Positions 1-45,775 of a DNA stretch of 45,775 nucleotides are shown here, one piece after another. Source of the stretch: an uncultured bacterium (lineage in GTDB: Bacteria > SAR324 > NAC60-12); contig CBFIJD010000008.1 in the NCBI GenBank assembly GCA_965662845.1, positions 47,476 to 93,250 on the forward strand, read 5' to 3'. The notes beneath the pieces are model-generated. The model did no database searches. It had not been told where the DNA came from and saw nothing but the letters and a program-made list of their open reading frames with translations. Numbering within the stretch: position 1 is the first letter of the stretch; each line of letters begins with the position of its first letter. A program made the position numbers and the translations under genes.

Positions 1-84
1 CGGCGCGCGAGTGAACCCTTGAACTTTCACTTTGAGAATCTCTCTGAAAACAGCGCCCTGTTCTGTTTAGAAGTGCGCGTCTAA
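1..84 (+). CDS. Possible 3' end of an unidentified CDS entering the window
   Basis: Frame 1 is open from base 1 to TAA at 82-84 (RRASEPLNFHFENLSENSALFCLEVRV*) and converges on the truA stop. Too short to identify. Confidence 0.3.
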   Translation, partial: RRASEPLNFHFENLSENSALFCLEVRV

Positions 85-914
85 GCGAACGGGTGCTGCT
101 CCACCGAGTCGTCCCACACGACCATCCCCTCCGGATAGATCGCTCGCAGTTGATATAGGCCGCCCGCCGGTGCCGTCTTTCCCGCGTGGGCCCGATTTCT
201 TCTCGCCAAGGCTATTTGCACAGACTCCACGCTGCGCGTCCCCATCCCGACTTCCACAATCGTCCCAACTAAAATACGAACCATGTGCTGGAGAAACGAG
301 CTGGCCTCGACCTCAATGCGCAGGTTCCCCCACACCGATTGCGCAGGAGCAATTTGAAACACAAGAAGCGTTTTGACGGGATCAGGTGCAGAACAGCGAG
401 CCGCGCGAAAGGACGTGAAGTCATGTGTGCCTAGCAGCGAATCAGCGGCGGCCTGCATTGCTTCTAAATCTAAAGGACGGCGAATCCACCAACTATAGCT
501 GGCGGCGAAAGAATTCCGAAACGGGGCGTTGTGGAGCAGGTACAGGTAGCGTTTGCCCAGCGCGCTGTAGCGGGCATGAAAGTGCGAGGGCATCTCCTGC
601 ACAGCCTTGACAGTGATGTCTTGCGGCAACAGCCCGTTGAGCGCGGCTTGCCACTTTTGCGCAGAGAGCGGGGCTGCGCTCTCAAAGTGAGCGGTGTAGT
701 TCAGACCATGTACCCCTGCGTCGGTGCGACCGCAGCCTAGGACTTTGTGAAACTGACCGGTGATGCGCTCCAGGGCTTTTTCAACTTCGGCCTCGACAGT
801 GGGGTGGTTGGGCTGAACCTGCCATCCAGCATAACGACTTCCATCGTAGGATAGCAGGAGGAGCCAAGTGCGGCGGGGAAGGGGGGCAGGAGACTCAGGC
901 GGTTTCGGCTGCAC
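81..914 (-). CDS. truA: tRNA pseudouridine(38-40) synthase TruA
   Basis: Motifs YDGSRYAGWQVQP, GRTDAGVH (catalytic Asp), FHARYSA, G.HDFTSFR, FLQHMVRILVG and TAPAGGL. GTG at 914 is preferred over the ORF-track start, which lies deeper inside trxA. Confidence 0.95.
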   Translation of the reverse strand: MQPKPPESPAPLPRRTWLLLLSYDGSRYAGWQVQPNHPTVEAEVEKALERITGQFHKVLGCGRTDAGVHGLNYTAHFESAAPLSAQKWQAALNGLLPQDITVKAVQEMPSHFHARYSALGKRYLYLLHNAPFRNSFAASYSWWIRRPLDLEAMQAAADSLLGTHDFTSFRAARCSAPDPVKTLLVFQIAPAQSVWGNLRIEVEASSFLQHMVRILVGTIVEVGMGTRSVESVQIALARRNRAHAGKTAPAGGLYQLRAIYPEGMVVWDDSVEQHPFA

Positions 915-1224
915 GGGCGGCCATCGACTTGATGCGCTGAGGGTCGTTGCCTGTGACGCTGTCGACGAGTTTGCCATCTTTCATCATGATCACGGTCGGG
1001 ATGCCGCGGATGCCGAAGCGGACGGCGGCGCGCTGATTGGAGTCTACATCTAACTTACAGACTTTGATTTTGTCGCCGAGCTCGTCGGCAATTTCGTCAA
1101 TCACGGGCGCAAGTGCGCGGCAGGGCCCACACCACTCTGCCCAAAAATCAATGAGGGTGTAACCGCTGGCAGTTTGTTCGTCGAAGCTGTCATCGGTGAG
1201 GTGCATTACTTTTTCGCTGGCCAT
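895..1224 (-). CDS. trxA: Thioredoxin
   Basis: IDFWAEWCGPC active site and GIRGIPT cis-Pro loop. ATG at 1224 has an AAGGAG RBS. 109 aa. Confidence 0.96.
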   Translation of the reverse strand: MASEKVMHLTDDSFDEQTASGYTLIDFWAEWCGPCRALAPVIDEIADELGDKIKVCKLDVDSNQRAAVRFGIRGIPTVIMMKDGKLVDSVTGNDPQRIKSMAARAAETA

Positions 1225-1292
1225 CGGTTCTCCTTGAATGGGGTCAAAAGCCCAGAAACCTAGCAAACCCTTGCCTGAGTGACAAGGTTGTT

Positions 1293-1685
1293 TCAGCCCT
1301 CTGCTGTGTGAGGACAAAGTTGAAAATTCATCGCTCGTACCGTGTCGGCGTAATCTTCCCCAAACTCTTGGATGGTTTCGTCTCCTTCTTCATAGTGCCA
1401 CTCAAGATGAACGGTGTTGCCTCGTCGGGCCGTGTCTTCTAATAAATCAAAAAGCAACATCAGTGACTTAGCGCTGAAACTGTTGAAGTAGACCAACTCC
1501 ATGCGCACATGGATCGTCGTGTTTTCTAGCGCGCTGAAATACAGCTCCATCTTTTCGAGGAGCGGCTGATAAAAACGACTCACGTCTTCGGGAAAGGACT
1601 CTCCGCTGATTTCCAGAGTGTGTTTTTCTTTGTGGAAAGAGACCTTCGGGGTGCGGTCGGTGGCTTCAAGGTGAAAGGTGTCCAT
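1293..1685 (-). CDS. siaC: SiaC-family (DUF1987) regulatory phosphoprotein
   Basis: Motifs T..TP.V.F, L.ISGES.PED...FY.P, YFNS.S.K.L and V.L.WHY...D....E.GED are typical of DUF1987/SiaC. 130 aa. Confidence 0.8.
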   Translation of the reverse strand: MDTFHLEATDRTPKVSFHKEKHTLEISGESFPEDVSRFYQPLLEKMELYFSALENTTIHVRMELVYFNSFSAKSLMLLFDLLEDTARRGNTVHLEWHYEEGDETIQEFGEDYADTVRAMNFQLCPHTAEG

Positions 1686-1697
1686 AATACTGCGTGG

Positions 1698-2163
1698 CTA
1701 GAGTTGAATGCCAAAGAAGGTCACGTCGTCGCACAAGTTCGGTAGGGGGACTTGTTGCGTGATCGTTTCAGCGAGCTCGCGATAATTCAGCAGCCAATCG
1801 CCGCGCTGCGAACGCAACACTTCAGAGGTCGCAAGGTGATACGGCGCCGTGAGCAAGGTGACTTGATGGTTCAGGATTTTGGAGATAGTTCAGCATCCCA
1901 CCATAGCCAAAACCTGTGACGACAACGACAGAGCGCTGGTGCAGCGGTTCCTTGCGGGGGGGCAACTCTGCAGAAAGGTCGAGCGTGTGAGCGCGCAGCT
2001 CTAGGCCAGGGAGAATGTGATCCCCACCGAGCACATCGCTTTCCAGCTCGCTAGCGCTACGAATCGCAACAAAGAGCGGGTTCAGCCCTGTCCCCAGGTT
2101 GTGATAGAAGCGCTGTGGAAGAAAGCACTCTTTGGTTTGGAGTGTGGGAAGTGCTTGTCTCAA
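1698..2163 (-). pseudogene. Degenerate PP2C/SpoIIE (SiaA-like) phosphatase fragment
   Basis: The frame ending at TAG 1698-1700 reads ...PNLCDDVTFFGIQL*, matching the SpoIIE C-terminal DDxT motif, but has an in-frame stop at 1890-1892. A different frame (1822-2163) carries NPLFVA...LGG...HTLDL, weakly SpoIIE-like. Lies directly upstream of siaC. Confidence 0.4.
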
Positions 2164-2228
2164 GAAGGCACTCTTCTGTCAGAAACCAGCTTCAATCGCA
2201 AGTGCCGTGAGACGACAGCCCCCGCCGC

Positions 2229-3155
2229 TCATTCTTCGGCAAATACGGGGACTTCGGGTAAGAATTGATAACCTGACGTCGCAAGGAAATCCCACAGCGC
2301 CTGGGTCGCAGGCAAGAGCCGCTTTTCGTTCAGGCGGACGACGTGCCACTGACGCACGAGCGGCATGCCGACCACATCCAAGATCGCGAGCCGCTTTTGT
2401 TCCAACTCGGCAGCGATGGTGTGAGCGGAGATAAAGGCAATTCCGAGACCCGCCATCACCCCTTGCTTGATGGATTCATTGCTCCCAATCTCCATCCCAC
2501 CCCGCCAATCGACGCCCTGCTCACTCACAAACTGCTGCAATAGTTGTCGAGTCCCAGAGCCTTGTTCACGCAACAAGATCGTCTCCTTGGTGAGCCGAGA
2601 GAGGGGAATGCGAGATTGCTTGGTGAGCGCATGATCTGGGGGGGCAATGAACACGTGCGGGTGCTCTCCAATGACTTCCGACACCACCTGCACTTCTTTG
2701 GGAGGGCGCCCCATGATCGCAAAGTCAAGCGTAGGCGCGGTGAGGCCCTCCATCGTCTCATCGCGATTTCCTACCGAGAAGGTCAACTGCACTTGTGGGT
2801 GTGCGCGCAAAAACGCCGCGACGGCCTGTGGCACAAAATATTTCGCGGTGCTGATCACGCCAATGGCGATCCGACCGCTGTCAATGCCACGCAAATAGGC
2901 CAGCGACTCCTCACACTCTCGCACAAGCTCTTCAATCTTTTGCGCCATATCGTTCAATTTTTGCCCCGCTTCTGTCAGACGGAAACCCTGCTTGCCTCGC
3001 TCTAGCAAGGGGAGACCGGCCTGCTCTTCAAGCAAGCGTAGCTGCAAGGTGATGGCTGGCGGTGTAACGTCCAGAGCCTCTGCTGCGGTGGTCACTTGTC
3101 CGGTTCGGGCGACCATGCGCAGTGCGCGTAGCTGCTTGAAAGTGAGGTTCTTCAT
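2229..3155 (-). CDS. cbbR: LysR-type Calvin cycle regulator CbbR
   Basis: LysR HTH (TFKQLR...T.AAEALDVTPPAITLQLR), CbbR-typical GVISTAKYFVP, REQGSGTR and SNESIKQGVMAGLGIAFIS.HT. Divergent from the cbb genes. ATG at 3155 with AAGGA RBS. Confidence 0.93.
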   Translation of the reverse strand: MKNLTFKQLRALRMVARTGQVTTAAEALDVTPPAITLQLRLLEEQAGLPLLERGKQGFRLTEAGQKLNDMAQKIEELVRECEESLAYLRGIDSGRIAIGVISTAKYFVPQAVAAFLRAHPQVQLTFSVGNRDETMEGLTAPTLDFAIMGRPPKEVQVVSEVIGEHPHVFIAPPDHALTKQSRIPLSRLTKETILLREQGSGTRQLLQQFVSEQGVDWRGGMEIGSNESIKQGVMAGLGIAFISAHTIAAELEQKRLAILDVVGMPLVRQWHVVRLNEKRLLPATQALWDFLATSGYQFLPEVPVFAEE

Positions 3156-3360
3156 ACCATCCTTTAGTTTTTGTGAAGGGGGTGTAAGAGGAACTAAAAA
3201 AATGTGCCGATCTCGTCTTTTGGAAAGCTGTGCTTCAACTCTCTTGCCAAGAAAATTTAGTCCGACATAAAAGTTAGCAGAATCAGTGATTTGCATGTTA
3301 CCTCGGGCTGGAGTGACATACAATCTCCCGATGGAAAAAGAAGTTTCTTTTGTCAAAAAT

Positions 3361-3394
3361 TTAGTATTTCTGAATATAAACTCAATATTTTTTA
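3361..3394. promoter_or_regulatory. Two CbbR/LysR boxes (TNA-N7-TNA)
   Basis: TTA-gtatttc-TGA (3361-3373) and TCA-atatttt-TTA (3382-3394), 21 bp apart, in the AT-rich cbbR/cbbF spacer and abutting a -35 element. Confidence 0.65.
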
Positions 3395-3395
3395 T

Positions 3396-3424
3396 TTTAC
3401 TTTTGGAAAAGGCTTATGTATCAC
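3396..3424 (+). promoter_or_regulatory. Putative sigma70 cbb operon promoter
   Basis: TTTACT (3396-3401), 17-bp spacer, TATCAC (3419-3424), immediately downstream of the LysR boxes. Followed by the inverted repeat GTCAAAACC/GGTTTTGAC (3439-3469). Confidence 0.55.
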
Positions 3425-3588
3425 TCTTGCCACACTTGGTCAAAACCCTCCGAAATCCTAGGTTTTGACTGGTATGTTTGAACCTTTGAATGTTTTTCAT
3501 TTAGCGAATCTGTTGTTTTTGCTTTTATTCTTAAGAAAAAGTGAATAAGCAGGGCCATCATTCCAAGAGTGTTAGTAGGGAGGACACG

Positions 3589-4638
3589 ATGACTTTGGAA
3601 GAATATTTACGTACCTGGGAAGGCGCGGCAACCGGCGCAGAGCGCGAGCTGCGCGTCGCTGTCGGGCAGACGATCACAGCGTTGATGCAAGGCGCCCCAG
3701 AGCTAGGAGACTTACTTTCACAGGGGCCTCTCGCAGGTCAAATGTCAGCGCTTGTGGGAGAGCACGCAGACGGCGACACCCAAAAAGAGCTGGACCTCCG
3801 CGCCCACGACATGTTCGTCGCGGCGTTGCGCGAGGCTCCGGTCGCCGCTGTTGGCTCTGAAGAAGCCGACGAGGTGGTCTATTTGCGCAGAGACCAACCG
3901 CTCGCGGTCGCCATGGATCCCCTCGACGGCTCGTCTAACATCGACACCAACCTCAGCGTCGGCACGCTCTTCTCAATCTTGCCGATGGACAAAGCCCCTT
4001 CACCCACAGGCGATGGCCCCTTCCTTCAGCCGGGGACTCACCAGCTCGCCGCCGGTTTTGTGATCTTTGGTCCTCAAACCGCGCTGGTGCTCAGCGTGGG
4101 CGAAGGCACGCAAATCTTCATTGAAGACCGCCGCACCGGCACGTTTCATCTGGGCTATGAGAATATTCGCGTCAAGAGCGGCAACCCTGAGTACGCCATC
4201 AACGCCTCCAACTACCGGCACTGGGATGACTCGATTCGCACCTACGTCAACGACTGTCTCTCTGGCGCTGAGGGGCCTCGGGGGCTGAACTTCAACATGC
4301 GCTGGGTGGCATCCATGGTCGCAGATGCCTACCGCATCTTCATGCGCGGCGGCGTTTATCTTTATCCGGCAGACAACCGCAAAGGGTACGGCAAAGGTCG
4401 GCTGCGCTTGGTCTATGAAGCCAACCCGATCGGGATGCTCATGGAGCAAGCCGGTGGCTTGGCGACCGACTGTGAGAACCGCATCTTGGAGATCGTCCCG
4501 ACCTCGCTGCATCAACGCACTCCGCTGGTATTTGGAACCGCTGAGAAGGTGGAGATGATTCGCCGTTATCACCAAGAACTCAACGCTCTGGGAGATCGCT
4601 CGCCGCTCTTCCGCCGGCGCAGCCTGTTCCATCCCTAA
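3589..4638 (+). CDS. cbbF: Class 1 fructose-1,6-/sedoheptulose-1,7-bisphosphatase
   Basis: GD.QK.LD, SEE, DPLDGSSNID.N.SVGT.FS, NMRWVASMVAD and GRLRLVYEANP. ATG at 3589 after GGAGGA. Confidence 0.96.
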   Translation: MTLEEYLRTWEGAATGAERELRVAVGQTITALMQGAPELGDLLSQGPLAGQMSALVGEHADGDTQKELDLRAHDMFVAALREAPVAAVGSEEADEVVYLRRDQPLAVAMDPLDGSSNIDTNLSVGTLFSILPMDKAPSPTGDGPFLQPGTHQLAAGFVIFGPQTALVLSVGEGTQIFIEDRRTGTFHLGYENIRVKSGNPEYAINASNYRHWDDSIRTYVNDCLSGAEGPRGLNFNMRWVASMVADAYRIFMRGGVYLYPADNRKGYGKGRLRLVYEANPIGMLMEQAGGLATDCENRILEIVPTSLHQRTPLVFGTAEKVEMIRRYHQELNALGDRSPLFRRRSLFHP

Positions 4639-4694
4639 CACTCACGGTCTTCTCAGGCCCCGAAACCCGATCACCGCCCGCACAGGAACCTCGC

Positions 4695-5570
4695 ATGTCT
4701 ATCAAGCACCCGATTATCTCGATTACTGGCTCTTCGGGAGCCGGCACCAGCACCGTTCGCCACACCTTTGAGCAGATCTTCCGCCGTGAAAACGTCAAAG
4801 CGGCGTTCATTGAAGGGGACGCCTTCCACGCCTTTGACCGCAAGGGAATGAAAGAAGCGGGGCGTAAAGCCGAAGCGGCAGGCAATTACTCGTTCAGTCA
4901 CTTTGGCCCCGAAGCCAACCTCCTGAGCGAGCTAGAGGCCGTCTTCAAAGAATTTAGCGAGACCGGGAGAGGTCGCACGCGCCATTACATCCACGACGCT
5001 GAAGAAGCCGAGCAATATCACGGAGAACCTGGCACGTTCACGGAGTGGGAGCCGCTCCCAGAAGACGCAGAGATCTTGTTCTATGAAGGGCTGCATGGCG
5101 CCGTCGTCACGGATGAAGTCAACTTAGCGCAGCACGCCGACTTAAAGATTGGGGTCGTCCCCGTCATCAACCTGGAGTGGATTCAGAAGATTCACCGCGA
5201 CAAAGCCAACCGAGGCTATTCCACCGAGGCGGTCACCCAGACCATCCTGCGGCGCATGCACGACTATGTGGAGTATATCTGCCCGCAATTTTCGCAGACC
5301 GACATCAACTTTCAGCGCATCCCGACGGTGGACACCTCCAACCCGTTTGTCTCACGCTGGATTCCCACGCCCGATGAGTCGATGGTCGTGATCCGCTTCG
5401 CCAATCCTTATGGCATTGACTTCTCTTATTTGTTGTCAATGATTCACAGCAGCTTTATGTCTCGCGCCAACTCCATCGTCATTCCGGGTAACAAAATGGA
5501 TTTAGCGATGCAGTTGATCCTCACTCCGTTCATTCATCGCTTGGTTGAGCATAAGCGCCGAGCGGCCTAA
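4695..5570 (+). CDS. cbbP: Phosphoribulokinase (proteobacterial class I)
   Basis: [20 protein letters not shown]-loop, [24 protein letters not shown] and [15 protein letters not shown]. Confidence 0.97.
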
Positions 5571-5659
5571 CTTGGTCTGACCACCACGCGTCGCTCTGCT
5601 GTTCTTCGTCGTACCTGTGCTCGGGCAGGGAAGTAACCTCGTCTCATGGAAGGATTTTT

Positions 5660-7650
<1,991 letters not shown>

Positions 7651-7651
<1 letters not shown>

Positions 7652-8847
7652 TGCCACACATTCGCAAACTAGACGACCTTGACTTGCAAGGAAAACGCGT
7701 GCTCGTTCGCGCTGATTTGAACGTCCCCATGGACGGCGGAACCGTCACCGACGCGACCCGCGTCGAGCGCTTTGCTCCCACAGTGACCCTGCTCCGCGAA
7801 AAGGGCGCAGCCGTCGTGGTCATGAGCCACTGGGGACGCCCAAAGGGCAAGAAGGCTCCCGACATGTCGCTAGCGCCCGTGACGGCGGTGTTGGCCGAGG
7901 CCGTTGGGGGCGCGGTGACCTTCGTGCAGGACTGCATCGGTGCCGAAGCCGAAGCCGCGACCGCCGCCCTCCAAGCTGGGGAGGTGGCGCTGTTGGAAAA
8001 TGTCCGCTTCTATGCTGGCGAAGAAGCCAACGATGACGCCTTCGCTCAGCAGCTCGCCAAGCACGGCGACATTTATGTGAGCGACGCCTTCTCGTCCGCG
8101 CACCGTGCGCACGCTTCTACGCATGCGGTCAGCAAGTTCCTGCCTACATACGCCGGCCCCAGCATGTTCGCTGAACTAGAAGCTCTCCAAGCGGCGCTTG
8201 AAAATCCAGAGCGCCCCGTCGCCGCGTTGGTCGGAGGCGCAAAGGTCTCCAGCAAGATCGACGTGCTCCAGCATCTCGTCCCCCGCATGAACAAACTGAT
8301 CATCGGTGGCGGCATGGCGAACACTTTCTTACTCGCGCTAGGCAAGCCTATCGGAAAGTCTCTCGCCGAGCCTGACTTGATCGAGACTGCCCAGCAGATC
8401 ATCGCGCAAGCCAAAGAGGTCGGCTGCGAGCTAGTCCTCCCTCAAGACGTCGTCGCGGCTTCCGAGTTCAAAGCGCAGGCCTCTTGCCTTGTCCTCGAAG
8501 CGCACATGACCCCTGACGACCGCATGATCCTCGACGTTGGCCCAGTGTCGGTGAGTCAGTATGAGACGCATTTGGAAGAGTGCAAAACCCTGCTCTGGAA
8601 CGGCCCCCTCGGCGCGTTTGAGATGGAACCGTTTGGAGAGGGAACCTTCGCGCTCGCTCGCAAAGCGGCTGAGCTGACCAAAGCGGGCGCTCTGGTGACC
8701 GTGGCCGGTGGCGGAGACACCGTCGCGGCGCTCAACGTCGCAGGCGTGACCGACGACTTTACCTACGTCTCCACGGCTGGCGGCGCCTTCCTAGAGTGGA
8801 TGGAGGGCAAGAAACTGCCGGGCGTCAGCGTTTTGATGCAGGACTGA
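7651..8847 (+). CDS. pgk: Phosphoglycerate kinase
   Basis: RADLNVP, SHWGRPKG, LLENVRF, GGAKVSSKI, WNGPLG.FE, GGGDT and STAGGAFLE. Start overlaps the cbbT stop (TGATG); cbbK position. Confidence 0.97.
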
Positions 8848-8865
8848 GTACCCCCGATCAACCAA

Positions 8866-8899
8866 GGCGAAGTTGCGGCTTCGCCGCCTCTTTTTCTTT
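8866..8899 (+). terminator. Intra-operonic hairpin plus T-rich tract between pgk and cbbA
   Basis: GGCGAAG-ttgcgg-CTTCGCC (8866-8885) followed by gcctcTTTTTCTTT. Confidence 0.45.
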
Positions 8900-8922
8900 C
8901 AACGCACCATTGAGGACACAAC

Positions 8923-9999
8923 ATGGCACGCATCACTCTACGACAACTCTTAGACCACGCCGCTGAAGAGACCTATGGCGTCCCCGCCTTCAACATCAAC
9001 AACATGGAGCAAGTGCTCGCCATCATGGAAGCGGCTCGCGCCGTTGACGCGCCCGTCATTCTGCAAGCCAGCCGAGGCGCTCGCTCCTACGCCGGTGACA
9101 CGATGATTCGCCACATGGTCGAAGCCGCTGAAGAAATGTATCCCGAGATCCCCATCTGTTTGCACCAAGATCACGGCAACAACGAAGCCACTTGTTTCTC
9201 AGCGATTCAGGCCGGGTTCACCTCCGTCATGATGGATGGCTCGCTCGAAGCCGACGCCAAGACGCCAGCCTCTTATGACTACAACTTGAGCATCACCGCA
9301 AAAGTGACCGAGATGTCACACGACGTCGGCGTCTCGGTAGAGGGCGAGCTGGGATGCTTGGGTTCCTTGGAGACTGGCGAGGGGGAGAAGGAAGACGGGC
9401 ACGGCGCCGAAGGCAAGCTCAGCCGAGACCAGCTGCTGACCGATCCCGCTCAAGCCGAAGACTTCGTGAGCCGCACCAAAGTAGACGCTTTGGCGATTGC
9501 GATGGGGACTTCCCACGGCGCGTACAAATTCTCACGCAAACCAGACGGCGACATTCTCGCGATGGAAGTGGTCAAAGAGATCAACCGCCGGATGCCCGGT
9601 CTGCACCTCGTGATGCACGGCTCTTCCAGCGTGCCGCAAGCGCTACAGGATCTGTTCAACGCGTTTGGTGGCGAGATGCCACAGACATGGGGCGTGCCCG
9701 TAGAAGAGATTCAGGAGGGCATCAAATACGGCGTCCGCAAGGTGAATATCGACACCGATTGTCGCTTAGCCATGGCAGGCGCCATGCGCAAAATTGCCCA
9801 AGAGAAGAAGTCGGAGTTTGACCCGCGCAAGTTCCTCAAACCGGCAATGGAGGCGATGCAGCAGCTGGTGAAAGACCGCTATGAGCAGTTCAACACCGCC
9901 GGGCAGGCGTCTAAGATCAAGGTCATCAACGTGCAAGAGATGGCGAAGCGCTACCGTTCGGGATCGCTGGATCTCAGCGCCACAGCGAAAGCGGCGTAA
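8923..9999 (+). CDS. cbbA: Class II fructose-bisphosphate aldolase (Calvin-cycle subtype)
   Basis: [52 protein letters not shown] and KVNIDTD. Confidence 0.97.
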
Positions 10000-10480
10000 G
10001 CGGTTCTGGAGGCCTTTGTTGCACCACACAGAGGCACCTCAAGAAGACAGAAAAATCAGCTTTTGATTCCACGAGCGCCCGTTTGGTCAGACGCGGGTCG
10101 CTCCGTTCGTCTCGAGCCCGTTGAGGTTCTTCAGACCTTCCTCCGCGTGGCTCGGTTCGAACGTCATCTCCCAATGACAGCTCAGCTTGAGGTCATGTCT
10201 GACGCACACAAAATTCGTGGGTCGTCCCGCAGCCCGTTCGCTTGGCTGCGGGGTGAGCCGCAGCGGCGGGCGCATCCTCCCAGCTCCTGCCAAAGCGGCG
10301 CTCTGGATGGTTTCTCTCTTGAGACCATCTTGTGCGTCTCTTTGCTGTTTTTGTGTGGGACGGATAGCGAACCGATTTTGCGCAAAGTCAACGCTGCTGG
10401 CTGCCCATCAAAGTTTGAAAGCAAGAAGACTGTTGCACCCGCGACGTCTCGCATTGCTAACACTTAGCTAGATTGTGAAT

Positions 10481-11071
10481 ATGCAGTTATCTATCGAAGA
10501 ACGCAGGCGAATCCGTGAGCGTTATGCTCGCCAACAAGTGACCCAAAAACAACTGGCAGACGATTTTCAGGTGTCTCTGAGCACGGTCAGTCGCATTCTC
10601 AAATGCCCCGAAGAGAATTTGCATCGACGCCCAGGCAGCGGAAACCCTGGAAAAATTCACGAGCGCGAGCGTCAGTGTTTGGTGCGTTTTGCTGAACAGA
10701 ACCCAGAAGCTCGGCTGCATGAATATGCCAAAGAGCTGGAGAGAGAGTGCGGCGTGCGCGTGAGCCTGCAAACCATCGGCGTGCACCTGAAACGCTTGAA
10801 ATTACCCGCAAAGAAAGCCGCCTTTGCGCTCGCGGGCTCCTCACGCACAAAGAGCCACCGAAGCGCTCTGCGTGCCGGAGCAGAGGCCAACTCCCAGCGC
10901 AGTCGAACCCAAGGCAATCGGGAGAGGAGACACGCGCACGAACCCAACGTGGCAGCAGAAGCCGACTTGATGTTGGGCTATAGCAAGGGCAACAACTATC
11001 CAGAGCGGGTGGAAAGCCCTCGCCTACGCCCCGCCCCGTCGGCGTCCGCTTGCATGTCGCAGACGGCTTGA
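10481..11071 (+). mobile_element. IS630-family transposase N-terminal DNA-binding (HTH) region without DDE domain; remnant or domesticated regulator
   Basis: LS.EER.RI, QLADDFQVSLSTVSRI (HTH), RPGSG.P.K, NP.A.L.E...L...GV.VS..TI...LKRL....KK match IS630 OrfA architecture. No DDE motif seen in any of the three forward frames before rpe. Confidence 0.65.
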
Positions 11072-11141
11072 GTGCCGGAACTCAGCAGAAGCCGCCCCCT
11101 CTGCTCTTTCCTTGTCGTAACGTAATCACTGGAGAGTCACT

Positions 11142-11807
11142 ATGAGCGAAGCCATTATTTCCCCGTCGATCCTGTCTGCTGATTTTGCGCGCCTCGGTGA
11201 AGAGGTCAAAGCCGTCGCTGACGCAGGCGCAGACTGGATTCATGTCGATGTTATGGACGGCCATTTCGTGCCCAATATCACCATCGGCCCAGACGTCGTG
11301 AAGGCCGTTCGACCGTACACTGACAAGGTGTTCGACGTTCACCTCATGATCCAGCCCTGCGATCCTTATTTGGAAGCCTTCGCCACAGCGGGGGCCGACA
11401 TCATCACCGTACACGCGGAAGCGGGCCCGCACCTCGACCGCTCATTGCAGGCGATCAAAGCGCTCGGCAAAAAGGCAGGAGTCTCGTTGAACCCTTCGAC
11501 GCCGGAGACCGTCGTGGAGTATGTGCTAGACCGGCTCGACCTGATCCTCGTGATGACGGTCAACCCAGGCTTTGGCGGACAATCGTTCCTCGAATCACAG
11601 CTGGAGAAGATTCGTCGCCTGCGCCGAATGATTGGCGATCGCAAGATCGCGCTAGAAGTCGACGGCGGCATCAAGCCCGAGAACGCTGGCCGCGTGGCCG
11701 CAGCCGGAGCGGACACCTTTGTCGCGGGCTCAGCGGTCTTCAAAGGCGGCTCTCCCGAACACTACCGCCAGAATATCGAGGCGCTGCGAGCTTCGATCGC
11801 GGGCTGA
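11142..11807 (+). CDS. rpe: Ribulose-phosphate 3-epimerase
   Basis: [45 protein letters not shown] and VAGSAVF. cbbE position. Confidence 0.97.
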
Positions 11808-11856
11808 CACGCTCCCCCTCTCAAACGCGCTCCCCTCACCCCAAATTTCCTCAAAA

Positions 11857-11874
11857 AGGCCCGAGAGCGGGCCT
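11857..11874. terminator. Hairpin downstream of rpe
   Basis: AGGCCCG-agag-CGGGCCT. The A-run is on the 5' side, so a U-tract exists only on the minus strand. Confidence 0.4.
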
Positions 11875-11888
11875 GCTGCGCTCAAAAG

Positions 11889-11916
11889 TTGACGAACAAA
11901 AAAGTTTATATATTGT
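11889..11916 (+). promoter_or_regulatory. Putative sigma70 promoter of the nqr operon
   Basis: TTGACG (11889-11894), 16-bp spacer, TATTGT (11911-11916) at the start of a very AT-rich leader. Confidence 0.55.
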
Positions 11917-11981
11917 TTAGTGCTTGTTTATTAAGAAAAATTAAAAAATAAAGTTGATTTGTTGAGGTTTTAATGTTTTTT

Positions 11982-12015
11982 TTAATTTGAAATTAAGTTG
12001 TTTGAATATTTCTGA
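11982..12015. promoter_or_regulatory. Palindromic/phased TNA-N7-TNA operator upstream of nqrA
   Basis: Perfect dyad TTAATTT-G-AAATTAA (11982-11996), plus TNA triplets at 11983, 11993, 12003 and 12013 (10-bp phasing). Confidence 0.45.
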
Positions 12016-12032
12016 AAATAGGGAGGAGTTTC

Positions 12033-13391
12033 ATGATTCATATTCAGGTCAAGAGGGGGCTCGACCTGCCGATCAAAGGTGAACCGGAGCAGCGGGTGGA
12101 AGACGCGCCGGCGATCTCGCAGGTGGCGTTGACCGGGCTCGATTACGTCGGGCTCAAGCCGAAGATGCTCGTTCAAGAAGGAGACACGGTCGCGCAAGGC
12201 CAGGCCTTGTTTCAAGACAAGCGCTTTCCCACGGTGAACTTCACCGCGCCCTTTGGTGGGAAGGTCACGCATGTTCATCGAGGCCTGCGGCGGTTGCTGC
12301 ACTCCGTTGTGATCCAGCGGGATGAGGGTATCGCGCCGCGTACGTTCCCTGCGCATGCTCCAGAGACCTTAGCGCAGCTGCACCGCGAAGATGTCATCCA
12401 GCAGCTCACCGACTCTGGGCTGTGGACGGCGTTCCGCACTCGCCCCTTCAGCCAAGTCGCCAACCCTGACCCAGAAGCCGCACCGCACGCCTTGTTCATC
12501 AACGCGATGGACACGCAGCCGCTCGCCGCGCAGCCCAAACCGATCATCGAAGCACGCAAAGAGGACTTCCGGCACGGATTGCAAGTCGTCTCGCATCTCC
12601 TCGATGGCAAAATTTATCTCTGTCAAAGCCGAGGCGCGCACATTCCCGGTCACGACCTCCCGCACATCACTCCGGCAGAATTCAGCGGCAAACACCCCGC
12701 AGGGCTGGCGGGCACGCACATCCACTTCCTCTGTCCCGCCCACGCAGAGCGCACTGTTTGGACGATCAACTACCAAGACATCCTCGCCATCGGTCATCTC
12801 TTCACAACGGGGACGCTCGACAACCACCGCGTGATCTCTTTCGCGGGGCCGGCGGTTCAGCAGCCGCGGCTGTTGCGTGTTCCGCTGGGATCCTCGCTGC
12901 GAGAGCTGTCACGAGGAGCATTAGTCGGCGACACCAACCGCATCATTTCGGGGTCGGTGCTGTCGGGGAGAACCGCAGCGCCTGGCTTGGACTTTTTAGG
13001 ACGCTACCACCTTCAGGTCTCCGCGCTACAAGAAGGATATGAGCGGGAGTTCCTTGGCTGGCTCGCGCCGGGCTTAGAGCGGTTCTCGATTCGGAATGTG
13101 TTCCTCTCAGGATTGAAGAAAGCGCCAAAGTTCAGCTTCACGACCTCCACGCAGGGGAGCCCACGCGCGATTGTGCCGATTGGCATGTATGAAGACGTGA
13201 TGCCGCTCGACATCGAACCCACCTTCTTGCTCAAAGCCTTAGTGAGTGGGGACACGGAGGAAGCCCAGCGGCTCGGCTGTTTGGAATTAGACGAAGAAGA
13301 CCTCTCGCTTTGCAGCTTTGTGTGTCCCGGAAAAGCCGACTATGGTCCGGCGCTGCGCCATGCCCTCAACCACATCGAAAAGGAGGGCTGA
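12033..13391 (+). CDS. nqrA: Na+-translocating NADH:quinone reductase subunit A
   Basis: [38 protein letters not shown] and [26 protein letters not shown]. Confidence 0.97.
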
Positions 13392-14608
13392 TGAAAGCAT
13401 TCCGCAAAACCTTGGACCGCATCGAACCCTTGGTCTCACGCAATGGCGGCAAATATCCGGGGCTGTATCCATTCTACGAGGCGCTAGACACATTCCTGTA
13501 CACGCCTGGAACCGTGAACAAGGGCCAGACGCATGTGCGAGACGGGCTCGACCTGAAGCGCATGATGATCACCGTCGTGATCGCGCTCATGCCCTGTGTG
13601 CTCTTTGGGCTCTACAACACGGGCTACCAAGCGAACCTTGCGATGGCGAACTTGGGGCTCGAGACCACCGTGGGCTGGCGCGGCGATCTCATCGGCTTAT
13701 TGGGCGTTGGATATGACCCCAGCAGCGTCTTCGCGAATGTGTTCCACGGTGCGCTATATTTCATTCCCGTATATCTCGTCTGCAATTTGACCGGCGCCTT
13801 TTGGGAAGGACTCTTCGCGTCTGTGCGCAAGCACGAGATCAACGAAGGCTTCTTGGTCACTGGGATGCTGATTCCGCTGATCATGCCGGCGACGATTCCG
13901 CTGTGGCAGGTGATTGTGGCCACCTCCTTCGCCGTTGTGGTGGGGAAAGAGGTCTTCGGCGGCACGGGGAAGAATTTTCTCAATGTGGCGCTGCTGGCGC
14001 GGGCGTTTCTATATTTTGCCTATCCTGCGCAGATCAGTGGCGATGCGGTCTGGACAGCCGTGGACGGCTACACCGCGGCGACCCCGCTCGGGCTGGCGGC
14101 CTCAGGCGGTTTGAACGCGATGTCTGGAACGGGCATCGAGTGGAGCGACGCCTTCTTGGGTTCGATCTCAGGCTCGATGGGCGAGACCTCAGCCCTCGCT
14201 GTGCTGCTGGGCGCGGCTTATCTCATCTATACCGGGGTCGCTTCGTGGCGGGTGATGGTCGCTTGTCTGCTCGGCGCTTTGGCGCTGACGGGGCTGATCT
14301 ACTCCGTCGGCAGCGAGACTAACCCCATGTATAGCATTCCTCCCCACTGGCATCTGGTGCTCGGGGGCTTCGCTTTCGGCGCCGTCTTCATGGCGACGGA
14401 TCCGGTGACCTCGCCGTCAACTTCGATGGGCAAGTGGATCTACGGGTTCCTCATCGGTTTTATGGCGATGCTCATCCGCACCTTAAACCCCGCGTACCCG
14501 GAAGGGGTCTTCGCCATCCTCCTCCTCAATGTCTTTGCTCCCACCATTGATTACTACGTAGTCAAGGCCAACATCCGACGCAGAAAGGCTCGCTATGCAG
14601 AAGGATAG
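13391..14608 (+). CDS. nqrB: Na+-NQR subunit B
   Basis: [35 protein letters not shown] and [22 protein letters not shown] (FMN-Thr motif). ATG overlaps the nqrA stop. Confidence 0.97.
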
Positions 14609-15380
14609 TATGATGGGCACCTTCGTCGTGGCGGTGGTGCTGTGTGTTGTGTGCTCCGTGATGGTCTCTTCAGCCGCCGTCTTGCTGAAGCCGATGCAGG
14701 AGCGGAATGCTGCGTTGGAGAAAAAGCGCAACATCCTCTTAGCCGCTGGGATCTCAGCGCAAGGTGCTGACGCGATTGAAAAGCAGTTCGGCGAGAAGAT
14801 CACCGTCCAGCTCGTAGACCTCGCAAGCGGCGATTACATCCCCGCAGCCCTTGGGCTAGACCCGCTGACGTATGACCAGCGCCGCGCGGCTCGGGATGGA
14901 GATTTGAGCCTTGAGATTGAAGACAGAGAAGACATCGCGGGAATCCAACGTCGCGCGAACATCGCCCCCGTTTATCTGATGTACGAAGAAGACCAACTGC
15001 AGAAGGTGATCCTGCCCGTGCACGGTAAAGGGCTGTGGTCAACAATGTATGGTTTTATGGCGCTCGAAGCAGACCTCAACACCGTCGCGGGGTTTTCGTT
15101 CTATGAGCACGCAGAGACCCCCGGGCTCGGAGGGGAAGTCGATAACCCCAACTGGAAGAAGCTCTGGCTCGGTAAGCAGGTGTTCAACGACGATGGCGAG
15201 GTCGCCGTGCGCGTGATCAAAGGCTCTGTGCAGCCCGAAGAAGTCGGCGCAGAGTACAAAGTCGATGGGATCGCTGGCTCTACCATTACCGGTGACGGCG
15301 TCACAAATCTGCTGCACTTCTGGCTTGGTGGCAGCGGCTTCGGGACTTACTTGAAAAAACTCAAACTCCAGCAGACGTGA
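14595..15380 (+). CDS. nqrC: Na+-NQR subunit C
   Basis: N-terminal TM helix, [31 protein letters not shown] and [13 protein letters not shown] (FMN-Thr). Confidence 0.97.
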
Positions 15381-15387
15381 GGCTCCT

Positions 15388-16041
15388 ATGGCAAAACTCT
15401 CGGTGAAAGAGACCCTGTTCGCGCCGGTCTTTGACAACAACCCCATCGCGCTCCAAATCCTTGGCATTTGCTCAGCGCTCGCGATCTCTAACAAGCTGGA
15501 GACGGTCTTTGTGATGAGCCTCGCGGTGATCTTCGTAGCCGCGTTCGCAAACTTCGCGATCAGCCTGATCCGCAACTTCATCCCAGGCAGCATCCGCATG
15601 ATCGTGCAGATGGTGATCATCGCCTCGCTGGTGATCGTCGTCGATCAATTCCTCAAAGCCTATGCTTACGACGCGAGCAAGCAGCTCTCCGTTTTCGTGG
15701 GGCTGATCATCACGAACTGTCTCATCATGGGACGCGCCGAAGCCTTCGCGATGCAGAACCCTCCGCTGATTAGCTTTGTGGATGGCCTTGGCAACGGCCT
15801 TGGCTACAGCGTGATCTTGCTCGCCGTTGGGGTCGTGCGAGAGCTGTTCGGCTCCGGCAAGCTGATGGGCTTTGAAATCCTGCCGCTGATCAATGAAGGC
15901 GGCTGGTACATCCCCAATGGCTTGCTGGCGCTGCCACCGAGCGCGTTCTTTTTGATCGGCTTCTTCATTTGGGGGCTGCGCAGCTGGAAGCGTGACCAGA
16001 TTGAACCCGAAACTGCCGACAAACCCGCCACGGCTCACTAA
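15388..16041 (+). CDS. nqrD: Na+-NQR subunit D
   Basis: [38 protein letters not shown] and NGLL.LPPSAFF. Confidence 0.97.
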
Positions 16042-16051
16042 GGAGGACACC

Positions 16052-16663
16052 ATGCTAGAAGCCTACTTAAGCCTGATGATTAAGGCGATTTTTGTGGAAA
16101 ACCTCGCGCTGTCCTTCTTCTTGGGGATGTGCACCTTCTTGGCAGTCTCCAAGAAAGTCGACACCGCCGTCGGACTCGGCGTCGCTGTGATAGTGGTGCA
16201 GACCATCACCGTCCCTGTGAACAACCTGCTCTACACCCACATCCTGCAACAGGGCGCTTGGGCTTGGGCGGGCATGCCAGAGTTAGATCTGAGCTTCCTC
16301 GGGTTGATCAGCTACATCGGCGTCATCGCGGCGATGGTGCAAATTTTAGAGATGACCCTCGACCGCTACTTCCCACCGCTTTACAACGCGCTCGGCGTGT
16401 TCCTACCGCTGATCACGGTCAACTGCGCGATTCTCGGTGGCTCCTTGTTCATGGTGGAGCGCAGCTACAACTTCGGACAGAGCGTTGTGTTCGGGGTCGG
16501 CTCCGGCATCGGCTGGATGCTAGCGATTGTCGGGCTGGCCGGCATTCGTGAGAAGCTGCGCTACAGCGAAGTCCCCGAAGGACTGCGCGGGCTCGGCATC
16601 ACGTTCATCATCGTCGGGCTGATGTCCATGACGTTCATGGAGTTCTCAGGGATCAAGCTCTGA
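16052..16663 (+). CDS. nqrE: Na+-NQR subunit E
   Basis: [41 protein letters not shown] and [14 protein letters not shown] at 16052 after AGGAGG. Confidence 0.97.
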
Positions 16664-16773
16664 GGCTCTCGTTGTTGTTTCAGCATTCCCGTCACGGCTC
16701 TGTCGCAAAAGACCCGTGGACGGGGATTTGAGTCGCAAACCGCTCATTTTTGTAACTAAGAGAGGAGCATCCA

Positions 16774-18000
16774 ATGGACGTAATCTCGCTGGGCGTGGTG
16801 ATGTTCACGCTGATTGTGTTGTCGCTGGTGACGATCATTTTGCTGGCCAAATCCAAGCTCGTGCCTGCGGGCGATGTGCGCATTGATGTCAACGAAGACG
16901 ATCGCCTGTCCTTCACTGGAGGACGCGGCGGCAAGCTGCTCAATCGCCTCGCCGAGCGCCAAATCTTCTTACCCTCGGCGTGTGGAGGCGGAGGGACCTG
17001 CGCGCAGTGTCGCGTGAAGGTGTTTGAAGGCGGAGGCTCGATTCTGCCCACGGAAGAGACCTACATCAACAAGCGCGAAGCAGTAGAAGGCATCCGCCTC
17101 GCGTGTCAGGTCAACGTCAAAGAAGACATGCGCATCGAGGTCCCCGAAGAGTGCCTCGAAGTCAAGAAGTGGGAGTGTACGGTGCGCTCCAACAAAAACG
17201 TCGCGACCTTCATCAAAGAGCTGGTGCTCGAGCTTCCCAAAGGCGAGACGATTGACTTCCGGGCCGGCGGGTACATCCAGATTGAGTGTGGGCCTCACAC
17301 GATCTCGTTCAAAGACTTCGATGTGGAAACCGAATACCGCGAAGACTGGGACAAGTATGACTTCTGGAAGTACACCTCCAAGGTGGAGGAAGAGGTCATC
17401 CGCGCCTACTCCATGGCGAGTTATCCCGAAGAGAGAGACGTCATTATCTTGAACGTCCGCATCGTGCCCCCGCCTGCCGATCGCCCAGATTTGCCACCAG
17501 GGAAGATGTCCACCTTCATCTTCAATATGAAGCCTGGCGACAAGGTTCAAGTGTCCGGTCCTTACGGCGAGTTCTACGCCCGAGAGACGGACGCGGAGAT
17601 GGTCTTCATCGGCGGGGGCGCAGGGATGGCGCCGATGCGTTCGCACATTTTCGATCAACTCGTGCGCCTGAAGTCTAAGCGCAAAATCAGCTTCTGGTAT
17701 GGAGCGCGAAGTGTGCGCGAGATGTTCTACGTTGAAGAGTTCGACAAACTCGCCGCAGCGAACGAGAACTTTGTGTGGCACACCGCCCTCTCGGATCCTC
17801 TGCCGGAAGACAACTGGTCTGGCCACACCGGCTTCATCCATCAAGTGCTGCACGATGAGTATCTGAAGGATCACCCCGCGCCCGAAGACTGCGAGTATTA
17901 CATCTGTGGGCCGCCAATCATGAACAGCTCCGTCACCAAAATGCTGCTCGACCTCGGGGTGGAGCAGGACAACATCATGTACGACGACTTTGGAATCTAA
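16774..18000 (+). CDS. nqrF: Na+-NQR subunit F
   Basis: [12 protein letters not shown] [2Fe-2S], RLACQV, RAYSMA (FAD), [20 protein letters not shown] and C-terminal DDFG. Confidence 0.98.
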
Positions 18001-18009
18001 GGAGACAGC

Positions 18010-18216
18010 ATGGAGATGTTTATCGCCAGCGGGGTGGTGATGTTGATCGCGATCACGGGCATGGCCGTCGGAGTGATCTTCGCGCAAAAGCCGATCCAAG
18101 GCTCGTGTGGCGGCATCAAAACGCTCAAGGGTCTGTTGGGGAGCGGTCCCTGCGAACTCTGCGAACGCAAAGAACAGTGCAAAAATCGCCAAGACAGCGC
18201 ACGCGATTTCGGGTGA
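18010..18216 (+). CDS. nqrM: Na+-NQR maturation factor NqrM (DUF539)
   Basis: Single TM helix ending GMAVGVIF, then KPIQGSCGG and three further Cys (C..C...C). Located after nqrF. Confidence 0.88.
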   Translation: MEMFIASGVVMLIAITGMAVGVIFAQKPIQGSCGGIKTLKGLLGSGPCELCERKEQCKNRQDSARDFG

Positions 18217-18250
18217 ACAACCGTCTGAGAAACCAACCAAGGGAGAGAAC

Positions 18251-19240
18251 ATGGAAGCAATCAATCGCCGCACGCTGCTGAAATCCGCAGGAGTGATGGG
18301 GCTCGTACTCGCAGGGGCTGGGCTTGGCCCCACGCTCTGGACACGCGACAAAGAGCTGGTGCGTCAGTCGCGCTTGTTGATGGGAACCATCGCCGACATC
18401 CGCGTGTTGCATGACGACAAACCCAGCGCCGAGGTCGCGGTTCGGGCAGCCTTCGAGGAGATCGCTCGGCTGCAACGTCTGCTGTCCCGCTATGAAGAGA
18501 CCAGTGACATCGGGCGTTCCAACCGGCTGGCGTTCCAACGCGACGTATCGGTTTCACCAGAGACCGTGGAGGTCTTGCAGCGAGGTCTGACTTGGGCAGA
18601 GCGCACCACAGGTCGCTTCGACCCCGCAATCGGCAGCATCAGCAAGGTGTGGGATGTCCGCAATCGCAAGGAGCTTCCCGCCACGGAGAGCTATGCCTCG
18701 CTGGCAAACCAGCAGTTCTTTCGCCAAGTAGAGCTGCGGACTACCACGAACGGCGGCACCGTGCGCTTCCACGACGAGCGCGTGCAGTTGGACTTAGGAG
18801 GGATCGGCAAGGGCTACGCAGCGGATCAAGCGGCTGCGGTGCTCCGAGCGCACGGCATCTCGCAAGCGTTGATCAACTTAGGCGGCGATTTGGTCGCGGT
18901 CGGTAGCAAAGCCGAAGGGCAAGCGTGGCGTATTGGCCTGAAAGATCCCAACGACCCTTCCAAAATGGCGCGAGTTCTGGAACTGAGCGACGAGGCGCTG
19001 GCGACGTCAGGCAACTACGAGCAGTTCTTCCGGGGTGCGGATCAGCAGATCTATCACCACCTGATGGACCCGACCCTCGCCCGCCCTGCGCGGACAAAAT
19101 TCCACAGCTTCACCGTGTTTGCCCCGACCGGATGTGACGCGGACGCGCTGGCGACAGGCTTGTTCGGGGTTGATGAGACGACCTCGAAGTCTCTGGTGAG
19201 CGCGACTTCTGCGCAGATTAAGCTGCTGCACCTGAGCTGA
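18251..19240 (+). CDS. apbE: FAD:protein FMN transferase ApbE
   Basis: MGT, LSRY...SD, G.FDPAIG, LDLGGIGKGYAAD, NLGGD, ATSGNYE, YHHLMDP and ADALAT. Tat-like RRTLLK N-terminus. ATG at 18251. Confidence 0.95.
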   Translation: MEAINRRTLLKSAGVMGLVLAGAGLGPTLWTRDKELVRQSRLLMGTIADIRVLHDDKPSAEVAVRAAFEEIARLQRLLSRYEETSDIGRSNRLAFQRDVSVSPETVEVLQRGLTWAERTTGRFDPAIGSISKVWDVRNRKELPATESYASLANQQFFRQVELRTTTNGGTVRFHDERVQLDLGGIGKGYAADQAAAVLRAHGISQALINLGGDLVAVGSKAEGQAWRIGLKDPNDPSKMARVLELSDEALATSGNYEQFFRGADQQIYHHLMDPTLARPARTKFHSFTVFAPTGCDADALATGLFGVDETTSKSLVSATSAQIKLLHLS

Positions 19241-19480
19241 TTGTTCTCTAACGGTCACTCTTCTCTTCTCGCCTCTGTTTGCTGGCTGCGTGGCCAGCAT
19301 CTCCGCTTGCGTCTGGCGGCCGGTCCTCTCCGCAAGGTCTCCCGAACCGGCTGTTTTTCTCCTCTCCCGCTTTTCACAAGAACAAGTTTTGCAGGTCTAG
19401 CGCGCGCTCCATCGCTTCTCTAATCGCATGAGACGATGCTGGTGACACCAGTCTCTTCTGCTTAACGGGTTGTTTTTACT

Positions 19481-20746
19481 ATGAGTCTCGCTATGTTTCG
19501 TCGCGCTGTTTGCCTTGTGTTCGCCGTGATGTTGTTTGCCACCGCCGCCCAGGCGATCGAGCGCCGCCGCTCTCAGTTTGCGACGGAGTTTGGCTATCTG
19601 GTGGCGCCGATCCCGTTCATTTTGCCGGGTGTTGGGACTGGGCTGGGGTTGTTGGGCGCGTTCAACAACTTCTATGACACGACAGATTTGTATCTCGTTT
19701 ACATCACCGGGGATGTAGAAGGCACGGTCTCCGGCATTACGGAGATCCAGCTGGTGCCAGAAAATGTGCTGCTCGACTTTACCTATGTGGGCTTTAATAA
19801 AGGCTCACAAGTCAGCTACGGCAACCGCGGTATGGACTCTGATCCAGACGATTTTTACGTGAGTGAAATTCGCGATACGAGCCTAGTTGGTGGACGCTTG
19901 ACCTTCACTTTTTTTGAGCGCCGTGTGGAATTTTTTGCTCTGCAATACGAGATCAACCTGACGCCCAGCGCCTTGATTTACCAAGGGAAAGAAGAGAATC
20001 GTCAAGAGCTGAAAGGTGCGGAGCAGGTGAAGTTTTCGACTCTGCAATACGGCTCGCAGCTTGACTTCACCGATGACCGCTTAGACCCCCGTGTCGGCTT
20101 GCGGGGGACGATCTCGCGCTCGGACTCGCCCACGTTCGATGAGGATGAATCGGAGACGTTCACGGTGGACACCAACATCACAGGCTACATCCCGTTGCTC
20201 GAGAGCAGCACGTTCGCCATCAACTACTTCCGTTCGGATGCGTTTGTGACCAAGGAAGGGTTGTCAGACTACGACACCATCTTGGCAGAGCTCCAAGCGG
20301 ACTATGACTGCGCGAACATCACCTGCGACGAGGAGACCTTGGCCAAAGACGCCAATAACACCGCGCTTGCTCGCCAAAACGGCACCGCGTCCTCTCTGGG
20401 AGGAAGCTCTCGGCTGCGCTCCTACGGCGGAGGGCGCTTCAGCGGCGCCCACACGGAGTTTTGGGGATATGAGTTTCGCTGGAACCTCACCGACGAGAAC
20501 ACGCCATTTGACCTGTATTTCATCCGCGATTTTCGCACGGGGTTTCAGATCGCTTTTTTCTACGAGATTGGGACCGTCGCGGAGACGAAAGATGAGCTTT
20601 GGGAGGACTCGAAGTCATCGCAGGGGGTCGGGGCACGGCTCGTGACGGCCTCAGGTTTTGTCTATCGTTTTGACGTCGCGACGGGAGATGAGGGCTCGGA
20701 GGTGACGCTGTTCATTGACTATCCGTGGGGCACGATTGCGCAGTGA
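19481..20746 (+). CDS. Omp85/BamA-TamA-like outer-membrane beta-barrel protein, function unknown
   Basis: Signal peptide ending AQA, amphipathic beta pattern, D.R.DP..G, LGG..RLRSY..GRF (L6-loop RGY-like motif) and G.GARL...RFDVA.G C-terminal strands. No obvious POTRA domains. Confidence 0.6.
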   Translation: MSLAMFRRAVCLVFAVMLFATAAQAIERRRSQFATEFGYLVAPIPFILPGVGTGLGLLGAFNNFYDTTDLYLVYITGDVEGTVSGITEIQLVPENVLLDFTYVGFNKGSQVSYGNRGMDSDPDDFYVSEIRDTSLVGGRLTFTFFERRVEFFALQYEINLTPSALIYQGKEENRQELKGAEQVKFSTLQYGSQLDFTDDRLDPRVGLRGTISRSDSPTFDEDESETFTVDTNITGYIPLLESSTFAINYFRSDAFVTKEGLSDYDTILAELQADYDCANITCDEETLAKDANNTALARQNGTASSLGGSSRLRSYGGGRFSGAHTEFWGYEFRWNLTDENTPFDLYFIRDFRTGFQIAFFYEIGTVAETKDELWEDSKSSQGVGARLVTASGFVYRFDVATGDEGSEVTLFIDYPWGTIAQ

Positions 20747-20883
20747 AATCCCTTTCGCGTTCCTCTTGAGTGCTCCTCCCTCGACCTCCTGTTCACAGAA
20801 CTAGATTGTGCATTTGTGCCAATTTCGGCACAGTGCCTCGCTTTGTCTGAGCCTTTTCTTTCCCTCCTACTGATTCGCCTTCT

Positions 20884-23800
20884 ATGATCGCGTGGATGAC
20901 TCGCCATCCTGTGGCTTCGAACCTGTTGATGTTCCTGATTTTGGTTGGGGGCTGGACACTCGGTTCGAACGTAAAGCAAGAGATCTTCCCGGAATTTGCC
21001 CTCGATTTTGTGAATGTCACGGTCTCCTATCCTGGGGCGTCTCCCGCCGAGGTGGAAGAGTCGCTCGTGGTGCCGCTAGAGAATGCGCTGCGCGGGGTGG
21101 CTGGCATCAAGACCATTGAAGCGACGGCAGCCGAAGGGGGAGCCAATCTCACAGTGGAAGTGGAAGCCGGCGAAGATGTGCAGCGTGTGAAAGATGACAT
21201 GCAAGGCGCGGTAGACCGCATCACGACTCTGCCCGACGACGCGGAGTCGCCGAGGGTGTCGGCGGTCCAGCTACGCAACGAGGTGCTCAATGTGATGGTG
21301 TATGGCGACGCGCCAGAGCGCAGCTTGCGCGAGTGGGCGCTGGAGGTGCGGAATGAGTTGTTGAACCATCCCGGCATCACGCAAGTTGAGCTGGAGCGGC
21401 TGCGGAATTTTGAGATCACGATTGAGTTGAAACAACAGGCGCTGTCGCAATATGGGCTGACGCTGCCGGTGATTGCCCAGAAGATTCAGCAGTCCACGCT
21501 CGACCTGCCGGGTGGGCGTCTGCAAACCGATGGCGGCGACATCCTCATTCGCACCAAAGAGCAGCGCTACAGCGGTCAAGAATACGCGCGCGTTCCGATC
21601 CTCAATACAGACAGTGGCAGCGTGCTATTGGGCGACATTGCGACCATTCGAGATGGCTTTGAAGAGTCAGATGTGCGTGTGCGCTACAATGGCTTCCCTG
21701 CCGAGCGCCTGCAGGTGTATCGAGTCAGCGACCAGACCCCAACAGCCATCTCTGAAGCTGCGCGCGGTGTGATTGTGCAGCTGGAGAATCGACTGCCGCT
21801 GGGAGTGAGCGCAGCGGTGTTGTTTGACCGCTCGATCATCCTGCAGGAGCGCATTGACCTGCTGTTGCGCAACCTGTGGATGGGGCTGGTGTTGGTGCTG
21901 CTGGTGCTGGCGTTGTTTCTGAATCTGGAGCTTTCGTTTTGGATCATGCTCGGCATCCCCATCTCGTTTGCCGGGGCGCTCTTTGTGATGCCTTCGCTAG
22001 ATGCCAGCATCAACATGATCTCCCTGTTTGCCTTCATTTTGGTGCTGGGGATTGTGGTGGATGACGCCATTGTGGTGGGCGAGAACATCTACGCGCATCA
22101 CGAACGAGGAGAGTCTTGGATGCGCGCTGCGGTGAAAGGCACCGAAGAGATTGGGCGCCCGGTGCTCACGACGATCCTCACCACGATTGCGGCGTTCTTG
22201 CCGTTCTTCTTCATTCCAGGCGTCTTCGGGAAGTTTTTTCAAGTGATCCCATACGTCGTCATCGCGACGCTGATCTTTTCGTTGATCGAGGTGATCTTCA
22301 TTCTGCCGGCCCACTTGGGACACAAGACCCCGCGCTGGATTCAGTTCTTTGTGCAACCGCTGGATGATCGTCTGCGACAAGTCCGGGCCTTCTGCAGCAC
22401 CCACTTGCAGCGCATAATCGAGGGCCCCTATCGCCGTTATCTGCATCTCGCTTTGGAGTTTCGATATGCCACGCTGATGCTTGGGATCGTGGCGTTAATG
22501 CTGTGTGGTGGGCTAGTGGGGAGCGGTCACATGAAGTTCACGTTCTTTCCGCGAATTGACAGCGATGTGATTTTTGTGAACGCCAGCTTCCCTTTTGGAA
22601 CCACGCTCTCAGTGACCGAGCGCTTGGAAGCTCGCCTGTTAGACGAAGCCGATCAGCTCTTGCAGGGGTATGAACAGCGGCAGGGAGTCCCAGTGCATGA
22701 TGGCGTGTACAGTATTCTGGGCGGCGGCGGGACGCATCGGCTGCAGGTGATTTTGTTTTTGAAGCCGCTGGGCGAACGAGGCTTTGCGGCGCAAGAGTTT
22801 GCGCGCAAGTGGGAGACCGCGGTGGGAGAGGTCGCGGGGCTCGAACGCATCAACTTCAACGCCAGCACAGGAGTGGGCGCAGAGAGTGATATTGAAGTGC
22901 AGTTCACCCACCCGAATGGACAAGTGCTGGAGTCGGTAGTGGCGCAAGTGAAGGATGCGCTGTTGAGCTATAACGGCGTCACGAACGTGGATGACAGCCG
23001 CGCGGACGGGAAAGAAGAGATCCGCTTGCGCCTCAGCCCAGAAGGCTTGGCGCTAGGGCTCAACGCCAGAGAGTTGACGCGTCAAGTGAGCGCGGCGTTC
23101 CAAGGCTTGGAAGTGACCACGCTCCTGCGTGATAGCGAAGAGGTCACGGTCAAGCTGCGCTTGCCCCCCGAAGAGCGCCGCTCGCTCCGTGACTTGACAG
23201 GGTTGCTGGTCGCGACGCCACAAGGCGGTCAGGTCCCCTTGGCGCGAGTCGCGCTTCTGGAGCAAGGCCTTGCCGAAAGCAGCATCACGCGCATTGACAC
23301 TCGCCGCGTCTTGAACGTGCAGGCAGACATTGACGCCTCTGTGGGGGGCAATGCAGGGCAAGTGATCAAGGCGTTGCAGACGGAGGTTCTGCCCAGTTTG
23401 CAGGAGCAATATCCTCAACTTCAGACGAGTTTTGAGGGGGCTAAGAGCGATCAAGACGAGACCTTCGCTGGGATTCAGCAAGGAGGGGTCGTGGCGCTCT
23501 TCATCATCTACTCGCTGCTGGCATTGCAGTTTCGCAGTTACACGCAGCCGATGATCATCATGACCGCGATTCCCTTTGGGATTGTGGGGAGCGTGATTGG
23601 GCATCTGCTGCTTGGATTTGACCTGAGCGTCGTGAGCGTGCTGGGCATTGTGGCGCTGAGTGGTGTCGTTGTGAATGACTCGCTCATTCTGGTGGATTTC
23701 ATCAACCAGAAACGGGCGCAGGGGCTCTCCTTGTTGCCCTCGGTTGTGGAATCGGGCATGCGGCGCTTCCGTCCAATTTTGCTGACGTCCCTGACCACCT

Positions 23801-24018
23801 TCCTGGGGCTCATGCCGATTGTGTTTGAGCAGTCTTTGCAAGCGCGCTTCATCATTCCGATGGCGATTGGTTTGGCGTTTGGGGTGATGTTCGCGACGGT
23901 GATTATCCTGTTCTTGATTCCAGTGCTTTATCTGATCTTGCACGATCTGCAATCATTGTTTCACCGCAACCGAGATGCCGATGAAATTTCCATGACGGTG
24001 ATCCGCTCTCATTCTTAA
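20884..24018 (+). CDS. RND efflux transporter permease (AcrB/AcrD/AcrF family)
   Basis: 1044 aa. YPGASP.EVE, GIVVDDAIVVGENI, GVVVNDSLILVD and RFRPILLTSLTT.LGL.P. Confidence 0.95.
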   Translation: MIAWMTRHPVASNLLMFLILVGGWTLGSNVKQEIFPEFALDFVNVTVSYPGASPAEVEESLVVPLENALRGVAGIKTIEATAAEGGANLTVEVEAGEDVQRVKDDMQGAVDRITTLPDDAESPRVSAVQLRNEVLNVMVYGDAPERSLREWALEVRNELLNHPGITQVELERLRNFEITIELKQQALSQYGLTLPVIAQKIQQSTLDLPGGRLQTDGGDILIRTKEQRYSGQEYARVPILNTDSGSVLLGDIATIRDGFEESDVRVRYNGFPAERLQVYRVSDQTPTAISEAARGVIVQLENRLPLGVSAAVLFDRSIILQERIDLLLRNLWMGLVLVLLVLALFLNLELSFWIMLGIPISFAGALFVMPSLDASINMISLFAFILVLGIVVDDAIVVGENIYAHHERGESWMRAAVKGTEEIGRPVLTTILTTIAAFLPFFFIPGVFGKFFQVIPYVVIATLIFSLIEVIFILPAHLGHKTPRWIQFFVQPLDDRLRQVRAFCSTHLQRIIEGPYRRYLHLALEFRYATLMLGIVALMLCGGLVGSGHMKFTFFPRIDSDVIFVNASFPFGTTLSVTERLEARLLDEADQLLQGYEQRQGVPVHDGVYSILGGGGTHRLQVILFLKPLGERGFAAQEFARKWETAVGEVAGLERINFNASTGVGAESDIEVQFTHPNGQVLESVVAQVKDALLSYNGVTNVDDSRADGKEEIRLRLSPEGLALGLNARELTRQVSAAFQGLEVTTLLRDSEEVTVKLRLPPEERRSLRDLTGLLVATPQGGQVPLARVALLEQGLAESSITRIDTRRVLNVQADIDASVGGNAGQVIKALQTEVLPSLQEQYPQLQTSFEGAKSDQDETFAGIQQGGVVALFIIYSLLALQFRSYTQPMIIMTAIPFGIVGSVIGHLLLGFDLSVVSVLGIVALSGVVVNDSLILVDFINQKRAQGLSLLPSVVESGMRRFRPILLTSLTTFLGLMPIVFEQSLQARFIIPMAIGLAFGVMFATVIILFLIPVLYLILHDLQSLFHRNRDADEISMTVIRSHS

Positions 24019-24044
24019 CAGTCCCTTTGCTCGTGAAACACCCC

Positions 24045-26327
24045 ATGCCCGAGACCTACCTCTTTCCTGCCGACCAACTCTCCCAAACGTTCCAACAAAG
24101 CTGGAGGGAACAAGGCGCTCTGGAACTCAGCCTTGACGGGTGCCGACTGCGCGTTGTGACTCGCCCTGCATGGACGATGAAATCAGTAGATGGCAGCGGA
24201 CAACGCCAGTTTTATTGGGCCGAAGGGCGTGTGTTGTTGCAGCGGGCAAGCGGCCTGTGGACCAATGCCGATCAGGCGGCGTTTGAGGACTGCCTGACAG
24301 ACGTGTTGCAGGCGCTCCCCGAGCGTAACCACTACATGATCTATCCAGAGGTTGACTTTTGTGAGCAGGATTCCTTTCAACTCGCCGTGTTGCAGTTTTG
24401 GCGGCAGGAAGCCTCGAAAGTTGGGGAAGTCGCGGTGGTGCTGAACCCGTTTTTTCGCACCCACGCGATGCGCTTGCGGCTCTCGCTCTCTCGCTCAGCA
24501 GAGCAACTTGGGGTGTATGAAGACGCGACCGCGGCGCTGCAATATCTCCTGCGCCGACCCATCCAGCCCGTGCCGACCGAACCCACGACGCAAGCCGACT
24601 TCAGCAGGCTGTTCCCACAGACTCCGCGAGAACAAGAACAAGCGCTCGAGATGATTTCAAAGATGGTGCTCACGCCGCCGAATGAACCCTATGAAGTGGC
24701 GCTCCCAGAACAAGTTTCAACGGATCTGCGGCATTTCTATGAAGCGTTGCGGTTGCTGCGCGGTCACATGGAAGAGCAGGCGCGCCGTTACCAAGAGCAG
24801 CTACAGACGCGCGACAACATCATCACCGCGCATGTGCGACAGCTGGAAGATCAGCTGGAGTGGGCCCGTTTTGCAGAGCGTTTGGGAGAGCTGACGTCGT
24901 GGCGGGTCCGTCTACGGACGATGCGTTTGGAGTTTCAAGACCAAAACGATTGGGAAGAGTGGGGGCTGCCCGCTCGTTTGCGAGAACGGCCCGCGTTGGA
25001 GATCGCCGAGTTCATGGCGACGGAGCTGGTGCACCCAGAAGACGCGACCACCTTTTTGCGCACGTTTCAAAATGCCCTAGAGACGTGGTCTGGCTTTGAT
25101 ATCACCTTCCGAATGCGAGATGCCTCCGGAGTCTGGCTGCACGTGCGGAACCTCGCGACCTTTCACCAAGGAGCCAGTGAAGAGGCCTTTTTGATGGGGG
25201 GGCTGCAAGACTTGACCTTGATGACGGTCATGCACGATGAGCGAAGGCGCCATCAACAACGCATGGAAGCGGCGGTTGCCCAGGCCTATCACCCGATCTT
25301 GCTGCTGTCGTTAGAAGGCGCGATTCTCAAAGCGAATCATGCGGCAGAGGATCTTCTGCAAGGTCAGCTGGTGGGCAAATCGTTACACTCGCTGGTGCAG
25401 CCAGAGGAGCGTCCGCTAGTAGACCAGCTCCTTGAGCAACTCGCTGGGGGAGCGCAGAAGAGGCTACAGGCCATGTTGCAAATGTGGAGATCGGAAAGGC
25501 CGCTGCCGGTCCGGTTGAGCCTCGCGGCGATTTTAGATGGCCAACAAGAGCTGGAGGGGCTGATCGCGCATGTGGAAGACCTCTCTGAGCTGCGGACGAC
25601 CCAAGACATGCTGGCGCAGTCAGCCAGGCTCGCGACGATCGGAGAAACCGCCGCGAGCTTGGCCCATGAACTCAAGTCTCCGCTGGGAGCGATCCGTCTG
25701 AAGGCCGAGATGCTAATGATGCTCTCTGAAACCCAAGAGAGCCTTCCGAGCGCGCGGGTGAACAGCAAACTGCAAGAAGTTGTTAAAATTGCCGATAAGG
25801 CGAACCAACTGTTGCAGCAGATGCGTAATTTTTCGAGGAATGCGCAGCGAGAGGAGAAGCAATACTGTCAATTGAGCGTGATTTTGACAGATGTTTTGTT
25901 ACTCATTCAAGGGTCGTTAGACAAATCGCAGGTGAAAGTGCACCTGAAGTTGCCCCCGCAGCTCCCTCCAGTGTGGGGGAACCCAACTCAGCTGGAACAA
26001 GTGTTCATCAATCTGTTCAGCAACGCCCGAGACGCAATGGAACATCGCTCGAATCGGCAAATTATCGTCAGCGCGGAGGGAGTCGAAGTGATGCACGTGC
26101 AGGTGAAAGACACAGGGGCTGGGATGTCCGAGGAAGTCAGGAGTCGGCTGTTTGAGTCGTTTTACACCACGAAAAAACGAGGAGAAGGCACCGGTTTGGG
26201 AATGGCGATTGTGCGACGCATCATTGAAGAGCACCACGGCACCATAGAAGTTGAGAGCGTCGTGAATGAGGGGACTACGTTTCACCTGCGGTTGCCACTC
26301 AACCCCGAGTTCGCCAAGACTGCGTGA
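24045..26327 (+). CDS. Cytoplasmic PAS-domain sensor histidine kinase (NtrB-like core)
   Basis: VHPED PAS motif and a second PAS. H-box ARLATIGETAASLAHELKSPL, N-box QLEQVFINL..NA.DA, DTGAGM, F.T.K...GTGLG. No TM segment seen. Confidence 0.9.
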   Translation: MPETYLFPADQLSQTFQQSWREQGALELSLDGCRLRVVTRPAWTMKSVDGSGQRQFYWAEGRVLLQRASGLWTNADQAAFEDCLTDVLQALPERNHYMIYPEVDFCEQDSFQLAVLQFWRQEASKVGEVAVVLNPFFRTHAMRLRLSLSRSAEQLGVYEDATAALQYLLRRPIQPVPTEPTTQADFSRLFPQTPREQEQALEMISKMVLTPPNEPYEVALPEQVSTDLRHFYEALRLLRGHMEEQARRYQEQLQTRDNIITAHVRQLEDQLEWARFAERLGELTSWRVRLRTMRLEFQDQNDWEEWGLPARLRERPALEIAEFMATELVHPEDATTFLRTFQNALETWSGFDITFRMRDASGVWLHVRNLATFHQGASEEAFLMGGLQDLTLMTVMHDERRRHQQRMEAAVAQAYHPILLLSLEGAILKANHAAEDLLQGQLVGKSLHSLVQPEERPLVDQLLEQLAGGAQKRLQAMLQMWRSERPLPVRLSLAAILDGQQELEGLIAHVEDLSELRTTQDMLAQSARLATIGETAASLAHELKSPLGAIRLKAEMLMMLSETQESLPSARVNSKLQEVVKIADKANQLLQQMRNFSRNAQREEKQYCQLSVILTDVLLLIQGSLDKSQVKVHLKLPPQLPPVWGNPTQLEQVFINLFSNARDAMEHRSNRQIIVSAEGVEVMHVQVKDTGAGMSEEVRSRLFESFYTTKKRGEGTGLGMAIVRRIIEEHHGTIEVESVVNEGTTFHLRLPLNPEFAKTA

Positions 26328-26401
26328 ACAAAGCGTTTTTTGACGCTTAACAAATGAATCACCGCTTTTCTGACAAAGAACAGATTTTTTGCCGCAGAGG
26401 G

Positions 26402-26430
26402 TTTACAAGCGCTAAACAAGGTGTTACCTT
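26402..26430 (+). promoter_or_regulatory. sigma70-type promoter with no downstream same-strand CDS
   Basis: TTTACA (26402-07), 17-bp spacer, TACCTT (26425-30), with extended -10 TG at 26422-23. Confidence 0.55.
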
Positions 26431-26432
26431 TT

Positions 26433-26620
26433 TGTGCCTGTCTGGAAGCGATGCCCGCCGCCAAGGGCTTTCCGACGCTATCAATCGACGTGCTTGCAGG
26501 ATGCAACTTAAACAGGGTTTAAGAGCGTCGATTGTGTTCTAGCGCAGTGAAACTCAGCTTGCCTCGCCCTTTCGATGCTCCGCCCACGATCCCCTCATCC
26601 CACAAAATTGCTTCGGCACA
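26433..26620 (+). ncRNA. Candidate structured non-coding RNA (~185 nt), family unassigned
   Basis: Nested stems TGTGCC/GGCACA, GAAGCGAT/ATTGCTTC, AAGGGC/GCCCTT, CGCTA/TAGCG and CAATCGACG/CGTCGATTG, capped by hairpins TTGCA-GGA-TGCAA and CTTAAAC-AGG-GTTTAAG. Lies in a 390-bp convergent spacer behind a promoter. Confidence 0.5.
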
Positions 26621-26715
26621 CCTCCGTTGTCTGAACACCTTCAAAAGCTCTTCCCAAAAGTCAGTGCAAAGTTTTACAAATAAGCAAATGGAAGCGACGT
26701 CCGTGGCGTTGGCGC

Positions 26716-27933
26716 TTAGCCAGGAAGCGAGAGACGTCCCAGAAGGCGGGTGCCCTGATTGCCGGTAATTCCAGGGAAAGAAGCGCCTTCTCCCCGTAAA
26801 AATTGTCGACCCAGCACGGCGAAGCTGAAGGCTTCTCGGGCGTCTTGAGGTAGCCCTAGCTCGTCTGAAGTTTTGAAGGTCACAGAGGCCAACCGTTGTT
26901 GTAGGCGTTCGCACAAGTAGAGATTGTGCGCGCCTCCCCCGCTCAGAAAGACGGTTTCGGGCAGTAGAGGGAGATAGCGCTCGTAGCTCTGTGCGATGGT
27001 TTCCACAGTGAGTTGCGTGAGGGTGGCGAGTATATCTGTGGTCGAGAGCTTGTGAGCCGCCGCTTGCTGAAGATATTCCTTGAGCAGCTCCGGGCCAAAC
27101 TCTTCTCGACCGGTAGACTTGGGGGGAGGCTGCTGAAAGTAGGGATGTTGCATCCAGCGCGAAAGCAGGGCCTCACAAACGGAGCCGGCTCGAGCGAGTG
27201 CTCCGTTCTCATCGTGAGTTTGTTTGGGACACAGTTCCTGAACGGCCAGATTCATCAAAACGTTTGCAGGCCCCGTATCAAAGGCGAGCACGTCGTCGGA
27301 CTTTCCGCTGGCTGGGAGGTAGGTGACATTGCTGATCCCACCTAAGTTGTGCAGAGCAATCGCTCTTCCTGATTGACCAAACAGCAGAAAATCAACGTAT
27401 GGGAGCAAGGGCGCGCCGGTGCCGCCCCCTGCCAAGTCCTTCATCCGAAAGCTACTCACCACAGGCAAACCGGTGCCGTGAGCGATGTGATCTGGGTCGC
27501 CGAGTTGCCACGTCGCCGGCTGAGCTTGGGGAAAGGGCGCGGTCAAATCAGCGCGCAGAGACGACTCAGGGGGCAGATGCAAGACGGTTTGACCATGGCT
27601 AGCAATCGCATCGACTGTGGGCAAAGCGATGTGCCAGTCGGTGCATTGCTGGCGAACCAATGTCGCGCAGTAAGACCCGAAGAGCACATCAAATTGACAG
27701 AGCTCGGCAGGGGTGACGCGCTCCGGATTCGTGACCTGTGACAAGAGCCGCTGCCAGTCGGAGGGATAAGGCACCGTGGTGAACTTCTCGAGCTCTACTT
27801 CAGGCATCACGTCGTGTCCGCGCAGGGTGACAAGCGCGATGTCCAGACCGTCCAACGAGGTGCCGGACATCAAACCGATCCAGCGCGTTGCGGTTTGGTG
27901 GCGCAGCCCTTCCCAGCGAGCCCAAGGATTCAA
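26716..27933 (-). CDS. anmK: Anhydro-N-acetylmuramic acid kinase
   Basis: IGLMSGTSLDGLD, SHGQTV.H, FR.KDLAGG.GAPL.P, NLGGISN, FDTGPAN and PPKSTGRE.F. Confidence 0.96.
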   Translation of the reverse strand: MNPWARWEGLRHQTATRWIGLMSGTSLDGLDIALVTLRGHDVMPEVELEKFTTVPYPSDWQRLLSQVTNPERVTPAELCQFDVLFGSYCATLVRQQCTDWHIALPTVDAIASHGQTVLHLPPESSLRADLTAPFPQAQPATWQLGDPDHIAHGTGLPVVSSFRMKDLAGGGTGAPLLPYVDFLLFGQSGRAIALHNLGGISNVTYLPASGKSDDVLAFDTGPANVLMNLAVQELCPKQTHDENGALARAGSVCEALLSRWMQHPYFQQPPPKSTGREEFGPELLKEYLQQAAAHKLSTTDILATLTQLTVETIAQSYERYLPLLPETVFLSGGGAHNLYLCERLQQRLASVTFKTSDELGLPQDAREAFSFAVLGRQFLRGEGASFPGITGNQGTRLLGRLSLPG

Positions 27934-28715
27934 AACTGGTCCTTGAGTTGACGCAGGACACGTAGCACTTCGGAAGGAGAGAGGTCGTTGTGGGGTTCGC
28001 GCGCTGACACTGTGGCGCGGATGGTGGGTTGGTTGGTGCGGAGGAAGGGGTTGGTTGCTCGCTCTTCGGCGACGGTGGTGGGCGTCGTGTACTCGTTCGC
28101 TGCACGCGCTTGTTCGACGTGGGACAGGCGCTCTTGTGCGGCTTCATTATCTGGTTCAACGGTTAGCGCGAAGCGGAGGTTTTTCTCCGTGTATTCGTGC
28201 CCAAAATAGAGCCGCGTGTCGTCGGGCAAGGCGCCGATTTTTTCATTGAGCGAGACGTACATTTGCTGGGGAGTGCCCTCGAAAATTCGGCCACAGCCGG
28301 CGGCAAACAGAGTGTCTCCTGTAAAAGCTTGGTCGCCCCACACAAAGGTGATGGCCCCAGAGGTGTGTCCGGGGTTGTGCAGGACGCTCCCGACGTGGTT
28401 TCCAAAGGTGACCGCGGATTGGTCTTCTAAAAAGTCGGTTTGGCCCGGAATTCGAGAACGATCAGAGGCGTGGGCGCAGACCTTTGCGGCGGGAAACCTT
28501 TCTAGGAGGCCTAGGTTGCCACCCACGTGGTCGTGGTGGTGGTGGGTGTTGAAGATGTAGTGCAGGGGCCAATCTCGCTCGCGGAGCGCGGCCAAGACTG
28601 GCTCAGACGCGGAGGGGTCTACAACGCCCACGGTGCTGGTCTCGGTGCATCGCAGCAAGTAGGCGTAGTTGTCGCGCAAGCAAGGGATCGGGATGATGTC
28701 CAGGGTCTCGCTCAT
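27930..28715 (-). CDS. gloB: Hydroxyacylglutathione hydrolase (glyoxalase II)
   Basis: DNYAY, THHHHDHVGG (MBL motif), PGHT, FTGDTLF.AGCGR.FEG, GHEYT and E.ATNPFLR. Confidence 0.95.
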   Translation of the reverse strand: MSETLDIIPIPCLRDNYAYLLRCTETSTVGVVDPSASEPVLAALRERDWPLHYIFNTHHHHDHVGGNLGLLERFPAAKVCAHASDRSRIPGQTDFLEDQSAVTFGNHVGSVLHNPGHTSGAITFVWGDQAFTGDTLFAAGCGRIFEGTPQQMYVSLNEKIGALPDDTRLYFGHEYTEKNLRFALTVEPDNEAAQERLSHVEQARAANEYTTPTTVAEERATNPFLRTNQPTIRATVSAREPHNDLSPSEVLRVLRQLKDQF

Positions 28716-29071
28716 TCGGAATTCTCGATGGAAACGTCGCGGTGAATGCGTGTCTTCGGCAAGGGTTGTCCGACTGAAGTAATGCGCAGGCCGTAGCGCT
28801 CGTTCAGCACAACAATTTCACCGCGGGCGGTGAAGGTGTCTTGCGACGATCGCCGATCGACGACGACCATGTCAATCGGTTCGCCGAGCAGTTTGTCAAA
28901 GGCGATGGTGGAGCCTTTGCGCAAACCGAGAATGTCGCGCAGCGTCATCGTGGTTCGTGCGACTTCAGCGCTGACAATGACGGGGACATCTTGAAGGAAC
29001 TCAAAGTTTTTGGGCTCTTCCAAGCTGTGAATCGCGGATTGTGCGTAGGGGACGGGAGCAGATCGCATCAT
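28712..29071 (-). CDS. FliN/FliM C-terminal (SpoA) domain protein, second FliN-like paralog
   Basis: L.DVPV.VSAEV.R..M...DIL.L.KGS.I...K..GEP.D and ARGEIVV.NERYGLRIT. Confidence 0.85.
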   Translation of the reverse strand: MMRSAPVPYAQSAIHSLEEPKNFEFLQDVPVIVSAEVARTTMTLRDILGLRKGSTIAFDKLLGEPIDMVVVDRRSSQDTFTARGEIVVLNERYGLRITSVGQPLPKTRIHRDVSIENSE

Positions 29072-29100
29072 TCACCTCCAATGTGAAGTGGTGCGGCGTC

Positions 29101-30273
29101 TCAGGAGGCCTCGCGCAAGCGTTGGAGTCCGGCTTCCAGATCGGCACGCAAATCAGAGAGGGCTTCCAGCCCAATGTGAAGCCGCAGCAGCGGCCCTTGA
29201 AAGCGCCAAGTTGACGCCGTTCGTAAGTGGCGAGGGTTGACTGGCAAGATCAGACTTTCGTACCCGCCCCAAGAATAGCCCATGCCAAACAGTTCCATGT
29301 GGTTGAGCATCAGGCGCACAGCCCGTTGATCGCAAGGGTGCAGCTCGACCCCGAAGAGGCCCGAGGCGCCTTGAAAATCTCGCTTCCAGATTTCATGGCC
29401 GGGGTCTGAGGCGAGCGCTGGATACATCACCTGTTTCACTTCGGGCTGACGCTCAAGCCAAGACGCGATTTCTAGTGTGCTGGCTTGATGTTGACGCAAG
29501 CGCACCGCCAGGGTTCGCAACCCGCGCTGGGCGAGATACAAGTCGTCTGGCCCCACACATTGTCCGAGTTGCCACGTCGAATCTCGCAGCTGCGGCCACA
29601 GTTCGCGCGTGGTGGTGACGGTTCCCAAGCTGACGTCGGAGTGCCCCACCAAATATTTTGTTCCGGCTTGGATGGAGACATCTACTCCGTGTTGAAACGC
29701 TTTGAAATACAGCGGGGTCGCCCATGTGTTGTCAAGCATCACCAAGAGTTGATGAGCGTGGGCGACTCCGATCAAAGTCGGGAGGTCTTGCACTTCAAAG
29801 GTTTGGGAGCCTGGCGATTCTGTGAACAAGACCCTTGTGTTGGGGCGAATCAACTCACGGATGTCTTCGCCAATGCAAGGATCGTAGTATGTTGTCTCAA
29901 TTTGAAAGCGAGAGAGGAATTTGTCACAGAAATCTCGCGTTGGGGCGTAAGCGCTGTCAGTCATCAGCAGGTGATCTCCCGCGCGCAAGAAGGCCAGCAA
30001 GGCGTTGCCGATCGCCCCGATGCCGGAGGGGTAGGTCATCGTCCCAAAGCCGCCTTCCAAGTCAGCCACGGCGTCTTCTAGCGCCCAAGAGGTCGGTGTT
30101 CCTTTGCGCCCGTAGGACGTATGGCGTTGAAGCTCGCCGCTGCGTCCGCGCTCTTCTAATTCTTCGACGGTTTCGGAGAGGATGGTCGAGGCGTGGTAGA
30201 CCGGAGGGTTGACCACACCGTGGTTTTGTTCAGGGTGTCGGCCCGCGCGAATGATGCGAGTGTCGTCGTGCAT
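29101..30273 (-). CDS. metC: Cystathionine beta-lyase
   Basis: VNPPVYHAST, YGRKGTPT, ESPGSQTFEVQD, DNTWATP, AGTKYLVGHSD (PLP Lys) and FGMGYSWGGYESL. ATG at 30273 (MHDDTR). Confidence 0.95.
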   Translation of the reverse strand: MHDDTRIIRAGRHPEQNHGVVNPPVYHASTILSETVEELEERGRSGELQRHTSYGRKGTPTSWALEDAVADLEGGFGTMTYPSGIGAIGNALLAFLRAGDHLLMTDSAYAPTRDFCDKFLSRFQIETTYYDPCIGEDIRELIRPNTRVLFTESPGSQTFEVQDLPTLIGVAHAHQLLVMLDNTWATPLYFKAFQHGVDVSIQAGTKYLVGHSDVSLGTVTTTRELWPQLRDSTWQLGQCVGPDDLYLAQRGLRTLAVRLRQHQASTLEIASWLERQPEVKQVMYPALASDPGHEIWKRDFQGASGLFGVELHPCDQRAVRLMLNHMELFGMGYSWGGYESLILPVNPRHLRTASTWRFQGPLLRLHIGLEALSDLRADLEAGLQRLREAS

Positions 30274-30364
30274 GGAGATGGTTTCAATGAAGTTGGAAAG
30301 TCCGAGGGGCGGTTTCAAGACAGATTTAGAAGAGTAGCACAATCGATGGTCTATACCAAATTCC

Positions 30365-31579
30365 TCAAGGCGTCGTAGACTCGGATCGAGACAAATATCG
30401 CCGGAGCACTTGGCGCCCTTCTTCCAGTTGTTCTGCGTACAGCCGCTTGAGGGACTCTGCGTCCGGCACAATCCCTTGTTCGCGCTTCTCAAAATAGAGA
30501 CACATGGTCTTTCCCAGCGCATAGGTTGTGGCCGCCGTGTAGATGGAGCTAACAACCGCTCCGTAGCCGGGCACCAACTTCGTTAATTCTTTGCCTCCGA
30601 CACTGAGCAACATCCCCAATCCTAGCGCGCCCAAAAACTCGGCGAAGGCCTTCCACGTGACAGACTGGCCATAGATCGAGGCGATGGTTTGAAACAGTTT
30701 GCCTTGAACGGTTGTGACCATCGGCAGGCTGACCAGCGGAATCGGCACCAGCGCCAACCCACCAGAAAGCAAGGCGTGGGCGATGATCTGTGGGTGGGCG
30801 GTTTGGCTGTGCAAATTTTGAAACGCTTGGTTGAGGGGCCGCTGATTCAGAATCATCCCTTGCAACCCCAACGGCATCAGCCGCTCAATCTGTTCCCAAA
30901 GCTCCGCAGTTCCATAGTAAGGATCTGCGTAGCCATCTTCGGGCAATGTGATGTCTACCGCTACAAAGTGAGAGGTCACTTTTGCAAATTGTTCTCTTTG
31001 ATGACGCAGCGAACGAACTAAGTCGGAGGGCAGAGTCGCGGGCCAAGTGTCGCTTTGGAAGGGATAGGGAGTGACGTGCTCGTCGGTGAGGCGCGCATAC
31101 CCCTCGTGCAGATGGGTCTGTACGACCAAGATGGGCCAGTGGGGTTGAGTCTTTCGCACCGTTTGCAAGGCAGCGAGGAGCGGCTGTAGCGCGTGATCTA
31201 AGGCGCGCACCACCACGATCAACAAATGAGATTGCTGCAGAAACTGTTGCAGGTCCTCCGAAGGATCGTAGTTTTGTTCTCCTAACCCGCGGGTGTCGAG
31301 AAAACGAACGATGGGGGCTTGCTCGTTGGGAAATGAGTAAAGTTGAGAAGTCCGAGTGCAGGGCTGAAACCCATTGCCGATTTCAGCGCGAGGGTGGCGC
31401 GTGAGGGCATGAATGATTGAAGTTTTGCCCGACTGCGTTTTGCCGAGTAGCCAGATGACCGGAACCGGTAAGTGCTGGCGAATCTCTTGGAGCTTTTGTT
31501 GGTATGCGTCTTCGTCAACGCGCGGCGTAAATATTTTGTCCCGAGCCCATCCTGTGGCATTGCGCCATCTTGAAGGCAT
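30365..31579 (-). CDS. P-loop GTPase with C-terminal hydrophobic YcjF/DUF697-like domain
   Basis: WLLGKTQSGKTS (G1), GF.PCT (G2), FLDTRGLGE (G3), then hydrophobic helices and A.TYALG. Confidence 0.8.
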   Translation of the reverse strand: MPSRWRNATGWARDKIFTPRVDEDAYQQKLQEIRQHLPVPVIWLLGKTQSGKTSIIHALTRHPRAEIGNGFQPCTRTSQLYSFPNEQAPIVRFLDTRGLGEQNYDPSEDLQQFLQQSHLLIVVVRALDHALQPLLAALQTVRKTQPHWPILVVQTHLHEGYARLTDEHVTPYPFQSDTWPATLPSDLVRSLRHQREQFAKVTSHFVAVDITLPEDGYADPYYGTAELWEQIERLMPLGLQGMILNQRPLNQAFQNLHSQTAHPQIIAHALLSGGLALVPIPLVSLPMVTTVQGKLFQTIASIYGQSVTWKAFAEFLGALGLGMLLSVGGKELTKLVPGYGAVVSSIYTAATTYALGKTMCLYFEKREQGIVPDAESLKRLYAEQLEEGRQVLRRYLSRSESTTP

Positions 31580-31583
31580 GCGT

Positions 31584-31856
31584 TCACAACCCCAAATAGC
31601 GTGGAAAGTTCGAGAAGAGCCCGTTCATGTAGGCCGTCGCTTGCGCCAGCATCCAAGGAAACAAGACGGCCAGAATGACCAGGATGGCGGCCATCTTGGG
31701 AATGATCGCGAGAGTTTGTTCTTGAATTTGAGTGACCGCCTGAAAGATCGAGATGATCAAGCCGACGACCAAGGCTCCCAGCAGCAGAGGCGCTGCGAGG
31801 ATCGTCGTCATCCGCATGGCTTCGTTCATCAGAGAGACAACAAGCGCCTCGGTCAT
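31584..31856 (-). CDS. fliQ: Flagellar export protein FliQ
   Basis: GLIISIFQAVTQIQEQTL..IPK. 90 aa, follows fliP. Confidence 0.96.
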   Translation of the reverse strand: MTEALVVSLMNEAMRMTTILAAPLLLGALVVGLIISIFQAVTQIQEQTLAIIPKMAAILVILAVLFPWMLAQATAYMNGLFSNFPRYLGL

Positions 31857-31865
31857 ACATCCTCC

Positions 31866-32618
31866 TTAGAGCGGTACAAAACTTTTGACGAGAGAGCCGA
31901 CGATCAAGTGCCAACCGTCTACCAAAACAAAGAGCATGAGCTTAAAGGGCAACGAGATCATAATCGGTGGCAGCATCATCATCCCCATGGCCATCAAAAC
32001 AGAGGCGACGACCATGTCAATCACCAAGAAGGGGATGTATAGAATGAAGCCGACCTGAAAAGCCGTCTTCAGCTCGCTGAGTACAAACGCGGGGATCATC
32101 ACCCAAATCGGGACGTCGTCAATGTTGCGGGGCCGAGGAATGTTGGCAATGCGCACGAACAAGGCGAGGTCTTTCTCACGAGTGTGCGGTTGCATGAAGC
32201 GTTTGATCGGCCGCGCGGAGCGATCCAAGAAGGTCTCTTGGGTGATGCGATTGTCCAGATAAGGCTGTAACGCCTGTTCATTGATCTCTTGATACACAGG
32301 CATCATCACAAAGATGGTCAGGAACAGAGAGAGGCCAATGATGATCTGGTTGGAGGGCGTCTGCGGGGTGCCCAACGCTTGGCGCAGAAAGGAGAAGACG
32401 ATGATGAAGCGCGTGAAAGACGTCGTCATGATCAGCAACGCAGGCGCGAGCGACAGCAGCGTGAGGAGAAACACGATCTGCAGCGTGGTGGCCACCTGTG
32501 CGGGCGAATCGGCCTGATCGACGCTGATGTTGATGCCTGGGATGGGCGACTGTGCGGCCACCGGAGCGGCCCACAAGAGAACCAGCAGAGTGACGCCGGT
32601 CCAGAAAATACGCTTCAA
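31866..32618 (-). CDS. fliP: Flagellar export protein FliP
   Basis: TSFTR..IV.S.LRQALGT.Q.P.NQ, PAF.LSELKTAF and MGMMMLPP..ISLPFKLMLFVLVDGW. Confidence 0.97.
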   Translation of the reverse strand: MKRIFWTGVTLLVLLWAAPVAAQSPIPGINISVDQADSPAQVATTLQIVFLLTLLSLAPALLIMTTSFTRFIIVFSFLRQALGTPQTPSNQIIIGLSLFLTIFVMMPVYQEINEQALQPYLDNRITQETFLDRSARPIKRFMQPHTREKDLALFVRIANIPRPRNIDDVPIWVMIPAFVLSELKTAFQVGFILYIPFLVIDMVVASVLMAMGMMMLPPIMISLPFKLMLFVLVDGWHLIVGSLVKSFVPL

Positions 32619-32641
32619 GGAGAGGCCGTCGTTTCAGAAGG

Positions 32642-33922
32642 TTAACGGATCGGTTTGAGCGACTTGAGACGCTCAGTCAGTTTGCCAGCGAAATCTTGCA
32701 TGCTTGATCCAATGAGATCCTCTTGGCTAACAGGCTGGACTGCCGAGACTGGCGCATAGACTGGGGTGCGCACCATGCGAGCAGAGATGCGTTCAGAAAT
32801 TCTGGGTTCTCGCTGTGCCTTAGCCTCTTCTGCCGCGTAGTCAGCCGTGTCTGTCTCTGCGGCAACCATGTCCGCTTCTTGGGAGGACGCCGCATTGTCT
32901 AAGACAGATTGAGACGCTTGCTGACGAGCCCTCTGCAAGGTGCGCAAGAAGTCCATGCGCGATTCATCAAGGTTGACTTGCCCGTCTTTGGTCTCAAGCG
33001 CGTGCAGATAGGTCTGGTCTTTCTCGTTCTCTAAACGGGAGAGCAAGTTGACAGAAGTGGGCGTGACACCACAGGCAAACAGCTGTTGCTGGATTTCGAG
33101 CACAACCACTTTTTGCTTTGGACCCAGATGAAAGGCAGAGACCTGTCGGATGGCAATGTTGCTCTCTAGCGTCGGGATTTTTCCTGAGAGGAAGCGGTTG
33201 TAGAGCAGAGCTAGCGCATAAATCAGCCCAAGAATGAACAACAACGAGAGCAGCAGCGTGATCATTGTGTTCGCCCAGTCGTCTTCAGCCAACGGCAGTT
33301 TGTCCGCGGCTGTGGCGTCCACATCGGGCTCGACAGGGGCGGGTCGGGTGTCTAAAGCAGGGGCCGGCTCCTCCACTTGTGGCTCAGGAGTCTCCCGAGC
33401 AAAGGTGGAAGGGAACAGATCGCCTTGTTGCACGCGTTGTCCGGCCTCGCGGAGCAGGTTGCTCTCCGTTGGCACTTGCGCCGAAGTCTCCAAATCCAGC
33501 AGATTCAGAAATTGCAAGTCTAGGTACAGTCGATCGTTCTCTCGCCAAATTTCCGGGTTTCCCAGCGCCATGCGTGTGCTGTTGAACAAAATATCAACCT
33601 GTACAAACTCAGCGGAAGCTGGCTGTGAGACGCGAAGGGACCGAATCAAGCCTCCCTCAGGAGGGCGGATCTCTGGGGGCAGATTCGGGTCTAAAGATGT
33701 CGCGAGCAGCCGGACGGAGAGCGCGCCAGGTTCAAAATTAACGATCGGTTCTTCGGGGTAGGGCTCTAGGAATTGAAGGCGAATCTGCTCAGCTTGGGAG
33801 AGGGACGACAGCCGGACATCTTTGAGGGTATGTGGGGCCGCAAGCGTAGAGGATGTGGAGGCGAGGATGCCACCAAAGATTGCCAACAACAAAAACAATG
33901 CGCGCATAACTATTGGGCTCAC
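32642..33922 (-). CDS. fliO: Extended FliO-family flagellar protein
   Basis: Between fliN and fliP. TM helix followed by I......HLGPKQKVVVLEI......CGVTPTSVNLL (FliO core), with large N- and C-terminal extensions. Confidence 0.8.
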   Translation of the reverse strand: MSPIVMRALFLLLAIFGGILASTSSTLAAPHTLKDVRLSSLSQAEQIRLQFLEPYPEEPIVNFEPGALSVRLLATSLDPNLPPEIRPPEGGLIRSLRVSQPASAEFVQVDILFNSTRMALGNPEIWRENDRLYLDLQFLNLLDLETSAQVPTESNLLREAGQRVQQGDLFPSTFARETPEPQVEEPAPALDTRPAPVEPDVDATAADKLPLAEDDWANTMITLLLSLLFILGLIYALALLYNRFLSGKIPTLESNIAIRQVSAFHLGPKQKVVVLEIQQQLFACGVTPTSVNLLSRLENEKDQTYLHALETKDGQVNLDESRMDFLRTLQRARQQASQSVLDNAASSQEADMVAAETDTADYAAEEAKAQREPRISERISARMVRTPVYAPVSAVQPVSQEDLIGSSMQDFAGKLTERLKSLKPIR

Positions 33923-34353
33923 AAAGCGGCGAAGCGGTCGTCAGGGCTGATGATGTCAGTGATGCGAACGGCGAACTTATCGTTGATCACGACGATTTCT
34001 CCGCGTGCCACCAGTTTTTCGTTCACACGGATGTCGAGTGGCTGTCCGATTGCGCTTTGAAGCTCCACGATAGAGCCTTGATCCAGTTCCAGCAGTTCTT
34101 CGATGCGAACTTGAGTGCGACCGACCTCGACCTGAATGTTGAGTTGTACGTCGAGGAGGAAATCAATGTCTAGCTCTCCAGCTAGCTCTTCTGCGGCGCT
34201 TGCGCCTCCACCTCCTCCGCTAGGAGCGGGCTCTCCCGCGCCGGGTGGTGGGGTCGTGCTTGCTCCCGCTATGATCGCGTCGCGGTTGGCTTGCAGTTCG
34301 CCTTCTACGTCTGACCAGTCTAGGTCATCAAGGTTTTCAAATTCGTCAGCCAT
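33919..34353 (-). CDS. fliN: Flagellar motor switch protein FliN
   Basis: DFLLDV.L.I.VEVGR, GSIVEL...GQPLDI.VNEKLVARGEIVVINDKFAVRITDIISP. Confidence 0.95.
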   Translation of the reverse strand: MADEFENLDDLDWSDVEGELQANRDAIIAGASTTPPPGAGEPAPSGGGGGASAAEELAGELDIDFLLDVQLNIQVEVGRTQVRIEELLELDQGSIVELQSAIGQPLDIRVNEKLVARGEIVVINDKFAVRITDIISPDDRFAAL

Positions 34354-34416
34354 GTATACTTCCTGTGGGCATTGGGGACGGCGTTCTGGCGGCGCTTCCG
34401 TGTGGCTGGGCCGAGC

Positions 34417-34905
34417 CTATTGCTTGTAAAATTCGGTGAACAAAATCCGCTTCACGGGTTCAGGGTCTTCCCAAGGTGGTTCGTTGGGGAAGAGAGAGTT
34501 TAGGCGAATTTGTAAGTCGTTTTTCATGATTTGTCGGAAGCGCGCATCGTCTAAAGAGTTGACGTCGACGCCTTGCAGGTAGCGGATGACCATATCTTTC
34601 ACGAGCGGCATGCGACCGCTCATCCACTCCATGGGGACCGGATTGTCAAAGGCTAGCTCGATGGAGGTCTTCAGATAGTACTTCCCATCGGGCATGTTGA
34701 CGACGAAGGTGCCCAACGACATGTAATTCGGGTTTTCCAGTGGGGGCGGTCCTTCTCGCAAGACTCGCTGAGGCGCGACGGTCTCTTCTTCTTCACCGCT
34801 GTCGCAGGCTGTTAAGGAAAGCGACAGCGGGAGGAGCAGCAACCACACGAACCAGCTAGCAGCGCTCTGAAATTTGGGCAAGGACACAGGCAGTCCACCA
34901 ATCAC
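34417..34905 (-). CDS. fliL: FliL-family protein (paralog 2, lipobox-like N-terminus)
   Basis: F.VN....YLK.SIEL, P.VKD..I.YL and V..ILFTEF..Q. LTAC follows a hydrophobic stretch. Confidence 0.85.
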   Translation of the reverse strand: MIGGLPVSLPKFQSAASWFVWLLLLPLSLSLTACDSGEEEETVAPQRVLREGPPPLENPNYMSLGTFVVNMPDGKYYLKTSIELAFDNPVPMEWMSGRMPLVKDMVIRYLQGVDVNSLDDARFRQIMKNDLQIRLNSLFPNEPPWEDPEPVKRILFTEFYKQ

Positions 34906-35393
34906 TGGATGACAAACTCTTCAAACAGAACCTTGCGGATGGGCTCTGGGTCTTCCCATTCTGGCTTGGTTGGGAAGAGTTTCGAGATGACGTTGATGAG
35001 GCGCTGCTTCAGCGCTTCACGTGCTTCGGCTTGGGCGACGTCTTCCGCCGAGACCTCTTGCAATTCTGTGAGCACAGCGTCTTTCACTTCCACCATGCGC
35101 AGCTGCAAATAGCCCATCGCCGCAGGATCGCTCATCATCAGCTGGATGGTTGCTTTCAGATAGCGTCGGCCATCCTTCAGATTCACGACGTAACTTTCAA
35201 GCGGGAGAAAGAGCGGCGTTGCCAAAGGCTCTACAGTTTCTGTTACAGGCAACTCTTCTTCTGGAAGCTCTTCTTCTTCTTCGTCCCCACCCATCATCAG
35301 GAAGGCGACCGCTCCGATCACGATGAGCAGGACGACTGCCACAATGATCAGAATTAATTTTTTCTTGCCTCCGCCTTCGGCACCTTCAGCCAT
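34902..35393 (-). CDS. fliL: Flagellar basal body protein FliL (paralog 1)
   Basis: GGKKKLILII TM anchor, VVNL....RYLK..IQL, KDAVL..L and V.F.EFVIQ. Confidence 0.92.
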   Translation of the reverse strand: MAEGAEGGGKKKLILIIVAVVLLIVIGAVAFLMMGGDEEEEELPEEELPVTETVEPLATPLFLPLESYVVNLKDGRRYLKATIQLMMSDPAAMGYLQLRMVEVKDAVLTELQEVSAEDVAQAEAREALKQRLINVISKLFPTKPEWEDPEPIRKVLFEEFVIQ

Positions 35394-35500
35394 GTTTCGA
35401 CTCCTTCCAAATGATTAGGGAATTCAGTGAATTTGCTGGATTCTCATCCGATGAGCACGCAAATGCAAGGGGTGTGCAGTTGCGTGCAGGAATGGAACTC

Positions 35501-36280
35501 TTAGGACGAGGGCGGTGTGTCTGCGGCGACAATCCAGAACTTGGGGGCGCCTTGGTAATACAACTCTGGATACTTCTCGCGCGCGACTTTCAACATCGCG
35601 ATAAATTTGGGCACATACTGGTAGGGCTCTTCCCGGAGCTTGAGATCCCAGTAATTGTCGACCCCTTGCGCTTTCATCTGCTTGGCGACGTAGTTCGGGC
35701 CGCCGTTGTATCCAGCGAGGGCCAAGGCCCAGTCATAATCAAAGCGCTTTCCGAGCCGGTTGAAGTATTCAGCGGCGGCGTGAGTAGATTTCTTCCAATC
35801 GAGTCGGTCGTCGGAGAGGACGCCTTGATCCAGCTTGAACTCTTTGGCGGTGATGTCGTTGAACTGCCAAAGCCCCAAGGCTCCTGTGCGAGATTCAGCT
35901 TCGGCATCGAAGCAAGACTCCAGCATGGGGAGGTGTGCCAACTCTGGGGGGAGCCGATTCTTGTAAAACACGCGGTGGATGTATTTCAAATAGCCATTTT
36001 GGCGGGAGCGTCGCAGACAGATCTCTACGGTCTTGGTGGAGCTGTAGCGCTGCACAAATTTGTCAACGCGCTCGTTGCTGAGCTTCCACATGTCGGGATT
36101 TTGGTCTTTGATCCCGTACTTCTGGGGGACATACGGCTCATCAGTGTATGGAATGCCGCCGGGCCCGCGCCGAACATTGCTGCAAGCGGCAAGCGTGAGA
36201 GAGAGCAGCAGGATGAGCCACCACCAGCGCCAAGAGGGCAGAACGCGAGGAAGGAGAAGGGAAGAGAGAGATGTTGTCAT
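35501..36280 (-). CDS. Lytic transglycosylase (MltD-like SLT domain), lipoprotein
   Basis: LPPELA.LP.LES.F...A.S..GA.GLWQF, D.R.D..KST.AA..Y, W.LALAGYNGG and YVPKF.A. Lipobox LAAC. Confidence 0.9.
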   Translation of the reverse strand: MTTSLSSLLLPRVLPSWRWWWLILLLSLTLAACSNVRRGPGGIPYTDEPYVPQKYGIKDQNPDMWKLSNERVDKFVQRYSSTKTVEICLRRSRQNGYLKYIHRVFYKNRLPPELAHLPMLESCFDAEAESRTGALGLWQFNDITAKEFKLDQGVLSDDRLDWKKSTHAAAEYFNRLGKRFDYDWALALAGYNGGPNYVAKQMKAQGVDNYWDLKLREEPYQYVPKFIAMLKVAREKYPELYYQGAPKFWIVAADTPPSS

Positions 36281-36478
36281 GCTGGGTCTCCGTCGTGAAT
36301 CCATTCAGTTGAAACCAGCGAGCCGGAGCACGGGAAGAGATTGTGTCTTCGTGACACACGCGGAGCTGTTACAGTCGTCTTCCCTGACAATCTCAAAGCC
36401 AGATTGCTGGCTGAGATCTGCCTTCCAGCTAAGCCGCTGCGCGCCCAATGCAGCAATTGAACCAGAGGGTGTGCAGCA

Positions 36479-37327
36479 TCATTCGTGAAAGCGGTGCTCT
36501 GCCAGAACATGACACGGAAAGAGCGTCGCCTCGGTCAAGGGGAGCAAATCAACTAAGGCCCGATTGCGGGTGAGCACCTCGGCAAAGAGCCCAAAGATCG
36601 CAGAGCCACTCCCTGTGACGCCAGCGGCGAAAGCGCCGTGTTCTCGCAACAAATCGCAGAGCCTGGGCAGCTCAGGATGACGCAAAAACAAACTCTCGCT
36701 GAACTGATTGCCCACTTGGTCGGCTAATTCTTCGTGGCAAGTGGGGGCCGTTGGCGGTTCTTGATGGCGCGGAGTGCAGTTTTGATACGCTTCGGACGTC
36801 GAGCTGTTGAACGCAGGCTTGCAGAGCAGAATCTCAACGTGAGGGAACGTTTCTAGCGGTGTCAAAATTTCACCCCGACCGGAGGCCTCCGTTGGCCGTG
36901 GCGACAAGAAAAACGGGACATCGGAGCCCAGCTCAGCCGCAATTTGCGCAAGCTGACCTTCATTGAGGGGAAGGTCGTACCAGTAATTGAGCGCCCGCAG
37001 CACGGCCGCCGCATTTGAGCTTCCGCCGCCTAAGCCGGCACCCGCGGGGATGTTTTTGTGCAGATGAAGATGCAGCGACACGGTGAGCTGGGTGGCTTGC
37101 TCAAATTTTCGCACGACGCGGACAGCGAGATTCTCAGCATGGGCTAGCTCAGCCTCAGAGCAAGTGAACTGGAACGCTTGGGACGCGGATTCACTCAGTG
37201 TGATTTCGTCATACAAACTGACAGGGACAAGGTGGGTGTAGATTTCGTGGAAGCCATCTTCGCGTTTGCGCAGGATGTGGAGAACGGTGTTGATTTTGGC
37301 AGGTGTGCGCCACTGGAGAGGGTTCAT
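36479..37327 (-). CDS. ispE: 4-diphosphocytidyl-2-C-methyl-D-erythritol kinase
   Basis: PAKIN..L....KREDGFHEI, KNIPAGAGLGGGSSNAA, LGSDVPFF and TGSGS..F. ATG at 37327 overlaps the upstream stop. Confidence 0.96.
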   Translation of the reverse strand: MNPLQWRTPAKINTVLHILRKREDGFHEIYTHLVPVSLYDEITLSESASQAFQFTCSEAELAHAENLAVRVVRKFEQATQLTVSLHLHLHKNIPAGAGLGGGSSNAAAVLRALNYWYDLPLNEGQLAQIAAELGSDVPFFLSPRPTEASGRGEILTPLETFPHVEILLCKPAFNSSTSEAYQNCTPRHQEPPTAPTCHEELADQVGNQFSESLFLRHPELPRLCDLLREHGAFAAGVTGSGSAIFGLFAEVLTRNRALVDLLPLTEATLFPCHVLAEHRFHE

Positions 37328-37659
37328 CGGCATTCAATGAGAAGTTGACCGGGTGTGCCAAAGGAATCCGTGCGCAGAAGCACAAACGGGCCTTTGCACA
37401 TCAGCTCGGCTTTGCGATAGCAAAAATCGGGGTGGTTGGGGCAACTCAATAAGTATTGGCTGGGGGTGCGTGGAGTGGAGGCCATTTCTTCGGGCAGAGG
37501 TTCACAGCGCTCAGGCAGGTTCATAAAGGTCGGTTGCCAGATCCAGCGAGGACTGGTCTCACAGCGAGTGAGGATGGGTTCTGAAGGAGTGGACGTTTGG
37601 CAGGCGCTCAGGGTGACGAGCCCCCACAACAGCGCCAGCGCTGCACGCAGAGTTCTCAT
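37324..37659 (-). CDS. Small Cys-rich lipoprotein, unknown function
   Basis: MRTLRAALALLWGLVTLSA-C lipobox, 111 aa, six further Cys. ATGA overlaps with both waaA and ispE. Confidence 0.7.
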   Translation of the reverse strand: MRTLRAALALLWGLVTLSACQTSTPSEPILTRCETSPRWIWQPTFMNLPERCEPLPEEMASTPRTPSQYLLSCPNHPDFCYRKAELMCKGPFVLLRTDSFGTPGQLLIECR

Positions 37660-38957
37660 GGGGCCTCTTGCCAAATGGGCTCTAGCAATTGAGCGCATCT
37701 CTTCGCCGCGCCGGCTTGCTCTTCTAAGAGCGCGCGCGCTTGTGCTCCTAGCGTCTGGCAGCGCGTTGGGTTGGCAAGCAAGGGCTGGAGTTGCGCCTGA
37801 AAGGTGGCGGCATCGTTCACGCTGAAGGCAAGCCCGGCCTCTAAGAATCGCTGTGCGGAGAGGTAGTTGTCGTATTTTGGACCGAAGAAGACCGGCAACC
37901 CCCATGCAGCAGGCTCCATGACGTTATGGACGCCCGTGGTGAAGGCGCCCCCGACAAACGCCAAATGACCATGCGCATACAGCCCCGAGAGCACGCCGAC
38001 GGTGTCCACAATCAGGACGCGGGCACGGTCTAATTCTGTGGCGTCGCGCTGCGTCCACAAGACGGGTGACCACGCAGCGAAGTCGCGCTGCAGCGCCTCG
38101 ACTTGTGCTGCGTGGGGTTCATGCGGAGTCAGCACGACCCGCAGCTGGGGGTCGCTGTTCAAGGCATCCAGCAGCGGAGCGCGGATGCAGGCGACGTCCT
38201 CAGGCCACACGCTCCCCGCGATGAAGGTGGTGCCGTGTTGCCACGACTCTGGCAGGGGCGGTGGGGTCTGCGCATTCCGACGCGCGAGCACGCTGTCCAC
38301 GCGGGTGTCGCCGATGACTTGAAGATCAGGATGATGCGGTGCGCTCTGACGAATGCGCTCTGCGTCTTCTGTGGAGATGGTGGCGATGGTGCGTTGGGCT
38401 TGGTAGAGCGAGGAGAACAGGCTGCGGCCAAGCGCATTTTGGTGCCGAAATGAGCCTTGATGCACCAAGGCGGAGATCAGAAATTGGGGGACCTTGAGGG
38501 CTTGTGCCGTCCACACCAAATTGGGCCAGAGGTCATAACTGACCAAGATGAGCGCGGCGGGTTGCAGCTTGGCGATGAGGCGCCGCATGTTGCGCTCGGT
38601 GTCACGCGGTAAGTAATCAGACCAGATGACCTGAGCAGGGAGGCGTGTGTGGCCTGCGGTGATCCAGCGCTCCGCGTTGACCGATGAGTAGGTCAGCACA
38701 ATCTGAACTTGGCCCAAGGGCAAGCGGCGGATGACCGGCTCTGCCTGCAGGATCTCCCCTGCGGACGCGGCGTGAAACCACAGCAGCGGCTGGCGCCAAT
38801 CTCGTTGTTGCAGCGCGAGGTCGAGACGCTCCCAGAGGCCCTCTCGTCCGGCGATCGCCGCGCGTAAGTTCGGTTTGCGCTTGGCCTGCTGCTGAAGGAC
38901 TTGCCAGAGCAGGGGCTGCATGAGCAGGCGATAGCTTAGTTTCCAGAGGTCAGCCAT
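37656..38957 (-). CDS. waaA: 3-deoxy-D-manno-octulosonic acid (Kdo) transferase
   Basis: WFHAASAGE, YLP.D, .LWPN, GDTR.D, AGS.WP, PHE, D..G.L..LY and FVGG....G.HNVMEPA..G.PV..GP. Confidence 0.92.
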   Translation of the reverse strand: MADLWKLSYRLLMQPLLWQVLQQQAKRKPNLRAAIAGREGLWERLDLALQQRDWRQPLLWFHAASAGEILQAEPVIRRLPLGQVQIVLTYSSVNAERWITAGHTRLPAQVIWSDYLPRDTERNMRRLIAKLQPAALILVSYDLWPNLVWTAQALKVPQFLISALVHQGSFRHQNALGRSLFSSLYQAQRTIATISTEDAERIRQSAPHHPDLQVIGDTRVDSVLARRNAQTPPPLPESWQHGTTFIAGSVWPEDVACIRAPLLDALNSDPQLRVVLTPHEPHAAQVEALQRDFAAWSPVLWTQRDATELDRARVLIVDTVGVLSGLYAHGHLAFVGGAFTTGVHNVMEPAAWGLPVFFGPKYDNYLSAQRFLEAGLAFSVNDAATFQAQLQPLLANPTRCQTLGAQARALLEEQAGAAKRCAQLLEPIWQEAP

Positions 38958-39040
38958 GCGAGTTGCGGCAAAATGGTTGGAATATCGCTTGCTTGACGTG
39001 CCTCAACCTTTGGCTGAAACACAACTTTTTGCGGTGAAAC

Positions 39041-40444
39041 ATGAACAAACGACTTTGGGTGTCAGTGACCTGCTTAGTGCTGGGAGCGTCGCTGGTCTTC
39101 GCCTCCGCGCGGGTCTTTCGTACGTACGTAGACAACATGCAAGAGGCAGTGATCAAAGAATTTGTGGGCTATCTGCTCAAGGGGGAGCGCTATCCTCTGC
39201 AACACACCATCTACAATCTGCGTTTCAAAGTGATGCAGGAGGAGTTGGGTATCACAAATCGGGCCGAAACGCGGGAGTGTAGCCTCCGCCGCAACTTGAA
39301 TGTGCCGGTTCCTGAAGAGAAGCAGGAGTTTTGCCAGAAGTACGACTTCATTGTGGATTTGGCAAAAGAGCAGCTCTCGACCGTCAGCGCGTTCAATGTC
39401 ATCTACTCCGTCGTGGAACCGAACTTAATCCGTGAGATTGAAGCACAAAAAGCCAGAGATCAGTTCCGCGTTTGGTTGCATCAAAAGCTCAATTGTTTGG
39501 ACGATGAATACAATTGTGGTTCCAGCGAACGGGGGATGTTGCGCCGCATGGCCAAAGGGAACCAAGAGCTGATCCAGACCTATCGAGCGACGTTGCTGAA
39601 ACTGGAAAAGAAACTGTATCCCGACGAGATCTACTCACAGCCTGTTTGGGCCTACGCCGGAAGAGAGTGCAAGACTTTGGGAGAGTCTCCGCATGGGGAA
39701 ACTCGTGAGGGCATGGTGTTTGTGGAGGGGGGCGACTTTTTGATGGGCTCTGAAGATGGCTTTGCAGAGGAGCGCCCAGTGCGAGAAGTGACGCTGTCGG
39801 GCTTTTGGATGGATCGCTGCGAAGTGAGCAATGCGGAATTGCTGGATTTCGTCGCCCGAGATCCGTTTCTGCGCAAGAGCGCGTTCCCGTTCCGGTTGCA
39901 AGATGGGAATTATTTGCGGTTTTGGGAAGATGACCTTGTGGTGCCCTTCAACCAAGGGAGCATGCCCGCCGTGTATGTCTCTTGGTATGCCGCTCGTTAT
40001 TACTGCGGAGCGATCGGCAAACGCCTGCCCTCCGAAGCTGAGTGGGAATATGCCGCCCGATCAGGCCGCACCCAGACCTCCTTTGGCTTTGGCAACGATC
40101 GTGTCTTCTTGCCGGATCATGCGTGGTATCGCAGCAACTCGGCGAACATGCAGCACGTGATCGCAGACCGTAGACCCAACGATTACGGACTGTACGACAT
40201 GCATGGGAACGTGTGGGAGTGGGTGTACGATTACTATGGAAGCTATGATCCAGAAGACACCGTGAACCCAGTCGGGCCACTGTCAGGGGAGTATCGAGTG
40301 ATGCGTGGAGGCTCCCGACAAAGCCCTGAAGAATATCTGCGCACCGCGATGCGTCGGGATGCTTCGCCACGGAGCACCTTCGCCGATGTCGGGTTTCGTT
40401 GTGCAGCGAGCGCCGAGTTCCCAGTGGCTACGGACGGACAGTGA
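39041..40444 (+). CDS. FGE-sulfatase (SUMF1/EgtB/PvdO-fold) domain protein with N-terminal unknown domain
   Basis: GG.F.MGS, E.P...V....FWMD..EV.N, VSW..A..YC...GKRLPSEAEWEYAAR, N.YGLYDMHGNVWEW, RGGS and GFRC. N-terminal signal or anchor. Confidence 0.9.
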   Translation: MNKRLWVSVTCLVLGASLVFASARVFRTYVDNMQEAVIKEFVGYLLKGERYPLQHTIYNLRFKVMQEELGITNRAETRECSLRRNLNVPVPEEKQEFCQKYDFIVDLAKEQLSTVSAFNVIYSVVEPNLIREIEAQKARDQFRVWLHQKLNCLDDEYNCGSSERGMLRRMAKGNQELIQTYRATLLKLEKKLYPDEIYSQPVWAYAGRECKTLGESPHGETREGMVFVEGGDFLMGSEDGFAEERPVREVTLSGFWMDRCEVSNAELLDFVARDPFLRKSAFPFRLQDGNYLRFWEDDLVVPFNQGSMPAVYVSWYAARYYCGAIGKRLPSEAEWEYAARSGRTQTSFGFGNDRVFLPDHAWYRSNSANMQHVIADRRPNDYGLYDMHGNVWEWVYDYYGSYDPEDTVNPVGPLSGEYRVMRGGSRQSPEEYLRTAMRRDASPRSTFADVGFRCAASAEFPVATDGQ

Positions 40445-41138
40445 AAATGTAACCCGCTCCCCACTTGGTGTGGAGCAGGCGAGGCGTGAAGCCTTGGTCG
40501 ATCTTGCGCCGCAATAGCGAGATGTGGTTGTCAACCAAGCGCGTCCCTGGGTCGAAGTCGTAGCCCCAAACCGCTTGCAGAAGCTCTGCTTTGGAGATGA
40601 CGCGCTCGGAGTTCAACAGAAAATAGTGCAGCAGCTCCAGCTCTTTGGGGCGCAACTCAATCTCGACATCTTCGCGATAAGCTTGCTGGTTCCTCAGGTT
40701 CAGCGAGAGGTTGGCAAACCGCATGATATAGTGTTCCTGCTCTTCTTCTTTCGGGGCGGGTTCGGGCGTCTCTGGCGGTGAGCGCAACAGCTTCTCTAAG
40801 CGCAGCAAGAGTTCTTCTATTAAGAATGGCTTGGTCAGATAGTCGTTGCCTCCTGAACGAAGCCCTGCGAGACGATCATTGGGTTGGGAGTGTCCGCTCA
40901 GCACAAGAATCGGCGTGTGGATCTGAAATTTGCGGGCTTGCTCAATGATGCGGAGCCCGTTGAGCTCGGGCAACTCGATGTCGGCAATGCAGACGTCAAA
41001 CTGACCGGTGAGTAAATGCGATAGTCCCTCCACCCCATTGTCAGCATGTGTGATGTCCCACCGTGAAGCGGGTAAGTTTTCACGGATCATGTCTGCCAGC
41101 CCCCAGTCGTCTTCAATATGCAAAACTTTGATGTACAT
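40428..41138 (-). CDS. OmpR/PhoB-family response regulator
   Basis: IEDD, ADIELP..NG, DYLTKPF, L.PKE.ELL and VWGYDF......VD.HI..LR.KI......L.T..G.GY winged helix. Confidence 0.95.
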   Translation of the reverse strand: MYIKVLHIEDDWGLADMIRENLPASRWDITHADNGVEGLSHLLTGQFDVCIADIELPELNGLRIIEQARKFQIHTPILVLSGHSQPNDRLAGLRSGGNDYLTKPFLIEELLLRLEKLLRSPPETPEPAPKEEEQEHYIMRFANLSLNLRNQQAYREDVEIELRPKELELLHYFLLNSERVISKAELLQAVWGYDFDPGTRLVDNHISLLRRKIDQGFTPRLLHTKWGAGYIFTVRP

Positions 41139-41169
41139 GCGATCCTACCACGAGAGTCATTGCGACTTT

Positions 41170-41186
41170 TCTACAGTTTGTCTACA
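41170..41186. promoter_or_regulatory. 11-bp-period direct repeat (OmpR-family box candidate)
   Basis: TCTACA-gtttg-TCTACA in the divergent RR/HK spacer. Confidence 0.45.
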
Positions 41187-41284
41187 TTTGGCAACCAAAG
41201 TTACAAATCTTCAAGAACTAAACCGTTCTACGAACGCAACGGGGATCGACTCGTCGGGCTCGTTCACTTCTGTCAAGGAGCGCC

Positions 41285-42532
41285 ATGCGCGAACAGTTTG
41301 GTTTTTTGCCGACTCACACCCTCAAGCGGGAACCAACCTCCCCAGAGGTAGAGGGGACATCGTTTGCTGTGCAAACAGAGCGAGACGTCTCCAGAGAGCG
41401 CGGGCCAACCCGCAGCAAGCGTGAGGAGAGAGAGCACGCACGGCCGAGCGGGGAACTCAGCGCGGTGGAAGGCTGGAGCGGCATACTTGAAAACCAGCAA
41501 AACTTGGGGCTTTGGCAACAGTCTTCGCATCCTCTGAAGCTGCAATGCTCTCTCCAGTGCCAAGAGTGGTTAGCGGTCAAGCGAGAAGACCAAGGGCTCA
41601 GCGAGCTGCTGTTGCCGCTGATGGCGCAGTCGGAACGGAGACAGTTTCTGCAATTGTGGGAGTCTTCTATTCGACAGCAAGGCGCTGCGCACATGACATT
41701 TGTCAATGAAGCGTTCCGGTGGGAAGTGGGGTGGCAAGTGCAGAAGATCCCAGCCACAGGCGCTCTGCTACAAGGCTATCTCAAGCGCACTCCCTTAGAA
41801 CAACACGTCGGGCATTGGCAACAAAAAGTGCAGCAGCTGGAGCGCAATCAGCGGCTCTTGCGAGACCTGTTAGACAGCGTGGCCCATGACGTAAGAGGGC
41901 CCCTCTCGCGTCTTCGATTGCGCTTGCAGAGCGCCTTTGGATTGCAGCGCCCCGAACAGTTTCACAGTACGGTGGCTTCCTTGATTAGTGAAACGCAGCA
42001 CATTCAAAACTTGCTGGAGGCCTATTTTCAACAGCCTGACCCAGAGAACCCATTCGCTGAATTAGATCTAAACCAGATTGACTTAGGAGTCCTCCTGAGA
42101 GAAGTCACCACGGCATTCCAAGTGACGGCCGAGGAGCGACAAGTCAAATTGGGACTAGATTTGTTGGAGGAAGAACTCAGCGTGTGTGCCGACGCGACGA
42201 AGCTGCGACAAGTGTTCTCGAATTTGCTGCAAAACGCGCTGCAACACACTGCGGCAGGGGGAACCGTCACCTGCCGAGTCTCTCAAGTGCAGGAAAACTG
42301 GGTGACCGTGGAAGTGCGAGACACGGGCTGCGGCATCGCCTCCTATCTCTTGCCACGCATCTTCGAAAAATATGTTCGTGGGGCGCATCGCCAGCCGGGT
42401 TCGGGGCTAGGGCTCTTTATTGCGCGCTCCATCGTGCAGGCTCATGGAGGGCTCATCAAGGCGCAGAGTCGGTTGCAGGAGGGGACGATCTTCGTGGTGC
42501 GGTTGCCTAAATTTCGGATCAGTCGGGATTAG
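41285..42532 (+). CDS. Cytoplasmic sensor histidine kinase
   Basis: VAHDVRGPL H-box, KLRQVFSNLLQNA, DTGCGI, IFE.Y and GSGLGL.IA..IV.AHGG. No TM segment seen. Confidence 0.9.
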   Translation: MREQFGFLPTHTLKREPTSPEVEGTSFAVQTERDVSRERGPTRSKREEREHARPSGELSAVEGWSGILENQQNLGLWQQSSHPLKLQCSLQCQEWLAVKREDQGLSELLLPLMAQSERRQFLQLWESSIRQQGAAHMTFVNEAFRWEVGWQVQKIPATGALLQGYLKRTPLEQHVGHWQQKVQQLERNQRLLRDLLDSVAHDVRGPLSRLRLRLQSAFGLQRPEQFHSTVASLISETQHIQNLLEAYFQQPDPENPFAELDLNQIDLGVLLREVTTAFQVTAEERQVKLGLDLLEEELSVCADATKLRQVFSNLLQNALQHTAAGGTVTCRVSQVQENWVTVEVRDTGCGIASYLLPRIFEKYVRGAHRQPGSGLGLFIARSIVQAHGGLIKAQSRLQEGTIFVVRLPKFRISRD

Positions 42533-42705
42533 AGCGGAGGAGACGCGGCCGCTCTCCAAATACAGGGAGGGAGATTTGATTTAGAGAGATCGGTCCGCGC
42601 TGTGGGGGTATGACATCCTTCTCAAAGGATGAAAGAAACTTAACATGCAGGATCTGATGACGTTTCAATATTTCTGTAGAAAAAATGTAAACCTGTGATA
42701 CCTCT

Positions 42706-42733
42706 CGCGGAGCGGAGCATCCCTCCGCGTTTT
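42706..42733 (+). terminator. Rho-independent terminator
   Basis: CGCGGAG-c-GGA-gca-TCC-CTCCGCG followed by TTTT. Confidence 0.6.
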
Positions 42734-42741
42734 GGGACGCA

Positions 42742-43203
42742 TTAGATGCGCTCATTTTGCAGAGGTTTCAGCACACATCCTCCAATTTTCCACTCGCCAG
42801 ATTCTTGTCGTTCCATCTGATACATCGCCTGAAACACGACCCCGTCCAAGTCGGTGAGCCTGACGATTTGCAGCCACGCTCCGAAGTGACTGTGCAAATC
42901 TTGGAACTCGACTTGAGTGGGTTGTCGGAGCACATTGTAGCCGCTGATGACCATCTTCATGAAGGTGTCTGAGTCTGGAAACCGTTGCTGAATGCCGGGA
43001 GCGGCATACGAATAGGCCGTTTGGGCGTCGCCTCTGCGGAAAGCGTCTAGCTGACCTTCAATCGCCTGTTTGATGGCGGCTTGGTCTTGCGCTTCTGTCG
43101 CGGTCGCTGGCTGGTCAGCGCGAGCTGACGGTCCGTAGGCGAAGGTGACCGTCGCAGGAAGGCTCAGTAAGGCAACAAAGCCGAGGAGGAAGTATTTGCG
43201 CAT
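42742..43203 (-). CDS. DUF4864-like secreted protein
   Basis: Signal peptide, I...I..QL.AF...D...AY.YA.P.I...F.....F..MV..GY, and Y.M.....G.W.I.GC. ATG at 43203. Confidence 0.8.
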   Translation of the reverse strand: MRKYFLLGFVALLSLPATVTFAYGPSARADQPATATEAQDQAAIKQAIEGQLDAFRRGDAQTAYSYAAPGIQQRFPDSDTFMKMVISGYNVLRQPTQVEFQDLHSHFGAWLQIVRLTDLDGVVFQAMYQMERQESGEWKIGGCVLKPLQNERI

Positions 43204-43386
43204 GAATTGCTCCGAAAGTGAGAGGTTTCTATTCTCAAGAGAAATTCGTAAGGACACGAAGATCCTTTTCAGAAATTCTCTCGTAAATACACGGTTTGTT
43301 CTGCCGTGTCATACCCTGCTGCACAGCCGAATCCAAAGGCGTAAGCGGCACGCATTCTCTGGGACTCTTTGACGTGAATCAACATT

Positions 43387-44745
43387 ATGACGAATCCATC
43401 TTATCGGGTTGTGATTGTGGGCTCGGGCCCGTCCGCTTTTTACGCAGCCTCTGAATTGTTGCGCCAGACCGAGCCGGAGATCTCGGTTGATCTGCTAGAA
43501 CGCTTGCCCACGCCATACGGTCTAGTCCGGGGGGGAGTGGCTCCAGATCATCAGAAGATCAAATCGGTCACCAAAATTTATGAACGCACAGCACAGCATC
43601 CGCGGTTTCGCTTCTTTGGAAACGTAGAATTTGGAAGAGACGTCACGCGCCAAGAGCTCTTGGAGCGCTATGACGCGATTTTGTACGCCGTTGGTTGCCG
43701 CTCTGACAAACGCTTAGGCATCCCAGGCGAAGACTTGGCTGGCAGCTTTCCTGCGACTCAATTTGTGGGATGGTACAACGGGCACCCTGATTACCAGCAC
43801 CTGACCTTTGACCTGTCTGTGAAAAGTGTCGCGATTGTGGGCATGGGGAATGTGGCCGTCGACTGCGCCCGGATTTTGTCACAAGACCCCGAAGAGCTCG
43901 CCAAGACAGACATCGCTGACCAGGCGCTGGAGGCCTTGCGCACAAGTCAGGTCGAAAACGTCTATCTCATTGGGCGGCGTGGTCCTGTGCAAGCGGCCTT
44001 TACTCCGGTCGAAGTCCGCGAGTTGTTGCACCTACCCAAAGCTGATGCGCTTGTGCGTGATCAGGACCTGCAGCTCGACCCAGCTAGCCAGCGCGAACTC
44101 GAGCAGGCTTCCCGTCAAACGCAACAAAATCTTGAGATTCTTCGGCAGATCCAAGCCCGCGGAGCCACAGGCAAACCTCGCAAATTGCACATCTTGTTTT
44201 GTGAGTCGCCCCAACAACTGCTCGGCACCGAGCGCGTGGAACAACTCGAGCTAGTTCGCAACGAGCTGGTGGAAGAACACGGTCGCATCCGCGCTCAAGC
44301 GACCGCTCACGTCTCTAGGCTGGAGGTGGGCTTGGTGTTGCGTTCCATCGGCTACAACGGAGATGCGCTCCCTGACGTCCCTTTTGACGCCAAACGCGGC
44401 GTGCTGCCCAACGCAGGCGGGCAGTTGTTGGACGCGCCAGACGGAGACTTGTTAGCGCACGAATATGTGGCGGGCTGGATCAAGCGGGGCCCCAGCGGCG
44501 TGATTGGCACCAACAAACAATGCGCCGTAGAGACGGTGCAGCGCATGTTAGGGAATTTGGCCACGCCCAAAACGCGGACAGACGATCTCGCGAGCCTGTT
44601 GCAATCGCGGGGGGTGCCGGCGGTCAGCTTTGCAGACTGGAAGAAGCTGGATGAATATGAAGTCCAGCGCGGCCAGCCGTCAGGGCGACCTCGACGCAAA
44701 GTGACGTCTGTAGAGGAAATGCTCCGAATCATCCAAAACGTCTGA
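43387..44745 (+). CDS. Ferredoxin-NADP+ reductase, adrenodoxin-reductase/FprA type
   Basis: VGSGPSAFYAA, PTPYGLVR.GVAPDH..IK, FVGWYNGHPD, G.GNVA.D.AR, GRRGP.QAAFT, SIGY and GWIKRGPSGVIGTN. Confidence 0.93.
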   Translation: MTNPSYRVVIVGSGPSAFYAASELLRQTEPEISVDLLERLPTPYGLVRGGVAPDHQKIKSVTKIYERTAQHPRFRFFGNVEFGRDVTRQELLERYDAILYAVGCRSDKRLGIPGEDLAGSFPATQFVGWYNGHPDYQHLTFDLSVKSVAIVGMGNVAVDCARILSQDPEELAKTDIADQALEALRTSQVENVYLIGRRGPVQAAFTPVEVRELLHLPKADALVRDQDLQLDPASQRELEQASRQTQQNLEILRQIQARGATGKPRKLHILFCESPQQLLGTERVEQLELVRNELVEEHGRIRAQATAHVSRLEVGLVLRSIGYNGDALPDVPFDAKRGVLPNAGGQLLDAPDGDLLAHEYVAGWIKRGPSGVIGTNKQCAVETVQRMLGNLATPKTRTDDLASLLQSRGVPAVSFADWKKLDEYEVQRGQPSGRPRRKVTSVEEMLRIIQNV

Positions 44746-44754
44746 AAATAAAGC

Positions 44755-44783
44755 TTGCACTCCAAAATAGAGCGAGGCATGCT
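44755..44783 (+). promoter_or_regulatory. Putative tRNA promoter
   Basis: TTGCAC, 17-bp spacer, CATGCT, about 55 bp upstream of the tRNA. Confidence 0.4.
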
Positions 44784-44836
44784 TTTCGGCTTTCGCATTT
44801 CTTCTTCCTTCCTTTTGCGAAGATCTCCTCTCTTTT

Positions 44837-44913
44837 GGCAGGGTAGCTCAGTTGGTGAGAGCGCGGGATTCATAACCCCGAGGTCGGGAGTTCAAATCTC
44901 CCTCCTGCTACCA
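44837..44913 (+). tRNA. tRNA-Met (CAT), elongator type
   Basis: 77 nt. Acceptor stem GGCAGGG/TCCTGCT, D-arm TAGCTCAGTTGGTGAGAGC, anticodon loop TT-CAT-AA, T-arm GGGAG-TTCAAAT-CTCCC, encoded CCA. G1 start argues against initiator tRNA; Ile2 is less likely but not excluded. Confidence 0.95.
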
Positions 44914-45028
44914 TTTCACCACTCTCGTTGCAGCCACCTCCGCTTCCCTTGAACAAGCACAAGACCGCACAGCGCTCGAATTTGCAGACGTTTTGCTCCC
45001 GCCTTTCGTTGCAAAGACTCCCCTCCCT

Positions 45029-45139
45029 GCCGTGGCCGACAAGATCCCTAACAACGCCCTAGAAGAAGATCCCAAGCTGCTCATGTGGTTTGACCACGAC
45101 GTTACTCGGCTTGGGCAAGGGGCCAGCGATGAGAGATGA
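45029..45139 (+). pseudogene. 3' remnant of a large DNA methyltransferase (recalled as BREX type-3 PglXI-like)
   Basis: AVADKIPNNALEEDPKLLMWFDHDVTRLG...* resembles, from memory, the C-terminal KIP...L.EDPKLLMWYD...TR.G motif of that family. No start or 5' part is present. Confidence 0.45.
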
Positions 45140-45151
45140 GGGGCCAGAATG

Positions 45152-45269
45152 GTAGGGGCAGGCACGGGGGACTGCCCTGATTTCGGGCAACCACAAACGC
45201 GGAAAACACGGGCAACCACAAACGCGGTCATCTCCGGCCCAGTAAGGGCGAAACGCCTTTCGCCCCTAC
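45152..45269. repeat. GTAG-family REP-like palindromes plus a 19-bp direct repeat
   Basis: GTAG-GGGCAG...CTGCCC (45152-45177), CGGGCAACCACAAACGCGG twice (45184-45202, 45209-45227), and GTAAGGGCGAAA-cgcc-TTTCGCCCCTAC (45242-45269). Confidence 0.7.
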
Positions 45270-45414
45270 CGATAGTTTTCGTTCCGAATGGTCGCAATGA
45301 GTAAGAATTTAGTTGAGTGTTTCTATGACAAAGAGTAGGAACGTAGCATTTCGCAAAGTAGCGAAGTCTGGGCGTGGGACTCGGCCTGTTGATGCCAAGC
45401 AATAAGAAACTAAC

Positions 45415-45475
45415 GTATAACAAGGCGTTCAAGCAAGGACGCAGCATAGCTGCGCCGCTTAGCTGTGCGTTCGCT
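45415..45475 (+). mobile_element. attC: Integron attC site (59-base element)
   Basis: R'' GTATAAC, 5 bp, L'' GTTCAAGC (extra C), aaGG-A-CGCAGC-ata-GCTGCG-CC, L' GCTTAGC, 5 bp, R' GTTCGCT. 61 bp. Confidence 0.8.
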
Positions 45476-45506
45476 GCATGAATAGAAAACATAACGGAGT
45501 CGAAAT

Positions 45507-45775
45507 TTGAACAAACGAAAGCGAATAGCCATAAGCCTTTTCTCGGGAGCCGGCGGCATGGATGTCGGCGTACGGGATGCGGGCTTCAATATTCTCGCTG
45601 AAATTGAGTTCGACCAGCACTGCTGTGCTACTCTTGAGGCTAACGCAGAAGCACAAGGGTATGGATCAAAAGTCATTCATGCTGACATACGAAATATCTG
45701 TCCAAAGCAATTGATGAGCGATTTATCCGTAAAGAAGGGTGAACTTGACTTGCTTTTCGGTGGTCCACCTTGCCA
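45507..45775 (+). CDS. DNA (cytosine-5)-methyltransferase, 5' part (runs off the window)
   Basis: TTG start after GGAG. ISLFSGAGGMDVG (motif I), EIEFD (II), ADI (III) and DLLFGGPPC (catalytic motif IV). Not in the ORF track. Confidence 0.93.
   Translation, partial: MNKRKRIAISLFSGAGGMDVGVRDAGFNILAEIEFDQHCCATLEANAEAQGYGSKVIHADIRNICPKQLMSDLSVKKGELDLLFGGPPC

Follow-up and report, generated by a model that had tools for sequence, protein, structure and literature searches.

A Calvin cycle operon with an empty RuBisCO position

What becomes of the ribulose-1,5-bisphosphate (RuBP) produced by a phosphoribulokinase (PRK) whose Calvin cycle operon contains no RuBisCO? This question was raised by a 45,775-nt stretch of DNA (hereafter, the window) on contig C8 of an uncultured SAR324 bacterium. 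The analysis concerned this one genome, which consists of 129 contigs and is 95% complete with an estimated contamination of 1.5%. The operon reads cbbR-F-P-T-pgk-A-[1.1 kb]-E, and open frames and family matches confirmed that all these genes are intact (Table 1), as listed in a preliminary description of the window (with pgk as cbbK). The product of cbbR reached 341.6 bits with the NF045990 CbbR model, under its cut-off of 450, and its likely start is the point where the alignment to a 302-aa congener protein begins. The likely start of cbbF, at position 3589, has a Shine-Dalgarno-like GGAGG immediately 5' of it. The cbbP gene is the sole PRK-family match in the entire genome and its product aligns end to end with the solved PRK 1A7J. 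Third-position G+C is 0.70–0.75 in cbbF, P, T, pgk, A, and E, and 0.59 in cbbR.

Table 1 Features of the operon and of the cbbA-cbbE interval (window coordinates).
Feature	Position	Strand	Remarks
cbbR, LysR-type regulator	2229..3155	-	Divergent from cbbF; longest ORF reaches 3356, likely start 3155
cbbF, class I fructose-bisphosphatase	3541..4638	+	Open frame and family match; likely start 3589
cbbP, proteobacterial-type PRK	4695..5570	+	NF011997 above cut-off
cbbT, transketolase	5660..7651	+	Open frame and family match
pgk, phosphoglycerate kinase	7648..8847	+	One copy in genome
cbbA, class II fructose-bisphosphate aldolase	8923..9999	+	Open frame and family match
cbbA-cbbE interval	10000..11141		RuBisCO position in most related operons
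Multibranch fold, 170 nt	10196..10365	+	Single copy; predicted -89 kcal/mol, several G-U pairs
IS630 remnant, HTH half of transposase	10481..11071	+	ORF start 10475/10481; homology at 10480-10816, then a tail without detected homologues
cbbE (rpe), ribulose-phosphate 3-epimerase	11142..11807	+	One copy in genome

The statement that RuBisCO normally follows cbbA at this place agreed with our survey, in which it lay between cbbA and cbbE in 27 of the 31 related loci having both genes and was absent there in the other four. As the description had noted, the window has no RuBisCO, in this interval or elsewhere, and genome-wide profile searches gave no RuBisCO match anywhere on its contig. Searching the interval by tblastn with cbbL (two form I types), cbbM, cbbS, cbbX, cbbQ, and cbbO revealed no relic of a RuBisCO or an activase (best E value only 0.16). 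Among the matches listed by genome and metagenome locus scans, no closely related locus had RuBisCO in this slot; the best identities were 76% for PRK (best 80 genome loci) and 62% for pgk (best 80 metagenome loci).

A form I RuBisCO within an alpha-carboxysome locus

The whole-genome RuBisCO profile search that the description had recommended retrieved an intact form I cbbL/cbbS pair on contig C5, at the head of a full alpha-carboxysome cluster (cbbLS-csoS2-csoSCA-csoS4A/B-csoS1-csoS1-bfr-acRAF-like, ~23975-35163) with csoS1D and a bicA-like transporter gene on the opposite strand. The cbbL gene, adjacent to cbbS, scores above the PF00016 and NF003252 cut-offs, has no stops, and carries the carbamylation motif GLDMTKDDE together with other active-site stretches. 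Carboxysome genes exceeded the cut-offs of TIGR02701, TIGR02703, NF053791, PF12288, and PF03319, and csoS2 fell under both NCBIfam equivalog cut-offs. The clustering of cbbLS with csoS2, csoSCA, csoS4, and csoS1 is that of an alpha-carboxysome locus, from whose sequence the particles themselves are predicted. We found no CbbQ or CbbX activase in the genome and no cbbR-like gene in the island. Raw counts of the CbbR-type motif TNA-N7-TNA, made with no chance model, were six in the 445 bp before cbbF, four in the 839 bp before cbbL, and zero in the cbbA-cbbE gap.

Since an intact form I cbbLS is present, PRK has a sink for its RuBP. The paradox thus disappears, as does any need for a non-canonical use of RuBP: the preliminary inference of a genome devoid of RuBisCO, in which PRK would be a dead end or a sign of recently lost autotrophy, did not hold. 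A form IV RuBisCO-like protein on contig C3, with the motif GVDIIKDDH, sugar-type gene neighbours, and scores below all NCBIfam cut-offs for true RuBisCO, is not needed as a sink. The description had also considered an ordinary split organisation, with a normal cbbLS or cbbM elsewhere and the same split conserved in relatives; the first part is what we found on C5, but the second is not, as none of the eight congeners searched gave a PRK or a form I/II RuBisCO.

With gap, tpi, and rpiA also encoded (RpiB was not found in the genome), the full set of Calvin-Benson-Bassham cycle components is present: form I RuBisCO with an intact motif, PRK, Pgk, Gap, Tpi, aldolase, FBPase, Tkt, Rpe, and Rpi. 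Sedoheptulose-bisphosphatase (SBPase) activity is presumably provided by CbbF, as assumed from its family. The genome also encodes soxB, above cut-off. This SAR324 bacterium thus likely fixes CO2 by a Calvin cycle assembled from two donors.

Probable separate origins of the operon and the carboxysome

The C5 cbbL shares 96.6% identity with a Chromatiaceae form I enzyme and 76–83% with five other form I enzymes from the class, and an AU test rejected its forming one clade with these five (p 1.2e-6). It groups instead with carboxysomal-type sequences and is separate from the form I enzymes that related cbb operons encode. Relocation of a RuBisCO from the slot to C5, one of the two outcomes of insertion sequence activity proposed in the description, is therefore unlikely. 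Among the 88 genomes of the class, csoS2 and csoSCA were found in this one only, and no match listed for csoSCA exceeds 61% identity. Third-position G+C of the carboxysome genes is 0.41–0.61, versus the 0.70–0.75 of the window's cbb genes other than cbbR. The island is a 12.4-kb insert inside a 125-kb contig, at a site that is empty (~200 bp) in two congeners, and both flanks are syntenic with congeners. The genes to the left of the window operon are likewise syntenic with congeners, which places both loci in the genome backbone. The tetranucleotide distance of the island lies at the 85th–89th percentile, not an outlier, and the composition of its flanks is typical of the genome.

By contrast with this carboxysomal affiliation, the operon is, judged from its genes, of alphaproteobacterial type and of a different origin. 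In quick, single-model trees of thinned sequence sets, the window and congener sequences formed starred clades among alphaproteobacterial cbb genes for pgk (97), cbbR (99), cbbE (98), and cbbA (99). The nearest pgk neighbours belong to loci L082, L014, and L029, of which L082 and L029 share the R-F-P-T-pgk-A order of the window, with RuBisCO directly next.

Congeners keep trx-cbbR|pgk, with pgk beside cbbR at this same place and only ~195 bp where cbbFPT would sit. Judged from these relics, the congeners seem to have lost autotrophy, and its absence would not be their ancestral state. Neither the slot nor, in four congeners, the stretch behind pgk yielded a remnant of cbbL, cbbM, cbbS, or an activase, so that a former RuBisCO in the slot can be deduced from other taxa only.

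A proposed replacement and its alternatives

We propose, with a probability of about 0.65, that the window carries the RuBP-regenerating half of a complete but split Calvin cycle, and that the alpha-carboxysome on C5 likely arrived later, from another donor, and likely replaced a RuBisCO once located between cbbA and cbbE. The genus ancestor would have acquired an alphaproteobacterial cbbRFPT-pgk-A-(RuBisCO)-E operon, from which sister species dropped cbbF, cbbP, cbbT, and RuBisCO while retaining pgk and rpe. In the present lineage, the gain of the carboxysome would have made the operon's own RuBisCO dispensable, and the IS630 fragment now in the vacated slot may be a passenger or a cause. PRK is predicted to produce RuBP in the cytosol and the carboxysome to fix CO2 derived from bicarbonate that the cell imports, with energy supplied by thiosulfate oxidation (soxB).

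The IS630 fragment may bear on how the slot came to be without RuBisCO. As the description had recognised, the HTH ORF derives from an IS630 element: its residues 16–125 match the NCBIfam IS630 transposase (49.9 bits against a cut-off of 100), and its HTH half shares 67% DNA identity with a 1030-bp congener IS630 element, which also has terminal repeats and a DDE half that is frameshifted. The homology stops at position 10816, where the congener element has its frameshift, and no match was listed past residue 152. The ORF corresponds to the 5' half of an IS630 family that resides in the genus. It shares with that family the N-terminal HTH half and lacks the rest: the DDE half of the congener element had no match on C8, and the best match to its terminal inverted repeats with a TA target had 10–11 mismatches in 22 positions; a diverged repeat could escape detection. 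The remnant is thus predicted to be immobile.

The description's second outcome, deletion of RuBisCO by this element, is possible. IS630 insertion and an adjacent deletion could have taken the operon's RuBisCO and the element's own 3' half in one process, with the carboxysome as back-up. The surviving 5' half of the transposase fits this scenario, as do further IS630 pieces on seven other contigs (C25, C92, C35, C90, C34, C96, and C31), which show that this family has been active in the lineage. However, a single adjacent deletion does not account for the loss of both terminal repeats, and a single genome does not reveal in which order the events took place. We give this route about one chance in four; it is compatible with the replacement reading, as it concerns its cause only.

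Somewhat less probable is that nothing was replaced, the operon having come without a slot RuBisCO and both operon and carboxysome having been present in the genus ancestor and lost in congeners. The four related loci with a RuBisCO-less slot and the lack of a relic in the window agree with this, as does locus L031, where a cbbRFPTA-(cbbX-like)-E operon adjoins csoS1 and csoSCA genes. Against it, congeners retain several relics of the operon but no visible trace of the island at its site, csoSCA and csoS1D have a lower third-position G+C, which suggests that they came later, and the loci closest in gene order (L082 and L029) have RuBisCO right behind cbbA.

The interval also contains, as the description had reported, structured non-coding DNA, with folding beyond chance. 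Positions 10000-10480 had a folding z of -4.8 (0 of 100 shuffles as good), and 10201-10360 reached -6.9 on the plus strand versus -3.8 on the other. Of the 277 non-coding 160-nt windows that the 12 largest contigs offered, 150 were sampled and none reached a z of -4, an uneven comparison given that 10201-10360 was the best of 10 scanned 160-nt windows and the controls were random. Between positions 9900 and 12100, Rfam covariance models gave no match at E up to 1 and no tRNA or tmRNA was found. DNA searches and a single-sequence covariance model detected no homologue of the fold in the 88 class genomes, and none appeared in 38 further sources or in plasmid or phage records. Seven weak model matches (at most 24 bits) among 113 viral loci picked by two hairpin patterns are expected from this selection route, and a 56-nt look-alike on C10 lies inside long ORFs, with no useful E value from nhmmer.

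The fold, as an RNA, and the HTH, as a DNA-binding protein, might have been domesticated into a small unit that regulates cbbE or the operon. Folding far over background and stronger on the plus strand would suit such a unit, as would the open HTH frame (dN ~0.24 and dS ~2 or more versus congener elements). Nevertheless, low dN/dS is expected from an earlier life as an active transposon, and neither the HTH tail nor the RNA has a detected homologue in the sources searched, which makes this idea improbable. Least credible of all is that the C5 locus is a binning or assembly contaminant in a genome truly having PRK without RuBisCO: the fragmented assembly, its estimated contamination, and the absence of csoS2 and csoSCA from the rest of the class would allow it, but the island's congener-syntenic surroundings, the genome-typical composition of its flanks, and the occurrence of cbbL, cbbS, csoS1D, and the neighbouring ylqF each on two contigs in the protein collection speak strongly against it.

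Comparison with known systems

The window operon shares the divergent cbbR and the gene order of alphaproteobacterial cbbR-cbbFPT(G)(pgk)A-cbbLSX/cbbM-cbbE operons (L082, with R-F-P-T-pgk-A-cbbM-E, L029, L024, L014, and Bradyrhizobium), whose PRK, aldolase, and Rpe are 70–78% identical to its own; it differs in having neither RuBisCO nor activase in the slot and in its host, which is not an alphaproteobacterium. Deep-water SAR324 (L088 and L089), of the same class, also have form IA RuBisCO and sulfur oxidation genes, according to PMC9031357 and PMC8364033. Unlike here, their genes form one operon with a glpX-type FBPase, a distant PRK type (~30% identical), and a non-carboxysomal RuBisCO between fba and rpe.

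The C5 locus has cbbL, cbbS, csoS2, csoSCA, csoS4A/B, csoS1, csoS1D, bfr, and the acRAF-like gene in common with the cso loci of proteobacterial chemoautotrophs and alpha-cyanobacteria, as presented in PMC9164163; compared with these, its host is SAR324-like, CbbQ and CbbX were not found in the genome, and its csoSCA is divergent from the matches listed. Our literature search found no earlier report of a SAR324 carboxysome, to which lineage alpha-carboxysomes would hereby be extended. There is about an even chance that a CO2-concentrating alpha-carboxysome is seen here for the first time in a SAR324 lineage, one in which the RuBisCO of an alphaproteobacterial operon was swapped for a gammaproteobacterial-type carboxysome, and that the orphan cbbR and pgk of its sisters attest the autotrophic descent of the genus.

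Split cbb loci as such are already known. In Acidithiobacillus ferrooxidans, as described in PMC2942843, cbbP lies in a different operon from the form I RuBisCO and carboxysome genes, as it does here; cbbR there diverges from the RuBisCO operon cbb1, and it showed no binding to the cbbP operon. In the SAR324 genome, on the contrary, cbbR stands at the PRK operon and the carboxysome island has no cbbR-like gene. This clear natural case of a Calvin cycle from two putative donors is therefore a system suited to asking whether the operon's CbbR gained control over the incoming carboxysome.

A Calvin cycle split between two loci

The open frames of cbbR (minus strand), cbbF, cbbP, cbbT, pgk, cbbA and cbbE were all recovered in the window, at the positions reported in a preliminary description that had also noted the lack of RuBisCO between cbbA and cbbE. 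Indeed, the 1142 bp separating these two genes contain no RuBisCO or activase relic. The phosphoribulokinase (PRK) aligned over its full length with the solved enzyme 1A7J and was the sole PRK-family match in the genome (3.22 Mb in 129 contigs, 95% complete, with the window on contig C8). Profile searches of this genome located a full-length form I cbbL, accompanied by cbbS, on contig C5, and gap, tpi and rpiA were all found, which refutes the proposal that PRK is a dead end; the supposed anomaly of a RuBisCO-less operon is ordinary split organisation. Neither CbbQ nor CbbX was found in the genome, and soxB scored above its cut-off. The same searches revealed a form IV RuBisCO-like protein on contig C3, encoded in a cluster of which one congener (G005) has broken gene copies.

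Coordinates of the features discussed
Feature	Locus	Coordinates	Context
siaC-family gene	window	1293-1685	between trx and cbbR, which are neighbours in congeners
cbbA-cbbE interval	window	10000-11141	
Predicted structured element	window	10196-10365	
IS630-type HTH ORF	window	10481-11071	
Complete nqrA-F operon with apbE-like gene	window	12033-19240	downstream of cbbE
tRNA-Met gene	window	44837-44913	
Form IV RuBisCO-like gene cluster	L006 (this genome, G000:C3)	3652-9669	mtnA-like isomerase, fused transketolase, class II aldolase, sugar ABC genes
glpX-prk-tkt-fba-slot-rpe	L088	5887-17075	one other genus of the family
glpX-prk-tkt-fba-slot-rpe	L089	8298-15636	same genus as L088
cbbRFPTA, cbbX-like gene, cbbE	L031 (Geminicoccaceae)	7862-20802	slot without cbbLS; csoS1 and csoSCA genes adjoin

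Content of the cbbA-cbbE interval

The IS630-type HTH described in this interval was confirmed, and its ORF is a decayed element. Homologues occur in 6 of the 87 other genomes of the class, four of them congeners (same-genus genomes), and in two congeners the homologue lies within an element of 1030 bp that has terminal repeats and whose DDE half is frameshifted. The window remnant matches only the first 338 bp of that element's coding sequence (67%), ending at the frameshift site; compared with the congener element it has no recognisable terminal repeat, and the tail of its ORF had no homologue among the matches listed. Further IS630-family fragments are scattered through the genome. The element may have caused the RuBisCO loss, as initially proposed, or may have arrived later.

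The structured non-coding DNA reported for this interval also held up, the stretch before the ORF folding much better than expected by chance (10000-10480, z -4.8). The best 160-nt window reached z -6.9, and none of 150 sampled control windows attained z -4. The predicted fold of 10196-10365 consists of an outer stem around three hairpins, with G-U pairs, and is stronger on the plus strand. The element had no Rfam match, second copy or homologue in the sets searched; our best guess for it is an operon terminator, a processing structure or mobile-element debris.

An operon that probably decayed in related genomes

PRK relatives, among the 80 best loci of the matches listed from the genome collection, were mostly alphaproteobacterial (69-76% identical). 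RuBisCO lay between cbbA and cbbE in 27 of the 31 loci with both genes in order and was missing from four, many of these loci being Bradyrhizobium and hence not independent. The proteobacterial PRK model matched in 2 of the 88 class genomes. Neither PRK nor form I/II RuBisCO was found in the eight congeners (67-99% complete), and three have RuBisCO-like matches only. Nevertheless, congener cbbR, intact or decaying, faces pgk over ~195 bp next to trx; a cbbE homologue (67-74%, one partial) occurs in five of the eight and a broken cbbA in three, both sited elsewhere. Quick trees, built from 38 of 90 rows for pgk, 31 of 66 for cbbR, 28 of 49 for cbbE and 34 of 67 for cbbA, each placed window and congener sequences in a starred clade amid alphaproteobacterial genes. 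The likely reading of these clades and relics is that the operon was acquired before this genome diverged from its congeners and then broke down in them. The single copies of pgk and rpe in the genome by themselves favour partial operon retention.

The broken cbbA genes (L198-L200, in G003, G005 and G007) adjoin a GH32 glycosidase gene, away from pgk, and those of G005 and G007 lie inside a sugar-use cluster. No nqrA was detected in the five congeners searched, so the nqr operon could likewise be specific to this lineage, whether gained or retained.

Origin of the carboxysome

On C5, cbbLS is followed on its strand by csoS2, csoSCA, csoS4A, csoS4B, two csoS1 genes, a ferritin-like gene and a pterin-dehydratase-like gene, which we take to be acRAF; a Nudix gene, a csoS1D/ccmP-like gene and a bicA-like transporter then follow on the other strand. 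Contamination appears unlikely from synteny, the genes left of the window operon being syntenic with the four congeners examined and both carboxysome flanks with two, where the flanking genes stand ~200 bp apart versus 12.4 kb here. The named homologues of a housekeeping gene next to the island appear to belong to SAR324.

Among the 88 class genomes, of which 35 are 90% complete or better, csoSCA and csoS2 were each found only in this one. Its cbbL shares 96.6% identity with a protein from Chromatiaceae and 76-83% with five further form I enzymes encoded in the class; a single clade with those five was rejected (AU test) in a tree whose close neighbours came from the query's own 90% cluster. 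The best csoSCA homologue among the matches listed was from an Ectothiorhodospiraceae bacterium (61%). The island has a third-position G+C of 0.41-0.61, below the 0.70-0.75 of cbbF-cbbE, though its tetranucleotide distance is no outlier. The simplest reading is that the carboxysome was a separate, later gain.

Comparison with other systems

In two genomes of one other genus of the family, the slot preceding rpe differs in content: G018 has cbbM there, and G024 has form I cbbLS with two further genes, presumably cbbQ and cbbO. That genus, too, thus has an exchangeable RuBisCO slot. At the Geminicoccaceae locus, replacement by a carboxysome may have occurred in parallel. Another split arrangement occurs in G033, of the same order, with form I RuBisCO, form II RuBisCO and PRK at three separate sites (L090, L095, L096).

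What retains interest is that a SAR324-like genome has a mosaic Calvin cycle together with an alpha-carboxysome, and that its congeners keep remnants of an autotrophy since lost. The word 'carboxysome' is absent from the main text of two SAR324 studies (PMC8364033, PMC9031357) and of PMC12168267, SAR324 is unnamed in the accessible part of a microcompartment catalogue (PMC8217296), and titles and opening lines of abstracts yielded no report of a SAR324 carboxysome, though supplements might list one. Published work places the cycle in deep SAR324 clades and reports solely type IV proteins from surface genomes (PMC8364033, PMC9031357); we infer from the congeners' RuBisCO-like-only pattern that they belong to the surface clade. 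Other papers describe alpha-carboxysomes mainly from Proteobacteria and Cyanobacteria (PMC9164163), FBPase, aldolase and transketolase as usually clustering with RuBisCO and PRK (PMC7895386), and, in Acidithiobacillus ferrooxidans, cbbP in an operon of its own alongside those for the carboxysome (PMC2942843).
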